Shown here piece after piece: positions 1-64,000 of a stretch of 64,000 bases of DNA. The position numbers and the translations under genes were made by a program. Position 1 is the stretch's first letter, and each line of letters starts with the position of its first letter. The DNA comes from a virus (taxonomy: Duplodnaviria; Heunggongvirae; Uroviricota; Caudoviricetes). The notes below the pieces were generated by a model. That model saw nothing but the letters and a program-made list of their open reading frames with translations, made no database searches and was not told the origin of the DNA. The DNA lies in IMG/VR virus record IMGVR_UViG_2827179085_000005, positions 64,001 through 128,000 of that record. One strand, 5' to 3'.

Positions 1-3000
1 TCCATCGTTATGAATCCACAATCTTTTATCATTATCTACATCAATAGCAATTCCTTCATTGGCATTCAAACGGATTACTTCCTTGTGTCTTCCGTAAATT
101 GTGATACCTTCTTTCCAGTCAAAAACGATTGCATCACCAAGTTCAGCATCAAGGATTCTAAGTCTCTTCGTACTCATGTCTTCTGCGAACAAGTTGCCAT
201 CAACGTCAGCATAGAAAACTTTATACCAGACAGGAGACTGTGCTGTGCCATCATTTCGTTCAATTTTGATTCCATAGGTAGCATTGAGAGTTGTTTTATT
301 CATCATGTTACCTCTGGTAACTACAACACCATTCTCAGCGTCTATGACAGTGTTATTGTAGTTTCGTCCCAACTGCAAAGAAGACTTCTCTAAGAAGTCT
401 GCTAGTTTCGCTCTTGCACCTTCATAAGCTTTGTAGAAGTCCTCCCATTTTGCATGGAAGATAAACCTTGTTGAATGCAAGTCTCTAACAATATGTGTTG
501 TTTCGTTCATATTAGCAAATACAGGATTCATATATGAAGTCAATGCGTTATAAGTGCTGGTAAGTTGATCTCCTGCACTAACTAGTTGATTCTTTGCATC
601 ATCCAAACCATAATATGAAGAATCCCTGTCATTATAAATAGTCGTTACGTACCTATTTATTTGCTCTTTTAGTGCAACGTATTGTTTTGTAATACTCTTA
701 TATTGATTAGCTAAATTAATCTTTTCTAATGACGTAATTACATCATCGAGAATGATAGAGTCTAGGATAGAAAAGTCAAAGTTGAGTGCATCTGCATCTA
801 ACAATACATCGCCAAACTTAGTTTCGATACGTAAACGCTTCGCTACCAAGTCCTCTGCAATGAGCGTTCCATCCTCATACGAAGAGTTGCCAATTGCACC
901 ATAGACTTTATTTACCCATCTACCTTTCTCCCATTTTTGCAAGGCTAGTCCATTTGTTGCATTTAGAACAGAACGATACTTTCCATCGTTACGTAGCGCA
1001 ATGAATCCATATGATCCAATAACAACATTATTGTAGAACTCACCCATGTTTAGACCAGAATAGAACTGAGCATCTTCGATCATGTTTCTCAGGTTCTTCT
1101 CTTCGTCATAGTAAGTCTTAAACTTCAAGATAAATTCTGCTCTGTCTGGAATCTCACTTGTTTGATCTGTCTTAGGTGAGTTGATATTGATGTTCAATGG
1201 CTCTCTACCAACAATATCTATATATTGGCTCATATAATCTAGCAAGTCGTGATAGGCTTTTGTTAGTTCTTTCGTGGAGTACAAGTCGATTGTGCTTGGA
1301 GTCTTAGTGAAAAATTGGGCACTCATATCAAAATCGTCATCGCGCTGAGAGCGCTTATACTCTTCTGCCTGTTCAAGCATCCGATGATATCCAGATTCAA
1401 TCTTGTACAGTTCTGTGATGATTTGCATCTTCTCCATCGTAGTAAGTTTGTTGTCCATTACGATTGTGTTGAAGTCTCCGATATCGAGATAATTATTCTC
1501 TGAGTCTATAATCACATCGCCAACATTATTGACAACCTTGATATTTTGAGCAACCATATTAAGTGAATATAAAGTTCCATCTTTCGGGTCTGCCCACAAA
1601 ATCTTTTCCCATCCATCAGGATGTTTGTTTGTATCAGTTGTTGCTCTATCTATTACGAATCCTTCGATTTGATCTAATTTCACTCTCGTAACATCATTAA
1701 AAGACCACAGCCCGAACTTATCTGGATTCTGATCGACAAGACCAAGCTTCATTACAAGTCTTCCATTACGATCAAAGATTTCACCTTTGGAACCTTGGAA
1801 TTTCAGGACACCATCTTCATCTTCAAGTGCTAAGTTTACACCCATGAAGATTTTCCCATAGATTCGTTCGCCTACGATGCCAGTAGAAGTAATAGCATGT
1901 TTCCATGTGTTACCGCCATCATTCGTAATGGCAATCATCGAATTAAGACCTACAAGGTAGTTTTTAGGGTCGTTAGGGTCACGAATGATAAGACCTCTAT
2001 CAGAAATCTCAATTACTTGATCTTTTGCTCCCAAGATTGCTTGCTTATTTGCATCCCAAACGTTATTGATGATTTCATTAATTGAGCCTTTGTTCTCCAT
2101 TGCCAAATCCCATTTCCAAGAATCAATAGATACTTGTGTGGATGTGCTATAGGATTTATACAACATATCAAGGAATTTATCTTTGTTCGCGTATAAGTCT
2201 TTGACATTGCTTACTGTAATGTTGATTCCAGAACCTTCAAAGTCGTATTCTATTTCAGTTAGCTTTGCCTTGAAAAGAACTTGCAAACGTTCATGTTCGA
2301 TATTGATCGTATCGCCAAGACCTAGCTTGTCCCAATTCCGTTGTTCCGTAATCATAGACAGGAAATTTGCGATATCAACTTTAATCGTAATCTTCTGCTC
2401 TTTGAACTCGTTAAATGCTTTAATCCCCTCTGCCAACAAGTCTTTAGGGTCTTCAATATTAGAGTCCTGCCATTCTTTCTCTATGATGTATTGATTTCTC
2501 TCCGCAAGTAGTTCTGCTGTGAAGTTATTTCTTACATCAAGAAGTGTTTTTAGTAAGTCGATTTCATGTAAAACACCTTGTGCATTCTGCTCTTGAACAA
2601 TGATTTCGGCTTCCTTCATTCTGATTTCTGATTCTTTTGCTTTGATTTCTATCAACTTTGCATTAAGTTCAACCAACAGTGCATCGCGGTCGCCAATAAG
2701 AATCGTCTTATCTTGGAAAGTGTTATCTGCATGGTCAATATCATCATTCATCTTTGCGATACGAGTGTTTAGAACATCTCTCTCATCAAGGAGAATTTTT
2801 AACTCTGCTTTCAATGCGGTAAGTTCATTTCTCTTTACATTCAGAACTCCATTAAATGCCTCTCTTTTCGCTACCAATTCAGCAAATTTATCCTTATTCC
2901 CTTGCAATAAAGCATCATACTCGATGATTGTATGGCAAAGTTCATCGGACATATAATCACTGTGGTCAAGAACATCATGCTCTTTGTTCTCTACGATAAC

Positions 3001-4311
3001 ATTACTAATCTCAAATGCTTGACTATCACTATAGAATCCGTATCCACCATATTCATGTGTACTATCTTTGGCGCTTATTGCAAGGTGATTATCAATCCAC
3101 ACTTTGACGCTATCGTTGTAGGCTTCTATAGCCATGTCATAATGAACATTCATGCTCCATCCATCAATATGGCTAGTCTTTGCAATCAGTGTAGACACTC
3201 CATTTTCAACCTTATAAATACGTAAATGGTCTGCACCCCAACCAATGCCACCATTGATCTTTCCTGACTCCCAACCAACAAAGTAATAGTTTTTAGCATC
3301 CTGACATCTTACAACCATACCCATTACCTTATCGCCACTGGTTGCCTTTAGCGTAGATGTAACCTTGTAGTTTCTATCAGAAGTTGCAGAAGCATTTGCG
3401 ATTAATGTTTTGCTGTTCGCATTACATACAAGAACTCCGTTTCTATCTGCCCAATCGGAAGCAGTATGCTCCCAAGAGTGTTTAATATCTGTACTGCTGT
3501 AATTTTTCATAGAGTATTTTCGAACCTCTTGATACGGGTAGACGAAGTAATTGAAGTCTTCGATATACGTTGTACCAGTTGGGTTAATTTCTCGAATAGA
3601 TATATCTTCTTTGCCGTACATCTTTAATCTAGTGATAATTTCTTCCGCATTATCGTCTTGATTAAGCTGTTCAAGATACTTTCCATACCTAATCTTAAAC
3701 CCCTTATTCAGACCAACCAAATCAGGCTTCTGGAAGCTTACAGTACGTTTTAATGTGTCCCATACCACCAAGGCGTTAAACGTCTTAGCCACCTCAAAGA
3801 CTTGTTCTAAGACGGTGCTGGATGACACTTCAAGCCCTCGACGTTTCAGATCAAACTCAGCATCTACATATCCAACTTTCCAAATCGTATCAATCATAAT
3901 TTCGTTCAGTATTTCTGTAGCTGTCTTTGATACTGCTGTATAATCACGAAGAATTTTGTCATTCATCTCGAACCCTAAAGATAGTGCTTGAATTTCCAAT
4001 TCTTCACCGCTGTCCTTGCCACTTTTGTTTAAATTCGTGATAACGAAGAACTCTGTGTAAGAACCCAAGACAAGCTTAACAAGATATCTTCCTTTAATCT
4101 TGTCTGCATTTTCGTTTCGATTTATTGAATGATGCTTTTCAATGTACATAGGCAATGTAAAATTAAGTTCATTCAAAGTACCAAGCTTCTGACTAAATCG
4201 AATATTGTATGCTTCACTCATCTTAGAAATTGATTGTTTGTTAGGCTTACACATAAACAACTGTGGCGTAACTGGTTTCCTATTAAAATCAATGTCGCCT
4301 AATCTCAACAT
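1..4311 (-). CDS. Large tail tip / host-specificity protein (prophage tail endopeptidase/Tal-like N-terminus), >1437 aa, runs off the window edge
   Basis: Hand translation gives an open frame from ATG 4311 (RBS GGGGGTG) to position 1: MLRLGDIDFNRKPVTPQLFMCKPNKQ...EEIITRLKMYGKEDISIREINPTGTTYIEDFNY...LGLGDTINIEH...ITSTGIVGERIYGK. It is absent from the ORF track because there is no stop in the window. It lies after Dit and the tape measure gene. Confidence 0.85.
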   Translation of the reverse strand, partial: MLRLGDIDFNRKPVTPQLFMCKPNKQSISKMSEAYNIRFSQKLGTLNELNFTLPMYIEKHHSINRNENADKIKGRYLVKLVLGSYTEFFVITNLNKSGKDSGEELEIQALSLGFEMNDKILRDYTAVSKTATEILNEIMIDTIWKVGYVDAEFDLKRRGLEVSSSTVLEQVFEVAKTFNALVVWDTLKRTVSFQKPDLVGLNKGFKIRYGKYLEQLNQDDNAEEIITRLKMYGKEDISIREINPTGTTYIEDFNYFVYPYQEVRKYSMKNYSSTDIKHSWEHTASDWADRNGVLVCNANSKTLIANASATSDRNYKVTSTLKATSGDKVMGMVVRCQDAKNYYFVGWESGKINGGIGWGADHLRIYKVENGVSTLIAKTSHIDGWSMNVHYDMAIEAYNDSVKVWIDNHLAISAKDSTHEYGGYGFYSDSQAFEISNVIVENKEHDVLDHSDYMSDELCHTIIEYDALLQGNKDKFAELVAKREAFNGVLNVKRNELTALKAELKILLDERDVLNTRIAKMNDDIDHADNTFQDKTILIGDRDALLVELNAKLIEIKAKESEIRMKEAEIIVQEQNAQGVLHEIDLLKTLLDVRNNFTAELLAERNQYIIEKEWQDSNIEDPKDLLAEGIKAFNEFKEQKITIKVDIANFLSMITEQRNWDKLGLGDTINIEHERLQVLFKAKLTEIEYDFEGSGINITVSNVKDLYANKDKFLDMLYKSYSTSTQVSIDSWKWDLAMENKGSINEIINNVWDANKQAILGAKDQVIEISDRGLIIRDPNDPKNYLVGLNSMIAITNDGGNTWKHAITSTGIVGERIYGKIFMGVNLALEDEDGVLKFQGSKGEIFDRNGRLVMKLGLVDQNPDKFGLWSFNDVTRVKLDQIEGFVIDRATTDTNKHPDGWEKILWADPKDGTLYSLNMVAQNIKVVNNVGDVIIDSENNYLDIGDFNTIVMDNKLTTMEKMQIITELYKIESGYHRMLEQAEEYKRSQRDDDFDMSAQFFTKTPSTIDLYSTKELTKAYHDLLDYMSQYIDIVGREPLNININSPKTDQTSEIPDRAEFILKFKTYYDEEKNLRNMIEDAQFYSGLNMGEFYNNVVIGSYGFIALRNDGKYRSVLNATNGLALQKWEKGRWVNKVYGAIGNSSYEDGTLIAEDLVAKRLRIETKFGDVLLDADALNFDFSILDSIILDDVITSLEKINLANQYKSITKQYVALKEQINRYVTTIYNDRDSSYYGLDDAKNQLVSAGDQLTSTYNALTSYMNPVFANMNETTHIVRDLHSTRFIFHAKWEDFYKAYEGARAKLADFLEKSSLQLGRNYNNTVIDAENGVVVTRGNMMNKTTLNATYGIKIERNDGTAQSPVWYKVFYADVDGNLFAEDMSTKRLRILDAELGDAIVFDWKEGITIYGRHKEVIRLNANEGIAIDVDNDKRLWIHNDG

Positions 4312-4328
4312 TATGAAAGCACCCCCAT

Positions 4329-4963
4329 TTATCCTTGTAGAGTCTTAAACTGACATCTTATATCAAGATCGAACTCTCCCTCGCCAGTCAAGATATTCTC
4401 TCCCACCTCTAATTCCAAAAAAACATCATTATGACTGTCATATCTATATGTCAATGGCAAATCTGTCATAATGTCTTGATTTTCACAATCGATATATACA
4501 GTTTCATTATTATTCAATCCTTTAAACTCCAAAATTTGTCCATTCGACTCGTTTATAATTCTGACATCTCCGCTAGAACTTCGTTTTTTATCCATAATTC
4601 AGGCTTGCAAACAACATCGCCAAGATTATTAATTAAGAATCCACCACTTAAAGATGCAGAGAAGCTAGAAAATGTAGGGCTATTCCCACGGATATAACTC
4701 ATCTCAACCTTATATTGAAATTTGCAGGATTCAAGATTGTAAAAATCGTCAACAAATAATCTGTCGTAAGCTACATCATTTATTTTTGTCCATTCTCCCC
4801 ATGAAGTGCCATCGAAAGATAGCCTTACATAAACATTTACTTTTCCATCATTTGTATTATAGTTAAAATGAAATACAGATTCGTACAGTTCATACATAGA
4901 TGAAACATCATACACAGGAGATATGTATGTTCCAACGTTTGTATACAAATCAGACCACTTCAT
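4329..4963 (-). CDS. Distal tail (Dit)-like C-terminal/galectin-type protein, about 211 aa after repairing one homopolymer frameshift
   Basis: ORFs 4553..4963 and 4329..4595 join (…KPELWIKKRSSSGDVRIINESNGQILEF…LELEVGENIL) if the run at 4584-4589 has one more base. The C-terminus resembles Sipho_tail-type Dit ends. Confidence 0.6.
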
Positions 4964-4989
4964 AGAATCACCTCTCTATATAAAAAATA

Positions 4990-5017
4990 AAAAGCTATCT
5001 TTAAAAAGATAGCTTTT
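4990..5017 (-). terminator. Intrinsic terminator hairpin
   Basis: Perfect 11-bp stem AAAAGCTATCT/AGATAGCTTTT followed by a T-tract on the minus strand, between the CBM gene and the next gene's RBS. Confidence 0.7.
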
Positions 5018-5021
5018 CGTA

Positions 5022-5888
5022 TTAACCAATCACTGTTATTCTATACTGATCGAGCTTTGGTGGAGAACTAAAAATCACTCTGACATTATTCTTGTCAATA
5101 ATCTCTGTCTGCACATCAATACTCTTCATTGATCCTGTTCTTTCTCTGACATTCACTACAATATCAATAACACCTAGATTGTGATTAACGACTATTTTAT
5201 CATTTACCCCATCTCCAATTGTTTCAGAATACTTAGTTACCTTCTGCCCAACTATGCCAAAGGGAACAAATTCACAACTTGCACCTGATTCTCTCCATTG
5301 TGCTGTTTTATACACATAAAAAACTGCACCACCATCTTTTACTGTATCACCAGCAACCTTCTTCCAAACTGGCTCTGTAGAACCAGAAACACCATCGGTA
5401 ATGCAACGATAATAATAAGTCATATCTCCGTTTGTAGGGATAATAATATCATTTATGTTATAATGATTATTTGGCTTCCACACTGTATATCCTCTATTGT
5501 CAAAAACAACTGCATTAGACATTGTATCAAATAAAGGTTCAGTTAATGTAGTTGTTCCAGATACAATGCACTCATAATAATGACCATTGTTTTTATCTGG
5601 CATTACTTTCTCACCTACTTGATAAGTAGTTGATGCAAGCCATCTTGGAGCATAAGTGCCTGTACGAATATTTGTCCAACCTACGAATCCACCAATCTCA
5701 GACATTTGATTCCATATCTTCTTTCCTCTTTGATACTTAGTGCCAATGACAAGATTAGAAAGAATATTTGGTACAGTCTCATCATAACTATCGTCAATTT
5801 TCTGCATATTCTTTGATAGTTCATCAATAGTATATTGAATATCATCATCAACGCGCGGCTGATAAAGACTCAATTTCTTTGTCGGCAT
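5022..5888 (-). CDS. Tail-associated protein with two tandem CBM5/12-like carbohydrate-binding repeats
   Basis: Repeats WLASTTYQVGEKV-P---GHYYECIVSGTT--EP and WKPNNHYNINDIIIP---YYYRCITDGVSGSTEP; located in the tail module. Confidence 0.65.
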   Translation of the reverse strand: MPTKKLSLYQPRVDDDIQYTIDELSKNMQKIDDSYDETVPNILSNLVIGTKYQRGKKIWNQMSEIGGFVGWTNIRTGTYAPRWLASTTYQVGEKVMPDKNNGHYYECIVSGTTTLTEPLFDTMSNAVVFDNRGYTVWKPNNHYNINDIIIPTNGDMTYYYRCITDGVSGSTEPVWKKVAGDTVKDGGAVFYVYKTAQWRESGASCEFVPFGIVGQKVTKYSETIGDGVNDKIVVNHNLGVIDIVVNVRERTGSMKSIDVQTEIIDKNNVRVIFSSPPKLDQYRITVIG

Positions 5889-6478
5889 TATAAATCACTC
5901 CATTTCTTACCTGCAAATGATCTCCAAGTTTTAACTGTTGGTTGAACAGTCATTTTTCCGTTCACGACTTTAATATCAGTCATACTTCCTGTCCCACTAC
6001 TAAAAGTGTCTTCTACAATGGTTTTTGTTATTTTTGAACCGTTGAACTCCATTTGATTTCTTATATATTCTGGCGTATATGAATATGCATCCTCACATCT
6101 CATTTGGAGAGTTATATAACCTTGCTTCCATCCATTATGAATAAGTGTAGAATCGCCATCGACCATACAATAGAAAACTCGATTTGGGTTATCAACTGTG
6201 TAAAATGGTTTGTAGTATGGCTGGAATAGCCATCTAGCAACCTCGCGGATTTGTCTTTCGGTGTAGTTATTTTCGAATGCGAACGTCAATTCAAAAGTAA
6301 GAGGTTCCATCTCAATAGATTGAAAGTATGGTTTATCTCTTCCTGCCACCTTAGTCTCCACGATACTTCTTGATGGAAGGAACGTTTCTTCAAACATTCC
6401 CCCATCAATTTTGCAGTTGAGAAGACCCATGTCTACCGAGTGAACACCATCGTATGAAAAGTGAATACCCTCTAGCAT
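5888..6478 (-). CDS. Distal tail protein (Dit) N-terminal domain
   Basis: FSYDGVHS..GL, EPLTFELTFAF, REVARWLFQPYYKPF, GYITLQMRCEDAYSY are typical of siphophage Dit; directly downstream of the tape measure gene. Confidence 0.75.
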   Translation of the reverse strand: MLEGIHFSYDGVHSVDMGLLNCKIDGGMFEETFLPSRSIVETKVAGRDKPYFQSIEMEPLTFELTFAFENNYTERQIREVARWLFQPYYKPFYTVDNPNRVFYCMVDGDSTLIHNGWKQGYITLQMRCEDAYSYTPEYIRNQMEFNGSKITKTIVEDTFSSGTGSMTDIKVVNGKMTVQPTVKTWRSFAGKKWSDL

Positions 6479-9400
6479 TAGAATCGTCCTCCTTTAGTAC
6501 GCTTGATTTTGTTGATGATTTGGTCAGCAACAGTATCAGCAACTTTTCTATCTGCATTTCCATTAATGTTTACTTCAATGTTATATTCGTTGTGTTCTGT
6601 GTTCCCTGTAGAGGAAGCAACTGGTTCAGATGCTGTTGGAGTTGATAGATTTAAGAGAGAAGGAACAAACGACTTCATACGCTCTACGATACGAGCAGTA
6701 TCAAGAATGTTTTGTGTTTGATCTTGGTTAAGAACAAGCTCCTTTTTGTGGAGTACAGCAAGCTTTCCTCCATCTCCACTCCAATCGCCTGTATAGCCAC
6801 CACTTCTCAACTCGTAAAGTTTCTTACCATTTTTATACCAGCTACCATTTTTGTACTCTGCTCCAATGCTTTTACCAAGTTCTTGGTTAGCTTGATAGTA
6901 CATATCACGTTCTGCATCTGTTTTAGCATTTTTCCATCTGCCACTATTTCTTCTCATCTCATCGATTACATCTTTATCGCTTAACTCATTGTTCTTTGGA
7001 GGTGTTGAAGTTTCTTTCAAGTCTCCATCTTTATTTTTTGTTCCAGTATTTGTTTGAGAGTCACTGAGAGATTTGATTTTCATGTCGTTAAGTTGTTTGA
7101 TAGAATCAATAGCTTCTTTCACTTTTGTTGTGAAGTTCTCAGTAACTTGATCTCCGAGCAAGCTCATCTTAGAGCCAACGTTATCAGACCAAGTTTCGAT
7201 TGTTTCTTGCATTTCAGTAAAGTTTCCTTCGAGAACTTTCTTACGCATTTCTGCAAATTTCTTCTCGTTAATCAACTCAGCTTCCCAATATTCCTGTTTC
7301 TTCTTAGCTTCTTTTTCGAGGGTTTCAACATAGTGATTGTAGTCATCCTCGTACTTCTCTTTCCTATTTTCCAACTTCTCTTTCTCAGCGTCCAAGTCAT
7401 CTTCTAAGTTATTCTTTCTCAACTCAGTTTCTCTGTTATGTTCTAGTTCCGCGAGTTGCATTTCTTTTTCTGTTAACTGTTTAACCAGTTCAGACTTCTT
7501 GGCTTTGGCTTCGTAAGAATCGTCCATAGAAAGAAGGTCGATTTGCTTTTTCAGTTCATCAGCTTCTTTTTGAAGCTTAGACACATCATTATCATGTGTT
7601 CTTGCGGCTTCCGCTCTGTCAATCATTTTCATTTGTTTGGCATACGCTTCCTCTAAAGCCTTCATCTCTTTATCGAGTTGCTTCATACGTTTTTCATGGT
7701 TTTTAGCTTCTGCTTCGAGCTTATCGGCGTAATACTTTTCATCAGCCTGTTTCATAAGCTCCAATTGTTCTTTATACATATTGACGTAATCGTCAGCCAT
7801 TTTTTTATACAGGTTTTTTATTTCAACATTTGAATCTTTGATTGCGTTTCTATTATCTCTTAACTTATCTTTCCAAGATTCAAGTTCGCTTGAAATTTTT
7901 TCTACAACTTCTTTGTTGTCTCTGTGTGCTTCAAGTTGGTCTTCCAAATACTTTATGTTACGTTCGATATCTGCTTGTTCGCCTTTACGCAAAGCGATAA
8001 TTTGTTTTAGGTAGTCGATATGTTTACCCATATCCTTATCTTCTTCCAAATCGTACTTGATACTGTCTTGAATATCAGCAATCGCATCGGAATATTTTTT
8101 TGTTTCATCAGCCATTCTGTTCAACTGCTTGTCCAGTTCGGAGTTGATGATGAGAGTATTCATCTCATCAATCATCTTTGCCATATCCCAAATAGCCATT
8201 TTCTTTTCACGAATCAATTGGTTCAAATCTTCTATTTGAGAATTAGTAAGATTTTTGTTTGTTTCTTTTTCCTTCAAGAGAAAATCAAGTTCTTGTTTGT
8301 TGTACTTTTGTTGCTCTTGCATTATCTTTAACTTCTCTCTCGCATGTTGACGATAACCTTCTGTCGTTTCATCATAAAGACTCATAGCGTACTCTTGGTA
8401 CGCAATATCATCTGTTAGCATCTCGCGTTGGATGTTGAAGAACTCAGTCATCGTTTGAACTTTCAGCATACGAAGTTCGTTAATTCTCGTAGCAACACCA
8501 TCGGAATCAGAGTAAAGACCTCTCAGTCTGTCTTCTGCTTGGTCGATCTCCTGTTGAAGTTCAGCGGCAATCATTCTCTGTGTTTTGTTTTCATTTGCTT
8601 TAGGGTCAATACTAATCATGCCAGTTTTAAGGATTTTTTCTTTTTGATTTGGTCTTCCAATGAAGTAATTTCAGCATCAATAGCTTTCTTCTTCTCCATT
8701 GTCTGGTACGTCTCTTCATTAAGCGCTTTTTTGTAAGCGGTAGTCCAAGTACTATTTTCACTTTGAATCTTTTGTTGTTTTTCGATTGATCTGTTCAGAC
8801 CATCAATACGTTTCTTGTACTTATCAACAACATAGATAGCGTCTTGTATTTCTTTCTCTTTTTTTCTTTATCTTCTTTAGGGTTTCCAGTAATGCTACCG
8901 AGATTTGCGCTCCAATCTTGTTCAAGGAACTTATCAATTCCAGCAATTGCATCTTGATAATCTTTCTTGTTCTTTTCATTTACTGCCGCTTTCTCTTCTT
9001 CTGCTTTTATTTTTGCATTCAATCTTTCCTGTTCTTTTTTTGCTTCTTTCTCTGCAAGCTCTCTAATTCCTTTTGGCGCTCCTATCAATGGGTCAAAACC
9101 ATATGGCTGAGGTTTCGGGTCTTCCATAGGGTTTGTGCTTAATCCGTTTACTGTATTAAGAATATTTAATTTTTCTCTCAGAACTTTCATTTCACTTTTT
9201 GCCGCTTTGATATTTTCATTAGCTGTATTGATGGCTTCTATGCGTTCTTGTTTCATACGACGAAGATTAGCCTTAAATTCTTCTTCACGAATCTTAGCCA
9301 AGTCTTTAAGAGCATTTCCTGTTAGAGTAAGAACACCATTTTCCATCTTCATGTTCTTAATTAATGCAGGATGCTTTGTTACTAAATCCATAGTTGTTGC

Positions 9401-12400
9401 TAATGTAAGCTTCTCTCCATCTGCCAACGTTCTATATGCAGAATCAAGGTCGCTTAAATCACCAATCATAGAATGTACTTCGCCCATGACATCCTTATTA
9501 AATTCAAATGGTTTAATTGGAGCATTTTCGATTGCATTCTTTGCGGCAAGATGTTTTTTCATTAGCGCATCATAGACTTCAAGAATAGGGTCTTTTTTAT
9601 CTACGACTGCTTCTTTAAGTTCTTCCAACTTAGCCTTCGTTAATTCGAAGGTTTCGTAGTTAGGTTTAATGATTTCATCGATCGTAATTCCTTTACTTTC
9701 AACGTTCTTAATTGCTTCATCGATATAATTAAAACTATCGTTGATCGACTTTTCCGCATCATTTCCGAACGTCTCCAAGTTTTCTTGCATATTTCTTTTC
9801 AGTTCTTCGATGAACACGAATTTATTGGAATCAGCGGAAATATTGTTTTTTCTTGTATACTGATTAAATGCGGTATCGATGAGTTTCATAACATCATCAG
9901 TTCCAGTTCGTAAAGAAGATTTCATCTTTTTATTTTCTTCTATATAGTACTCTCTCATTTTTTATTATCTTCGATAAAAACATTAAGAATATTAAGAGCT
10001 TCACTTTTGTTTTGCGCTTGTGGAATCAGAGATTTTAATGCTTGCATGGAAGTAAAACCATAATCTTGTTGTTCTTTTGACATTTCAGAGAACGCCTGTT
10101 GAACTTTATCATTAAATGCATTCAGTACTTCGAAATAGTTAGAATCGTTTATTTCATCAACTTCGTTTTCGAGGAATTTTTTTGCAACGCTTTGAACGTT
10201 TTCCATACCTTCCGATGAAGAGATTTGAGCTTTCATTTTCTGTATTTCTCTGAGTTTTTTGTTTACATCCTTAAAGCTTGTATCTTCCATAGTTTCCTTG
10301 AATTGTTCTTCTTCTTTAACCAAAAGGAGTTCTTCTTTCGCCTTAGTAAGTGCGCGAATCTCTCCTGCACTCTTAATAACAGCTTCGTTTTTATCATTAT
10401 AGTATGAAATCAACTCTGGCATCTCTGTTTTTATTTTTGAACTATACCAAGGTATTTTTCTTCCTCTTGTGATGTTCTGTTAGTACCTTTGGCTTGAAGG
10501 TCGGCAAAATCATCAAGTTTGAAGTCTTTCTGATTGAAAGTTTCTTCGTAAGATTGCTTATAATCTTTCAGCTTGCTAATTTCAGCATCAAGAACTTTCA
10601 ACCTCTCTTTTCTTGCTCTTGATTCAGCAGTAAACGCCTTAACAACGACTGTCGCCGCTGTACCAATTGCAAGAAGAACAGCAACGTATGGAATAAGTCT
10701 AGGTAAGAAGCTAACAAACTTCATCACAAATCCACCAAGACCTTCAAAAGCTCTACCTAATGCGCCAACTGTTGTTACGGAGTCTCTGAGTGGTTTGCTT
10801 GCCATGACAGCAACAAGACCAGACATAAGTACAATAATGTTAGTTGCACCGAAAGTATCTACTATCGACGTAATTCCATCAACGATAGATGTGAGGACAT
10901 CAATAAACCATTTAACAGCATCATCGTCAACTATAGTTGTCCAGAAATGTTCAATAGCATTTTTAAGTTGTCCGATTTTATATTCGAATCCATCCATATA
11001 AGCACTAAACTCTCGTGAAGCAGAACCAGCAGAATTACTAGCGGTTTCACTAGCTTTCTGAGCATCTTCCCAGTTCTGGATGATTGCAGATACAACGACA
11101 CCCTGATGTTTTCCACCCATTGTTTCAACTAGATTTGCTCGTTCCAAATCAGTTAGTTTGTCCCATACTTTTGCAACACCTTCAAAGATTTTGTATGTTG
11201 ACTTAAATGTAACTCCATCTTCCTCCATAACACTCAAAATTTCGTCATTCATTAACCCAAAATCTTTATTAATTCTATCGAATGTTTTTTGAAGCTGTGG
11301 AACAAGTTCTTCGACTCCATCTCCTTCTTCTTTGACTCCACGAAGACGCATAGCAATGGTCTTCAATCCATTACCTACTTTATCAGGGTCTTGCACGACA
11401 GAGTTTGCGGCTGTAACCAGACCTACAGCATCTTGAATACTGGTTCCTGCTTCATTAAATACAGCAGACGAACGTTTTAATGCTTCTCCGATACCTTCTG
11501 AGGAAATCGCAAAATTATTACCAACTTCATTGAACATATCTACAAGTTTACGAACATTATTGCCCTGTGCATCTACCTCTACGCCAAATCCTTTAATTGT
11601 AGATACAAGGTTTGAACTTGCATCTTCGACACTCATATCACCAACGTTAGCGTACAAGATACTGTTTTTACCCAGAACAGTCGCTTGCTCTAAAGAATAA
11701 CCAAGGCGCTGGAACTCTGTAGTAGCCTTAATAACCTCTGTAGCCACTACACCTAAATCTCTACCCATTGCAGAAGCCGTATTCTTGAATGCATCCAGTT
11801 GCTGTTTACTCGCTTCTGATACCTTTGCAAGATTAACCATTTCCTTGTCAATATCAAGTATAGACCGAAAACCGTTCTTGACTTGCTGAATAGTTCCATA
11901 AACAACGCCCATCGCGGCAGTCCAAACAGGAACTTTTCTGAGCGCATTCACAAGTTGACCACCCATAGAACCTCTTCTGCGCTGATCTTCGTCACGAAGT
12001 CTGCGAGATTCAGAGTTGAGGTGATTCATGGATTCTTCGATTTCTCTAGTAGCCTGATGGAACTCGTCTCCAACCTTCCCAGAAAGACCATTTACCTTCG
12101 CTTCGACATCTTCGATGATCCCTTTAATTTTTCTCGCTTCGGCAGAGTTTTCACTAAACCCTCTCGTCGCACGATAACTTGTACTATTAAACTTATCTCT
12201 AATCTTTTGTTCTTGAATGTCTCGATTACTACCTGACGAGTTAGAGTTTCTTTGAATTTGAGAAAGCTGTTTGAGAGCCGAAATCTTTTGTTGAATTTCT
12301 CTTTGTTCATCATACGATAATTGAAGACCACGCTCTTTAAGTTGGTTAATTTCTCGTTGAAGTCGAGCGGCATCTTCTTCGATTTTGTTTTGCATTCCTT

Positions 12401-14607
12401 GGTTCTCTCTTTGTTCTTGTGAGAGCCGAGAAAGAGTCTGTCTCTTTTGTTCTAAAGCTTTTTCTTGTTGTTTTGTTTTTTATCGTTATCTTCCAATTTT
12501 TTATTTCTTTTTGAAGACGAAGCAAGTCTTGTGCAATTCTTTTTTGTCTCTCATCAACAGCGTTCTTTTTGTTGGAGTCTTGAACAATAGAATTAATGAT
12601 GTCGTTATATTTGTCTACTGACTTTACAGCACTCGCTTGATGGTCAGCAATAACTTCACGAATCTTTTCTTCATCTCGTCCAGCCTTCTTAATATCTCCT
12701 TCAAGTTTAACGAGCTTTTTCATTTCGTCTTCGATAAAAGCAATGTCCCTTTTGGATGATGTAAAATCAAGTAGATTGTTCAAGCCTTTAACTTCATCGA
12801 GGAAGCTGTCTGGAACAGCACCTCTCATACTTTCAATCTTCGCATCATTACGACCCTTCGCAATGTCTCGCGTTTCTTTTCTTTCTGATCGTTTTTCTGA
12901 CACAGTATTCATACGAGCGATCTGCGTTTGGATGCGCTTCAAATCCTGCTCATATGTTTTAGAATCAGCGCTAAGACCGCGCATAGATTTGCGAATATTT
13001 TCAAACTCACTCTCATTCACAAAGCCACCAGATTTGATTCGATCAATCTCCTTATTCCATTCGTGGGTGCTTACGCGAATTTTACGTTGCTTTTCATCCA
13101 GTTCTTCATAACGAGACGAAATTTTGGACATTAGATCATCGATTTTGTTTAACTCTTTATCAACATTAAGGTCGTCAATATGAATGTTAGAAGCCATCTT
13201 TTTAATTTCATAAAGTCTACGTTCAACCTCAACAAACTCTTTGTTGTCGATAAATCCAGAACCAACCATCTTTGCCTTTCTGTCATAGATATCGTTTTCC
13301 TTAGAAGAGATTTTATCTTTCCGCTTGTTAATAGTGAATTTCTCCACTTTGTCTTCATGCTTACGGTTAGCCTGTTCTGTTTCCATGTCTTTCAGCTTTT
13401 CTTGTATTCTCTTTTTATCCTCAATAGCCTGTGCGTCCATTTTACGCTGTTCAAGAATCTTCTTTTGCTTATCAAGCATTTCATCGTATAGATTGTTTAC
13501 GCGCTTTACAGCGCTCTCAAATTGCTTAATAGACTTAGCATTAAACACTTGGTGTATTTGCGAAGCAAGAGTTTTCATGGATTGTTTGCCAACCAACTCT
13601 GGATCGATATTAGCCTTTACGCGTTTTTGATGTTTTTCTCCAACTGTAGCCTTTTTGTTCTTAAACTTCTCTTTTTCTTCCTGACCATTGATAATTTTCA
13701 TTTGGCGTTCGATAGCAGAAAACTTACGTTTCGCATCGTCGAGATTGGAGAAGTCAGCATTAGAGAAAGTGTCCATAAGGCTTTTGAGATTAGTAACAGA
13801 CTTATTGTCTGCAATACCCTCACGCTGGATTTTTGCAAGTTTATTATTCAAGTCAATAACTTTTGTAAGCTGGAATTGTTCAGCCGCACCCTTTTGCTTA
13901 ATCTTCTTTTCTAATTCGTCGTATTTAAGAATTTGCTTCTGAATATCTGCAAGAGCCTTATCAAAAGCCTTTCCTTCTCCACTTGCGAGAAGTTTCGGTA
14001 GGTTGTCGATACTATTCTTGATTTTATCAACGCTATTCTTGTGCGTACTATCTTTAGATACATTCTCTAATGAGTCTATTTTTGCTTTTGCTTTCTCCAT
14101 ATAGTTATTAAGAGAAGCGAAATCTCTTACACTATCAACAGTAGTACCTTTCTTCGAGTCCTCAGAAATGGTTTTATTGTTAAATTTGTTTCCTACTTTT
14201 GTGGTTTTAACAGTATCCTTGTTAGGTTTTAGCTTATTGGAAGCCTTCATAAGCTGGTCATATGATTGTGTTAGATCATCCGTGGCTTTCTTTGCGGCTT
14301 TCATGTCTTTTGCAAGCTTTTCGCCAACATCATCAAGATTAGTGTTTGAAATTTCGTTCAAGTATTTCATGATATTTTCAAGGTCTTTTGAATCATCCTT
14401 CAATCCGAAATGTACATCCAATTTACCGAGTTTCAAAAACAAATCTTGGATAGTCCTTATTTGTTTAAAGAGCTTATCTTTATTCCCAATGATAAGATTC
14501 AACTTCAACTTGTGTGTGTCACCGATACTTTTGATAGACTGCTGTATTTCATTCTCAGCATTTGACATATCCACGCCAATTAAGATATCAAAATCTGGAT
14601 TACTCAT
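6478..14607 (-). CDS. Tape measure protein, about 2711 aa once six single-base homopolymer deletions are repaired (five fragments in the ORF track)
   Basis: Coiled-coil protein with a TP901-type TMP core (LAKVSEASKQQL...EVIKATTEFQRLGYSLEQA...IGEALKRS...GNGLKTIAMRL) and a typical C-terminus (RSGGYTG...LHKKELVLN). The fragments fuse in frame by adding one base at 12497-502, 12476-81, 10434-38, 9958-63, 8859-65 and 8634-39. Confidence 0.85.
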
Positions 14608-14645
14608 TAATAAACACTCCTTTTTATGCTAAGATAAAAAACAAA

Positions 14646-14669
14646 AAGGAGCGTTTATTAACGCTCCTT
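14646..14669 (-). terminator. Intrinsic terminator hairpin
   Basis: AAGGAGCGTT/AACGCTCCTT stem with a T-tract on the minus strand, upstream of the TMP start. Confidence 0.6.
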
Positions 14670-14674
14670 CTGTT

Positions 14675-15100
14675 CTATTCGTATTTAATTTCGTCAGCAA
14701 TGTCGCACCATCTATCGTACTCTAGTGCTTCTCTACCTTTAAAAGTCTTATCACAGTTCAAAATTACATCTTTTATAAACAGCAACATTTCCTTACGTTC
14801 TTCGTTCTCTTCAATGACAAAATCCTCATTCAGAAGAAGGAAATACTCCTTATTGAAGGCGGTTCGATCTGGAACATCATAAGCCTTCTGTCCATCAATC
14901 TCTACGATGATAGGTTCACCATTCTCATCGAATCTAGCGTACTGACGAATCAATTCCTTGTGTTCTTCATTTACAAGTTCAACTCGCTCTGCGAGTAACT
15001 TAACGAATCGTGTACGCATACGCGATTCTCGCCCCTTCAACTCAAACGTCATTAGGAAATTAGCAAAATGTTGTACCTCTTCGTTTTTCATTCTCATCAT
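14675..15100 (-). CDS. Conserved phage hypothetical protein (tail region)
   Basis: 141-aa ORF with RBS AAAGGAG, co-directional with the tail genes. Confidence 0.6.
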   Translation of the reverse strand: MMRMKNEEVQHFANFLMTFELKGRESRMRTRFVKLLAERVELVNEEHKELIRQYARFDENGEPIIVEIDGQKAYDVPDRTAFNKEYFLLLNEDFVIEENEERKEMLLFIKDVILNCDKTFKGREALEYDRWCDIADEIKYE

Positions 15101-15119
15101 GTAAACACTCCTTTATCTC

Positions 15120-16124
15120 TTATAACTCGAATTTTTTCTTGGCATCTTGAAGTTTCTTCATATCACGCTTAATGTAGTGCTTCAACGTTGTATCAGGACT
15201 TCTGTGGTTTAGAAGTTCTTGAACATCCTCCAAAGACATCCCCTTGTTAAACAGAAGCGAACTACCGCTGTGTCGGAAATCATGAGGATGAAGCTCTGGA
15301 ATATCGATAATCTTACCGATCTTCTTTGTCCATACAGTCTGCAAGGTATTCTTACTGACCTGTTTCCATTCACCAGTGTACTTGGTGACGAATAGGTACT
15401 CGCATTCAATGCCATTCTCTTTTCTATATTCAAGCCATTTCTTAATCAATTCCATTGTCACATCTGAGCAATAACCATCAACGATATAGCCCTCTTTCTC
15501 TTTGATTCCAGTAATCATGCCTGTTTCGAGGTCAATCTGGTCAACCTTTATATTTGCTACTGCATTTACCCTCAACATAGTTGAAAGCGATAACTCGAAG
15601 TAAAGTTCAAGCTGTAGGTCATCAGCATTCTTGAAATACTTTCTAATCTCATCTAACTGTGCTTGTGTCAAGTATGTCTGCGTAATCTGTGGTTTTTCTC
15701 CTGCACGTACAGAAGGTCTTTCAATGTAGTCCAGAGGGTTTGATTTGATTCTTCGCTTTTTGAGAAGATACAGGAAAAAAGAAGATATGGAACTAAGCCT
15801 TCGTTGAATCCTGCGCTCATTATTGCCTAAGACTGTGACACAGAAGGCAACATAGTCCTCAATCAAATCAACCATATCCTCAATTCCATCTTCATCTTTA
15901 AGCATTTTAAGAATATCTTCCGTAACAAGGCTTCCCTTGCTATACTTATCGTTAATGAAGACTAGCCACTGATTGAAGTCGGATTCATAACTAGCCTTAG
16001 ATGAATCACTAAGGTTCATATTCTTGTAGTTGAAGTACTTCTGAATATGCATCTTATTTTCGTCCGATACTTTTTCTAGCTTTTCTTTCGTTACGTATCG
16101 AACGTACTTTCTCTTTGCACTCAT
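15120..16124 (-). CDS. Tyrosine recombinase (XerC/D-like) embedded in the tail module
   Basis: Complete catalytic set: STMLRVNAV (R), HPHDFRH (HxxR), LLNHRS (H), KHYI (Y). SPbeta also has a recombinase (YomM) among its tail genes. Confidence 0.85.
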   Translation of the reverse strand: MSAKRKYVRYVTKEKLEKVSDENKMHIQKYFNYKNMNLSDSSKASYESDFNQWLVFINDKYSKGSLVTEDILKMLKDEDGIEDMVDLIEDYVAFCVTVLGNNERRIQRRLSSISSFFLYLLKKRRIKSNPLDYIERPSVRAGEKPQITQTYLTQAQLDEIRKYFKNADDLQLELYFELSLSTMLRVNAVANIKVDQIDLETGMITGIKEKEGYIVDGYCSDVTMELIKKWLEYRKENGIECEYLFVTKYTGEWKQVSKNTLQTVWTKKIGKIIDIPELHPHDFRHSGSSLLFNKGMSLEDVQELLNHRSPDTTLKHYIKRDMKKLQDAKKKFEL

Positions 16125-16141
16125 ATAATCACTTCCAATCG

Positions 16142-16626
16142 CTAAGTCTTTCTCATGTAGTTATCAAGCTTTTGAGCAATTTTACTCTTGTCAAGATTAT
16201 TCTTCGTCTCGCCAATGAAGTCTCTATCTTCTCCGTAAGAATATATTTCTGCTCCTTGCCAATAGTTGTATCTAGCAGGAACATTTGATTTATCTATATT
16301 TTTTTGCCCATTATGACAAGTGGAGCAAGATATATTCTTGGAGATATTGCACTTTCAAAATTTGTTCGTGCTATGTTCTCAACCTTAAATGTGAATCCAT
16401 TACTTTTGCTTTTGAGAACTTTGCCACGAATATTATCCCTATCTAAAAGACCGCCATTTTCTTCTCTTCGCTTATATTTGGTTGGATTCCAAACGTCATA
16501 AACTTCTTCTTTTGTCGCCTTCCACATTAAATCTTCGATATAATTCGGTAGGACTTCTTCCTTCATTCCCTTTTTCGTTTTGGCTAGAATAGCCTTTCTT
16601 AACGAATCAAAATTCTTATGTGACAT
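16142..16626 (-). CDS. Putative tail completion (HK97 gp10-like) protein, about 161 aa after frameshift repair
   Basis: VYDVWNPTKYKRREENGGLLD motif; the frame continues (KNIDKSNVPARYNYW…RDFIGETKNNL) if the T7 run at 16299-16305 is T8. Confidence 0.55.
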
Positions 16627-16632
16627 TATTCA

Positions 16633-17133
16633 TCACTCCAAAAGGCTTTTATCTACAAGTTGTTCGCGAATGATTTTCTTGAACTCTTCCACTTGATCTA
16701 CGTTATTATTGAAGTTATCAACGACGAACGATACTTCTTCTTGAATCAATGTGATTTGTTCTTCGTCCATATTCATAAAAATCTGGAACATAGTCCCTGT
16801 GTTTGTCATGTGTTCGATTGCTTTCAATTGCTGTGGGAAGCTGTTTGGTAATGTGAGCGTAGTAAAGTGTTTGATGATAAGGAAGATCATATAAGGAACG
16901 ATAATAGAATTTACCTCTCCTTTATTGTGTGCCCGAACATGGTCAAGCTTCTCGACCAATTCCTGTACACACATCTTTATTTGAACTGGACTGAAATGCT
17001 TGTAAATCTCAACTATAAAACTCTCGATCTTGCCATCCACTTCCATTTTGACAACTACCTCGCGCAAGTTTTCGTATTTTTCACTTGCTCTTTCGATTGT
17101 CTGAAAATCAAGTGTCTGCAATTGCTCTGTCAT
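16633..17133 (-). CDS. Putative tail assembly chaperone
   Basis: 166-aa ORF immediately downstream of the major tail gene; positional inference. Confidence 0.5.
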   Translation of the reverse strand: MTEQLQTLDFQTIERASEKYENLREVVVKMEVDGKIESFIVEIYKHFSPVQIKMCVQELVEKLDHVRAHNKGEVNSIIVPYMIFLIIKHFTTLTLPNSFPQQLKAIEHMTNTGTMFQIFMNMDEEQITLIQEEVSFVVDNFNNNVDQVEEFKKIIREQLVDKSLLE

Positions 17134-17194
17134 TGATTTTTCCTCCTTTAATCTAAAAAGATGAAATTTTTGTTTTATTTAGAAGACAAAAAAA

Positions 17195-17231
17195 TAATGG
17201 TGAAAGGGACTATAAACCCCTCTCACCATTA
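17195..17231 (-). terminator. Terminator after the major tail protein gene
   Basis: TAATGGTGA.AGGG/CCC.TCTCACCATTA stem plus T-tract on the minus strand. Confidence 0.6.
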
Positions 17232-17270
17232 AAGTGTTTTGTCGATACTTTCTTTAGCATTTTAGTGCTA

Positions 17271-18032
17271 TTAGTAACGGACGATTTTGACCATATCAGT
17301 ACTGGATGGATCTTTAAAAACATCCAGATTTAGGTCAAATACTGATGGGTCACCATCAGGTTGCATTGTCAAGGTAAATGCACTGGAAATTTTAGCTTTA
17401 GGAATGACGATTTGAACTTTCTCATCCTTACCTGTAGCTTCCGAACGCCAGAACGTTTTACCTACTACTTTGTAGAATCCACCGAACTTATCGGATTTGA
17501 GAGTGATAACTTCCGAATCAGATGTAGACTGATAAGTGAAGTAAACAATTACTTGTGTGCCTACAGCAAGAGACGCGGAAGGGACAGTAACATCACTACC
17601 CGTTACAGTAATAGTTTGCTTGTCTACTTCTTTATCCTGACCATAACCATCAGTTGTCTCGTAGATTTCTACAGAACCAGCATCAGGTGTATGTTCCAGA
17701 GTGAACTTAGAGTTACCAGAACCATCGTCAGTTGTCATAAGGACAACGCGCTCGTAAATCGTCTCTACCTTCTTCTCCAATTCTGTACCAGCTTGCATTG
17801 CGATTGATTTCGGGTTAAGCAATGCATCCTGAATATTAAATGTAGCTGTACGACCGAAGTCCCATGATACTAGACGAGGTGCGCCCTTACCACCATTCGC
17901 GTATACTGTTTCAGCCGCATTTTCTAGATTGGACAACTTCAATGTATCCAAGAATAGGTCAACTTTGTTGGTCAACAGATTTATCAACATTACATCTGCT
18001 ACTTCTTTAACACCAAAACGTGCCATGTGCAA
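17271..18032 (-). CDS. Major tail protein
   Basis: RFGVKEVADV...FLDTLKLSNLE...YANGGKGAPRLVSWDFGRTATFNIQDAL...FTLTMQPDGDPSVFDLNLDV, typical of SPbeta-like/Clostridium phage tail tube proteins. Confidence 0.8.
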   Translation of the reverse strand: MHMARFGVKEVADVMLINLLTNKVDLFLDTLKLSNLENAAETVYANGGKGAPRLVSWDFGRTATFNIQDALLNPKSIAMQAGTELEKKVETIYERVVLMTTDDGSGNSKFTLEHTPDAGSVEIYETTDGYGQDKEVDKQTITVTGSDVTVPSASLAVGTQVIVYFTYQSTSDSEVITLKSDKFGGFYKVVGKTFWRSEATGKDEKVQIVIPKAKISSAFTLTMQPDGDPSVFDLNLDVFKDPSSTDMVKIVRY

Positions 18033-18119
18033 TCCTCTCCTTTTGAGAAATAATATTTAGTGCGCTCAATATTAATAGTGGTTAGCGCATTGAAACTTTG
18101 TCATTTTTGGATACAGAAA

Positions 18120-18866
18120 CTAATCCTTGCTAGACCAGTGCTTAATTTTTATATCCTTTGCTCCTGCCAAAATTGATTTGATGCTGATATCATATTGGTC
18201 AATAATCTCCATGCGTTTGAATTTCCGATATACTTGGTACACCGTCAAGTCAAGAACATTTAATTCATTGATTCCATACGATTTTGATGATATAGCTGAT
18301 AGAATATCGTAGAAATCAATATCGTCCTCATCCTTGTCTGAATCAGATTGATTCTGCTTTCTCTTTAATTCATCTCTTCGCTTCGCGACAGCATCCATTT
18401 GCTCTTTTAGCTTCCGAGTTTCCTCGTCAGCAGGATCAAAGTTACTGTCAAGCTTCTTCTCATCAAAGTTATTGATATAGTTCTGCCACTTAATAACCTC
18501 TTGGATTTCGCGATAGTTCTCTTTGTTTACAATGTAGATTTCTTCATTGCTTACCTTCACAAAGACGCGCATATCCTCCTTGTCAACAACTATCTCTCCT
18601 TTTAAAAATAGAGATAAAGCCTGTTCGAAAACATGCTCAATCTCTTCTCCACCATATACGAGAAGTAGGTCAAGGATGCTGATGTCATCAGGCTCCTCAT
18701 CCAAGAAGTCTTTTGTAGTCAAAGTCATGATATTTAAACACTTCATATATTCAGAATAGCCAACATCAACTATCTCTCGTATTGTAAGTGGTTCTATATC
18801 ACCATAGCCTTCCGCTGTCATTGCTCTACCAGAGAATAGTTTGAGTTTCAAATCAATTTCCTGCAT
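18120..18866 (-). CDS. Conserved SPbeta-like virion morphogenesis protein
   Basis: 248-aa ORF with RBS; C-terminal LAGAKDIKIKHW motif; located between head-tail and tail genes. Confidence 0.6.
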   Translation of the reverse strand: MQEIDLKLKLFSGRAMTAEGYGDIEPLTIREIVDVGYSEYMKCLNIMTLTTKDFLDEEPDDISILDLLLVYGGEEIEHVFEQALSLFLKGEIVVDKEDMRVFVKVSNEEIYIVNKENYREIQEVIKWQNYINNFDEKKLDSNFDPADEETRKLKEQMDAVAKRRDELKRKQNQSDSDKDEDDIDFYDILSAISSKSYGINELNVLDLTVYQVYRKFKRMEIIDQYDISIKSILAGAKDIKIKHWSSKD

Positions 18867-18879
18867 TGATAATCACTCC

Positions 18880-19380
18880 TTAAAACTCTGTTGTAGTGGC
18901 AACAAGACGAAATCCTTCAAACTGCTCATTGACGACTGTATGCTCTCCACTAACAAAATGAATTTCTCCTAAACCATCAACTTGCTTATCTTTGAATGCA
19001 TTAAGAATTAATTTCATAATTTGATATGGACGAATTACTTTTTCTCCATTATCTGTGAGCAACCAAATGTCCTTATGAACCACAATGTCAAAAAGAATAG
19101 CCGCCTTTCCTGCATTGCCATTATTCTCGAATCTCAGTTGCGGATAATAAATGTGCAACTGAGTACGAACATCATCTTTAAATGTAGTGTCAAATGGATA
19201 CGGAAAGATTCTCTCAGTTGAACCCTTGGGGGCAACTAATGCAGGATTAATTTTTTGAGTAGAAGGATCATCTCCATTCCAACCCAAATAATTAACTAGT
19301 GTCTGGTTTTTAAGAACTTCTCCGATAATTGCGATGATGTTCGACGATAATCTATCAAAGTTCATTACCATCCACCCCAT
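18880..19380 (-). CDS. Putative tail terminator protein
   Basis: 166-aa ORF; position and motif RIFPYPF...FDIVVHKDIW...RPYQIM. Confidence 0.55.
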   Translation of the reverse strand: MGWMVMNFDRLSSNIIAIIGEVLKNQTLVNYLGWNGDDPSTQKINPALVAPKGSTERIFPYPFDTTFKDDVRTQLHIYYPQLRFENNGNAGKAAILFDIVVHKDIWLLTDNGEKVIRPYQIMKLILNAFKDKQVDGLGEIHFVSGEHTVVNEQFEGFRLVATTTEF

Positions 19381-20021
19381 CCTGAATTGCCGCTAGAGTC
19401 AGCAATTTGATTATCTTTATCATCAGTACTAGTCGTGTTCGTAAACGTCATTCCAAGTTTTAGAACACCTTTGCCATTGTAAACGTTTGAAACATTGTCG
19501 ATTGAAGCAACTTCATATACACTCTCGTCGAATATGAACCTCGTCTGTGGTTTGATTGTCTTTGTATCATCGTTATACTGAACGTAAACAATCAACTCAC
19601 CATTTGATGTGTATACAGTTTTCATCTTATCTTCTTCGTATGTTGCCCCTTTGACGAAGCACTTGTATTCTTTTATGTCTCCATTGGATAACTTCCACTT
19701 TAAAATTCTATTACATAAAGAAATACTTGCCTTTGGATAGATTTCGTTATCAACGAAATCCAGAACGATAAATGTATCTTCTTTGAAATCGACATATGAA
19801 CCTTCGCTTACGATGGTACTTGGTCTTAAAAGCAAATCCATCTGCTTTGATTTTTTTCGACTAATAATACAATCAGAATCGATACCATCAATCTTTGCTT
19901 GTCTGTAAGAGGGAGACTTGCTAAACATCTCATTTACATGAGTGATGGTGTCGTTGATATACGCCTGTGTGATATTAGAGTTATTTGTACCAATCATCTT
20001 TTGATATAGAGTCAAGTCCAT
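19365..20021 (-). CDS. Putative head closure / head-tail joining protein
   Basis: 218-aa ORF in the head-tail connector block. Confidence 0.55.
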   Translation of the reverse strand: MDLTLYQKMIGTNNSNITQAYINDTITHVNEMFSKSPSYRQAKIDGIDSDCIISRKKSKQMDLLLRPSTIVSEGSYVDFKEDTFIVLDFVDNEIYPKASISLCNRILKWKLSNGDIKEYKCFVKGATYEEDKMKTVYTSNGELIVYVQYNDDTKTIKPQTRFIFDESVYEVASIDNVSNVYNGKGVLKLGMTFTNTTSTDDKDNQIADSSGNSGWGGW

Positions 20022-20318
20022 TTACTTCACTCGCTCTCTTGCTTTGTCTATAAGCTCTATTGCCTTAAATACATCACTCTTTAACAACCTATGGTCATTG
20101 TAATCAAGACCATTTAGTGTTCCGCACACCGAAAGCAACTCTTCTCCAAGGAATACTTTCGAATTTCCAACAATTTCTCTCAAAAGAGAGTCCACATACG
20201 CTTCTAGTGTGCTTACCTGTTCCTCATTCATTGGAATAATCTTAAAGACTCTTCCAATTAACTTCGACATGTAAGCATCTAGCTGATTTCCGCTGATTGT
20301 TCCGTATTGTGTCTTCAC
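20022..20318 (-). CDS. Hypothetical virion-module protein
   Basis: 98-aa ORF translationally coupled to its neighbours. Confidence 0.55.
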   Translation of the reverse strand: MKTQYGTISGNQLDAYMSKLIGRVFKIIPMNEEQVSTLEAYVDSLLREIVGNSKVFLGEELLSVCGTLNGLDYNDHRLLKSDVFKAIELIDKARERVK

Positions 20319-20740
20319 TCTAAAGCGTCTAAGCCATTCCGATAAGAATAGCTAACCATTAGATTAGAAGCTTCAAGGTTCAATTCTTTTTTCAGGTTAA
20401 TCAGTTGTCCTAAAAACGAACGTGTGGAATAGATTTTGTATTCTTTGTCGGAGAGTATTTGTTCCATATTTCTAATGTGCGTTATTTTGCTAGTAGTGTA
20501 GCTAATGGTCATTAAAGTAGCGAGTATTTCTTTCTCGAAATCATCGAGAGTTGACACAAACTGTTGCTCTCTTGTATCAACTGTCAGGTCTTTAACTGAA
20601 CTTGTGAATCTGACAATTGCACTTCTTAGATGCTTGTACAATACAGACTCCAAATCACCAGTCTCATTAAGACTGATAAATGTATAGTCAGTAACTTTCG
20701 TTAAGAAGAAGTCATAGACTTCTATTAAGGGAGTAGCCAT
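20315..20740 (-). CDS. Putative head-tail adaptor protein
   Basis: MATPLIEVYDFFLTKVTDY...LDDFEKEILATLM; located downstream of the capsid gene. Confidence 0.6.
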   Translation of the reverse strand: MATPLIEVYDFFLTKVTDYTFISLNETGDLESVLYKHLRSAIVRFTSSVKDLTVDTREQQFVSTLDDFEKEILATLMTISYTTSKITHIRNMEQILSDKEYKIYSTRSFLGQLINLKKELNLEASNLMVSYSYRNGLDALE

Positions 20741-20745
20741 TTGAA

Positions 20746-21515
20746 TTACCCCCTTTGACCGATATCTGTCTGGAATCGACTATTGATGTAGTTAATCTTC
20801 TTAACCGAATCCAATTCTCCACTGTCGTAAAGTTTCTTTGCTCTGGAAACAATGAGATGTTTAATTCCTTTTGGTGACTTCTCAACGATTTCTTCAAACT
20901 CACTTTGGTTCATTCGGAAAATAACGTCAATCTGCTCTGGATTACTGATATTTTGATACATCTTAGTGAGTCCAAGATGTTCAACTGCTCTATCATCCAT
21001 AACCAGAAGGAAAGGCTCATCAAAGAATCGACGTTGAGAACTACGCATTGTAAGAAGTTCTTGAAACTCCATGTACTCGATATCACCATAATCAGTAAAA
21101 ATCCACTCTGCACCAGTTTTGCGAGATGCATAAACTAATGTGCCATTAGTGACATTCATAACTGGAATTTGCTCAAATCGGTCAATCTCTTCGCGATTAA
21201 TTACGCGTTTTTGAACTGTACTTTCTTCTGACTTTGCGACATGTTTTTCTTTCTGCTCTGCTTCAACTTCTTTACGCGCTTGCTCCAATAGAGTTGGCAT
21301 CAACTCTCGCTTCATCTGCTCCATAAGGGCTTGCATGTCCACCTGTGTGGCTGTCTGTGGCGTTGTTGGTGCTTCTGGTGTGGAATTGACCAGATCATCC
21401 TCCAACTCCGCTAATAGGGCTTCAAGCTTGGCTAGAGACAACTTCATGAGGTTCGATTTCGAATCAACTGCCTTGATGCTCAAAATCTCTTCGATCAACT
21501 GTGCCTTTGTTTTCA
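20746..21515 (-). CDS. Conserved SPbeta-like head-region protein
   Basis: Likely start MKTKAQ (ATG near 21515, RBS AAGGAG); C-terminal IPVMNVTNGTLVY...WIFTDYGDIEYM. Confidence 0.6.
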
Positions 21516-21555
21516 TTGACAAACATCTCCTTTGACTCACATTTAATAAATAAAA

Positions 21556-21577
21556 AGGGGAAACCGAAGTTTCCCCT
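21556..21577 (-). terminator. Terminator after the major capsid gene
   Basis: AGGGGAAAC/GTTTCCCCT perfect stem plus T-tract on the minus strand. Confidence 0.65.
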
Positions 21578-21634
21578 CCATAATGAAAAATCAACGCTCA
21601 ATCGCATGGGGTGCTTAGACCCAAACTCCTAAGA

Positions 21635-22612
21635 TTAGGAGATACGGTAGATACCGTACTTAGCCGCCGACAACACCGCGATACCAGCCTTCTTGATGAA
21701 GGTGTACTCACGTTGCATGTCTTTGCGGTTCGTGCCATCTCCCTCGATAATCATCGAGTCGCCTTCGATGACCAATTTCACGAATTTGTCAGGAGACTTA
21801 GGAACTACCATGATGAAACCATTGTCAATCGCAAACTCGTTGGAACCAACTTTATGCGCTTGCTTAATCATCATCATTTCGGTTCCATGGAAGTTACCAT
21901 AGAAACCGAAGTCATTCCGACGTTCTTTGTTCTTTTCAGACTCAGAACCAAACGTGATCTTAGCCAACGCCGACTTCGTACCAATAATCATAGCCTCCAT
22001 ACCAGTAGCGGCTTCAACGTGAGCAATCAATTCATCCAATTTAGATTCGCTGAACGTACCAGAGATAGCGTAAGTGGAACCCAATTGATTGTAGCTGTCA
22101 TACACAGCGTTGTAGATGAGATCCTGAATTTTGTTCTCGTAAGAACGAGCTACATTCTCAACCAATTTAGCGAAGTCTTGACGACCAGCCAGCAAGCGAG
22201 ACAACTCTTCATAGACAGCTACACCCATGATGTATGTCTTAACTGTCAGTTCACCAACATCCAAACGGTCACGACGAAGGTCGCCATTACCATCAGAAAT
22301 GATAGCTACGTCAAACAAACGATTTTCTTCGATGGTGAATACTTTAGCGTCACCATGTTCAATTACTACAGTCTCAACAAATGTATCGAATTGACCTTTC
22401 AGCCCTTCTTCTACTAGAATGTCGAGTGCTTCTTCCAAGATTGCGAACAACTGAGGGTTGTTACGGAACGATTTAGGTGTCAATTTTTCAGAACCACCGT
22501 TTGCTTCCACAAGTTCCTTCCGAAGAACTTCCATTGCGTCTGTGCGAGAGAACTTAGTTGCTTCGCCCTGATTCTTATATACGTCAATTGCCAATTTAGC
22601 GATTTCGCGCAT
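21635..22612 (-). CDS. Major capsid protein
   Basis: 325 aa with strongly biased codon usage, flanked by hairpins, downstream of portal/protease/decoration genes; SPbeta YonB-like position and sequence character. Confidence 0.85.
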   Translation of the reverse strand: MREIAKLAIDVYKNQGEATKFSRTDAMEVLRKELVEANGGSEKLTPKSFRNNPQLFAILEEALDILVEEGLKGQFDTFVETVVIEHGDAKVFTIEENRLFDVAIISDGNGDLRRDRLDVGELTVKTYIMGVAVYEELSRLLAGRQDFAKLVENVARSYENKIQDLIYNAVYDSYNQLGSTYAISGTFSESKLDELIAHVEAATGMEAMIIGTKSALAKITFGSESEKNKERRNDFGFYGNFHGTEMMMIKQAHKVGSNEFAIDNGFIMVVPKSPDKFVKLVIEGDSMIIEGDGTNRKDMQREYTFIKKAGIAVLSAAKYGIYRIS

Positions 22613-22735
22613 CTTTATTTCCTCCTTAAATAAATCAAATTATTTTTTGTGCGGCATTCAAGCCATGAGAAATAACCCTAAGTCGAACCAATGTGCGAGT
22701 TAGGGTTATTATTTTTTATGGTACTTTCTTTGGCA

Positions 22736-23224
22736 TTAAGCCTTTACTACACGAAGCTGGTATGCATCATCATTGTCAAAACCAAGTGTAGTCTTGCGAA
22801 CTACTTTAAATACCAGACTCGTCTCATCAGTACCTTGAAGACCGTCAGGAGATGCTTCAAGCTTCATAGAGTTAAGTTGAGGTACAGCGAATTGATTTTC
22901 GACAGGTGTACCATCAATCAGGTCTGCTGTCAGTGTGATAACATCACCTTTTACCAAGTGATAACCACGACCTTGGTCGCCTTTGTCAACTTGGAAGTGT
23001 TTCAGTCCAGCTTGACGAGGGTCAGGCATAACTTCTGGTGTAGCGTGAAGGATAAACTCCTTCTTCAAGTCTTCTGCTGTCTGTGCCAGCGCAACTTCGT
23101 ACAGTTCAGTCTCACCACTCACAAGAGCGCCGAGTTGAACAAAATAACCATTCTTCATTACTTCGGTGTGACGGATAGATTCAAGGTGTCCACCAGAGAT
23201 TTTATCCAAACGAATAACTGCCAT
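22736..23224 (-). CDS. Putative head decoration protein
   Basis: 162-aa ORF between protease/scaffold and capsid; KNGYFVQLGALVSGETELY motif. Confidence 0.6.
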   Translation of the reverse strand: MAVIRLDKISGGHLESIRHTEVMKNGYFVQLGALVSGETELYEVALAQTAEDLKKEFILHATPEVMPDPRQAGLKHFQVDKGDQGRGYHLVKGDVITLTADLIDGTPVENQFAVPQLNSMKLEASPDGLQGTDETSLVFKVVRKTTLGFDNDDAYQLRVVKA

Positions 23225-23262
23225 TGTTATTTCCTCCTTTAGAAAATAAAAATTAATTTGTA

Positions 23263-24855
23263 TTAGGAAAGCCCATGCTTTTTAAAGAGATGAGCATAAC
23301 CACTTGGATCAGGAGAGTCTTGGTTTGCATTAACACCAATTTTCACGCTGTATGTGGTTTTTGGTGCAGAGAATTTTGTAGTCTTACGACCAACCAACTC
23401 GAAGCACTTCGATTCGATTTGTTCCAGAGTGAAGTTGTGAATATTCTCTCGAATCTCAGCAACATCGGCATCTGAAAGCTTATCGAATTGAGAGATAACA
23501 CCTTCTGCCAAAGCTTCATGCTGTTCTTTAAGAACGTTCGCTTGGAACTCTTTCAGTTCAGTGTTCTCCTTCTCATACTGCTCGAAGCTGTTACGCATCA
23601 ATTCCAGCGCACCCTTTTCATCTGCTGTCAAGAACATTGGATGAACTTCTACTACATCATTGAAGGAAATTACGTCATTCTCTTTCCCATAACCAACTTT
23701 GTAGAATTTATTGCCCCAATCGTTCTCAACGATTACGTGCGAATCATAGACAGTCAAGATGTAAAACCATTCATCTGTATGTCCATTAGAAGCCATATGG
23801 GAATCAATTTGATTCCACATTTGACTGCGAATGTCGTCGTGAGACAACTCGAAATTCAGAGCGAACTTCTCAGGTGTAGACTCGCCGCCAGTGCCATCCT
23901 CTTGCGAGAACTGCTCTACTTCACCGCTTTCGTCACCTTCGTCTTTCTCATCGGAACTTTCTTCGCCATCGGAACCTTTATCGCCATTTTCTGATTCTGC
24001 TTCCATTTGCGTTTCAGGTTGCTCATCTTCTACTTCTCCTTGATCTGCAAATACTTCTGCAAGCTTTGCATCCAAGCCCTCAATATCATAAGTGTTTACG
24101 TCCACACCTTTTTCCACTAATGTGTCAATTGTAGTGGAGTACTTAGCCAGTAATTCATCAAGCGTCATTTTTTGTTCCACCTCCTTGTCTTGCTTTTTGC
24201 TGAAAGCAAGCTGAAATTCTGCAAGCTTTCTAGCAATCTCTTCTTGGTAAACATTAACATTTGCCGAGAACGATACCTCGACACTTGCATTCTGCATTGC
24301 AGGAAGAACATCTTGTCCAAGCAAACAAGCACCATAGAAAGCGAATTTCGTAAACACGAATACGCCATCTTCATTAAAGTAGCCATCATAGTCATCGTGA
24401 AGTTCCATAGACTGAGATACTTCACCATGAGTGTTTAAGATGTTGACTCCATCGTCAAATTTCGTCCACATCAATCCATCAACTACTAGGTACTCCAATT
24501 CATTATCGAAGTCACCTTTCTTCGTCTCGAATCGAGGATTGCAGTTTTCAGGAATTACTCCAAATGCTTGTCCAATATACTTGGATTTAAGTTCTCCACC
24601 TTCAACAACAAGCTCAACTTCATGTCCTCTAAAGTCTTTATCGCCCAATCTGGACTCTTCAATATATCCTAAAATTGGTGTGTTCTTTAGAGTGCTCATT
24701 GCTTCTTCAACAGCTTCCTTTGTGAAGATACTGTTATTGTAGTTCTGCCCTAAGTGCATAAGCCAAATCTTTACCTTCTGGAAACGTGTATCAATTTGGT
24801 CAACACTCTCAAACAGTACAGGAATAGATTTGAGTACATTCTTCATCTTTCTCAC
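23263..24855 (-). CDS. Prohead protease/scaffold protein
   Basis: N-terminal HLGQNYNNSIFTKEAVEEAMSTLKNTPILGYI...SQSMEL...GACLLG...PAM protease-like domain, then an acidic coiled-coil scaffold. Confidence 0.75.
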   Translation of the reverse strand: MRKMKNVLKSIPVLFESVDQIDTRFQKVKIWLMHLGQNYNNSIFTKEAVEEAMSTLKNTPILGYIEESRLGDKDFRGHEVELVVEGGELKSKYIGQAFGVIPENCNPRFETKKGDFDNELEYLVVDGLMWTKFDDGVNILNTHGEVSQSMELHDDYDGYFNEDGVFVFTKFAFYGACLLGQDVLPAMQNASVEVSFSANVNVYQEEIARKLAEFQLAFSKKQDKEVEQKMTLDELLAKYSTTIDTLVEKGVDVNTYDIEGLDAKLAEVFADQGEVEDEQPETQMEAESENGDKGSDGEESSDEKDEGDESGEVEQFSQEDGTGGESTPEKFALNFELSHDDIRSQMWNQIDSHMASNGHTDEWFYILTVYDSHVIVENDWGNKFYKVGYGKENDVISFNDVVEVHPMFLTADEKGALELMRNSFEQYEKENTELKEFQANVLKEQHEALAEGVISQFDKLSDADVAEIRENIHNFTLEQIESKCFELVGRKTTKFSAPKTTYSVKIGVNANQDSPDPSGYAHLFKKHGLS

Positions 24856-24860
24856 CCCCT

Positions 24861-26357
24861 TTAAGCGTTGGCATTATCATTATGACTTCCATCTCTTTGT
24901 GCTTCGCCTTTTGCAGTCAATTGGTCATCTTTCATTGGTGGTCTTCCACCCTGATCGTCTTGACCGCCTGACTGAGTGTGCGAAGAAGATAATGGAATGA
25001 AGTTACTCGTAAGCCCTAAGACTTGTTCTTCGAGGAAATTCATTGATATAACAGCACTAGGGGAAACACCAAGACAAGCACAAAGCATCAACTTTACAGG
25101 AAGACCATACTGAGCATTCTTTAATAGCGTTTCAGCATTTTCTTTCTTATTGAATATTGTGTTATCTAGTATTTTGAGCCTAAACTTAAAGGAGCCACTT
25201 ATCTCATTTTTGAGTTTTCCAGTCCCAATTCGTTCAAGCTGTCTGAGAACACCGAATACTTCCGACTCATCAACATTGATAGATTTTGCTAGGGTAGCAG
25301 AAGAATTACTGTCAGGGTTAAATAATTGTTTTGCTGTTCCTGCCGCTGTATAGAAAGCATTTTCGGAATTTGAAACATTATCAACCTCAGACTTATCTTT
25401 GCTAAACTCAACGGTATCGATCTCGAATGGAGTACTAAAGATACCTATTTCGTCTGGAAGAAGGCTTGCAGTTTTGTTATGAAACATTGAAACCGTTTTC
25501 AAATCAACCATAAAGTCATTATTTTTGTCGGAAGAATCCCTAAGTGGAATCTTCTCAATGATGAATTTGTAGTTTCCAATTACTGCGCTTGCCATACGCA
25601 AAGCCTTATAATCTTCGATATCGAAAATATCTCCAAACAATCCAGCAAACGGTGGCATATCATAATATGTTTCCTCATTTACCTTAATACAAATAGACCT
25701 TGCAGGGTCTACTTCTTGCCACTTCGGTTTTCCAGCTTTATAAGAGTTAAACATCTTTTTAAACTCTGGTGGATATAAATCCAACTCGACTGGATTTTTG
25801 TCGAAGAAGGAGCAATCAAAATTAAAAGTGTATACGCCATCGGCAATTCCACTAATTTGGCAGAACTCAAATGGTAGTTCTTTAATAAAGTACGAGTCCT
25901 TCGTATACAACTCAAAACCATAGAAAGTTCCAAGCTTCCACGCTGATACAAGAGCCTTGCCAAATTCATGACGAACGTTCATAAGTTCAACAAAATCAAG
26001 AGCTTTTAGGTAGTTACTACGTAGAGTCTTTTCATTGACTGACTTGGATGTATCTAAGCCATACAATTCTACGTAGTAATCAAGCGTTGGCATCTTAGCG
26101 TAGTAGTTTACAAGTCTTCGATAATGAGGACTTACATCATACAAAAACGCACTCATCCCCTGTAGTTCTTTGGAGTATCGCTTCGGATTTCCTAGCCATG
26201 TAGAAACATTATTCTTACTATATGTTTTCGTAGTTGACGAAGTATTTTTGCTAAGGTCTTTGATTACCAGTTCAGTCAACTTAGCATAATCCAATACAAC
26301 GCTGTCACGAACAAACATATTTTGCGGATTTTCGCTCATGGAAAATTCCCCTTTCAT
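24861..26357 (-). CDS. Portal protein
   Basis: 498 aa, directly downstream of the terminase; YRRLVNYYA motif. Confidence 0.8.
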   Translation of the reverse strand: MKGEFSMSENPQNMFVRDSVVLDYAKLTELVIKDLSKNTSSTTKTYSKNNVSTWLGNPKRYSKELQGMSAFLYDVSPHYRRLVNYYAKMPTLDYYVELYGLDTSKSVNEKTLRSNYLKALDFVELMNVRHEFGKALVSAWKLGTFYGFELYTKDSYFIKELPFEFCQISGIADGVYTFNFDCSFFDKNPVELDLYPPEFKKMFNSYKAGKPKWQEVDPARSICIKVNEETYYDMPPFAGLFGDIFDIEDYKALRMASAVIGNYKFIIEKIPLRDSSDKNNDFMVDLKTVSMFHNKTASLLPDEIGIFSTPFEIDTVEFSKDKSEVDNVSNSENAFYTAAGTAKQLFNPDSNSSATLAKSINVDESEVFGVLRQLERIGTGKLKNEISGSFKFRLKILDNTIFNKKENAETLLKNAQYGLPVKLMLCACLGVSPSAVISMNFLEEQVLGLTSNFIPLSSSHTQSGGQDDQGGRPPMKDDQLTAKGEAQRDGSHNDNANA

Positions 26358-28033
26358 CGTGATGGTTTTTTAACACCCCTTCCCATAAAGAAGGCTGAGA
26401 TATCGCCAATATCCTCTTCTCGCAACGTCTTATTGCGTTGTTCTTCGAGGTAGACCCAAAATAGCCCATACTCTAAAGCAGAGAATCTATCTTTCTGGAT
26501 AGATCGAGAAACTTGCTTTACTTCCGTTCTGTGACCAGACTGCTTGTACTCCAAGTTCATAATTTCTTCTTGTAGGAAGTCCGTCATCATATGAGGACGC
26601 AACAGTTCTGCAAGCCTATCGACATCTTTGTTCTTCATCTTCGCTTTAGCTTGGGATTCCGATTCTAGGAACTTAACTTGATTGTTAGCCATCCATTGTA
26701 TAAACAAGTTATGGATATCACTCGCGTTAGTATCCTTTGTCTGCGACTTAATCGCGAATATCATCGGTACACTATTAGAAGTCTTAAACTTGGCGTATCT
26801 TTCGTCATTCACGACTTCGTAAGGAGGATTAGAGTCAATTTCAAGTATTAATTGGTCAATCAAGCCCTGACCCAAACCATTGGCATCGACTACAAGTATT
26901 CTTGCTCGGAAATCATTTACTTTCTGCTTTAAGAACAATGCTTGTTCTCTAAAGTGACTGCCTTCAAACGTGTAGATATTAACTACATGTTTGGAATATT
27001 CGCCATTCCCCTTCGGAATGAGCTTAATGACAACCAATGCTGACTGAGCGTTTGCATTACCCTCTGAACGTGCAACGTCATATGCAAGTACATATTCAAC
27101 TGTCTTGTCAGAAACAGCTTTTTCTTCTGCATGATTCAACACTCTTGCTTTACGGAACGTTTCAAGGTCAACCAAAGAGTTCTCTGAGCTTCCAGACCAA
27201 ACGCTACCATACTCTCTCTGGAATGAGATTGGATTGAAGTTCGGAGACTCTTTTAAGTCATTAATGTAGTCCAGAGACAGAAGTCCGAAACCTGTTGCTA
27301 ACTCATATCCTGCACCCATTACATAAGCAGATTTCTTAGGGTCTGTAGAAACCATGTCGTACAAATACTCTTTTAATAGATTAAAAGCGAATGATTGCTT
27401 TGTCCCTGCTGTTGTTACTATTGTGATTTTCTTATGGAGTTCATAAGGGTCTTCGCCCCCAAAAGGACTGAATCTTGTATTCGCCATAATCGGAAGTATA
27501 ACTGTATTGAAATTTTCCTCATCAAATCGCTCATGAATAATCTCCTCCACTGATAGACCAGTTCTACGTAAACCCCGCGAAGATTCAGAGTTAGCTACAA
27601 CGTCAAGAACTGAGCCATTATGAAATATTAATTTCGTGTAATCCTTCTCAAATCGAATATCTCGCAATTCATTTTTTAAAATCGGCATAAAACTCCAAAT
27701 CGACTCGATATTTTGTTGAGCGATTTGAGAAGCCATCTGTTTCTGTGGTGCTGTAATCATGATTTTGCTGTTCGGGTAAACGATACATTCGATATACTTT
27801 CCAAGCACCTGAGTGAACGACTTTGCACTACCGCGTGTATACGTAAGGAAGGTTTTACGATATCGGAACATTACTCGAAGCATCATTCGTTGGTAGAATA
27901 ACAACTTAAACTTTGAATCTTTGGGAAGTATGAAGTCAATGAATAGGTCTGGATAAGACCTAAACAAAGCTAAATACTTCGCCCAATCCGTTGACATTTG
28001 CTCGAATGATTTAGCTCTTTGGTCTTTAATCAT
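26354..28033 (-). CDS. terL: Terminase large subunit
   Basis: Walker A-like TRGSAKSF, Walker B-like LSVEEII, nuclease motifs YDVARS, VDANGLG, KDRFSAL. Confidence 0.9.
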   Translation of the reverse strand: MIKDQRAKSFEQMSTDWAKYLALFRSYPDLFIDFILPKDSKFKLLFYQRMMLRVMFRYRKTFLTYTRGSAKSFTQVLGKYIECIVYPNSKIMITAPQKQMASQIAQQNIESIWSFMPILKNELRDIRFEKDYTKLIFHNGSVLDVVANSESSRGLRRTGLSVEEIIHERFDEENFNTVILPIMANTRFSPFGGEDPYELHKKITIVTTAGTKQSFAFNLLKEYLYDMVSTDPKKSAYVMGAGYELATGFGLLSLDYINDLKESPNFNPISFQREYGSVWSGSSENSLVDLETFRKARVLNHAEEKAVSDKTVEYVLAYDVARSEGNANAQSALVVIKLIPKGNGEYSKHVVNIYTFEGSHFREQALFLKQKVNDFRARILVVDANGLGQGLIDQLILEIDSNPPYEVVNDERYAKFKTSNSVPMIFAIKSQTKDTNASDIHNLFIQWMANNQVKFLESESQAKAKMKNKDVDRLAELLRPHMMTDFLQEEIMNLEYKQSGHRTEVKQVSRSIQKDRFSALEYGLFWVYLEEQRNKTLREEDIGDISAFFMGRGVKKPSR

Positions 28034-28926
28034 TCGTAATCACCCCTGTCAGAAGCCAACGTTCCATTTGCTTCTTCGAGTTGGTCGTGCAACTCGTCAG
28101 GGATTTGGGTTAATTTTTCGTGACCAAGTAACTGTCTGATATAATTGATGTGAACCAAGACAGCCATATCAACCAAGTCCATTCGTTCTTCGATTGGCTT
28201 TGGTTCCACATAGCCTTGTTTCTCAACTTCTTCAAATACAACACCGAAGGAACGCAAGCCACTTGCTTCGCTTGCACTCTTTCTATCAATAGGTCGGAAA
28301 CCAGACGATTGCAGAATCTTCTCGTAGCGGTCATTATAATTTTTAAATGCTGTACTATCTTCAAATGACCTATCTTGCCAAACTTGAAGCTTGCATAGAT
28401 ATATCAATTGCTTTTTCAACTGTGGAGTGTTAATGTCATGACTGTAGGACATGTCCTGATAAAACTTCTCCATCGTCAAGTATTCGCGGTTCGTATAGCC
28501 AGAACCAAACTTCATAGCGATATCTTTCGACAGCTTAATTACGCCTTCATCTGTCATGATTTCGTCCATATCTTCGATATCATCGAATTTATGCTTGTAG
28601 ATATCTGTCTGATTTTCTCCTTCGAAATCACTGTCAGCCCAACTCGAATTTTTATATTGCTGTAAAGAATTAATCATTCGGAAGTATGTGCCTACTGTGT
28701 CGCTCTCATTTTCTTCTGCTGATTTCCATACCTTCGCAATAAATGGCTTGTCGATACGTTGCAATGTCGTCTTTACGGATTCGATATCGTTTTCATCAAT
28801 CATATCTTTCAAGCATTTTTTACATAGTGGTACATGACCATCGAACATGATGCTAGTTGATGTATAGAAATCGCTTAACAACTTGCTTTTACCACATTCG
28901 CCTTTACACACTTTTCTTGTTGCCAT
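28030..28926 (-). CDS. Zn-finger protein, probable terminase small subunit
   Basis: N-terminal CxxxC...CxxC, overlaps the terL start by 4 nt. Confidence 0.55.
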   Translation of the reverse strand: MATRKVCKGECGKSKLLSDFYTSTSIMFDGHVPLCKKCLKDMIDENDIESVKTTLQRIDKPFIAKVWKSAEENESDTVGTYFRMINSLQQYKNSSWADSDFEGENQTDIYKHKFDDIEDMDEIMTDEGVIKLSKDIAMKFGSGYTNREYLTMEKFYQDMSYSHDINTPQLKKQLIYLCKLQVWQDRSFEDSTAFKNYNDRYEKILQSSGFRPIDRKSASEASGLRSFGVVFEEVEKQGYVEPKPIEERMDLVDMAVLVHINYIRQLLGHEKLTQIPDELHDQLEEANGTLASDRGDYE

Positions 28927-28948
28927 TTAATCACCTCTTTCAAATAAA

Positions 28949-28984
28949 AAATGACTGCCAACATATTTGTTGACAGTCATTTAA
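28949..28984. terminator. Hairpin, probable terminator
   Basis: AAAATGACTG.CAAC/GTTG.CAGTCATTT inverted repeat. Confidence 0.55.
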
Positions 28985-28986
28985 TA

Positions 28987-29406
28987 TCAGTAATTCACAA
29001 ATCCAGTTACAACTTTGAATCCATCTAAATTGTCAGGATTAACGCCTTCGTCAAAAACAAGCATCCATTTTGTATCTCTAAGCGTATCAATATTATGTTG
29101 AGATACAACTGGAACACACATATCGAAATTATACTTAATACACCTCACTTGGTATTCGTTAGGAACAACTAAAGCAACTTTCGCCATATTAGCAAATTTA
29201 GCTATTGCAGTCGTTTTTCCTATGCCACGAAGGTTGTTATCAATGTGAATATGTTTTCTCTTTACTGCACTCTCGATAATATAATCACTCAGCCACAACT
29301 TTAATTTGTCAGCAATAAACTCTCGGAAATCATCCATTATTATCACTACTTTCTTAGGCATTTTAAACATTTTGTAATTCAATTCGTTTAATTTCGATAT
29401 CTCCAT
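28987..29406 (-). CDS. Small protein with a P-loop-like motif
   Basis: RGIGKTTA and VFDEG motifs in a 139-aa ORF; start uncertain. Confidence 0.5.
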   Translation of the reverse strand: MEISKLNELNYKMFKMPKKVVIIMDDFREFIADKLKLWLSDYIIESAVKRKHIHIDNNLRGIGKTTAIAKFANMAKVALVVPNEYQVRCIKYNFDMCVPVVSQHNIDTLRDTKWMLVFDEGVNPDNLDGFKVVTGFVNY

Positions 29407-30616
29407 ATGAATTTACAACGATTACGCCTTGTGAAGCATTTGATAAGAACTTGCCTTTCATTGCGTAATTGTTTGCACCTTGCAATGAGCCTACATATAC
29501 TTCATATTTGTTCTGCCCAACCTCTTTTACAGAGTGGTGATGCAAATGCCCCATTGCTAGAACATTGTAACTTGTGTTGTCAATGTCAGCATGGCTTGCA
29601 AGCTTCTTGCTACCCTTTTCGTTGTCACCATGAACAAACTTCATTTTGTATCCTGCTACTTCAAACGAAGTACTGTAGTTGATATCATCAACTTCAACAT
29701 AAGAAATTCGTTCTGATCCAGCATTCTCGACAAATTCTTTAACCATGAAGTTGATTACGAAGATTGTAGAATCTCCGTCTATATTGTCACCTTTATCACC
29801 ATTCATGCGATCATGATTACCGCCGATTCCGCGATATGTTACATTAAATTCATCTGATAAATTGACAATAAAATCACGAATCAACTCGTAAGCTTTGACA
29901 ATTTGCACAGCGAGTGGAAATTCAGCTTCATGTGCCTGATTAACTTTACGCATACTTACGTGTTCTGTCATGTCACCCATACATACAACATCAATATCAG
30001 TAATACATTCGTCATGAGCAATCTTCTTGATTCGATCAAGATACTTCTTAATGCGCTTCTTGGCGATCTTATAGTTATAAGAATTGCCTTTTACATTATC
30101 AATAGTTGCTCCGATATGCCAATCAGACAATAGGACAACCATGCGTCCTGCACTTGATTCCAGTCGTTTTTGATAGACATATGTAGGAATGATTTCATTC
30201 AATTCTACCAGCAAAGCTTCTCGAACCTGTTCAGCGATTACACCGAGTAAAGTGATTTCTCGCTTCAATCTTCCAAGTTTTAGGTTCTCCATTTGTACTT
30301 CACGTTTTGTATAGTACAAATCACCAACAGCCTCTTTAATTGAATTAAGCTTGGAATCAGCTACTAGATCAGCTTGCTTTTCACGACTCTCAATAGTTCC
30401 TGTAGATACTTGATACGACTTAATCATCTGACGATAGTTTTCGCTGGATTCACTATCAAAGAATCCTTCTGCTTCCATCAATTTCTGATGAGTAACCCAA
30501 TTGGTTCGATGGCTAGGAGAAGCCATTTGAAGTTCGCGTTTGATCTGGACTGCTACGTCCAAGTGTTCTTGCGAAACAAAAATAACTTCTCCTTCCTTAT
30601 TAGTATAGGAGCGCAT
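29363..30616 (-). CDS. yonJ: Metallophosphoesterase (calcineurin-like), SPbeta YonJ-like
   Basis: SDWHIG, GD, GNHDR, HGD and GHLHH motifs, next to a YonK-like gene. Confidence 0.75.
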   Translation of the reverse strand: MRSYTNKEGEVIFVSQEHLDVAVQIKRELQMASPSHRTNWVTHQKLMEAEGFFDSESSENYRQMIKSYQVSTGTIESREKQADLVADSKLNSIKEAVGDLYYTKREVQMENLKLGRLKREITLLGVIAEQVREALLVELNEIIPTYVYQKRLESSAGRMVVLLSDWHIGATIDNVKGNSYNYKIAKKRIKKYLDRIKKIAHDECITDIDVVCMGDMTEHVSMRKVNQAHEAEFPLAVQIVKAYELIRDFIVNLSDEFNVTYRGIGGNHDRMNGDKGDNIDGDSTIFVINFMVKEFVENAGSERISYVEVDDINYSTSFEVAGYKMKFVHGDNEKGSKKLASHADIDNTSYNVLAMGHLHHHSVKEVGQNKYEVYVGSLQGANNYAMKGKFLSNASQGVIVVNSYGDIEIKRIELQNV

Positions 30617-30618
30617 TA

Positions 30619-30831
30619 TTATTCACCTTCCAGCTTGTCTTTCATGCTGACTGTGATAGACATTTCTTTTTCATCGTATTCAGAAAGAATTGCCGCTAAA
30701 TCATGAACTACTTCTTCTCCTGTTTCTGCATCAAGAACTTCAACAACCTTCATATCTTCCAGATTAAGATAGCCCTTTACTGCGTGACTCAATGTGCGTG
30801 TAGATTTCGGTTCTTTTGCCATCGAAAACAT
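30619..30831 (-). CDS. yonK: YonK-like protein
   Basis: VKGYLNLEDMKVVE...DLAAILSEYDEKEMSITV matches the remembered YonK pattern and synteny. Confidence 0.7.
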   Translation of the reverse strand: MFSMAKEPKSTRTLSHAVKGYLNLEDMKVVEVLDAETGEEVVHDLAAILSEYDEKEMSITVSMKDKLEGE

Positions 30832-30883
30832 CTCCTTTTATACTCGTATAATTATTTTTAAAAGATTTTAATATTGTTTTATA

Positions 30884-31027
30884 CTATTTTAAACTTTTGC
30901 CTTTCTCCAAACCCATGCGATATCCATGCTGAAACCCTTCATTGTATACAATTGCTTCACGCGCCTTCTCTGCATCGCGAATATACTTCGGCTTTTTGCG
31001 CTCCCTCTTATTCTTGTTTTCCTTCAT
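30884..31027 (-). CDS. Small basic hypothetical protein (47 aa)
   Basis: Strong RBS GGAGGTGA; MKENKNKRERKKPKYIRDAEKAREAIVYNEGFQHGYRMGLEKGKSLK. Confidence 0.55.
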   Translation of the reverse strand: MKENKNKRERKKPKYIRDAEKAREAIVYNEGFQHGYRMGLEKGKSLK

Positions 31028-31070
31028 AAGAAGTCACCTCCATGAGATTTGAAAGTACATACAACAAAAA

Positions 31071-31097
31071 GGGCAAGCCACTCAAAGTGACTTGCCC
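31071..31097 (-). terminator. Terminator after the HU gene
   Basis: GGGCAAG.CAC/GTG.CTTGCCC stem plus T-tract on the minus strand. Confidence 0.65.
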
Positions 31098-31112
31098 CAT
31101 CGTTTATTGAAA

Positions 31113-31397
31113 TTAAGCCTTCACAGCATTTTTGAGTGTAGCTTTCACGCTTGCATTGACTTTGCGAGTCTTGCCCTTTTGAACTTCTTCGCCTGTCTTT
31201 GGATTGCGTACTGTACGAGCCGATACATCCTTAACCTTAAAGGATACGATACCAGTAATATCAAGCTTCTCACCATCTTGAAGCGTAGGAACTACTTCTA
31301 GCACATGGTCAAATACACCATTTACTTGCTCACGAGCCGCCTTAATAGAAATACCTTGTTTTTCTGCATACGAACGAATGAATTGATCTTTAGTCAT
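31113..31397 (-). CDS. hup: HU-family DNA-binding protein
   Basis: MTKDQFIRSYAEKQGISIK...SFKVKDVSARTVRNPKTGE HU signature. Confidence 0.9.
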   Translation of the reverse strand: MTKDQFIRSYAEKQGISIKAAREQVNGVFDHVLEVVPTLQDGEKLDITGIVSFKVKDVSARTVRNPKTGEEVQKGKTRKVNASVKATLKNAVKA

Positions 31398-31416
31398 TTC
31401 GAAACATCTCCTTTTA

Positions 31417-31646
31417 GGGGTACCGCCAACAAAACGCGGAAAACGTACGCTAAGGGGAAAAATCCAGTAACATCGCTGATTTTCCGTACGCTAAGGAATG
31501 CAGCACAAAGTCAATTGTGTTGTATTAGTCCGGGTATTCATGCGGAACCGTTCCCTCTAACGCAACACAATTTAGACGTTCTCGGCTGGATCACGATGCA
31601 ACACAATTGTTAGCGTACGATTTTCGCGTTTTGCTGTCTCTACCCC
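31417..31646 (-). ncRNA. Candidate structured leader / ncRNA upstream of the HU gene
   Basis: The ends 31417-31453 and 31611-31646 are nearly complementary, with internal alternative pairings (see findings). Confidence 0.5.
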
Positions 31647-31747
31647 TTTTATCTCATAGATATTATTATTCGAGTTTAAGAATCTCCTGTACTTTCTTCG
31701 GCTTTCTTACACTCCTACATTACTAATAGAGTTTAGCTACATACTTT

Positions 31748-32857
31748 TTATACATTTTTGGCAACACTATCGTTTTGGTACTTATCTTTCCTACAGTTTT
31801 TGCAGATAGGTCGTAGCCCTGACTTCGATCTCTTATTAGGGCTGAAATACTTTTTAGTAGCAAGGTAGTTATTTTTACAGCAGTTGCAAGTCTTGTACTC
31901 GCCTCGAATGGCATATGTATAAACCCAATCTTCTCGTTGTTGCTTATACGTTTCTGCGATCATCGTAGGAAGTGTTTCTCGCGTAATCTTACTGAGACGA
32001 GGTTTTGTCATCTTGATGTTATACTTATCTTTGAGTGCTTCTATCATCTCATCGTATGACTGACCTTCTACCTTCCATACTAAAATGTCTTTCATATAGT
32101 CCTTAATTTCAGTCTTATCGATCAGTTCCTCGAATGCGAACATAATAATCTTCAAGTATCCAAATGTATCATCATAAGAGTATTCTTTAAGTTCTGCATA
32201 GTCTTCCAACAGGACTCTCATTGTTTCTACATCATCAAAACGTATAAACTCTAATTGGTGGAAGTCAGGATCAGATTTCGTTATATTCTGGAACCTGATA
32301 TATCCTTTCAACTCATTCTTAACAGCAATCTCATCTTTCTGAATGTCTGTCCGAATCCACTTCAACTTCTTTATTTCTGAAATTGAGAGCTTTCGCCCTT
32401 TGGAGTCAACTCCACTGTTAATGTGATGTGTAATGCGTTTAATCGCAACGCCTGTCTCTTCAAGTTCTTGATAATTCACTCTGTCTTTGTCACACACTTT
32501 GATTTTTGGAGTCTTGATGATGGAACGATTCGTTTCTTTGCGAACCTCTCGTACTTTCATTAGCTTTTCAATAGAAGCTTCCCTGTTGTTGTTTCTCTTC
32601 TGACGATAGTCTGTAATCGTATCTTCACTAGCATCACTGTCTTTTGCATATAAAAGGTAAGATGCCAGAGTTTCTAGGTCTTTCGCAACTCTTGTATTCT
32701 CGCTCAATAATCCTGTTTGATTGATATGAGGATTGTAGTGATTATCATAGTAATCAACAAGTTCTTCATCGTTATCTTTAACAATTTTATCAACGAGTTC
32801 CATTCTTTCTTCTATTGTAACGAGCGAGTAGTTTAGTGAATCCGATAGTTTATTCAT
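31748..32857 (-). CDS. Conserved phage protein with HTH-like segment and C-terminal Zn finger, possible late regulator
   Basis: C-terminal CNCC...FSPNKRSKSGLRPICKNC; own promoter TTGCGG-16-TATAAT near 32900-32927. Confidence 0.6.
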   Translation of the reverse strand: MNKLSDSLNYSLVTIEERMELVDKIVKDNDEELVDYYDNHYNPHINQTGLLSENTRVAKDLETLASYLLYAKDSDASEDTITDYRQKRNNNREASIEKLMKVREVRKETNRSIIKTPKIKVCDKDRVNYQELEETGVAIKRITHHINSGVDSKGRKLSISEIKKLKWIRTDIQKDEIAVKNELKGYIRFQNITKSDPDFHQLEFIRFDDVETMRVLLEDYAELKEYSYDDTFGYLKIIMFAFEELIDKTEIKDYMKDILVWKVEGQSYDEMIEALKDKYNIKMTKPRLSKITRETLPTMIAETYKQQREDWVYTYAIRGEYKTCNCCKNNYLATKKYFSPNKRSKSGLRPICKNCRKDKYQNDSVAKNV

Positions 32858-32993
32858 ATATTCAGCACCCCTTGGTGTATTATTTGTTCTCTACATTTAT
32901 AATTATAGTACTTTCTTTAGTACCCGCAAACTACCTATTTTATTTTTTATATGCCAAATAACCGCTATTTCTAGCGGCTACTTTCTTTAGAAA

Positions 32994-35243
32994 TTATGCG
33001 CTTTTAAGCATCTCTGGCAGGAATGTTTGTCGCTTAGTGGACTTGTTTGTTTCGATAGAGAATTGTAAAGCTTTCAACTCTACTGGCATAAACAACGCCT
33101 TACTAGCCCTTGTCATAGCTGTGTATGTCAACTGTCGATTCAGAAGCACATATGATGAGTAATCCATTGCAAATACAACGTAATTCCACTGGCTACCTTG
33201 ACTCTTATGTACTGTAATTGCATAAGCCAAGTCAACCCTGTTCATTTCAGATTTGGCGAATCTGATGTCACCAACACCTTCGAAATCAATTACGATTTCT
33301 CCTGTGGCTTCTCCATCCTTATTGATATAGGCAGAGTTGATATACTTGATAATACCAATCGTTCCATTGAAGACACCTTTGTCGTAGTTGTTACCATTGA
33401 GGATAATCTTATCGCCTTCGATGAAGGTAACGTTCTTCTTTTCTATTTTGTATATTGGGTCTACATTCTCAGGGTCTTGGTTAAATAACTTTTGACATGC
33501 TTCATTAATGCTCTTAGCACAATTCTTACCTCTAGTCTTCATCGGAACTATGATTTGGAAGTCGAGAATGTTACCAGTTCCAAATTTCTTTGCGATACCC
33601 ATAACCTGATTAAATACCTTGTCTCCATCTTCATAAGAGTAAAGATATAAATCCTGTAATTCGCCAAGTCTCTGATACCCAAAGTCTTTATTAGTTACGA
33701 ACTTTTTACCTTCACGAACTAGATTTGCACAAGATAAGATACCAGACTTTTGGGCTTGTCTGTGAACAATCGTCAACTCAACCTTCGGAACCTTATTGCT
33801 TTCTAGTAAATCTACAAGCACGTTCCCTACCCCAATCGGTTCAAGCTGTGCTGTATCGCCAGTTATAATCAACTTGGCTCCATCCTTGATCGCTCTCATC
33901 ACATAATAGAACAATTCAGAATTAACCATAGATGCTTCATCAAGGATGATGATGTCTTTCTCCAAGTGATTATATTCGTCGTATATCCATCCCATTTGAG
34001 GATTATATCCATATAGTCTGTGAATCGTGTAAGCGTCAAGTCCTGTTGATTCCTGAATACGCTGGCTTGCCTTGCCTGATAGAGCGCACGTAGCATATTC
34101 AAGTCCTTTAATAGTTCTGAGAACTTCGACGATACCTTTAATTACTGACGTTTTACCTGTACCAGCTTTACCATTAACGATCAGAATATTATGCTCAATA
34201 GCATAAACAATCGCTTTCTTTTGTTCATCAGTGAAAGGGAACCCTTGCTTTTCTTCAACATGAGCAATGATCTCATCCAAATTCTCAACCTCATGCTCAA
34301 ATTTGGCATTCAGTAGACGGAAAACATTCTCCTTAATTTGCAATTCGTACTTATGGTATTCTCTGAGATAAATAATGTTTTCTTCCTCGTCTATAACGTA
34401 CTTTCTCGTTTTTGCTTCTGTAATCAATGCATCCTTAATACTGCTAATACTTAACTCTAGAAGTTTAATAGATTCATTAATCAACCTCGTTAGCTTCATC
34501 CAGCAATGACCATTACCAGACTCTTCACTAAGTACATATTCAGCACATGAAACTATTCGATGCTTAGAATCTTTCGCCACACCCATCTTTAATGCCATTT
34601 CATCAACCTTCTTAAATCCAAATCCATCCAGTTCTGTTAGGATGTACGGATTTTCGTTGATCTTATCAATGAGCATATCTGGTGAACCGTACTTATCAGA
34701 AAGCTTTTTGACTGAGCCGTATGGTATTCCATATTCCCCTGTCAGCGTTATGATCGCTCTCTGGTACTTCTCATTAGCCAGTATCTTATCCTTGATCTTA
34801 GCTAGTGTAGCTTCGCCTATCCCCTTCACAAGAGACAGATCAAGCTTATCATTCTTGATTAAATCTACAAGATTCTCATGAGGATAAGCGGCTGTAAGAG
34901 CGCTCGTCTGGAACTCACTCAATATCGAAGATAAGAATGTAAGCTGTTCTTCGCGAGTGGTGAACATCTTCATATAAATCTGCCCATTAACCACTTCGTA
35001 ACCTAATCCGAATTTCGGATCTTTCTTGCGACATACCATAGCCGTATATGTCTTACCTATTTGTAGATCAGGCATCCCACCCTTAATCGTTATGTTTCCA
35101 TAAGGATTAAGTTCTACCAAATCCCAATTCTCCGAATCTACTACATTAACACCGAATATACCAAAATCATTGTAATCCGCAAACGGCTTCGGAAATAGCC
35201 TTCTCTGTGGAATTACCACTATCTCAAACTGTTCATCAGACAT
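32994..35243 (-). CDS. recD2: RecD2-like ATP-dependent SF1B DNA helicase
   Basis: HhH segment LVKGIGEATL, Walker A GKAGTGKT, DEASMV, GDTAQLEPIG, HRQA, YAITVHKSQGSQW, YTAMTRA. Confidence 0.92.
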   Translation of the reverse strand: MSDEQFEIVVIPQRRLFPKPFADYNDFGIFGVNVVDSENWDLVELNPYGNITIKGGMPDLQIGKTYTAMVCRKKDPKFGLGYEVVNGQIYMKMFTTREEQLTFLSSILSEFQTSALTAAYPHENLVDLIKNDKLDLSLVKGIGEATLAKIKDKILANEKYQRAIITLTGEYGIPYGSVKKLSDKYGSPDMLIDKINENPYILTELDGFGFKKVDEMALKMGVAKDSKHRIVSCAEYVLSEESGNGHCWMKLTRLINESIKLLELSISSIKDALITEAKTRKYVIDEEENIIYLREYHKYELQIKENVFRLLNAKFEHEVENLDEIIAHVEEKQGFPFTDEQKKAIVYAIEHNILIVNGKAGTGKTSVIKGIVEVLRTIKGLEYATCALSGKASQRIQESTGLDAYTIHRLYGYNPQMGWIYDEYNHLEKDIIILDEASMVNSELFYYVMRAIKDGAKLIITGDTAQLEPIGVGNVLVDLLESNKVPKVELTIVHRQAQKSGILSCANLVREGKKFVTNKDFGYQRLGELQDLYLYSYEDGDKVFNQVMGIAKKFGTGNILDFQIIVPMKTRGKNCAKSINEACQKLFNQDPENVDPIYKIEKKNVTFIEGDKIILNGNNYDKGVFNGTIGIIKYINSAYINKDGEATGEIVIDFEGVGDIRFAKSEMNRVDLAYAITVHKSQGSQWNYVVFAMDYSSYVLLNRQLTYTAMTRASKALFMPVELKALQFSIETNKSTKRQTFLPEMLKSA

Positions 35244-35379
35244 AGTTTCCCTCCAAACATAATTGTATACTGTAATAGTATAGTACTTTCTTTGGCTTGC
35301 ATCAAGTGTTATTTATTTGTTTTTTCTTTTGTAACATATGAAAGCTTTTAAAGGTTTTAAATTCTTTTAAATGTTTTTG

Positions 35380-35408
35380 TTGACTCCAACTCTTTCCAAT
35401 GATATATT
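35380..35408 (+). promoter_or_regulatory. SigA-type promoter of the recombinase gene
   Basis: TTGACT-17-TATATT. Confidence 0.6.
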
Positions 35409-35445
35409 GTTCACATAACCGATATGTGAAACGGAGGAATTAATT

Positions 35446-36489
35446 ATGAGTAACCTTTCATTGGCAACAGTAAATAACGTGGCGTATACATATGACCAGA
35501 AATTTGTATCATTCTATGAGCAATTTATCAAGAGTCAACGTGCTGAAAATACGGCAGATGCATACAGAACTGACTTAACTCAATTTTTTAAGTTTACTTT
35601 TAATAGAGAACCACAATTCGTTAGGATTTCCGATATTGAGCAGTTGACAAGCGTTGATGCAATGGCTTATCACAACCACCTCAAATCAAAGAAATTAAAG
35701 AATGCATCCATTAAGAGAAAAATTTCATCTGCCAGAGAGTTTATAAAATCATTGAAAGTAGATTACCCTGCTATTAACGAATATATTTTTGATAATGTTA
35801 AGCTGGATAGCGTAGACCTTGATCGTAAAGGTTATGGAAATCTCGAATGGGATGAAGCTTTTCTTTTTATCGAATATGCTTACATCGAACAGATGGAAGG
35901 TAATCAGATGGCTATGCTTCTAAAGCTTGCTTCCATTACATCTATTCGTCTTGAAGCACTTCTTACATTGACTTGGGAAGATGACTTTAGAACTAAAATG
36001 GAAAAAGGTGTTCTGGTTAATTACATAGATAAGGTTGATAAGAAGACTAGACACCAGACTCCTATTTCAGACAAGTTTTATAACGAATTAAGACTTATGT
36101 TAGGTACTAGTGGAAAGCTATTCCCTAACTTGTATAAACATAAGGTCGGCTTATTCTTAAAGCAGATTCGTGAATATTTCGAGATCGACCCTAATAGAAA
36201 TATTCGTTTTCATAGCTTTAAGAAATGTGGGGTAAATAGAGTTCTTGAAAAGACAGGAGATCTAACGAAGGCACAAATACAGGGGAAACATAAATCTATC
36301 ATCACGACACAGAACAGTTATGTGGCACTTAAAGATGATTTAACGTTGAAGCCATCCTATACACTCGATCAAGATATCAATGTCGTAGATGAGATTAAAC
36401 ACCTATCTAGTGACGAACTGTTGAATGCGATAGCACAATTGAGCGACAGCGCACAGTTTGAATTGTTGAGAATTATTAATAAAGGGTAG
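35446..36489 (+). CDS. Tyrosine recombinase/integrase
   Basis: N-terminal SAM-like domain (TADAYRTDLTQFF), SIRLEAL (R), FHSFKK (HxxK variant), GKHKS, NSYV (Y). Confidence 0.8.
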   Translation: MSNLSLATVNNVAYTYDQKFVSFYEQFIKSQRAENTADAYRTDLTQFFKFTFNREPQFVRISDIEQLTSVDAMAYHNHLKSKKLKNASIKRKISSAREFIKSLKVDYPAINEYIFDNVKLDSVDLDRKGYGNLEWDEAFLFIEYAYIEQMEGNQMAMLLKLASITSIRLEALLTLTWEDDFRTKMEKGVLVNYIDKVDKKTRHQTPISDKFYNELRLMLGTSGKLFPNLYKHKVGLFLKQIREYFEIDPNRNIRFHSFKKCGVNRVLEKTGDLTKAQIQGKHKSIITTQNSYVALKDDLTLKPSYTLDQDINVVDEIKHLSSDELLNAIAQLSDSAQFELLRIINKG

Positions 36490-36505
36490 CTCGTGGCTAC
36501 CCTTT
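36481..36505. terminator. Bidirectional terminator hairpin
   Basis: AAAGGGTAGC/GCTACCCTTT perfect stem overlapping the recombinase stop. Confidence 0.65.
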
Positions 36506-36514
36506 CAATTTAGT

Positions 36515-36648
36515 TTTTCCTAAAAGTATCACTTTTTTCCCATCAGATATAATTAGTAAAGTATTATATAATACTCTTTTAATATATATTATATATATTA
36601 TATATTCTATTTATATAAGAGGGGAAAAATATGATACTTTTAGGAAAA
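36515..36648. repeat. 27-bp inverted repeat (25/27 identical) around an AT-rich core; candidate origin or recombination site
   Basis: Left arm TTTTCCTAAAAGTATCACTTTTTTCCC (36515-41) versus the reverse complement of 36622-48; core contains the palindrome TAATATATAT-T-ATATATATTA. Confidence 0.75.
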
Positions 36649-36823
36649 TGAATGTAAATGTCAAAGAAAGTACCGTCATACTATTTTAATGCATTTAAAG
36701 GCGCTTTTGAGCGACTTTTATCCTCAGACGAACAACCAGTCGGATTAATGTCTGCGACATCACCTTGACCCATTACTGGCTGTCTGAGAACCAAAAAGCG
36801 ATAGCCATGATCTGTGCCATGAA

Positions 36824-37608
36824 CTATCGCTTAACAGAATAGATCTTTTGAAGAAGCTTATTGTCGAAGATTCTCCTTGTGCTTTCAAGAAAGCCCATCT
36901 CTTCAAGTCGAAGAATGTAAGTCTTTATCGTTCTATCGCTACATCCTACTATCTTCCCTAGCTCGACATACGTAATTTGATAAGCATTAGAATACTTGTC
37001 ACACATCATGCTAATGTATCCATAAATAAAAAACCAACATGTCCAAGCTTTTCGTCGGAAATAATATCAATGAATCGCTTAATGTCGATGCTATGTGTAT
37101 TCTGAAAAGAATAGAATGTTCCAGTGTAGTCTTCATTGTTAAATCTCTTCATGCCTTTAATTGGTTCCTTGATGGAGAACCTCGGACTATGATTCAATTC
37201 CAAGTTAGGCATCCTCTTACGTAATTCTTTAATTAATCCAAATTCCAATATGCCATTGTCCATATAACATCCAACAGGATAGTCAGTAGTTGTTTTTGTG
37301 TACCCTATCTGGTCAAGCAATCCACCATTCTTCGTTATGTATGAAACTAGAGTCTTGTTACCAGCAAACAACTTGATGATATTCTGTTGACTGTAAGATT
37401 CAGTATTGCCACCATATAGCGTGTTTCTGTACAGGTGACTTATTAGATAATAGTACGCATACGCAAAGCACTTATGATTAAAGCTTTTGAACACAGCTTT
37501 GTCTAAGTCTTCGAATATTTCATTTGGCATTTGGACATTTATGCAATCATTCGAGTTGAGCCACGATTCTAAACTAGCTTTGTCCACGCCGATACCTCCA
37601 TTCTTCAT
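36824..37608 (-). CDS. wHTH DNA-binding protein (Rep-like), about 261 aa after frameshift repair
   Basis: One extra base in the run at 37028-33 fuses the 200-aa and 61-aa ORFs; C-terminal HTH ITYVELGKIVGCSDRTIKTYILRLEEMGFL. Confidence 0.6.
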
Positions 37609-37915
37609 ACGGTATAATAGTACTTTCTTCGGCGTTAATAGTCAAGTCTAAAAGTATCACATTTTTCTGGTATCATACTTTTAAAGACTTTTAACTATAT
37701 AAATCTTTTTAAACCTTTGAGTTTCTTTTATTATCTTTTAACCGTTTAAAAGGTTTAAAATTTTTTCATAGTGTTTAATATGATGGCGATTGCTGTCGAA
37801 CTTTGAATCTATTTAAAGATGTTTTAAAGGTATTGCCAAGTTGTGTTTCTCTATGTTATATTACTATACAGATAGACAATCACACAAAGCTAAATAGATG
37901 AAAGGATGAGACAAA

Positions 37916-38881
37916 GTGGCAAATCAAGTTAAAAGAGCAGGACAAGCACAATCCTCCGCTGTTGTGGTAGAGGAAACTGAACCAACAGTAGGTATCATTT
38001 GCATTGATAATGGAGGATTCAACACTAAGATTTTTTCACAAGACATGGAGTACCCTGTTGTGATCGACAGCAAGAAGGCTTTTGGTCACAATAATTACAA
38101 TAACTTTGGAAGTTCGAGTAACTATCCAGAGGGTACATACAAGATTAAATGGAAGGGGAAGTACTATTTCTTTGGATTACTAGCCCTTCGTTCGAGAAAT
38201 CAGTTAAGTGGTTACACTGCTACAAAGTCAACTGATTATTTCATTCTTTCTGTGCTTCAAGCTTGTGCTTTGTATGGATACGATATTAACTATATTATGA
38301 CTTCTACACCATACCTCAGATACAGTGAAGAAGAACAAGAGCTTATCAATTCGAGACTTCGTGGCGATCATGAACTTGAAATCAACAATAAAGAATACAA
38401 ATTCACGATTGCAGAATCCGTTGTCGCGCCAGAAGCGCTCATTGCTTCCTATGCTGTGAAAAAACAAGGCATTCATAGATGGCTTGACTTAGGAAGTAGA
38501 ACAGTTGGATATGCTTCCACTCAGGTTCATGGTGATTTCTTTGAGTCTGTTGGTGGTGACTCATGCGGCACAATTGAGAAAGAAGGATTAGATATAAGAA
38601 AAGTACTAGAAGACAAAGAAGGAGACGAATTACGCGAGTTCTTGTCTGAGTACGTTGAGAATATTTACAATTACCTTTCCCCTATTTGGGAAGATAATGA
38701 TAACATTACTGCTTTTGGTGGTGGAGCATTGGTTCCAGAACTGGTTGAAGAGTTGCAATTCCGTTATCCTAACCTTTTACCTGATGAAGACCCTCTTACT
38801 CTCCAAGTTCGTGGTATGATGGCGTATGCACTGACACCAGAAGTATATGGAAGTGAAGAAGAATATGACGAAGAAAATTAG
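37916..38881 (+). CDS. parM: ParM/StbA-family actin-like partition ATPase
   Basis: Phosphate-1 IDNGGFNTK, VAPEA, phosphate-2 LDLGSRTV, adenosine FGGGA; promoter TTGCCA-18-TATATT at 37833-62. Confidence 0.85.
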   Translation: MANQVKRAGQAQSSAVVVEETEPTVGIICIDNGGFNTKIFSQDMEYPVVIDSKKAFGHNNYNNFGSSSNYPEGTYKIKWKGKYYFFGLLALRSRNQLSGYTATKSTDYFILSVLQACALYGYDINYIMTSTPYLRYSEEEQELINSRLRGDHELEINNKEYKFTIAESVVAPEALIASYAVKKQGIHRWLDLGSRTVGYASTQVHGDFFESVGGDSCGTIEKEGLDIRKVLEDKEGDELREFLSEYVENIYNYLSPIWEDNDNITAFGGGALVPELVEELQFRYPNLLPDEDPLTLQVRGMMAYALTPEVYGSEEEYDEEN

Positions 38882-39410
38882 CAGAAAAGAGAAATGGAGA
38901 AACCAATCTCTTAATCCATCTAATATCGACGAATATTTAACTGACCTGATAGAAGACACAAAAGGTCAGTACATCACGCAAGGAGTCTCCTTTAATAAGG
39001 ATGACTCCTACCAGATAGGACTTCTCAAACAAGCCCTATTGCAACATAGTACGTTTAGTGGTCTTGTGAAGCATTTGCTGACTCAATATTTTTCTGGTCA
39101 ACAGGCGCAACAAATGATGGTAAACCCAAACTTTGTTCCAATGCCATTTAGTCATACACGCGAGATTCAACAGCATGAGTCTGCACCTATTGCTCAACAA
39201 CAGCAACAGGAACAGGTTGCTACAGAGAAACAAGCTATACCTGTTGTGAAACAAGAGAATAACAAACCGCAAGCACCTAGACAACCACAGCAGAAAAAGC
39301 AGGAAGGTCAGGGAGGTCGCAAGCGAGTAACACCTAGTCGTCCTGCTGGTGGTGGATTATTAGCACCCAATCCAAATGCCAAGTTGCCATCAGACCCCTC
39401 TGCTAACTAG
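38847..39410 (+). CDS. ParR-like centromere-binding adaptor (RHH plus Q/P-rich tail)
   Basis: Overlaps parM; VSFNKDDSYQIGLLKQALLQHSTFSGLVKHLLTQYF resembles an RHH; disordered C-terminal tail. Confidence 0.6.
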   Translation: MEVKKNMTKKISRKEKWRNQSLNPSNIDEYLTDLIEDTKGQYITQGVSFNKDDSYQIGLLKQALLQHSTFSGLVKHLLTQYFSGQQAQQMMVNPNFVPMPFSHTREIQQHESAPIAQQQQQEQVATEKQAIPVVKQENNKPQAPRQPQQKKQEGQGGRKRVTPSRPAGGGLLAPNPNAKLPSDPSAN

Positions 39411-39428
39411 CGGAGGGATTTTTTTTAA
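39396..39428 (+). terminator. Terminator of the par operon
   Basis: CCCTCTGCTA/TAGCGGAGGG stem followed by a long T-tract. Confidence 0.7.
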
Positions 39429-39752
39429 ACATTACCTTTTAAACCTTTAAAAGTGTTTTATATGATTTTAATTACCATTAAACGTTTCAAACATGTTTAT
39501 ATAGTTTTATAATTATATAAAAGAAAAAGTATTTTTCGTTAGATATTTACACATTTTTGAGACTGTGGTACAGTTAAAAGTAGATTTGAGAGCAAATATT
39601 ATATCATTTTGGCACTATGCCTATCACCGTCTCTGTGATGGATTCTAATTGAGAATGAATTGAGAATCAGAACTTTGGCATTCATCAACAGAACATACAA
39701 CCTTTAAAAGATTATAAAACTTTTTTAAATTGTTTTAAATAGGGGTGATGGG

Positions 39753-40244
39753 ATGGATTTTGTTCCACACGAAGTATCGACAGCTTTGTATAATGGCATA
39801 AGCGATATCATAAGAAAATTACGTTCAACGCACAATAGAAATAATTGGAGCGATTATGAATCGCACGATTATTTGAGTCTGCCTGTAGCTATCGAGTGGT
39901 ATAAAGAACATAGCGTCCTATCTGCAACGCTTCTTGAAAAGGATTACAACAAGCTCGCAGAAGAAATTCAGGGGAGATACTTTCTATACGATTGGTACAA
40001 GCATTACAGGTTTACACTTAGATATCAGTCCATTAATGGCGATATAATAGAAGAAAAGAACCGCCTGATGGACAGAGAAGTGGTTAATAGAAAAGATATT
40101 ACTATCGGAAAGATATACAAAGTAGATGGGTTTTACATAAGAATAATAGAGACATTCGAATTGATCGACGACGATCATGGATGCTTTATAGCACAAGCTC
40201 TAACAGTGCCAGAACTAATTCAAATGAAGAAAGGAGAACATTAG
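39753..40244 (+). CDS. Hypothetical protein
   Basis: 163-aa ORF with RBS GGGGTGA. Confidence 0.55.
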   Translation: MDFVPHEVSTALYNGISDIIRKLRSTHNRNNWSDYESHDYLSLPVAIEWYKEHSVLSATLLEKDYNKLAEEIQGRYFLYDWYKHYRFTLRYQSINGDIIEEKNRLMDREVVNRKDITIGKIYKVDGFYIRIIETFELIDDDHGCFIAQALTVPELIQMKKGEH

Positions 40245-40246
40245 GC

Positions 40247-40427
40247 AAAAAAATAGCCCCTATCGTATTACCAGTACGATAAGAGCAACAAATAAGGTAA
40301 AGCCTATAAGGGTCGTCCAACCCATAATTGCGATTCATCACACAAAGCTACTGAAAGGCTCGTCAAAGCCATAACTGTAGTCTTGTTTAGCTATTTCTTA
40401 TTATAGCAGAACATGATGAAAATGCAA
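40247..40427 (-). ncRNA. Candidate about 150-nt small RNA with its own promoter and terminator
   Basis: Minus-strand TTGCAT-16-TG-C-TATAAT (40427-40400), hairpin plus T7 at 40286-40247, no RBS-led ORF. Confidence 0.5.
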
Positions 40428-40582
40428 CCCCTTTTAAACATTTTAAAGTCATATTTTTCAAATATTTTTATCAAACCTTTTAAACATTTTAAAATGACTT
40501 TAAACTCTATTAAATTACGGGTTCATAATCGCGTTATAAAAACCTTTTAAACCCCTTAAAAGCGACTAAAAATCGCTAAAAA

Positions 40583-41799
40583 ATGGCTAAAAATCGCTCG
40601 AATTGGGTCAAAATTTACAAAAAACAGCCCAAAACGACCGATTTCCTGTTTGTATTTGGTAATTATACGCCTAATTACATCAATATGAGTAAAAATCGCA
40701 AGATTTCAAGCCTAGAGTTCGATTATTTGGCTAATATGAAGCCATATATACCAGAAACAGATAAAGACAGCTATAAAGCGCTCAAATATACCATGCTTAA
40801 CAGCATTGAAGCTGTTTTTGGCGACAAATGGTTCAATTTAAAAGAAGCAACCAGACAGGCGATAGATTACATCTGCTTCCTGTCTATTGAGCGTGGTTTC
40901 GTTTATGCAAGCCCTGACCATATTGCTACTCGCTTTGGTATTGGCAAATCTACTGTATATGAAGCGTTAAAATTGTTGCGTGAGGAAGATATCCTGTTCA
41001 AAGCAAACAGATGCTCCCGTAAACAAAACGGATTGGGATGTGCTGTACACTTTTTCACCATCCATCCTTATTTTGCTCATATTAATGGTTATTTAAACCT
41101 TGATTGGAAAGCTAAAGAGAAAGCTGACTGGAAAGCTAATATCCCTGAAATCCCTTGTGAGACAAGCGTTCCGAGCGATTTGGAGACTCCTACCTTGTCT
41201 TTACCTTCTTACGACCTTAAAGAAAAGATTTACATACTAATGTTCCATCATCGTCATCGAATACATCTATCGTTAAGTGTGTTCCAAAAGAGATTAATGA
41301 ATTATATGCGAAACTCTTCGACTTTAGACTAAGATTTATTTGGGTCAAGATTACGCAAGCATGGAAGACGATCAAGAACGATACTCTTGACCGAGAGTTC
41401 CAGATTGAGATTGGTACGAAGATTATTAAGCGCATTTATCAGATTTGGAAAGAAAAAACGCACAATAACTCCGATATGACTATCGATGAGATGTGCGCGT
41501 TCGCTTACAAAGCAACAAGAGATATGGTTTATGGTATTCTTGCAGACGAGCATCTGGAAGTCTATGATGCAGAAGAAGTTGCAATTATGGGTGAAGCTGT
41601 ACGCACTATTCCTAAATACGAAGAGATTTGCTTAAATGTTTATCCTGAATACGACTACGAATCTGTCAAAGATTATGTATCTGCATCTCTGGAATGGGGA
41701 TTCAGTATGATGAGTCCAGAAGCAATGAACAGAATTTTGGATAATTATGATAGATACACAACGATACCTATTGCGAGTAGATTAGCTTTATGTTCATGA
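40583..41799 (+). CDS. Replication-initiator-like HTH protein, up to about 405 aa after frameshift repair
   Basis: HTH ASPDHIATRFGIGKSTVYEALKLL; one extra A at 41223-26 joins the 249-aa ORF through an open linker to the 107-aa ORF. Start uncertain. Confidence 0.55.
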
Positions 41800-41807
41800 T
41801 GCACATC

Positions 41808-42026
41808 TTAACTTGTTTTGATGTCATTGCTTAACAATAAGCATTCATGCAGGATGTTATTCGCTTTACGCATTACTTCAACAGTATTGCTAAATTCGAG
41901 AATACCAATAATATTAGAGCAAATTTCATTGATTTGAGAGATATTATATCCTGATTCTCGCATAGCTACAGATACAGTTCCGATGAATATTTCTTTGCTT
42001 GTAAGCTTGATTCCTGATCTATTCAT
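41808..42026 (-). CDS. Small hypothetical protein
   Basis: 72-aa ORF with RBS GGAGGTG. Confidence 0.55.
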   Translation of the reverse strand: MNRSGIKLTSKEIFIGTVSVAMRESGYNISQINEICSNIIGILEFSNTVEVMRKANNILHECLLLSNDIKTS

Positions 42027-43076
42027 ATTTACACCTCCTTTGGTAATATCAATTATTTACAACAATGATTGCTTTTATACTAATCCTAGTAATATTTTTT
42101 TAATTAATTTTAAAAGCAACACGAATAGCCAGAAATCCGTCGATTTCCAGCCAATTATCGGCTCCCCATGGGATGAAACCAGAGCAAATAACGAGGGTAT
42201 ACACCTCTGTTCGTGGCATTATGTATGAGCCTGTCGCGCAACAGCTAATGCTATTATCTAGTATATCCAACAGAAATTGATAGTATACATTCGGTAATAG
42301 ATTGCTCTGGAAGGACGTTTGGATAGCTTTATCGGAGATGATGTGGTTTTGCTACACGATAAGCGATGCTGGATCGTAATATTATCGCCAGAGAGACTAG
42401 GAATACCCTGTGAGCCGTTAGGGAGTTATATCGTATATTTGTGCTAGATTTACGAGAGAGCCTTATCGTGGCTACGAGAGCGTCCGTGGGTCGTAAATTG
42501 AAGTCGGAAGTGTGGGTGGGTGTGTACACTCATTGTGAAATGGAAATGATTTGCTTTCATCTGTAAACCATCCCCCGCCCTTCTGTCTATCCTTTTCACA
42601 TATTTTTAGTTATGGGGAAACGGACGGTAAAAAGTTATCAAGAAGAAAATTATTTGAATCGAAAAAAGTATTTTTGCCGTGTTCTAAAATGTTTCCTTAT
42701 TGCAACTTAGTTACCCTGTTTCAAAATAATTATTATCTATTTTAATATTTCTATCGCAAAATTCTTTTTCCTTCCTATCAAATAGTTTCCCAGATGCAAA
42801 ACTATTTGGATGAAGAAAAACTTTTTCGACTCGTATTATAATTAGTGTAGGCGTGAGGCTTGCTTACTACTTCCCATCAAAAACCAAACCACGACACCAC
42901 CAAAAACCCACCAACAACCAACGCAACGCGCTACCAGACGCAACAAAACGCCCTTTTCAGCGTGTTTTCCTTGTGTAAGTCCTATTGTCCACCTATTGCC
43001 CAAAAACGCCTTACAATCAAAATTCAAAAAAACAAAATTATTTTGCAAAAAGCGTGTTATTTTCTAAAATAATGCT

Positions 43077-43105
43077 GTACTTTCTTAGGCATGTATGGTA
43101 TATTT
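43077..43105 (+). promoter_or_regulatory. SigA-type extended -10 promoter overlapped by an operator motif
   Basis: TG-G-TATATT near 43097-43105; GTACTTTCTTAGGC (43077-90) covers the -35 region. Confidence 0.5.
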
Positions 43106-43158
43106 AATACATCGGAAGGGAACACAAAATACTAACCACTGAATGGGAGGAACTACCA

Positions 43159-43308
43159 ATGTCACTACAACAACAATTTGAAATGATCTACGCGCAACGC
43201 AAGCAAGCAGAAAAGGCGAACAACAAAAAACGCATCATCATGCACAACGTTATCCTTGACAAAGGAGAAAAGTCCAAGCTTTACAATAAGAATGTTTATG
43301 TAATGTAA
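43159..43308 (+). CDS. Small basic protein (49 aa)
   Basis: RBS GGGAGG; MSLQQQFEMIYAQRKQAEKANNKKRIIMHNVILDKGEKSKLYNKNVYVM. Confidence 0.6.
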   Translation: MSLQQQFEMIYAQRKQAEKANNKKRIIMHNVILDKGEKSKLYNKNVYVM

Positions 43309-43423
43309 TCAACGTGTGGGATTCTCTAGTCCACTTTTGTACAATCGTAACGAACACGAACGGAACGAAACAAACGCATTTGAGGGAATGCGAAAAACCA
43401 AACGGAAAAGGAGAAATAATATC

Positions 43424-44549
43424 ATGAATAAATTCAAATTGGCTCACGCTATCGCAAAAGTTTTGAAGGGCGACTATTCCGCACGTATGGCATACGCTTG
43501 GCAGATTATTAAGGCAGACCGCTTGCATGAAGTATCAGAACTGCTCGACGTTGAAACGCTCACGCCTAAAATGTATGTATCTGAATACCCATACGCGACA
43601 GCTAAAAAAGCTGACCAGATGCCTAAGAAAGTACGTATAAAATCAAAAACACAAAAAATCTAAGAAGGTTCAACCAATCGAAGAACCAGCGCAAAAAATC
43701 GTACATACCGCAATTCCTGAAAACCTTGCAACAGTGTTCACCGCTCAACAGTGCGCGGCAATCGATGAAATTATCACGAACTATGTATATGGCAAGATGG
43801 ACAAGAGAACAGGCAAACGTAACAATGGCGCGAATGAGCTAGAAGGGGAACACATGGACATGGCGCGTTTCCGCTATAATGACGGAATCGAAGCACTCAA
43901 AAATATCAAGGGTGCAACGTTCCCAATGTCCTACACAAACGCAAAAGGCGACGAAGTGGAGTATGATTATACGCCTTTCATGCAACTGCAAACAGCAATG
44001 GTTACTTACTTCCTACGCGACTATGTAAAAATGACTGTAAAGCGTTTCTTAGATATGGGCTTGAATTTCAAGCAATTAGAACAAGTACAAGCAATGGCAA
44101 GCATTGAAGCGAAACAAAGCTATATGATGGCTTCAAGCAATCGCGGGAATATTGTAGCGTTTGACATTGACGACATCATGGACGAATTTGTATTCGATTC
44201 TATGCGCCTAACTTTTAGCGAAACAATGTTCGATAGTGCAGATGATGCGGTTAAAGTATGTTTTATGAGACTTAAAAACGTTATGAGAGTTCAACTTCGT
44301 AAACTCCGCAATCAAACACTAGTTGTCACAGAGCAACAAATGTATGTGCAGGAGGAAGGAGTTTCACGCTCTACAGAAGAAGAAGCGTTACAAATGGCTA
44401 AGGAAATGGGAATTTTCAGTGATGCAGAAATGGAAATTATTCGCCTACGCCTTGAAGGGTTCAAAAAGGTTGAAATTGATAAGCAAGTGGGCAAACGTAC
44501 TGACCGCGATTTCAAGCGCATCGAAAAAGCATACAACGCCGCTGTATAA
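43424..44549 (+). CDS. Sigma70-family-like (SigH/ECF-like) factor with N-terminal extension, about 375 aa after two homopolymer repairs
   Basis: Region-2-like FDIDDIMDEFVFDSMRL...RLKNVMRVQLRKLR and region-4-like FSDAEMEIIRLRLEGFKKVEIDKQVG. The GTG at 43734 has no RBS; adding one A each at 43645-49 and 43653-58 fuses it to the RBS-led ORF at 43424. Confidence 0.55.
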
Positions 44550-44561
44550 GCGGATTAAATA

Positions 44562-44589
44562 GAGGAGGGCGCAAAAAGCGTCCTTCCTC
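44562..44589 (+). terminator. Hairpin after the sigma-like gene
   Basis: GAGGAGGGCGC/GCGTCCTTCCTC stem. Confidence 0.5.
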
Positions 44590-44660
44590 AGAAATAAAAA
44601 TTTCCTAGTGTGTGGTTCTCATAGACTTTTATACTAATACATATGAAGGAGGGAAAAGGC

Positions 44661-44792
44661 ATGAAACAAAAATTATTCGCATATATCGCGCAATTTTTCA
44701 AACACCAGCATACAGCACCAGAACGCCGCGAATATACGCCACAAGAACTATATGAAATGGACTTACTGGATTCAGCGGAAGGAATAGCATAG
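44661..44792 (+). CDS. Small hypothetical protein (43 aa)
   Basis: RBS GGAGGG after element copy 44610. Confidence 0.55.
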   Translation: MKQKLFAYIAQFFKHQHTAPERREYTPQELYEMDLLDSAEGIA

Positions 44793-44830
44793 GAAACGCA
44801 AAAAATAAACCATTATCGGAGGGCTAAAAC

Positions 44831-45184
44831 ATGAAAAAACTTATTACATCCATCATTATTGCAATCATCTTTTTCGTAGGGGCAGGGGTGACGAACGCGA
44901 ATGCAACCGATTTAAACACTTGTGAAATACAACTTCAAAAGCCTATTCATCATGCCGAAATTGTTATGACTACTGAAAAAGTAAAGAGCGTTTTCTATGA
45001 AAAAGGTTGGTACTACTTGGAGACATACGCTGATGACGAAGGCGGTACATGGGTTTTAGAAATTGGGAAAGAACCAAAAAGCGCGGCAAAACTAGACAAG
45101 CTGAAAAAGCAATATACAGGAAAGCTTGTAGATGTTCAATATACAGGTGATTATGAATATCTAGGATGGAACATCCACAAATGA
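44831..45184 (+). CDS. Secreted/exported hypothetical protein
   Basis: Sec-type signal peptide MKKLITSIIIAIIFFVGAGVTNANA; terminator hairpin at about 45187-45208. Confidence 0.65.
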   Translation: MKKLITSIIIAIIFFVGAGVTNANATDLNTCEIQLQKPIHHAEIVMTTEKVKSVFYEKGWYYLETYADDEGGTWVLEIGKEPKSAAKLDKLKKQYTGKLVDVQYTGDYEYLGWNIHK

Positions 45185-45317
45185 GAGAGGGGCGAAAGCC
45201 CTTCTTTTTGTTTGGCTTGAAAACGTCATGCAAAAATATTTTTATTTTGCGTGTGGTTTTTGTCTCAAACTGTACAAATACATATGAGGGACAAATCATA
45301 TAGAAAAGGTGAAAACG

Positions 45318-45557
45318 ATGGAGTTATTTTTTAGATGTTCATGCGGTAAATTCGAACAAGCAACGAACGCGAATTATGCAAGTACAGAAGACGCGAACAA
45401 GGAAGAAAATCCTTTATGTTGGGATTGTTTCGATGGGAGACAAGACGCGAAAGCATTCCATGAAAGCGGTGGAATTTTCCGCAACTTTGAAGACTGGATG
45501 GAGGACAAAGGCGCGACAATTATAGATGATAGTCATTATATCATACGCGAATATTAA
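45318..45557 (+). CDS. Hypothetical protein with CxC/CxxC
   Basis: RBS AAAGGTGA after element 45251. Confidence 0.6.
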   Translation: MELFFRCSCGKFEQATNANYASTEDANKEENPLCWDCFDGRQDAKAFHESGGIFRNFEDWMEDKGATIIDDSHYIIREY

Positions 45558-45637
45558 TTTTTTCAGTGCGTGGGATTCCGAAAAACTTTTGTACAAATAT
45601 AATCGAGAGACAATATAAACGGAAAAGGATGATAAAC

Positions 45638-45874
45638 ATGAAAACAGTTCAAACATTGGTAAACGTAAAGAAAGACACTAAGGCAGGCAATCATAGAGTT
45701 TCCATTTCACAAGGGAAAAGAGATTTTTATTACTATGCTACTGCAATTTGCAAGGTTGACGACACAAAAGGAACTTTTGTGATTGATTCAAGTTATGGCA
45801 CACAGTCCACAACTCGTGCATGTAACGCATACCGCAAACATTTTGTAGGGATTGGATACCGCGAAGCAAATTAA
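45638..45874 (+). CDS. Hypothetical protein
   Basis: RBS GGAAAAGGATGA after element 45570. Confidence 0.6.
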   Translation: MKTVQTLVNVKKDTKAGNHRVSISQGKRDFYYYATAICKVDDTKGTFVIDSSYGTQSTTRACNAYRKHFVGIGYREAN

Positions 45875-45956
45875 TTTCATATAGGCGTGTGGTTTCGCCA
45901 TGCGCCTGTACAATTATATATGAGGGACAAAAACAAACGGAAAAGGATGATTAGAC

Positions 45957-46208
45957 ATGGACAAAAAGACATTGATTGAGAAGTACAACAAAGGTGAAAT
46001 TAAGCCTATCGGGGTTACACATATCACGAACACAAGCGGTGTGGCAGTGTGTCATGTTGAACATGGTATCAATGATAAGGTTTTCGGATACATTACGATG
46101 GGCGAAACTAAACAATTCTTTTTCGTCACACTTAAATATTTGACTGAAAAAATTGTTTTCCAAGTTGGGAAAATGCGCTTTGACATAGGCGAATTTATGC
46201 GCGTTTAG
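45957..46208 (+). CDS. Hypothetical protein
   Basis: RBS after element 45887. Confidence 0.6.
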   Translation: MDKKTLIEKYNKGEIKPIGVTHITNTSGVAVCHVEHGINDKVFGYITMGETKQFFFVTLKYLTEKIVFQVGKMRFDIGEFMRV

Positions 46209-46348
46209 CTCCATAGGCGCGGTGTGAAGTGGGTGGGCGAATGCCTACCCACTTTTTAATTTCAAGCGTGAAAACATCCATCGAAATATTTTTGTTTCGG
46301 TGTGGGTTTTTGTTTTTGAATTGTACAAATAAATATGAGGTGATAATC

Positions 46349-46486
46349 ATGCGAAACTTTAAACATAAAGTTGACGTTTACTTTGACTTAGATGGAAATA
46401 TTGAAGGTCAATTCTTATATTATGGCGCAATTGGAACTATGGCGTTTTCGATGATTGTTGGAACGATTGGAGGGATTTTTTCATGA
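46349..46486 (+). CDS. Small membrane protein (45 aa)
   Basis: RBS GAGGTGA; C-terminal hydrophobic helix. Confidence 0.55.
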   Translation: MRNFKHKVDVYFDLDGNIEGQFLYYGAIGTMAFSMIVGTIGGIFS

Positions 46487-46656
46487 GCAACAAAGGGATT
46501 ACAAATGTAGGCAATGGATGGAAATGCACTTGTGGTATCCATAGAAACGCGTCAACGGAAGTTTGGCGCGATTGCGTATGTCGAATTGAACATACAAAAG
46601 AACAAGTCGAAGCGTCGAATATTCTATATTGGAGAAAGTTTTGGAATATCGTGTGA
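46483..46656 (+). CDS. Small Cys-containing protein (57 aa)
   Basis: RBS GGAGGG, ATGA overlap; its stop is the TGA of the next element's GTGTGA. Confidence 0.55.
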   Translation: MSNKGITNVGNGWKCTCGIHRNASTEVWRDCVCRIEHTKEQVEASNILYWRKFWNIV

Positions 46657-46712
46657 TTCTATAAAAGTTCTGTACAAATACATATGAGGGGAAAACGAAA
46701 GGGGAAATTAAA

Positions 46713-47092
46713 ATGGCAAAAATTTTAATCTTTGAAGGTGCAGGATGGGATGTTGCAGAACATAATGGCGTTGGGAATTGCCGAATCCGCACACGAATCA
46801 AAAATATAGATGGAGTTTCCATCTATCTGGAAATGAGCGGCACAAAGAAAAGAAATCGAAGTATTCCAAGTTCTTCGTTTTCAATGCTTACGTTAACCAT
46901 TGTCATGAAGAAGGCAAGGACAACGAAAGTGAGTTCCGCAGATTCCAATATGGAAGTTATGGCAGTTTCGAATACACGCAAGAAGCTATTTTGAAATTTG
47001 TAAACGAAAATCTTAATTGTGACTTCGAAGTCATGAAAGTTGTCAACGATGGTTCAATTCGTGTTCATAGTACAAAGGAAAATTTGTGTTAG
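46713..47092 (+). CDS. Hypothetical protein, about 126 aa after frameshift repair
   Basis: One extra A at 46848-51 joins MAKILIFEGAGW... to ...FEYTQEAILKFVNENLNCDF. Confidence 0.55.
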
Positions 47093-47145
47093 TTGTGTGA
47101 TTCGATTCAATTTTTGTACAAATAACATTGAAAGGCGGTGAAAGG

Positions 47146-47447
47146 ATGGTTGAGATTTTCGGGTTTACATAGCGACTCACATTGAGGATCACAAGGCTCT
47201 CGCAGGTGCGAACCTAGAAAGGGGAATGCGATATGTGCTAATTAACCTAGAGACGAAAGGGACAAGAACGATATTAAGGAGGGATGATATATATGATTGT
47301 CGAATAGAAATACATCACAAGACTACCAGCACAACGCGCGGTGTTGGTAGTCTCTTTTTACTAAGCACGAAAAAGGCATACAAAGAAATTTGTATATCTT
47401 TTTGGCGTTTAGTGTGGGATTTACTAACGCTTTTGTACAATACATAG
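47146..47447 (+). CDS. Possible hypothetical protein (needs a frameshift repair)
   Basis: RBS-led MVEIFGF joins ORF 47226..47447 if TTT at 47164-66 is TTTT; the ORF runs through a terminator-like hairpin (47321-53), so the 3' end is doubtful. Confidence 0.3.
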
Positions 47448-47479
47448 TGTGAGGGACACACGAAAAGGAGAAGATAAAC

Positions 47480-47836
47480 ATGCAAAAAGAATTAACATTC
47501 ACAAAACATACTCGTAAGGAAGCAGAAGCCAAAGGGCTTCCAGTATTCAATGGATGCAATCATTATGAAATTGATATGTCACATTTGAGAGGGCGTCATG
47601 AAGATGGGCATGAGGATTGGATGAATACAATTGTCGTGAAGCTTCCATTCGGAAATGCACTGACACTTTGCGTAATGCAAACAGGCGGTAATGAGGTATG
47701 TATAGATAGTGCATTCCATGGCGATAACCTCGATGAACATAGAGTATATGCAATGGGTGGCGGTCAAGAAAAAGATACAAATGTATACAACAAAAACATT
47801 TATGCGCTGATTGCAAAGGCGAAAGAAATTAAATAA
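47480..47836 (+). CDS. Hypothetical protein
   Basis: RBS AAAAGGAG after element 47414. Confidence 0.6.
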   Translation: MQKELTFTKHTRKEAEAKGLPVFNGCNHYEIDMSHLRGRHEDGHEDWMNTIVVKLPFGNALTLCVMQTGGNEVCIDSAFHGDNLDEHRVYAMGGGQEKDTNVYNKNIYALIAKAKEIK

Positions 47837-47918
47837 TAAATTTTTCGGGAGTGTGGGAAACCACACTCCTTTTGTACAACTACTATTGAGGGACAAAACA
47901 AGAAAGGGAATGGTGAAT

Positions 47919-48383
47919 ATGGGACGCGGTAATGCATGTGTTCATGGTGAATATGAGGGGCTTTACTATGTAGATTGGGACAACTTCCAATCCACATTTG
48001 AAGACGAAGAAGGGGAATATGTTGATTATGAACTTCAATACGAAGAGTGGAGAACTTCGCTAAAAACATTCGTCAGAGACTTCACACAGAAATATAAAAG
48101 CTTTTCCGAATGTGACGAATGGGTGAGCAATGGAGAAAGAGCAGTTATGGAAAGCACACTTTTCTATATTGTTGTCGAAGATAATGAATGGAGCATGGCT
48201 ATAAAACTGATTCAAAAGGAACAGGATTATTATAGCAGGGGTAACTTTAAAAATCTTCAAAAAGGTTTATATAAAAAATACCTTGAAGGCATGAAGAAAT
48301 GCCTGTTTAATCAGTTCGACGAGTTAGGAATATATGGCGGCGCATGGACAAGTGGCAGAATCCAAAAGAATCAAGCGGCATAA
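47919..48383 (+). CDS. Conserved phage hypothetical protein (MGRGN...EGLYYVD type)
   Basis: Start after element 47853; C-terminal YGGAWTSG. Confidence 0.6.
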   Translation: MGRGNACVHGEYEGLYYVDWDNFQSTFEDEEGEYVDYELQYEEWRTSLKTFVRDFTQKYKSFSECDEWVSNGERAVMESTLFYIVVEDNEWSMAIKLIQKEQDYYSRGNFKNLQKGLYKKYLEGMKKCLFNQFDELGIYGGAWTSGRIQKNQAA

Positions 48384-48467
48384 TTTTTCTTGGGGCGTGT
48401 GGAAGCACGCCCCTTTTGTACAACTATTATCGACAAACAAATTAAAACCGACAAGGGGATATGACAA

Positions 48468-48773
48468 ATGAACACAACTAAGACAAATAACGCAGGTAAA
48501 ACTTTTGAAGAGATTTTGAATGGACTTCTTGGCGACATGGAAAAGAAATTCGCAATGGCGATGGCGATAGAGCAAGCAAAAGAAAAGATGAACGAAGAAC
48601 TTCAACAAATGGGCGATATGGTCATGGGTTCTATAGAAGTGGAAGAATGCCCATGCGAACGCAATTGCGGAGCAGTCAAAGTATCGGCAGAATTTACAGC
48701 TATGACATTTACGCAAAAAGGAATTGAAGTAAAGGAAGGCAAGATTGAAAACATTCTGTCATTCAACGAATAG
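48468..48773 (+). CDS. Hypothetical coiled-coil protein
   Basis: After element 48397. Confidence 0.6.
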   Translation: MNTTKTNNAGKTFEEILNGLLGDMEKKFAMAMAIEQAKEKMNEELQQMGDMVMGSIEVEECPCERNCGAVKVSAEFTAMTFTQKGIEVKEGKIENILSFNE

Positions 48774-48782
48774 TACACAAGT

Positions 48783-48939
48783 CTAGCCAACTACGGTTGG
48801 CTAGTGAATCGAACGCATAAGTGGTTCCCTCAAACCTTTTCCTACCTTGTGCGCTCGATTCACTACACATGGCTCTGAAAATTAATGCTTGATAAGGTTG
48901 TCCCTCAAAACCTTTTCCTCCTTATTGAGCATTAATTTT
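48783..48939 (+). ncRNA. Candidate triple-hairpin small RNA with two homologous C/U-rich loops
   Basis: Hairpin with C-UACG-G loop (48783-804); two long hairpins (48802-65, 48878-939) with loops TTCCCTCAAACCTTTTCC and TTGTCCCTCAAAACCTTTTCCT; no ORF. Confidence 0.65.
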
Positions 48940-48996
48940 TGAAGCTGTGGGATTTCGCTTCATATTTGTACAACTATTATCAGGAGGGATTAACAT

Positions 48997-49566
48997 ATGA
49001 ATTATCTTAATATTCATGCAGTATCAGAAACCTACGAGCTGGTTGTTGATGCAATCGAAAGCGCGAAGATCGAAGACGCTGAACAAATTGAATGGCAAGA
49101 CGCTTATGTCATGCTTCATGATTCGATGCACGACAAAATGATTAGCGCATACCATTATGGTGAGCCAGCATACACGAAAGACTTGTTCCTGATATTCGGT
49201 GAAATGCTTTCGATAATGCACGATGGGAAGGCGCGAGAAGTCGAATACAATTCGATTATCAATTCCGTCAAAGAGCGTATTAAATTTCTTAATGGCGGCG
49301 AAATAATGGTATGGGTTAATGTTTACACAATTACACGCGAATATGGCGGTGCAGAAGAAGGCGGTTGGTATTATGATTGGAGAAAGTTATCAGACTCACA
49401 GCTTTGTAAATATGAAGATGCTGAAAATATTGAAGCATCTATGCGTGAAAAGTACGGAGAAGGCGAAGGAAACATTTCAAGCGTCCTTGGTGGTTACGAG
49501 ATTGATATATGTATCGAAGGTAGTCGCGGCGCGTCACGCTCGACATGCAGACCGCACTATGAATAA
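48997..49566 (+). CDS. Hypothetical phage protein (VNVY..TREYGGAEEGGWYY motif)
   Basis: RBS GGAGGG after element 48947. Confidence 0.6.
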   Translation: MNYLNIHAVSETYELVVDAIESAKIEDAEQIEWQDAYVMLHDSMHDKMISAYHYGEPAYTKDLFLIFGEMLSIMHDGKAREVEYNSIINSVKERIKFLNGGEIMVWVNVYTITREYGGAEEGGWYYDWRKLSDSQLCKYEDAENIEASMREKYGEGEGNISSVLGGYEIDICIEGSRGASRSTCRPHYE

Positions 49567-49635
49567 TTTTTACGATGTGTGTGATTTTGTGATAAATTTG
49601 TACAATTAATATCGACAAACAAATTTGGAGGATGA

Positions 49636-50004
49636 TTGAACATGAAACAAACAATCGTAGGGAAATTGGAAAATATCAAATCAAAAATCGATAACGAACT
49701 GATTAAGTGTGTCATTGAGGATGCACTTGAAAATAACGAAGACGCGCAATTATGGCTTGAAGATGTTCGTCAATATGGATGCCAAAGTGGTTCGGTGTCT
49801 GGTCTGATTTATCATGATGATACAAAAAAGTTTTTCAAGGAATACGCCGTTGAAATTGGCGAAGCATTCTTTGAATATAAAGAAGAGTTTGGTGGCTGTC
49901 CACCAATTAACGACAATATTAATTCGTTCGATTGGTTCGCTTGGTTCGGCTATGAGTGGGCAGTTTGCAAGGTGCTGGACAAGTTGGAAAACTACGAAGA
50001 ATAG
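49636..50004 (+). CDS. Conserved phage hypothetical protein (GCQSG.VSGLIY..DT motif)
   Basis: RBS GGAGG after element 49579. Confidence 0.65.
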   Translation: MNMKQTIVGKLENIKSKIDNELIKCVIEDALENNEDAQLWLEDVRQYGCQSGSVSGLIYHDDTKKFFKEYAVEIGEAFFEYKEEFGGCPPINDNINSFDWFAWFGYEWAVCKVLDKLENYEE

Positions 50005-50159
50005 GCATATATTTACACCAAAAGCCCATGACTATGATATAATGGTTGTGGGCTTTTGTATGAAATTAATCCATAAAATTGTTGTGAATTAATTTGATGC
50101 AAGTGTGTGAAAACATGATTGTTTTGTACAAATATAGATGATATAGATGAGGTGATAGA

Positions 50160-50381
50160 TTGGCGAAGCAAATAGATAGAGAAATTAAAATCACGATTTC
50201 TGAACGCGAAACTTATTCTTATGAAACAAAAGAAGAAGCTAGTCAACATGATATATTTATGATAGCGGCTGGATGGTTAAGAATAGATCAATACGAATAT
50301 GAAGGGACTTTTTATCAAATATTCACGAAAGGAATTGAATATGACCGCGATAAAAACAAAACCGAAAGTCGTTTCCTATAA
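50160..50381 (+). CDS. Hypothetical protein
   Basis: TTG start, RBS GAGGTGA after element 50105. Confidence 0.5.
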   Translation: MAKQIDREIKITISERETYSYETKEEASQHDIFMIAAGWLRIDQYEYEGTFYQIFTKGIEYDRDKNKTESRFL

Positions 50382-50520
50382 AGGTTTCAAAATTAAAGAG
50401 GTTGGCGATGAGTTCCATGTCTTCACGAAAGACGAATGGGCTATGCCAGCGGCGGTTCGTGTCGTCGAATGGGAAGCTGGAACCATGCAGGAAGCGAAAG
50501 ACTTTATAGACTCATATTAG
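50341..50520 (+). CDS. Small hypothetical protein
   Basis: RBS AAAGGA; MTAIKTKPKVVSYKGFKIKE... Confidence 0.5.
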   Translation: MTAIKTKPKVVSYKGFKIKEVGDEFHVFTKDEWAMPAAVRVVEWEAGTMQEAKDFIDSY

Positions 50521-50531
50521 GGAGTGAAATA

Positions 50532-50717
50532 ATGACAATCAATGAAAGAGCTATACAACACCTGAAAGAACTTGATGCTTTCAGTGTTCCAAACCCTATT
50601 GTCGCAAAGGCGTGCAAATGTCACGAACATTATGATTGTTGCGATTGTGGCGGAAATGAATGTGGATGCTCATATTGTTTTTCTTGTAACGCTTGTGAAG
50701 AATGTTTGAGTGAATAA
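50532..50717 (+). CDS. Cys-rich microprotein (61 aa)
   Basis: RBS GGGAGTG; 11 Cys near the C-terminus. Confidence 0.55.
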   Translation: MTINERAIQHLKELDAFSVPNPIVAKACKCHEHYDCCDCGGNECGCSYCFSCNACEECLSE

Positions 50718-50812
50718 AACCTTGATACAAGCGTGTGTTTTTACCTTGTATCTGTATAACTATATTGTGAATAGAAGTTTACTTTTATTGACTTGCATAA
50801 GAAGGTGATGAC

Positions 50813-50986
50813 TTGTCAAAAGAAGATGACCTGTACAAACAGGCAATGAAGCGAATTGCTGAACTTGTGGATGAAGTTTTGCAGACTTGCGATGATGTTG
50901 CAGATGAAAACCATTACGAAAGGGAATGGGTGTTGGAGCAATTTAGAAGTCAGTTCAACAAATCAAAGCGAAATCGGACTCAATAA
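50813..50986 (+). CDS. Small hypothetical protein (57 aa)
   Basis: TTG start, RBS AAGGTGA; MSKEDDLYKQAMKRIAELVDEVLQTCDDVADENHYEREWVLEQFR... Confidence 0.55.
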   Translation: MSKEDDLYKQAMKRIAELVDEVLQTCDDVADENHYEREWVLEQFRSQFNKSKRNRTQ

Positions 50987-50998
50987 AACCTTGAATTT

Positions 50999-51181
50999 AT
51001 GGAGGTAAAGTTAATGATTAAAGTAGTTTCAATAATTGAAAGTGTTATAAGTGGGTACGATGCTTATGTAGAAACAAAAGAAGGGAAACGCTATTATATT
51101 AATTGGGCAACAAAACCTACCGAAGATGAAGTAATAAGAGCATGGAAAGAAGATAAAAGATGGTTTACGCATATCAATTAA
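50999..51181 (+). CDS. Small hypothetical protein
   Basis: RBS GGAGGT lies before the internal MIKVV start. Confidence 0.5.
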   Translation: MEVKLMIKVVSIIESVISGYDAYVETKEGKRYYINWATKPTEDEVIRAWKEDKRWFTHIN

Positions 51182-51253
51182 TATTGATGAAAATCAATTA
51201 TTACGGGCTACAGAGATACAGCCCTCCTTTTAAATTGGATAGGAGAGATTAAA

Positions 51254-51451
51254 ATGAATTTATACTACGTTACCTATGAAACCTCAGACGACAGTAGCGG
51301 CTACCTACAAGAGTTTGTTGTTGCAAGTAGTGAATCAGGAGCCGAGGATGCAATTATCAATAAGTTTCGTGGAAGTGGATTGAGCAAAAACGATATAGTT
51401 GCAACATTGGTTGAGGTTGATGGATACACTATTTGTGTAATGCCTAAATAA
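51254..51451 (+). CDS. Small hypothetical protein
   Basis: RBS AGGAGAG. Confidence 0.55.
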   Translation: MNLYYVTYETSDDSSGYLQEFVVASSESGAEDAIINKFRGSGLSKNDIVATLVEVDGYTICVMPK

Positions 51452-51520
51452 AACTGGATTCAGTTGTGTGTTTTTAACTTACATCTGTACAACTATAGAT
51501 GTAAGCAATAAAACATATAA

Positions 51521-52015
51521 ATGAAAGTTGGTGCAGTAATGAAAACTAATAATGATAAAGTTATTGAAACATTTATTAACGGTATGACTGGATTTTATTC
51601 TAACAGAATAAAAATAGAAGATGCACCACATGCTACAAAATTAGTTTATAATATAGATGAAAAATATCCTTCTGGTTTTCGTGATATAGCAATCTATACA
51701 AAACATGACGGTATGGTACGGCTTACAGGACATCCACCATATCATCCAATACAACACAGATTATTGATGACGATTCGTAATGTTTCACCAGAAAAGCTTT
51801 ACCCTGATCCTGATTATCTATTAGGGTTCAGCGGTTGTTGCAAACAAACAGGGAATATATATAAATTCGAGTGTCCTAAGTGCAGATATGATTTGGAATT
51901 GGCTATAGCACATGAAAAGGGAATCACTTGGGATAAGGCTATTAATTGCAATTTGTGTGATTCGTTATTGTTTGTTGAATCAGCTTCTGATGAAATCAAT
52001 GTACATATTATCTGA
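51521..52015 (+). CDS. Hypothetical protein with C-terminal Zn ribbon
   Basis: CPKC...CNLC; after element 51466. Confidence 0.55.
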   Translation: MKVGAVMKTNNDKVIETFINGMTGFYSNRIKIEDAPHATKLVYNIDEKYPSGFRDIAIYTKHDGMVRLTGHPPYHPIQHRLLMTIRNVSPEKLYPDPDYLLGFSGCCKQTGNIYKFECPKCRYDLELAIAHEKGITWDKAINCNLCDSLLFVESASDEINVHII

Positions 52016-52066
52016 ATAAATTTTTACTCAATTGTGTGATTCACTCATACTTTTGTACAAATTAAT

Positions 52067-52717
52067 GTGAATGGACAGGTTGGAATGAAACTTACTGGTG
52101 CTGAAAGAAATGCTTTAAAGTTGGATTTTGGTTTTCCCTTGCGAGTGAAAGGCGAGAATATAGAAGTGAAAAAGTGCGAGTCTTGGACTGTGATCTATAC
52201 AGTTGAAGAAGGAAAGAAGATTGCCCAAACAATAATATCAAACAATAAAACGTACAAGGCTGGAACAAAGAGAGGTGAAGGCATAGCTTTTGAACGCCTT
52301 GACAATAAGGAAATACAAGAACAAAAGGAAGAGTTAGGTTCTATTATCAAATCGAGAATAGATGAAATAGGATCTAGTCTTAGAAAGCTTGAAAGCTCAA
52401 CGAATGTTCATAGCCCACAAATTCATGGTATAACTAGCGGCAATAAGAATTATACCATAGAAAATTTTTTAAGAGTGCTGAATGCTCTTGATTTGGAGAT
52501 TACAATTTCACAAAAACAGAAAAATAAGGAGGACATCATGAAAGTCTGGACAGTTAAATTTAAAAGCTTTAACAGGGAAGATTATTGCGAAACTGTATCG
52601 GGACGCAATGAAGAAGAAGCAAGAAAGAATGCCCTGAAAGCCGTTGTTCGCCATGATGATCGTGATAAAATTTATTGGATTAAAGAAGATATTTCTGCAA
52701 ATAAAAATTCAATCTAG
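52067..52717 (+). CDS. Protein with a central XRE-type HTH (possibly two genes)
   Basis: SLRKLESSTNVHSPQIHGITSGNKNYTIENFLRVLNALDLEITI; internal RBS GGAGG before MKVWTVKF. Confidence 0.55.
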   Translation: MNGQVGMKLTGAERNALKLDFGFPLRVKGENIEVKKCESWTVIYTVEEGKKIAQTIISNNKTYKAGTKRGEGIAFERLDNKEIQEQKEELGSIIKSRIDEIGSSLRKLESSTNVHSPQIHGITSGNKNYTIENFLRVLNALDLEITISQKQKNKEDIMKVWTVKFKSFNREDYCETVSGRNEEEARKNALKAVVRHDDRDKIYWIKEDISANKNSI

Positions 52718-52859
52718 CGTGTGACTCCATCTCACTTTTGTACAATAATTAGTGAGATGGTACTACATATAGTGACTCAAATGATAAAATATATGTTTGA
52801 GATACTATATGTAGTATACTTCGTTAAATAAAATGTGAGTTCAATTTAGAATTTAGGAA

Positions 52860-53134
52860 GTGTATGGGATGGAAATAGGGTATATGGACTTGATCGAATT
52901 AAAAGAGTCTTGTAATAATACTGATCGCGATATTATCAGTGCAAATATAAGGCGTATCGTAAAGTCTAAAAGGATAAAGTATTCTGAAATTGCCGAAGCG
53001 CTAAGCGTCAACATTCAAACTGTTTATTCTTATACAAAAAAAGTGGATACACAGTAAAGCCAGAACCATTTACATTACTGCTACTGTCAACATATTTACA
53101 TGTCGACGTAGCAGAATTTTTTTATAATGTGTGA
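52860..53134 (+). CDS. XRE-family HTH regulator (frameshift-repaired)
   Basis: One extra A at 53036-42 completes the HTH (YSEIAEALSVNIQTVYSYTKKSGYTVKPEPFTLLLLSTYLHVDVAEFF); its stop lies inside the next element. Confidence 0.65.
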
Positions 53135-53187
53135 TTTCGGATTACTTCTGTACAAATAATACTGACGACAACAAGGAGAAGATGAAA

Positions 53188-53913
53188 ATGACAAAAGATA
53201 ATCTTGGGAACCGCATGAAGGGATACGAGGATGTATCTCGATATTACCTAATGAAAAGAATGCCTATAATCCTACGAATTGATGGCAAAGCATTTCATAG
53301 CTATACAAAAGGATTAGAAAAACCATTTAGTTCTTTCCTGGCTAATTGCTTTTGGGAAACTTCGAAGTATGTTGCTAAAGAAATGATGGGTGTGAAAGTA
53401 GCATATCACCAAAGCGATGAAGTTTCTTTCCTATTGACAAACTATCACAAATTGACAACCGAATCATGGTTCGACAACAATCTACAAAAGATGGTTTCTG
53501 TTGCGGCTTCATTGTTCACATACAAATTCAACGAACTGACTCGCGGCATTATCGACAAGCCAGCACTATTCGACTGTCGAGCGTTTGTCCTACCTAAAGA
53601 AGAAGTAAACAACTATTTCATTTGGCGACAACAAGATGCAAGCAAGAACAGTATTTCGATGGTTGCACAAGCGAACTTCTCACACAAGTCGCTTCAAGGG
53701 TTGAATGGAAGTCAATTGCAGGAAAAGTTGTTCAGCGAAAAAGGAATCAACTGGAACGATCTTGAAACGTGGCAGAAACGCGGTGTATGTATTACAAAAA
53801 TTCAGTACAACAAAGAGACTGAACAAGGAATTGCACAGCGTACCAAGTGGGATGTTGACATGGAAATCCCTGTGTTTACACAGGATAGAAATTATATTGA
53901 AAAGTTTTTATAA
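53188..53913 (+). CDS. thg1: tRNA(His) guanylyltransferase Thg1-like protein
   Basis: RMKGYE, ILRIDGKAFH, QSDEVSF, FDCRAF, YFIWRQQD..KNSI motifs. Confidence 0.9.
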   Translation: MTKDNLGNRMKGYEDVSRYYLMKRMPIILRIDGKAFHSYTKGLEKPFSSFLANCFWETSKYVAKEMMGVKVAYHQSDEVSFLLTNYHKLTTESWFDNNLQKMVSVAASLFTYKFNELTRGIIDKPALFDCRAFVLPKEEVNNYFIWRQQDASKNSISMVAQANFSHKSLQGLNGSQLQEKLFSEKGINWNDLETWQKRGVCITKIQYNKETEQGIAQRTKWDVDMEIPVFTQDRNYIEKFL

Positions 53914-53962
53914 AAGCGTGAGGATTTTCGCCACTCTTGTACAATTATATATATGAGAGGAG

Positions 53963-54253
53963 GTGAAACACTTGGACGAAAGAGTTATCTTCCAAATGAT
54001 TGCCCAGATGTTGGATGCGAATAAAGATGAGTTTACTTATCACGCAATCAAGCGAATGAGAGAACGAAACATTGAAACATCTGATGTCTATGATATTCTC
54101 AGGAACCCTACAGAGGTAGATGACGAGCGAGAATCAGAAGACCAAATGTTCACAGGGAAATATAATTATAGAGTCAAGGGAAAATTTGAGTGGTCTGTTG
54201 TCATATCAATAGATTTTCCGAATAACATGTTCATCGTCACAGTAATTGATTAA
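53963..54253 (+). CDS. DUF4258-like (RelE/BrnT-fold) putative toxin
   Basis: FTYHAIKRMRERNI...VYDILRNP...IVTVI; paired with a Zn-finger gene. Confidence 0.65.
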   Translation: MKHLDERVIFQMIAQMLDANKDEFTYHAIKRMRERNIETSDVYDILRNPTEVDDERESEDQMFTGKYNYRVKGKFEWSVVISIDFPNNMFIVTVID

Positions 54254-54297
54254 TGTTGATGATTGTTATATAATGGGTGAAAGGAGCGTGATGTCTC

Positions 54298-54537
54298 TTG
54301 GCTATTGCAAAATGTGTAATATGTGGGTGTGAAGATGTTAGAGAAGAAGTTTTGCACATACCACTAAAGGTCAAATCAACTCACATGAAAAGTGATACAG
54401 TACCAGTCAATGGATCGAAATGTATGCAATGTGGCGAGCAATACATCAATGGGAAGACATTGCAAAAAATCGAACAAATAGAGAAGTCTATCGAAGAGAT
54501 GGAAAAATCATTTAATGAATTAGCTGTTGGAGCCTAG
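54298..54537 (+). CDS. YgiT-type zinc-finger protein (MqsA-like putative antitoxin)
   Basis: KCVICG...VPVNGSKCMQCGEQYI...LQKIE. Confidence 0.7.
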   Translation: MAIAKCVICGCEDVREEVLHIPLKVKSTHMKSDTVPVNGSKCMQCGEQYINGKTLQKIEQIEKSIEEMEKSFNELAVGA

Positions 54538-54633
54538 AAATAGGCTCCTTGCTTTATATTGAGGTGACTAATGAGTAGCGTGTGATTCTCTGGTGTTTCT
54601 GTACAACTATAAGTATAATAAGGAGGTTGTGAC

Positions 54634-54978
54634 ATGAAAGTAGTCGCAAAAATTAATGAAGAAAATATTATCAGTCTAAATATAGAACTTGAAGTTGGTA
54701 CACTAAATCAATTAACATTCTTAGGGAACTATGAAAATGTTCGTAAAGCTTTGACTGAATCCGTTTTAAATCAAGCTAAAAATGGTGACAGACAAGGCGT
54801 TGAGGATACTCTCGAAGAGATGTACAAGCTTCGCTTTTGGGAAATTCTTGGCGTTGAGCAAGGAGCAATTGAAATTCGCGATGGTAAACTGTTCGGCTTG
54901 AATAAGAAGGTTGAACTAGATGATTCTTTGCAAGCGTTGGTTGATAGTACAAAGGTTTTTAAAGAATTAAATGAGTAA
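54634..54978 (+). CDS. Hypothetical protein
   Basis: RBS AAGGAGG after element 54580. Confidence 0.6.
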   Translation: MKVVAKINEENIISLNIELEVGTLNQLTFLGNYENVRKALTESVLNQAKNGDRQGVEDTLEEMYKLRFWEILGVEQGAIEIRDGKLFGLNKKVELDDSLQALVDSTKVFKELNE

Positions 54979-55048
54979 TATGTTTTGAAAGCGTGTCGTC
55001 ATCTATTGATGTTGACACAACTTGAATACATATTATTGGAGGTACGTT

Positions 55049-55621
55049 ATGGGTAAATTACTATACTTGAACAAGCAAGATGAAGGAATTGCAAGATATA
55101 TGGATTCTGGTATCGACGCTTCCAAGCTACAAAAAGGCGTCGATTTTCATATTGCATCAATATTTCTAGTAGATGATAATTTTGAAGCTCATTCGCTAGG
55201 TGAATATATCGGAAAAAGTAGTAATGAATTGTTTCAAGGAGTCGAAAGCGGATATATTCAAGTTGCAAAAAAAATAGTTAGTGGTGTTACAGGGTTAATG
55301 GAAACACCATATAACAAAGGCGTTCCGTTTTATCGCGTAAAAGGTAATATTGACATCGACTTAGCGACTGATGTCGGATTGGGTGTTGTTCGATATCAAG
55401 GTGAATATTATCTGTATTCTCCAACTAGCGATGATGATCAGATGGATGCAATTATGGAAATGATTATGCTAAAAGTATATTTCCAGCTTATGAATCCAAA
55501 TGAAGTTGACCAGAAGCTTGCGGCATCATTCTCCAAGTTTCATAAAATGATATTAGTGAACATGACATCGAACGCACAGAAACATATCAACCGCTTAAAA
55601 GAAATTTTTGCTGGTGTGTGA
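55049..55621 (+). CDS. Hypothetical protein
   Basis: RBS GGAGGT; its stop is the TGA of element 55616. Confidence 0.6.
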   Translation: MGKLLYLNKQDEGIARYMDSGIDASKLQKGVDFHIASIFLVDDNFEAHSLGEYIGKSSNELFQGVESGYIQVAKKIVSGVTGLMETPYNKGVPFYRVKGNIDIDLATDVGLGVVRYQGEYYLYSPTSDDDQMDAIMEMIMLKVYFQLMNPNEVDQKLAASFSKFHKMILVNMTSNAQKHINRLKEIFAGV

Positions 55622-55661
55622 TTCATACACACTCCTGTACAATTATTTATGGGAGGTGTAA

Positions 55662-56117
55662 ATGTTGAGCGACGAAGAAGGATATGTTCGAGAGGAATGG
55701 GTATACGCTGGAATGCACGTTGGCAGTAAAGGTAAGAAGTCTTACGGTTGGGTGAATGTAAACGATCTGGAAGAAATCCACTGGTTCGACAAAAATCTCG
55801 TAACATCATCTGTAGGGAATATGTACTATGTGTATGTGAAGCATAAAGGTGAGGGTGCGCTTTCCGTAAGGACTAGTGGCGTAAATATGCCTGCATGGTT
55901 CGGAAGACTCGACAACAAGGAGAAGGTTAGAGAGTGGGCTATTCGAGACGAAGCCGCAAGACAGCAAGCGGCAACGAAGTCCATGAACACGAAGGCAAAC
56001 AAAGAAGCACCACTCGATGAAGAATTTGAAAAGATACATAGAATGTCGGCAAGACTAAACACAACTGAAAAGCTTGCATTGATTGCTAAGTTATCTGAAA
56101 TTATTTTAAGGGCGTGA
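55662..56117 (+). CDS. Hypothetical protein
   Basis: RBS GGAGGTG after element 55616. Confidence 0.6.
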   Translation: MLSDEEGYVREEWVYAGMHVGSKGKKSYGWVNVNDLEEIHWFDKNLVTSSVGNMYYVYVKHKGEGALSVRTSGVNMPAWFGRLDNKEKVREWAIRDEAARQQAATKSMNTKANKEAPLDEEFEKIHRMSARLNTTEKLALIAKLSEIILRA

Positions 56118-56123
56118 GTTGGT

Positions 56124-56321
56124 ATGATTATCGGCACAACGAAAAATGTTTTGGAGGAAGGAACTGATAGAGTTCTTCTAACAAAGGGTAGAGGTTATGG
56201 TGTAAAGAAGGATGGAGATACAATCACAATAGTTCATAATGATATTGGTGAGCCTATGGTCGTTTCGACAAATGGCGTTAGCAAAGAGTTTCGTGAAAAA
56301 TTTGTAGTATATGAAGGGTGA
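56124..56321 (+). CDS. Small hypothetical protein
   Basis: 65-aa ORF ending at the next element. Confidence 0.5.
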   Translation: MIIGTTKNVLEEGTDRVLLTKGRGYGVKKDGDTITIVHNDIGEPMVVSTNGVSKEFREKFVVYEG

Positions 56322-56370
56322 GCGTGGGGTTCTCTCACGCTCTTGTACAATTATATATGAGGTGACGGTG

Positions 56371-57049
56371 ATGAACTACAACAAAATAAACAAGATTATG
56401 CTTTCTAATGACGATGCAGTGAAGATTGTCGAATGGGATAGAGATAATCACAAACGGTTCTCTTCTATTGAATTTCCCCTGTCAGAAGGGGTATTGCTGG
56501 TGTCTGGATATGTTGAAATGTTCAATATGAATCTTACGACAGGTGTGTACTTCAAGATTGAATCTGATGGGGTTTCTTTTTCCATTCTTGATTGGGAGTC
56601 TAGGAAACAGCTTGCATCATATAAGATGGACGTGAGCATGGCTGAAACAGGGAAATTTTCTAACGTTGTTGTATATCAACAAGGAGTGACAGAGGAAATG
56701 TTGGAGAAGGATTTTTAAAAACCAAGCACACTTGGTTATGTCAACATTCCAGTACATGAACCATCATAAGCATGTAGTTGAATCAAAGACAGTGAGAACG
56801 TCTACGACTAAGAAAGCCAAGCATAAAAGCGGTGGCAAGAATCGAGTCGTTAAACTATCGAGTGTGGAGTACAGATTTAATTTTGCCAAAGAAAATACTG
56901 GCGAAAAAAGAGGATATGAAAGGAAAACAGAATCTTGGCATCAGAAAGGATTCTGGCGCTTTTATAAAAAGAGTGGCAAGTCTGTATGGATTGCTGAACA
57001 AATTAAGGGTAGCGGTAAGAATATTGAACCTAAGACATATAAGATGTAG
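56371..57049 (+). CDS. Conserved phage hypothetical protein, about 226 aa after two homopolymer repairs
   Basis: T5+1 and A5+1 at 56712-21 give DFLKNQAHLVMSTFQYMN; C-terminal W..KGFWR.YKKSGKSVWI....KG motif. Confidence 0.55.
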
Positions 57050-57197
57050 TTTCATCCCGAAGAACTTGTGCTACAATTAAGTATATGAACAGATATTCAT
57101 ATCTTCAATTGGGTTCAAGTTCTTTTTAATATGCATGGGAATTATAAAATGATTTGTACAACTATAAATGAGAACATATTCGAGAGGGGCAGATAAT

Positions 57198-58004
57198 ATG
57201 GCAGGACAATTGGAAAGAGTAATGTGGGGATTTGATCACTATATCAATGACAAGGCTCTTAAAGAGCAGTTTCAAGAGTTATATGCGAAGGTTGTAGAAG
57301 AGAACAAGAATAATGTAATCGCCTTCATTCCTGTTGGTCAAGTTGATTGTGATAAGCTTGATATCAGCAACTATAATTGGATTGAGGATTACGAAATTAA
57401 CTCTGGTACTCGTAAATATGAAGATGACGAGTTTGATACGGAAGTTGAATATATTGCTCATATTAAAACAAAAGCTGATGAGAAGTTCGGAAAATATGAA
57501 ATCAAAGAACAGCCAAATGATGATGAAGAAGATGACCATAGCACGATTCACGCAATTTATGATGACGAAGGCGAAGAGGTTGATTGGGAATACCTTGAAG
57601 GCGAAGCAAAGGAAACGATTGAACGATTGAAGCAAGATTGGATTGAGGAGCAGCCTGAATTTGAAGACCTTGAAATGGAATACCATGAAATTTACTGGAA
57701 CACTGTATGGCGGTTTAACAATCACTTAGATAGAGAAGTCGCTAACAAGATTGGTCTTGGTCATCTTGCAATGAATGAATCTGGCGATGAATACTTGTTC
57801 CTTTTAGGTTGTGGTATGGACTTGACTCCAAAGATTGTCGCATATCAAGCATTGACGCATGGCTATATCGATGAGTCATATTTGCGATACTTCCAAAGCG
57901 ATATAAGCTATACTAAACATGTTATGGGTCAAAGTGTTTGGAATGAAGTGATTGAAAAGCTTGATATTAAGAGATTTTTTGAAGAAGAAGGGTCTGGTGT
58001 GTGA
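57198..58004 (+). CDS. Acidic hypothetical protein
   Basis: After element 57135; ends in GTGTGA within a terminator hairpin (57993-58018). Confidence 0.6.
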   Translation: MAGQLERVMWGFDHYINDKALKEQFQELYAKVVEENKNNVIAFIPVGQVDCDKLDISNYNWIEDYEINSGTRKYEDDEFDTEVEYIAHIKTKADEKFGKYEIKEQPNDDEEDDHSTIHAIYDDEGEEVDWEYLEGEAKETIERLKQDWIEEQPEFEDLEMEYHEIYWNTVWRFNNHLDREVANKIGLGHLAMNESGDEYLFLLGCGMDLTPKIVAYQALTHGYIDESYLRYFQSDISYTKHVMGQSVWNEVIEKLDIKRFFEEEGSGV

Positions 58005-58365
58005 TATGACACATCAGATTTTTCTTTTGAAAATAACTAAAAGTTTCTTTAAACAATGTATACAGGGCAATTTTCTGTGCTATAATGTTTGTAGTAATTG
58101 CAAGGGGGTTGTAGCTTGCAAAAAGTATTAGAACGTATAGAGAACTTCTTAAATAGAATATGCGATACCCATCATAAGATATTAGGGTATCCGCTAAATA
58201 AGAATGTTTTTGTTGCATATGTTTGGCTCTTTATGATCGGAATATTTGTCGCATTAATTACTGGTGGAAAGTAGAAACCTAAGAAAGTTTTAGAAGATCG
58301 TGTGAATTTGCAGATAAGCTGTACAACTATAGACGAAATCGTAAATCGAAGGGAGAAAATAAATC

Positions 58366-60027
58366 ATGGCTACCCAAAAAACAACTGGTATTCGGAAACC
58401 ACAAGTTGCTGGAAAGACAAAAGCGAAAGCGAAAGAGAAAGAGAAAGATGGTGCAGTTGCAGTACAAGATCCACAACAAGTTATTGTTCAAGGTGAAGGC
58501 GAAAATGAAAATCCTGTAGAAGCTGGAACTAACAACGAACAGCTTGTCGAAGATAACGTTAATGTTGAAAATCAAGAGCCGCAAAATCCTTCTGACAGTG
58601 ACGAAAACAAAGGTGAAACAGATAGAAAAGATGCTGGTTCTGAAATTTCTGACGAAGAATGGGACAAAGGAAAGCGCGATGGTTTCATAGAAGAAAACGA
58701 AGATGAAAATGAAGGTGTACAGCTTAAATTAAAAGATGATGGTGATATTGCAGAGGAAGAAAAGAAGGAAGGCTCTAATCCAATGTTGAAAGATATAGAG
58801 AAGAAAGAAGAAATTGTTCCTTTCTCTCGCAAGACTAAGCTTGAATATTCTTCAAGCAATGTAAGCATCAAGTCGCTATTCAAGGAGTGGAAGAAAGACC
58901 AGTTAATCAAAGCTAATCGCGAGCAAGAAGTTGAGCAAGCGATAAAAGATGGGAAACCTATTCCTGAGTGGGAAGACGAAACAACACTTCGCTTCGACCT
59001 TGCTATTCAGCGTAACGAAGCTTGGTCTGACTACCAGAAAAGCGACCTAATTCATACCATTCTATATGGGTACTATGTGTTCCCTGTGTTAGTACAAGAT
59101 TCGAACGATGGCAAGAAGTGGTTCCTAGATGGTAAACAGCGTATCACAACGTTGATGACTTATATTAATGGAGAATGGGCTTTGAGCAAGAAGACAAAGA
59201 CAGTCTATGGACATAAGATCGCTACAATGAAGTTTAAAGACTTGACTGAGGAAATGCAGGATGAGATTTTGGATAGAACGATAACTTTGGTTCGCATGAA
59301 GAACATGACAGAACCAGAGCGCGATGAAATGTTCGTTAAGCAAAATTCGGGTTCGCCACTCACTCGGATCGAACTTACTCGCGCCATGCATAGCGAACTT
59401 ATTTCGTCTATCAACCAATTGTCTAAGATTCCATTCTTCAAGGATGATGTTGAGTTGTCGAAGAAAGCGCGTGATCGCTTTGTAGACCAAGAAATTATTC
59501 TGCAAATTGCGATGTTGTTCGAAGAAGGAAAAGAAAAGATCAAAGGTTTTGGTGCAGGACATATTCAAGAGTATGTACTTCGCTTAAAAGAAGCTGAGAA
59601 GACAATCTCAGATGAATTAATGCAACGTTTTGAAGATGATGCAACATATCTCACGCTTGCATTTGAGGAATATGAGATGGATGACATCAAAAAGGCATTG
59701 AAGAAGATTCATGTTCCAATAATCTTCTATGTAGCTGAGACTGCTATAAAAGAGAATCTTCAACCTAAACTTTTCGGTGACTTCATTCGTAGTTTCTTGA
59801 TTTCCAATTACAGCGTGGAAAGCAAGTATGGTAAGTCGTGTCAATCTGGTTCTTCCAAGAAAGAAAATGTTTTGACGCGTCTTGATGAAATGTCTGCATC
59901 ACTAGAATCCTTCTTGAAGATGGTTAAAGAAGCCGCGACTATGGAAGAAGGGGTAAAAGCTTTCGATAAACATCTTGCAGATATTAATGGAATTGAACGA
60001 CAAATGGATACTGATGATATTGAGTAA
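58366..60027 (+). CDS. DUF262 (GmrSD/ParB-like) domain protein with a long acidic disordered N-terminus
   Basis: IQRNEAWSDYQKSDLIHTILYGYYVFPV, LDGKQRITTL, MFVKQNSGSPLT motifs. Confidence 0.75.
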   Translation: MATQKTTGIRKPQVAGKTKAKAKEKEKDGAVAVQDPQQVIVQGEGENENPVEAGTNNEQLVEDNVNVENQEPQNPSDSDENKGETDRKDAGSEISDEEWDKGKRDGFIEENEDENEGVQLKLKDDGDIAEEEKKEGSNPMLKDIEKKEEIVPFSRKTKLEYSSSNVSIKSLFKEWKKDQLIKANREQEVEQAIKDGKPIPEWEDETTLRFDLAIQRNEAWSDYQKSDLIHTILYGYYVFPVLVQDSNDGKKWFLDGKQRITTLMTYINGEWALSKKTKTVYGHKIATMKFKDLTEEMQDEILDRTITLVRMKNMTEPERDEMFVKQNSGSPLTRIELTRAMHSELISSINQLSKIPFFKDDVELSKKARDRFVDQEIILQIAMLFEEGKEKIKGFGAGHIQEYVLRLKEAEKTISDELMQRFEDDATYLTLAFEEYEMDDIKKALKKIHVPIIFYVAETAIKENLQPKLFGDFIRSFLISNYSVESKYGKSCQSGSSKKENVLTRLDEMSASLESFLKMVKEAATMEEGVKAFDKHLADINGIERQMDTDDIE

Positions 60028-60106
60028 ATAGTATTAAAATCACATAAATATAAAACAAAAGGCAAATAAAAGCGCATAAGTACTCATAACATCTTAGATT
60101 TTTTTT

Positions 60107-60135
60107 GGGTATTGAGGGAAATGGTCTCAATACCC
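60107..60135. terminator. Terminator hairpin
   Basis: GGGTATTGAG/CTCAATACCC stem with T-rich flanks. Confidence 0.6.
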
Positions 60136-60136
60136 T

Positions 60137-60165
60137 TTGCCTTTTATACATACATAGATTATAAT
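60137..60165 (+). promoter_or_regulatory. SigA-type promoter of the mrpR-like gene
   Basis: TTGCCT-17-TATAAT. Confidence 0.6.
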
Positions 60166-60259
60166 AGTCTCATACTCGGAACAGTAAATTGTTGAGCAGG
60201 AGATGCCAAAAAGAAAAGGCAAAGGTAAATGCCAAAAAAACTAGGGAGTGTAATCTGTC

Positions 60260-61285
60260 ATGATGTTCAACACATACAATATGAAAATAAAAGCTCTATA
60301 TCTTGAAAAGTTTGAAAATCAAGATACAAAGGATGTTTATGCTAGATTGTTTAGAAAGTCCTTTGAAACAGAAGAAAGTATGCAAAAAGATATTTACGAT
60401 TTCAACGATGAGGAGTTTGAGAATTTCTTTGTAAATACACTGAAACCACGCACTAAAGAAAGTGCGCGTACATATTGTAACGTTCTAGCGGCATATGTAC
60501 AGTGGGCAATAGATAATAAGTACTCTCACCAGCTAATAAATCCTATAAAAAGAAGACAAGAGTACTTTTATGAATTTGTACAAAGTGCTACAAAGATGTA
60601 TTTTTCTTTCGAAGAGAAAAAGGCGATTATAAGCACACTAATGAATAAACAAGATAGTTTTATAATTGAAGGTTTGTGGAATGGGATACAAGGTTCTAAG
60701 GTTTGTGAGTTAGTGAATTTAAGAATAGATGATATTGATGCAGTAAACAACGAAATTAAGCTACGTAACGACAAAGGTGAAATAACTAGAGTATTAAAAG
60801 TAGATAATGAAAGCAATGTAATAGAAATGGCAATACTAGCTAACAAGGAACGACAATATTATAAAATGAATGGAAGCGTGGATTACGCTCCAAATATTAA
60901 AGAATACATTGAACTGGGTTCTTCAAGATATGTACTAAAAAGTGCAAATATGAGCCGCAAAGTTAGCATGGACGGAGGTGAAAAAATAAGTCATTATACG
61001 GTTTATAACCGTTTAGAAATGGTAAGACAGTTAGAAGAAATGGAAGAATATACAGATGCATTAACGACCAAGTACATCGTGCGTAGTGGCATGATATATA
61101 TGGCGTTGCGTTTATATGAGCGAGATGGAGAATTAGGTAGATCACAAATCGATGAGATTTGTGTAAAATTCAATATGAAGTATAAATGGTCATTGCGTGA
61201 CTTCTTGAACTTAGACACACTTAACGAATTGTATCCGTCCGAAATGAAAAGAATACAAATACAGAAAATCGCAATGGATGAGTAA
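60260..61285 (+). CDS. mrpR: MrpR/YopR-like master repressor (catalytically dead tyrosine recombinase fold)
   Basis: IKALYLEKFE...YARLF...EE..QKDIYDFN...SARTY.NVLAAYVQWAI; the catalytic R and HxxR positions are degenerate (GSKVCE, YIVRSG); lies beside an oppositely oriented XRE gene as in SPbeta. Confidence 0.75.
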   Translation: MMFNTYNMKIKALYLEKFENQDTKDVYARLFRKSFETEESMQKDIYDFNDEEFENFFVNTLKPRTKESARTYCNVLAAYVQWAIDNKYSHQLINPIKRRQEYFYEFVQSATKMYFSFEEKKAIISTLMNKQDSFIIEGLWNGIQGSKVCELVNLRIDDIDAVNNEIKLRNDKGEITRVLKVDNESNVIEMAILANKERQYYKMNGSVDYAPNIKEYIELGSSRYVLKSANMSRKVSMDGGEKISHYTVYNRLEMVRQLEEMEEYTDALTTKYIVRSGMIYMALRLYERDGELGRSQIDEICVKFNMKYKWSLRDFLNLDTLNELYPSEMKRIQIQKIAMDE

Positions 61286-61305
61286 TTTCCTCCATTGCGA
61301 TTTTC

Positions 61306-61740
61306 TTAAATTTCAGGATAATCAACAACGTTAAACATGAATGAAATAATAAATACCATAATAATGACTAATAAAGTAATTACTAATATCACTGTTCGTG
61401 AATACCATTTGGCTCTGGTAAGGGAAAGCTTTGCCTTTTTTCGACTAGCTAAGTGTAGTGCATATATTAATTCGATTCTCTCTAAAAATGTTCTTGGATA
61501 TTTGAAATCATATTGAACTATTCCTTTATATTCATTTTTCTGGAATACGAGACATTTGAGTTTATCAGAAAATATATAATTCCACTTTACAAGGTATGCT
61601 ATTCGAAGTTGACCAAGAAAGTACCCTAAAAGGAGAGTGCAAACTATCATGAGAAAATCTTCTATTCTAACAGCGGCTTTAAAGCCCCATATGTTTGCAA
61701 GCATGTCAATGAATTTTTTTTCTACACTGAATATCTCCAT
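61306..61740 (-). CDS. Membrane protein (2 TM)
   Basis: Two hydrophobic segments. Confidence 0.55.
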   Translation of the reverse strand: MEIFSVEKKFIDMLANIWGFKAAVRIEDFLMIVCTLLLGYFLGQLRIAYLVKWNYIFSDKLKCLVFQKNEYKGIVQYDFKYPRTFLERIELIYALHLASRKKAKLSLTRAKWYSRTVILVITLLVIIMVFIISFMFNVVDYPEI

Positions 61741-61755
61741 TTTAACTTTATCCTT

Positions 61756-62199
61756 TCATTCAAGGTTGTTTCTTTTAAGAAAATCTGTATATACACTGTA
61801 CACTTCTTCATATAGTTCTTCCCTCATTTTTTCGTCTTTAACCTTCTTGTACAATTCTCCAAGAAGTTCCTTGAAACCATCATGTTCATTGATGACATTT
61901 TTGACATTACTTTGTACCGAAGGGTGTATTTTGTCCAATGTCTTAAAGAGCAAATCTTCATCTAATTTCAGAATCTGAGCTAGTTTCAATATCACTTCAT
62001 CTCTGGGCGACTTTTGACCACGCTCAACTAAGCTAATAAAATTAACAGACACGCCGCAAAATGACGATATAGACTTCAAAGTTAATTTCAATTCTTTGCG
62101 TCGTTTATTTATAAGTTCGCCAAAAATGATTCTGTTATCATTTTGCAACTGGACACCCCCTATGCAATATTGTGTCAAAATTGTAACAACTGAATACAA
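61756..62199 (-). CDS. XRE-family transcriptional regulator
   Basis: FGELINKRRKELKLTLKSISSFCGVSVNFISLVERGQKSPRDEVILKLAQIL. Confidence 0.85.
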   Translation of the reverse strand: MYSVVTILTQYCIGGVQLQNDNRIIFGELINKRRKELKLTLKSISSFCGVSVNFISLVERGQKSPRDEVILKLAQILKLDEDLLFKTLDKIHPSVQSNVKNVINEHDGFKELLGELYKKVKDEKMREELYEEVYSVYTDFLKRNNLE

Positions 62200-62511
62200 C
62201 TGTCATTTATTAAGCTTTATTGCGAAAATAGATTTGACTGGAAGATTTTATGGATTGCACATTATTATATTAGGGGCTATGATGGTGTAGCATGTTAAAC
62301 CTATGGTTTAATTTACCCGTTTCGTATTTTTTTATACGATGCATATTCCTTTGATATAGCGAAACAAGAAATTCGATAATCATAAAACGTGGTGACTGTC
62401 AACAAATTATCTTTTCCACTACGAACATTGATTATACCTCTGGTTTAAGATATAATCAACTTAGGCGGAAAAAAGCAAACAGATGTTCCTATTTATACGA
62501 ACACCACGAAA

Positions 62512-62964
62512 TTGGAGGATGAGTCAATGAGTAAAAGTATGAAAGAAGAATTATTGGAAATGGGTTTTAAAGGCGCACTATTACACAATTTACTTCAAGT
62601 CATTATTGATAATGATACGCTTCACACATTCTATAACTTCATCCTAGAGAGTGAAGGGGAGAAAATGACGAAGGTACTACTTGTACATAAATTTAATGAG
62701 TATATGCAAGACAAGAAATCATATGAGAATTGCGAAGAATTTGTTTCAGCGTTGCAAACTGCTGATACAGAAGAAGAAAAAGAAAAGGTTGTTGAAAAAC
62801 TGTTTGCACAAAGCGCAAGTCAATCAATGCTGAAAAAAGTAGTCAGTGTTTTAGAAGTTAGCTCTACCGAAGATGTTTTGAAAATGTATCAACTGATTGT
62901 GAAATGGCGAAAGATGCACAATCCGAATGAGATTTTCACTCTGTTAGAATCATTGCCCATCTAG
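62512..62964 (+). CDS. Hypothetical protein
   Basis: RBS GGAGG before MSKSMKEELL. Confidence 0.6.
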   Translation: MEDESMSKSMKEELLEMGFKGALLHNLLQVIIDNDTLHTFYNFILESEGEKMTKVLLVHKFNEYMQDKKSYENCEEFVSALQTADTEEEKEKVVEKLFAQSASQSMLKKVVSVLEVSSTEDVLKMYQLIVKWRKMHNPNEIFTLLESLPI

Positions 62965-63191
62965 TGTGTGGGTAAATATGACTAAAAGGAGGGGTATGTG
63001 ATGAGCATTGACAGCACATGATAATAGGTCGGAAGACAGTCCCGACTATTGTGTTTTACAGTTGCGAAAAAAAGTACTGAAAGGGGTTGACTATCGCCGT
63101 GAAATCACTTATACTAGTAAATGTCGAGAGGGAAGCCTTCCCATAGACGTTTTTTAAACAAGGGAGATGCCAAAGAAAGTACGGTACGTGA

Positions 63192-63220
63192 TTGACAATG
63201 AGTAAGGATGGTGATATTAT
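63192..63220 (+). promoter_or_regulatory. SigA-type promoter
   Basis: TTGACA-17-TATTAT, with an operator motif 9 bp upstream (63169-82). Confidence 0.65.
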
Positions 63221-63384
63221 CAAATAGAACCATTTGTAAGATATACAACATGATTTGCAACATGAGTAGTGAGGGGCAATAAAAACGTAAAACCTGTGAA
63301 GAACAAGTTGTACCCCTCTGAACATGAGAACATGAAGCGAGAAGATCGCTTTATGTAATCACAATTCAGGGGAGATGTTTGAGA

Positions 63385-64000
63385 ATGGGTAAAACAAACT
63401 TGGAGCAAACAAAAGGCAAAATCAAATTGGTAGGTCGTGTTAAGGGTATCAACAACGATAACTCCAAAAAAGAAGGTTTCACGAAGTCAGACAAGCAGTT
63501 CAAGTCACTTCAATTCTTCTTGGAGACATCGGCGGTAAACCAAGTTCGAGTAGAATTGTTCGGTATGGAACGCGATGAAGTAGTCGCTTATTCCAGCAAG
63601 GCGAAGCAATCGAAGAAAGTTCCTTGGAAAAACCGTAAGAATGACTTAGGTGATTACAAGGTCTTGGGAACTGGATGCTACCTTGAAGTTGACCCATCCG
63701 ATTCTAGCAAGAAATTGCGTCAAGTTTTGCCCGAATTTGATGCAGTAGATTACATCAAAGCCAATCTGAAAGATGGCGACATCGTTCGAGTGAATGGCGA
63801 AATCGACTTCCAAGAGTACGAAAACAAGCAAGGCAAGAGAGTTTCTTCTAAGAAATTCATTATCAAGTCCATCACAAAGATTGATGGAGCGCTTGACTTT
63901 AACTCTCCTGAGTTCAAAGAAGAATCGAAATTCGAGCATGAAATCGTCGTTTCTGACGTAATGCTGGATGACGAGAGCAAGCGTCTCCACGTAAATGCAA
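63385..64000 (+). CDS. OB-fold / SSB-like replication protein (partial, runs off the window)
   Basis: Hand translation MGKTNLEQTKGKIKLVGRVKG...LKDGDIVRVNGEIDFQEYENKQGKRVSSKKFIIKSI; RBS GGGGAG; open to the window end. Confidence 0.6.
   Translation, partial: MGKTNLEQTKGKIKLVGRVKGINNDNSKKEGFTKSDKQFKSLQFFLETSAVNQVRVELFGMERDEVVAYSSKAKQSKKVPWKNRKNDLGDYKVLGTGCYLEVDPSDSSKKLRQVLPEFDAVDYIKANLKDGDIVRVNGEIDFQEYENKQGKRVSSKKFIIKSITKIDGALDFNSPEFKEESKFEHEIVVSDVMLDDESKRLHVNA

What the first reader, a model, noticed from the sequence alone, without database searches (positions are those of the whole stretch)
43077..44549. Sigma-like gene at the head of the array: a candidate repressor > sigma > array cascade
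Seen: the gene just upstream of the array has sigma region-2-like (DIDDIMDE...RLKNVMRVQLRK) and region-4-like (FSDAEMEIIRLRLEGFKKVEI) segments, resembling SigH/ECF factors but with a shortened recognition helix. After two homopolymer repairs it has about 100 extra N-terminal residues, on top of a long segment before region 2. It lies downstream of a SigA-type promoter whose -35 is overlapped by the operator motif, a second inverted operator lies inside the gene (43621), and a variant array element (43316) precedes it. Inference: the repressor keeps it off in the lysogen, and on induction it auto-amplifies and fires the 24 promoters. Alternative: it is a MotA-like activator that binds the GTGTG box while host SigA reads TACAA(T) as a -10.
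Basis: partly seen in the sequence, partly recalled or inferred. Interest (0 to 1): 0.8.

Follow-up and report, generated by a model that had tools for sequence, protein, structure and literature searches.

The report
Divergent phage sigma factor heading gene array
This gene of a large Paenibacillus phage encodes a previously unrecognised, very divergent sigma-type transcription factor that sits at the head of about two dozen small genes, each with the same unusual promoter, so it most likely switches that whole block on when the phage wakes up.

Summary
The gene is one ORF, 43424-44549, 375 aa. It looks split only because the assembly lacks one A in each of two A-runs. Illumina reads and two independent assemblies carry both extra As, and the intact protein is on record (P0030).

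No Pfam, NCBIfam or PHROG model recognises the protein. Three other lines place it in the sigma-70 family, ECF-like:
- a collinear profile-profile match to the host's ECF sigmas (E 1.9e-5);
- HMM hits to genuine 190-aa sigma factors;
- an AlphaFold model whose best structural matches are sigma domain 2 (residues 183-304) and sigma domain 4 (313-375).

The sequence signal for sigma2 alone is weak. About 180 N-terminal residues are family-specific.

In ten related genomes, including cultured Brevibacillus phage Sundance (gp193, annotated hypothetical), a homolog heads a same-strand array of small genes. Each array gene carries GTGTG, about 16 nt, then a -10-like box. In the window this element is confined to the array and mostly lacks the T that SigA needs.

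The gene's own SigA-type promoter overlaps a repressor operator; a second operator lies inside the gene.

Best reading: repressor, then phage sigma, then array. RNA polymerase binding and transcription are untested. This is a new variant of a known kind.

The parts
43043..43070 (+). Candidate SigA-type promoter TTGCAA-16-TAAAAT, upstream of the operator.
   Evidence: Consensus scan, 9 of 12 matches. This is a consensus match only.
43077..43090 (-). Operator copy 1. It reads GCCTAAGAAAGTAC on the minus strand and GTACTTTCTTAGGC on the plus strand. It overlaps the -35/spacer of the extended -10 promoter.
   Evidence: 12 sites in the window against 0.02 expected. The same operator-plus-promoter layout occurs in L002, L003, L005, L054 and Sundance.
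43096..43104 (+). Extended -10 element TGgTATATT of a SigA-type promoter for the small ORF and the sigma-like gene.
   Evidence: Read from the sequence. Equivalents in relatives: TGATACAAT in L003, TGCTATTAT in L005, TGGTATATT in L054.
43159..43308 (+). 49-aa basic ORF (MSLQQQFEMIY...) with a strong RBS. It is a conserved neighbour of the sigma-like gene.
   Evidence: Homologs: Sundance gp194 (upstream of the sigma-like gene) and 51-aa ORFs just downstream of it in L002 and L003. No Pfam or PHROG match.
43314..43345 (+). Variant array-type element: GTGTGGG, then TGTACAAT, with spacing 2 nt longer than canonical.
   Evidence: The same +2 spacing is found upstream of the P. agilis homolog (L002, 9724 to 9746).
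43377..43395 (+). Hairpin in the 5' leader that shows GAGGG in its loop.
   Evidence: RNAfold. Relatives have stems of different sequence with the same loop (L004, L005, L054).
43424..44549 (+). Sigma-like gene: 375 codons plus stop once the two missing As are counted. RBS GGAG at 43410-43413.
   Evidence: Reads. P0030 on record. Homolog alignments A1 and A2.
43621..43634 (+). Operator copy 2 inside the gene, in the Lys-rich linker, inverted relative to copy 1.
   Evidence: An intragenic copy is also present in L003 at 10255.
43645..43658 (+). Two A-runs (43645-43649 and 43653-43658), each one A too short in this assembly.
   Evidence: read-laying table 4.
43968..44333 (+). Sigma domain-2-like region, residues 183-304. 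It contains the region 2.2-like FDIDDIMDE and the region 2.3/2.4-like FMRLKNVMRVQLRK.
   Evidence: VIA-align: SigR sigma2 Z 6.7 with 78 of 78 residues aligned; RpoE Z 6.6 to 6.9. The top 9 chains in the domain-only search are all sigma2-type folds. hhalign register.
44358..44546 (+). Sigma domain-4-like helix-turn-helix, residues 313-375.
   Evidence: VIA-align: SigH 3mzy Z 7.4, rmsd 2.3, 61 residues; also SigD4 and SigF sigma4. Profile against PDB: SigH E 0.018. HMM hits to genuine sigma factors.
44563..44589 (+). Hairpin just after the stop codon; a possible terminator.
   Evidence: Read from the sequence. The terminator scan did not call it, so this is inference only.
44610..58326 (+). Array of 23 canonical elements, each before a small gene. 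Each has an AATTTT tract, a GTGtG core, and TGTACAAnTA starting 20 nt after the core.
   Evidence: 28 pattern hits on this contig, all inside the window at 43316-58300, against 17 in the other 6.7 Mb.

Best explanation
The gene encodes a highly divergent, phage-specific member of the sigma-70 family with an ECF-like two-domain core (sigma2 plus sigma4, no sigma3). In front of the core lies a family-specific N-terminal extension of about 180 residues: a small helical domain, a Lys-rich disordered linker, and a helical module.

Proposed mechanism:
1. Host SigA RNA polymerase transcribes the small MSLQ ORF and the sigma-like gene from an extended -10 promoter.
2. In the lysogen, the phage repressor blocks this promoter. 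It binds the operator over the promoter and a second, inverted operator 540 bp downstream inside the gene.
3. After induction or infection, the new sigma binds host core polymerase.
4. It directs the polymerase to the roughly 24 array promoters. The sigma4-like domain would read the -35-like GTGTG box. The sigma2-like domain would read the -10-like TAyAAn box 16 nt downstream.
5. It probably also acts on a weaker copy with +2 spacing in front of its own gene, giving positive feedback.

Shown here: the gene structure, the homology and fold, the conserved synteny, the co-occurrence with the promoter element, and the operator placement.

Inferred: core binding, promoter recognition, the identity of the repressor, and the feedback loop.
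For: Gene structure.

Sigma-like nature:
- hhalign of family profile A2 against 16 ECF sigmas of the host gives E 1.9e-5 over 105 collinear columns, running from region 2.2 into region 4. A reversed-profile control gives P 0.4 to 0.6.
- The A2 HMM hits 17 chromosomal proteins of about 190 aa at E about 1e-7. Those tested are sigma factors above the curated cut-offs (Pfam Sigma70_r2 36-39 bits, TIGR02937 63 bits).
- The AlphaFold models have pLDDT 79 and 83. Their best VIA-align matches are sigma4 (Z 7.4) and sigma2 (Z 6.7, 78 of 78 residues). In the domain-only search only 10 of 48,161 chains reach Z 5, and 9 of them are sigma2-type folds.
- Sigma-70 entries dominate the top of the Foldseek PDB and AFDB lists, though none is significant on its own.
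- Sundance gp193 (212 aa, ECF-sized) is a homolog (E 3.6e-13; hhalign 96%). Its best Pfam hit is Sigma70_r2, below threshold.

Link to the array:
- The homolog sits at the head of a same-strand array of small genes in L002-L006, L008, L052, L054 and Sundance.
- The bipartite element is present in all of them. The GTGTG box is invariant, as are the recognition-helix residues R359, D361 and R362. The -10-like box varies between lineages.
- In L006, L008, L052 and L053 the sigma-like gene itself has an array-type promoter.
- The element is confined to the array and occurs on one strand only.

Not SigA promoters: T at -7 occurs in 7 of 23 window copies and 0 of 20 L004 copies.

No phage RNA polymerase or other sigma was found on the contig.

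Operators.
Against: - No curated model (Pfam, NCBIfam, PHROG) reaches threshold for this protein.
- The structural Z scores (5-7) are in the range the tool calls middling for helical proteins.
- Foldseek gives no hit with E below 0.001.
- The sigma2 part alone aligns to ECF sigmas only weakly (P 0.008).
- The promoter boxes resemble no known ECF consensus.
- In Sundance the -10-like box is TACATT, which SigA could read.
- I found no simple residue-to-base covariation for the -10-like box.
- There are no RNA data and no test of polymerase binding.
Confidence: 0.68

Rival explanations
1. The protein is a DNA-binding activator (MotA-like or LuxR-like) and not a sigma. Its C-terminal helix-turn-helix binds the GTGTG box and recruits host SigA holoenzyme, which reads the TAyAAn box as a weak -10.
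For: - The C-terminal domain matches LuxR/GerE-type helix-turn-helix domains as well as it matches sigma4 (DesR Z 7.0, DosR Z 6.6. GerE is a weak hit for one member).
- In Sundance the box is TACATT, which fits TAnnnT.
- 7 of 23 window copies read TACAAT.
Against: - A sigma2-like domain with region 2.2/2.4-like motifs lies in the right order before the helix-turn-helix. Response-regulator or MotA-type activators have no such domain.
- T at -7 is absent from 16 of 23 window copies and from 20 of 20 L004 copies.
- The spacing between the two boxes is rigid at one value, as in promoters read by a single sigma.
Confidence: 0.15
2. The protein is a sigma-like decoy or regulator (a PhyR-type sigma mimic, an anti-sigma partner, or a repressor or partition factor) that does not direct transcription. 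The array elements would then be read by another factor, or would serve mainly as terminators and cassette boundaries.
For: - The PhyR sigma-like domain is among the structural matches (Z 5.5).
- Many array elements overlap hairpin-plus-T-run terminators.
- The N-terminal extension of about 180 residues has no known function.
- The gene lies beside partition and replication genes.
Against: - The helix-turn-helix recognition residues are nearly invariant across the family, as expected if it binds DNA.
- The gene and the element co-occur in every lineage examined, and the gene itself has an array-type promoter in four of them.
- No other candidate sigma or RNA polymerase was found on the contig.
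Confidence: 0.1
3. The gene is a pseudogene broken by frameshifts, or it uses programmed frameshifting at the A-runs.
For: In the assembly as given, the frame is interrupted at 43661 and the annotated product is only 271 aa.
Against: Illumina reads (85-96% of reads at each site) and two independent contig sets carry the two extra As that restore one frame. The intact 375-aa protein is on record from 4 contigs. The tape-measure gene of the same assembly is also fragmented, which points to general homopolymer errors in this assembly.
Confidence: 0.02

Closest known systems
ECF (group 4) sigma-70 family factors, e.g. S. coelicolor SigR, B. quintana RpoE, M. tuberculosis SigH/SigL; also F. nucleatum SigH (PDB 3mzy)
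   Same: - Two-domain sigma2 plus sigma4 core without sigma3.
- Region 2.2-like (D-D-I-x-N/D-E-L), region 2.3/2.4-like (F-x-R-I-x-N...R) and region 4 helix-turn-helix motifs, in the same order.
- Rigid spacing between the two promoter boxes.
- Autoregulation in some lineages.
   Different: - Below the threshold of every curated sigma model.
- About 180 extra N-terminal residues in the Paenibacillus members.
- A conserved SYxNASSNxG loop inserted within sigma2.
- A shorter turn in the helix-turn-helix.
- Promoter boxes (GTGTG / TAyAAn) unlike the ECF AAC / CGT type.
- No evident membrane anti-sigma partner.
Phage-encoded sigma factors that retarget host RNA polymerase: Bacillus phage SPO1 gp28 (middle) and gp34 (late), phiEco32/7-11 gp36 (from my own knowledge; SPO1 and 7-11 are discussed in PMC13401047 and PMC4331800)
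   Same: A small, divergent sigma made early from a host SigA promoter. It switches host polymerase to a phage-specific promoter class repeated many times in one genome block.
   Different: - No detectable sequence relation to them here, and no tblastn match in 50,697 phage records.
- It sits in a temperate, repressor-controlled phage.
- Its regulon is an array of very small single-gene cassettes, not the replication or structural operons.
T4 MotA/AsiA sigma appropriation
   Same: A phage factor that replaces -35 recognition at a repeated box upstream of a -10-like element.
   Different: MotA has no sigma2-like domain and needs AsiA together with host sigma-70. Here the protein itself has sigma2-like and sigma4-like domains, and the -10-like box mostly lacks the T at -7.
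SPbeta MrpR (YopR) master repressor with SPBRE sites (PMC10516654)
   Same: The upstream layer is alike: an MrpR-like protein is encoded at 60260-61285, and a short asymmetric operator is repeated in promoters across a genome of about 140 kb.
   Different: SPbeta has no homolog of this sigma-like gene detectable by tblastn. Its late genes use the YonO polymerase, which was not found here with the SPbeta YonO query.
SPO1 host-takeover module (terminal-repeat block of about 24 small early genes, each with a strong promoter; from my own knowledge)
   Same: Dozens of tiny genes at a genome end, each with its own promoter and RBS. In Sundance the array abuts the terminal repeat.
   Different: SPO1 uses host SigA promoters for that block. 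Here the block has its own promoter class and a dedicated sigma-like gene at its head.

Membership tests
Sigma-70 family | Sigma domain 2 fold (helical bundle carrying regions 2.1-2.4) | tested here: met
   In the domain-only model, the top 9 of 48,161 chains are sigma2-type folds (8 ECF sigmas and the PhyR sigma-like domain). SigR gives Z 6.7 with 78 of 78 residues aligned; RpoE gives Z 6.6 with 84 residues. The same result came from the full model. The Z values are modest, and Foldseek gave no significant hit.
Sigma-70 family | Sigma domain 4 with a helix-turn-helix for the -35 element | tested here: met
   Residues 313-375 match SigH 3mzy (Z 7.4, rmsd 2.3, 61 residues), SigD4 and SigF sigma4. 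Profile against PDB: SigH E 0.018. LuxR-type helix-turn-helix domains match about equally well.
Sigma-70 family | Collinear sequence homology to recognised sigma factors | tested here: met
   hhalign against host ECF sigmas gives E 1.9e-5 over 105 columns. HMM hits at E about 1e-7 fall on proteins that pass the Pfam and TIGR sigma cut-offs. Sigma2 alone gives only P 0.008.
Sigma-70 family | Recognition by curated family models (Pfam Sigma70_r2/r4, TIGR02937) above their cut-offs | tested here: not met
   There are no hits for P0030, P0011 or P0023. Sundance gp193 scores 15 bits against Sigma70_r2, whose cut-off is 24. This measures divergence and does not bear on function.
Sigma-70 family | Binds RNA polymerase core (beta-prime clamp helices, beta flap) | not testable with these tools
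A pull-down or a co-structure is needed.
Sigma-70 family | Confers promoter-specific initiation | not testable with these tools
   The only evidence is indirect: co-occurrence with a bipartite element of fixed spacing in 10 genomes.
ECF (group 4) sigma factors | Only sigma2 and sigma4, with a short linker and no sigma3 or region 1.1 | tested here: inconclusive
   The model shows no sigma3 between residues 300 and 318. However, the window protein has about 180 extra N-terminal residues. Sundance gp193 (212 aa) has the plain ECF size.
ECF (group 4) sigma factors | Typical promoter with AAC in the -35 and CGT in the -10 | tested here: not met
   The consensus is GTGtG, 16 nt, TAyAAn.
T4 MotA-like activators | MotA N-terminal domain plus a double-wing DNA-binding domain | tested here: inconclusive
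   No MotA entry appears among the listed structural matches. A family that is not listed is not excluded.

The most novel reading that the evidence does not exclude
This would be a new, self-contained sigma/promoter system defining a clade of 135-155 kb temperate Bacillales phages (Sundance-like).

- An orthogonal sigma reads promoters that are fused to the terminator of the preceding gene, so that dozens of tiny accessory genes form insulated, exchangeable promoter-gene-terminator cassettes.
- The -35 box is fixed while the -10 box drifts with the sigma2 domain.
- The family-specific N-terminal extension and the adjacent MSLQ mini-protein add a built-in control layer (anti-sigma or co-factor).
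- A conserved leader hairpin that displays GAGGG adds RNA-level control.
Probability: 0.3. Interest if true: 0.75.

Novelty: new variant of a known kind. Interest (0 to 1): 0.6.

Why it matters
- It assigns a function to a protein family that is annotated only as hypothetical, including gp193 of the cultured Brevibacillus phage Sundance. The genome paper for that phage reported no motif in it (PMC4909266).
- It defines a whole regulon of about 24 promoters from sequence alone.
- It gives a testable three-tier switch (repressor, sigma, accessory-gene array) for a poorly studied group of large temperate phages and phage-plasmids of Paenibacillus and Brevibacillus, bacteria of soil and beehives.
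- If confirmed, the lineage-specific sigma/promoter pairs (fixed -35 box, differing -10 boxes) would be a natural set of orthogonal expression parts for Bacillales. They would also be a clean case for studying how sigma2 specificity evolves.
- It shows that the deposited assembly carries homopolymer errors that break genes.

Tried and rejected
- Pfam, PHROG and NCBIfam scans of the protein and its relatives gave nothing above threshold.
- blastn and tblastn against 50,697 phage records with three family members, and against PLSDB plasmids, gave no match. Sundance gp193 was found only with the family HMM.
- Foldseek against PDB gave no E below 0.001, for the full model or the domain model.
- The ESM Atlas shape search gave only TM below 0.35.
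- No RNA holder was listed for the gene, and the single read-laying run had already been used for the DNA check, so there are no expression data.
- Phage RNA polymerase searches found nothing on the contig: T7-type PF00940 (its controls rang nowhere either, so this is uninformative), SPbeta YonO as a protein query, and Pfam on the ten largest ORFs outside the window. The 678-aa ORF without a Pfam hit belongs to phrog_1735. It is widespread in lytic phages and is not evidently a polymerase.
- I looked for covariation between region 2.4-like residues and the -10-like box and found no simple code. P0021 shares the RIKN...VQL helix of the window protein but has a TATAGT-type box.
- The pseudogene and programmed-frameshift readings were rejected on the read evidence.
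Full report
**Setting.** The window is bases 64001-128000 of a 141,141-bp contig (38% GC) in a 6.8-Mb, 25-contig genome. The contig is a large temperate phage or phage-plasmid.
- It has tail, portal and terminase genes on the minus strand.
- It has a RecD2 helicase, an integrase-like gene, an actin-like partition gene, a Thg1-like gene, a GmrSD nuclease and an MrpR-like repressor homolog.
- Its closest cultured relative is Brevibacillus phage Sundance (73% identity in a 678-aa protein).

**Gene structure.** As assembled, a 79-codon ORF (43424-43663, good RBS) overlaps a 302-codon open frame (43641-44549). In that frame only a GTG at 43734 without an RBS could be called as a start.
- All homologs carry both parts in one protein.
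- I laid reads on the region. An independent Illumina run shows an extra A behind 43644 (163 of 192 reads) and behind 43652 (173 of 181 reads). Two Logan contig sets show the same.
- The reads therefore show A6 and A7 where the assembly has A5 and A6. The gene is a single ORF of 375 aa.
- That exact protein is on record from four contigs (P0030).
- The tape-measure gene of the same assembly is cut into four ORFs, so such errors are probably general in this assembly.

**What the protein is.** Pfam, PHROG and NCBIfam give nothing. An exhaustive HMMER search found 23 clusters at 50% identity, 255-595 aa (one is a 1,542-aa repeat protein that was left out). Named members come from Paenibacillus alvei, P. 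agilis, P. lautus and Paenibacillus sp.; the rest are metagenomic. Three lines of evidence tie the family to sigma-70 factors.
- *Profile against profile.* The 27-sequence family profile aligns to a profile of 16 ECF sigmas from the same genome with E 1.9e-5 over 105 collinear columns.
  - FDIDDIMDEFVFDSMRL aligns with the region 2.2 motif DAEDvvQetF.
  - CFMRLKNVMRVQLRKLR aligns with the region 2.3/2.4 motif tWlyRIa.N...d.lRk.
  - FSDAEMEIIRLRLEGFKKVEI aligns with the start of region 4.
  - A reversed-profile control gives P 0.4 to 0.6.
  - The sigma2 part alone gives the same register but only P 0.008.
- *Family HMM on genomes.* Run over 401 Paenibacillaceae genomes, the HMM hits 17 chromosomal proteins of about 190 aa at E about 1e-7. 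Those tested are genuine sigma factors (Sigma70_r2 36-39 bits, Sigma70_r4 29 bits, TIGR02937 63 bits, all above cut-off).
- *Structure.* AlphaFold models (pLDDT 79 for the full protein, 83 for residues 96-313) were compared with 48,161 PDB chains.
  - For residues 313-375 the best matches are sigma domain 4: F. nucleatum SigH Z 7.4, rmsd 2.3, 61 residues; also SigD4 and SigF.
  - For residues 183-304 the best matches are sigma domain 2: SigR Z 6.7 with 78 of 78 residues aligned; RpoE Z 6.6 to 6.9.
  - In the domain-only search only 10 chains reach Z 5, and 9 of them are sigma2-type folds.
  - These Z values are modest, and Foldseek finds nothing significant, although sigma factors head its PDB and AFDB lists.

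I take the sigma2-plus-sigma4 architecture as well supported (about 0.85) and the sigma4/helix-turn-helix part as near certain.

Residues 1-182 have no informative match. They comprise a small helical domain, a disordered Lys-rich linker and a helical module. This region varies in the family and is absent from Sundance gp193 (212 aa).

**Link to the array.** The window holds 23 canonical elements. Each has an AATTTT tract, an invariant G-T-G-n-G core, and an invariant TGTACAA starting exactly 20 nt after the core, followed by nTA and later GA. All are on the plus strand, between 44610 and 58326, each before a small gene.
- The pattern occurs 28 times on this contig (overlapping pattern hits included), all inside the window at 43316-58300. 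It occurs 17 times in the other 6.7 Mb.
- I fetched the surroundings of nine homologs at 28-65% identity. Wherever flanking DNA exists, the gene follows the same neighbours (RecD2, integrase-like, actin-like partition genes) and heads a same-strand run of small genes.
- Those small genes carry the same bipartite element. The upstream box is constant (GTGTG a/t TTT). The downstream box is lineage-specific: TGTAyAAC, ATATAACTAT, ATATAGCTAT, ATATAGTAT, TGATAAGTA, TTTATAACTAT or CATAACTAT.
- The family HMM also finds Sundance gp193 (E 3.6e-13; hhalign 96%), which is annotated hypothetical. It is the second gene in from the terminal repeat. It is followed by about 35 small genes and by 15 copies of GTGNG-N14-17-TTACATTA, all on its strand and only in that block. 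The Sundance genome paper reported no motif for this phage.
- The nearly invariant helix-turn-helix residues (R359, D361, R362) parallel the invariant GTGTG box. The more variable region 2.4-like helix parallels the variable -10-like box. I could not derive a residue-to-base code.

**Why not SigA.** Read as a -10 hexamer, the box is TACAAA (8 copies), TACAAT (7), TACAAC (6) and others (2) in the window, and TATAAC in 19 of 20 copies in L004. The T at -7, which SigA-type recognition requires, is therefore mostly or wholly absent. There is no TTGACA-like -35.
- No other sigma (PF04542) lies on the contig.
- No beta-prime homolog lies there, no T7-type polymerase was found (a search whose controls also found nothing), and no YonO homolog was found.
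- Host core polymerase plus this protein is the simplest way to read these promoters.

**Control of the gene itself.** The operator GCCNAAGAAAGTAC has 12 sites in the window against 0.02 expected.
- One copy (43077-43090, minus strand) overlaps the -35/spacer of an extended -10 promoter (TGgTATATT, 43096-43104).
- The same operator-plus-promoter unit precedes the homologs in L002, L003, L005 and L054. In Sundance it reads TTGACT-[GTACTTTATTTGG...]-TATCAT.
- The second, inverted copy lies inside the gene (43621-43634). L003 has one in the equivalent place. This suggests looping or a roadblock.
- Between the promoter and the gene lie a 49-aa ORF and an array-type element whose spacing is 2 nt too long. 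The P. agilis relative has the same +2 spacing, so it looks selected, perhaps as a weak feedback promoter.
- In L006, L008, L052 and L053 the gene has a canonical array-type promoter, which supports autoregulation in the family.

**Verdict.** The interpretation (repressor, then sigma, then array) is the best-supported model. My confidence is about 0.68 that the protein acts as the sigma for the array promoters. The MotA-like alternative stands at about 0.15.
- Nothing here shows polymerase binding or transcription.
- Phage sigma cascades are well known (SPO1 gp28 and gp34, phiEco32 gp36). This is therefore a new, unrecognised family and promoter class within a known kind, not a new principle.
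- The scan had already noted the array, the operator and a leader-antisense RNA on this same window. I re-tested the first two.

Noticed in passing
window 43159-43308; L002 11145-11300; L003 11116-11271; Sundance gp194 (L061 13650-13784, minus strand): A 44-51 aa basic protein starting MSLQ(E/Q)xFExxYxQ always lies next to the sigma-like gene, upstream in some genomes and downstream in others. It is a candidate partner (co-factor or anti-sigma).
   Followed up: partly
window 43377-43395; equivalent leaders in L004, L005, L054: The 5' leader of the sigma-like gene forms a hairpin that shows GAGGG in its loop. The stems differ in sequence between relatives (CGCATT/AATGCG, GGCAT/ATGCC, GTGGTT/AACCAC, CCCAT/ATGGG), which suggests a conserved RNA element. 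The same TGAGGGA motif follows many array promoters.
   Followed up: partly
window 6478-14607 (minus strand): The tape-measure gene is split into four ORFs that match successive parts of one PHROG profile (phrog_4211). Further homopolymer errors in this assembly are likely.
   Followed up: no
window, 9-14 nt upstream of each GTG core (e.g. 44596-44601): An AATTTT tract is conserved upstream of the -35-like box in most of the 23 elements and in relatives. It may be an UP-like element or bent DNA.
   Followed up: no
L006 about 270-290; L008 about 9915-9935: A perfect 18-bp palindrome, ATGTTTCACGTGAAACAT, lies just upstream of the array-type promoter of the sigma-like gene in two distant relatives. 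It is probably a different repressor's operator.
   Followed up: no
Sundance KT151959.1 51-79 and 133998-134026: An array-type promoter lies inside the terminal repeat of phage Sundance, upstream of the SigA-type promoter of gp194 and gp193.
   Followed up: no
G000:C4:130578-132611 (outside the window): A 678-aa protein of unknown function (phrog_1735) is 73% identical to Sundance gp148. It has homologs in over 500 phage genomes of many hosts, including Salmonella, Klebsiella, Caulobacter and Bacillus.
   Followed up: partly
L042 (G254:C3:481178-481678): A 303-aa chromosomal protein in another Paenibacillaceae genus carries the family's GxRxDR helix-turn-helix signature but has no Pfam or NCBIfam hit. 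It may be a further divergent member outside the phage context.
   Followed up: no

Follow-up and report, generated by a model that had tools for sequence, protein, structure and literature searches.

The stretch of 64,000 nucleotides analysed here (the window) represents positions 64001-128000 of a 141,141-bp contig (G000:C4) and harbors, on the plus strand between ~43.3 and 58.3 kb, a ~14 kb array of small genes to which no function is assigned. At 37.9-41.8 kb, ParM/ParR-like genes were read from the sequence in the initial annotation. The packaging and portal genes share 72% DNA identity with those of Brevibacillus phage Sundance, an SPbeta-like phage of 134 kb which is the nearest named phage, while Paenibacillus agilis N4 is the sole close relative among the species genomes. 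Judged by these relationships, the carrier is a large SPbeta/Sundance-like prophage of a Paenibacillus-like bacterium. The contig itself is of phage-like size, compared to the 134 kb of Sundance, so the prophage may exist as a replicon of its own and not in integrated form.

Each gene of the array is preceded by a repeated element, GTGTG(G/A)-N14-TGTACAA-nTAnnAT. In the more permissive form GTGTG(G/A)-N14-TGTA(C/T)AA-nTAnnAT, it can be observed between 43314 and 58326 before nearly every small early gene, and it is kept in all of the related phages (L140, L144, L269 and L279). By analogy with SPBRE, the operator of MrpR in SPbeta (PMC10516654), the element may constitute a phage-specific promoter and/or operator. 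The Shine-Dalgarno (SD) sequence of several array genes lies within ~7 nt of the element, so that their leaders would be very short with a 5′-proximal SD, and several genes (46322, 55636, 56344 and 48967) use the GAGG that adjoins the element as their SD. With an SD-like motif placed directly after the element, transcription must therefore start within a few nt of that motif. In L140, a Thg1-like protein (PF04446, tRNA-His guanylyltransferase family) is encoded at 10351-11076 among the small early genes of the array.

The feature under study, at 48783-48946 on the plus strand, is located inside this array. It is flanked upstream by a 101-codon ORF of unassigned function (48468-48773, plus strand), the transcript of which most likely ends in the RNA, and downstream by the next repeated promoter-like element (GTGGGA ... 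TGTACAACTATTAT; 48947-48981, plus strand), which opens the downstream transcription unit, followed by a 189-codon ORF (48997-49566, plus strand). The 189-aa protein is likewise without an assigned function, but its family combines an N-terminal four-helix part with a strongly conserved C-terminal domain, WVNVY..YGGPEEGGWYYD..GDISSVLGG (AlphaFold model; pLDDT: 89.6). It has no match in Pfam, matches only families of unknown function among the PHROGs and shows no fold match in the PDB, while the AlphaFold DB matches to its C-terminal domain are all uncharacterised.

The initial annotation had described an ORF-free unit with a cUACGg hairpin and two long hairpins, and all of its sequence statements on this unit were confirmed. 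The plus strand of 48783-48946 folds with a minimum free energy of -72.5 kcal/mol (z-score: -9.2; none of 200 shuffles folds as well), while the minus strand of the same interval reaches -63.5 kcal/mol. Hairpin 1 (48783-48804, plus strand) consists of a 9-bp stem and a UACG tetraloop closed by a C-G pair, and is likely a 5′ protective or processing hairpin. Hairpin 2 (48804-48863, plus strand) has a stem of ~18 bp and a loop of ~22-24 nt at 48822-48845, in which a first block, TTCCCTCA (48825-48832; as RNA UUCCCUCA), is followed by a second, CCTTTTCC (48835-48842; as RNA CCUUUUCC). Hairpin 3 (48871-48946, plus strand) has a stem of ~27 bp and a 22-nt loop at 48898-48919, with the first block as TTGTCCCTCA (48898-48907; as RNA UUGUCCCUCA) and the second again as CCTTTTCC (48911-48918). 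The two loops of ~22 nt thus share the blocks UCCCUCA and CCUUUUCC. The U-run after hairpin 3 (48936-48940, plus strand), present in eight of the nine members of the family described below, is the probable 3′ end of the RNA, and hairpin 3, with its A-tract/U-tract base, is a probable terminator. None of the six reading frames contains an ORF that is conserved across three relatives. Two small ORFs within the RNA, of 7 codons on the plus and 35 codons on the minus strand, are not conserved and were rejected. No Rfam family matches the window at its gathering score (searched to E = 10, with the best local E-value of ~1 far below threshold), and a scan of the window for tRNA and tmRNA found none.

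The RNA family comprises nine members, namely the window copy and eight in related prophages and phage contigs. A DNA search returned one same-genus homolog, with 82% identity, and a third was reached through the upstream protein in a Logan assembly. Further members were reached through homologs of the 189-aa protein at 45-51% identity, all of them with the RNA before the element, while a combined hairpin-1 and loop pattern yielded one true member in IMG/VR (G425/L279, a 154-kb contig). The RNA is located just upstream of the 189-aa gene in 8/8 examined homologs at an identity of at least 45%, and is not present upstream of a 38%-identical homolog. The number of loop-hairpins per RNA ranges from one to three, with three in L269, two in L271, L272 and L296, and one in L270, so that each hairpin would represent an independent functional unit.

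The six members with two units, covering 53 base pairs, were used for the analysis of covariation. In this set 97.5% of the cells are paired and compensatory changes are seen at 19 of the 53 pairs; in 500 column shuffles, not one of the five covariation measures is equalled, and controls with slid partners give at most three compensatory pairs, although the family is small and its members are related, such that these statistics rest on few independent lineages. Compensatory change affects 11 of the 20 pairs in the helix of hairpin 2 and seven pairs in hairpin 3, of which the AAAAUUA/UAAUUUU base is invariant. The GCCAAC/GUUGGC stem of hairpin 1 is kept in 8/9 members, and L271 alters it with compensation.

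Many of the stem pairs are G-U, and one-sided substitutions pass through G-U. Furthermore, every one of the nine members folds more stably on the plus strand, with a margin of 5.5-32.5 kcal/mol, and the element is therefore taken to be an RNA, read in the direction of the array. These results bear on two other ways of reading the locus. Long inverted repeats with repeated conserved centres could also be a DNA-level element, with hairpins extruded in single-stranded DNA or iterons serving replication or packaging. This is very improbable, as covariation with frequent G-U (G-T) pairs and a steady strand asymmetry suits RNA better, the feature lies within an array of co-directional early genes, precisely in the gap that separates a stop codon from a promoter-like element, and its unit number varies without an associated replication gene. 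The initial annotation had also raised the possibility of a GGA-loop decoy of the CsrB/Rsm type on the minus strand, where the loops would read GGAAAAGG...UGAGGGA and contain GGA. This was rejected, the better fold lying on the plus strand in every member; on the minus strand the G-U pairs of the stems turn into C-A mismatches, and both the flanking genes and the U-run belong to the plus strand. A transcript of that kind is extremely unlikely.

The observation that the stems differ while the loops are constant was borne out across the nine members, with compensatory pairs in the former and fixed blocks in the latter. Among their 18 loops, UCCCU and CCUUUUCC are both intact in 15, and UCCCU is always found inside a hairpin loop. 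The consensus of the 18 loops is UU(G)UCCCU(C/U)(A/U), a G-free spacer of 1-7 nt, and (C)CCUUUUCC, with UCCCUUA, UCCCUCU and UCCCCUCU as variants of the first block. A spacer of variable length is more readily reconciled with two single-stranded seeds than with a single rigid site for a protein.

The loop motif is absent from Brevibacillus phage Sundance. Comparison of the region and both flanking proteins against the INPHARED phages by blastn and tblastn returned nothing, as did comparison of the region against the PLSDB plasmids, while DNA and pattern searches of 400 family genomes and a covariance model run on 21 genus genomes retrieved nothing beyond the genome of the window and one relative, which matches P. 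agilis N4. Loose matches to the loop pattern are numerous in IMG/VR, the GTDB representatives and metagenomes, and arise by chance; those re-scanned were rejected by covariance models, and those from GTDB by reading. One such chance match, in the Chloroflexia MAG OY969916.1 (L123-L133), belongs to an unrelated repeat of ~80 nt (GAGGGG ... CCCCTCAAACTCCCCTTTTCC) that occurs in many, often tandem, copies. As judged from these comparisons, the RNA family is undescribed before, while the kind of RNA that it would represent is already known.

The position of the feature indicates how it may be transcribed. Hairpin 1 begins 6-14 nt past a stop codon in every member (9 nt past that of the 101-codon ORF in the window), although the upstream genes vary, belonging to the 101-aa family in some members and being others in L140, L269 and L272. 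No conserved promoter precedes hairpin 1 in the eight upstream regions that were read. A weak sigma-A-like match, TTGAAA-18-AATAGT, at 48745-48774 overlaps the end of the 101-codon ORF and has a counterpart in L269 alone, and promoter-like matches in the region are not commoner than in shuffled sequences. The most economical interpretation is that the RNA is derived from the 3′ end of the upstream transcript, or forms a long structured 3′-UTR, and would end at the U-run of the last hairpin. Hairpin 3 has a U-run, an AU-rich stem base and a loop of 22 nt, and was not called by a terminator scan that called the neighbouring junctions. Given this base and the missing terminator call, some read-through is possible.

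Such an arrangement could also be explained if the feature were purely a cis-acting end of the upstream transcript, that is, an elaborate terminator with a 3′ stabiliser or RNase III processing site which insulates two transcription units, and which may include a contact of the 3′-UTR with its own SD. The start a few nucleotides past a stop codon, with no conserved promoter, and the hairpin and U-run placed directly before the next promoter-like element agree with this, as do the ordinary GC-rich terminators that occupy the same place at other array junctions. Long perfect stems are, furthermore, the classical substrates of RNase III. In four phages, the genes of the 101-aa family use AGGGGA as their SD, and the L269 transcript which has the RNA at its end begins with a leader that matches the loop of this RNA over 11 nt. 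A precedent exists in the icaR 3′-UTR, where an anti-SD motif, UCCCCUG, acts in cis on its own SD and recruits RNase III (PMC3868564). A cis function of this sort would, however, leave the conservation of ~20-nt loops amid drifting stems unexplained, as well as the duplication and triplication of units; in the window, the loops find only a weak partner in the leader of the RNA's own mRNA (longest match: 5 nt; -9.9 kcal/mol), and the AU-rich base of hairpin 3 would make it a mediocre intrinsic terminator. We consider it unlikely that a cis-acting 3′ end is all that the locus provides.

The loops were compared with the leaders of the array genes, a leader being defined as the 55 nt after each element, which gives 24 leaders in the window. 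The loop complements named in the initial annotation are all present, namely TGAGGGACAA at 45285, 45921 and 47887 (exact) and at 47450 (9/10), TGAGGGAA at 43381, and GGAAAAGG at 43404, 44652, 45621 and 45939. Over the whole 141-kb contig, 5/8 plus-strand copies of TGAGGGA and 4/5 of GGAAAAGG lie within the 4.5 kb directly upstream of the RNA. A contiguous perfect loop complement of 8-11 nt occurs in seven of the 24 leaders, all seven being among the ten upstream of the RNA and none among the 13 downstream. By comparison, 1,000 composition-preserving shuffles of the loops, a procedure which allows for the paralogy of the leaders, match 1.4 leaders on average (P ~0.001). Complements of at least 8 nt are found in 6.4% of 5,848 host start regions and in 4.7% of the contig's other genes. 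The same shuffling test gives P-values of 0.03-0.05 in P. agilis, L140 and L269, and a 13-nt match exists in L140 between its own loop and the GUGUGAGGGACAC leader, the ortholog of the leader at 47446. The predicted loop-leader duplexes range from -14 to -20 kcal/mol for upstream leaders and from -9 to -12 kcal/mol for downstream ones.

Five of the leaders, all on the plus strand, are candidate targets. That of a 79-codon ORF (43375-43411) has UGAGGG in the loop of a 6-bp hairpin and GGAAAAGG in its ribosome binding site (RBS). The candidate at 45283-45310 carries UGAGGGACAA, part of which falls in the loop of a small hairpin, and then GAAAAGG in the RBS, and is predicted to pair with loop 2 at -17.3 kcal/mol, while the unstructured candidate at 45919-45946 contains exact copies of both UGAGGGACAA and GGAAAAGG. 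In the candidate at 47446-47470, AGGGA is located in the loop of a GUGUG-AGGGA-CACAC hairpin, and the fifth (47885-47910) has an 11-nt perfect complement, UUGAGGGACAA, to loop 2. Hairpins at the leader starts (43375-43392, 45283-45300 and 47447-47461) display (U)GAGGGA in their loops, and the stem of the hairpin at 43375 is kept in L140 through a compensatory change from A-U to C-G. The placement of leader motifs in hairpin loops would allow loop-loop contacts like those of RNAIII.

The leader at 43381 had been assigned to a sigma-like gene, and a negative feedback of the RNA on the sigma factor of its own regulon had been proposed. This proposal was not supported. The leader belongs to the 79-codon ORF, which lies ahead of the 271-aa ORF in question (43734-44549), and the latter matches nothing in Pfam or PHROG up to E = 10. 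In the language-model clusters nearest to it, some of the members have a Sigma70_r4, Sigma70_ECF or Sigma70_r2 domain. A sigma-factor feedback loop is thus a hypothesis that builds on another hypothesis.

Several observations restrict how far the complementarity may be read as specificity. The leaders are paralogous, such that the loop matches represent few independent events, and the caveat already raised that part of the match is generic anti-SD sequence holds, both matched motifs being SD-like. The mean duplex energy is -15.2 kcal/mol for host start regions and -13.1 kcal/mol for those of the phage, and as host start regions pair equally well or better by energy, the specificity of the loops for the array is doubtful. 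No extended host target was found in a genome-wide antisense search, in which the longest matches, of 13-15 nt, are at chance level, and the rRNA operon contains only chance 7-8-mers. Loop complements are not enriched among the leaders of the more distant member G425/L279 (P = 0.62), and none of these leaders carries a complement of this member's own variant of the first block. The second earlier caveat, that the two seeds are not co-linear with a single mRNA, also holds, as the blocks stand in the opposite order to the leader motifs, and a single leader could use both only through two different loops. RNAcofold of the full RNA with the leaders was uninformative, because pairing between loop and target is pseudoknotted and is not representable. 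Of the claim that the loops are antisense to the named leaders, a complementarity above chance therefore stands, while the case for a dedicated regulon is weakened by the equally good pairing of host starts and the lack of enrichment in G425.

This weakness of base-pairing target specificity lends some weight to a protein-binding decoy, sponge or scaffold, the loops of which would be sites for a binder of C/U-rich single strands (a KH, S1 or cold-shock domain protein, Rho, or a phage protein), with the number of hairpins setting the capacity. Multi-site decoys similarly repeat a conserved site on variable stems, as the bipartite loop does here one to three times, and the loops are strongly depleted in G. 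Most members keep a gene of the 101-aa family before the RNA and one of the 189-aa family after it. This neighbourhood is not strict, since G425 has a different downstream gene next to the RNA, although its upstream gene is of the 101-aa family, and L140 has an extra gene upstream of the RNA. Both flanking proteins are acidic and match no RNA-binding family or fold. Furthermore, the spacer between the blocks varies in sequence as well as from 1 to 7 nt in length, which would be unusual for the site of a single protein. Taken together, a protein decoy appears a rather improbable explanation of the loops.

The reading we prefer, and to which we would give about an even chance, is that the locus encodes a phage-borne base-pairing regulatory RNA of ~160 nt, read from the plus strand and carrying redundant anti-SD seeds. 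Such an RNA would be released from, or simply form, the 3′ end of the mRNA of the small gene that precedes it and would end at hairpin 3, with hairpin 1, a UNCG-type tetraloop stem, shielding its 5′ end. Each long hairpin would offer a G-poor loop of ~20 nt with two seeds, UCCCU(C)A and CCUUUUCC, both of which complement SD-like purine tracts, UGAGGGA and GGAAAAGG. Pairing to such tracts in a leader would block binding of the 30S subunit and could create substrates for RNase III, and the tract would be exposed by several phage early leaders, either in the loop of a small hairpin or at the extreme 5′ end. The loop units would be redundant and modular, with one to three per RNA among the relatives. 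We infer from the sequence comparisons both that a discrete RNA accumulates and acts by base-pairing and which mRNAs (phage early, host or its own) it would affect. Phage early leaders are the most likely targets within the base-pairing reading, but as an overall proposition this is tentative and somewhat doubtful. The stems of 20-27 bp are unusually long for a trans-acting sRNA, which counts against base-pairing.

The base-pairing reading can be compared with several known systems. Unpaired UCCC loop motifs are established anti-SD seeds of RNAIII, RsaE, SprD, FsrA and LhrC (PMC2790875, PMC4132741), and the Rsa sRNAs combine a 5′ hairpin with a terminal terminator hairpin (PMC2790875). The phage RNA resembles S. 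aureus RNAIII (H7, H13 and H14), RsaE/RoxS and other Rsa RNAs in its several loop copies of UCCC(U), its 5′ hairpin and terminator hairpin, its SD-complementary seeds and its low-GC Gram-positive host (PMC2790875). It differs from RNAIII and the Rsa RNAs in that it has no sequence or Rfam kinship with them, carries larger (~20-nt) bipartite loops with an invariant CCUUUUCC on stems of 20-27 bp, is phage-borne and apparently lacks a promoter of its own, and its function is one predicted from sequence. LhrC of Listeria monocytogenes, with three redundant sites, shares with it the redundant CU-rich/UCCC sites, each able to bind a G-rich tract before a start codon, by which one RNA could hold several mRNAs (PMC4132741). 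LhrC, however, is chromosomal, multicopy as whole genes and induced by LisRK, whereas the redundancy of the phage RNA lies in hairpin units within one RNA. The icaR 3′-UTR (PMC3868564) and the contact between the 5′- and 3′-UTR of hbs (PMC5737220) likewise involve a UCCC-type 3′-UTR motif, of which the pairing with the SD leads to a translational block and RNase III cleavage, but these act in cis on their own mRNA, while the own leader of the window RNA matches poorly.

Among phage and prophage sRNAs, DicF and IpeX (PMC12197685) are small and structured, often have CU-rich loops and are proposed to cover the RBS, as is the RNA described here. They are unrelated to it in sequence and host range, and lack its layout of hairpin 1 plus one to three twin-block loop units. 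CsrB, RsmY and RsmZ, as well as ToxI-type RNAs, resemble the phage RNA in consisting of repeated modular units with a conserved exposed motif. The plus strand of the phage RNA, unlike CsrB/Rsm RNAs, lacks GGA loops, and genes for a ToxN-like or CsrA-like partner were not detected next to it. A type III toxin-antitoxin RNA (ToxI-like) was considered and rejected, since the units have nothing but their loops in common and do not form direct repeats, and the following gene is set off from the RNA by a promoter-like element. The STAB-SD or SP82-type 5′ stabilisers of Bacillus mRNAs resemble the candidate target motif UGAGGGACAA, which follows the promoter-like element upstream of the real RBS, and not the RNA itself, the start site in this comparison being inferred from the sequence (PMC4113751, PMC3997798).

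A more elaborate form of the base-pairing reading, speculative and in our view distinctly improbable, would see the RNA as a timing device of the early programme and a multivalent mimic of the 3′ tail of 16S rRNA. Its loops would strip the 30S subunit from SD-like 5′ stabilisers, with UGAGGGACAA at the extreme 5′ end, and from the first-wave RBS, two loops binding the two sites of one leader. The exposed mRNAs would then fall to a 5′ exonuclease and RNase III, and the first wave would be turned off as levels of the RNA, expressed from mid-array, rise.

Regulatory RNAs in the phages of Gram-positive bacteria are barely charted, and a family supported by covariation can now be placed in the large prophages of the SPbeta/Sundance type that Paenibacillus-type hosts carry. 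Its modular design, in which a cap hairpin is joined by one to three seed loops, together with the short list of candidate leaders, makes it directly testable. Should the RNA prove to be only a terminator or 3′-UTR element, it would still represent a conserved junction that is useful for the annotation of such phages. If it does control early phage or host translation, the UCCC anti-SD mechanism of staphylococcal, listerial and Bacillus sRNAs would extend to temperate phages, and the RNA would provide a handle on the timing of the 14-kb early-gene array.
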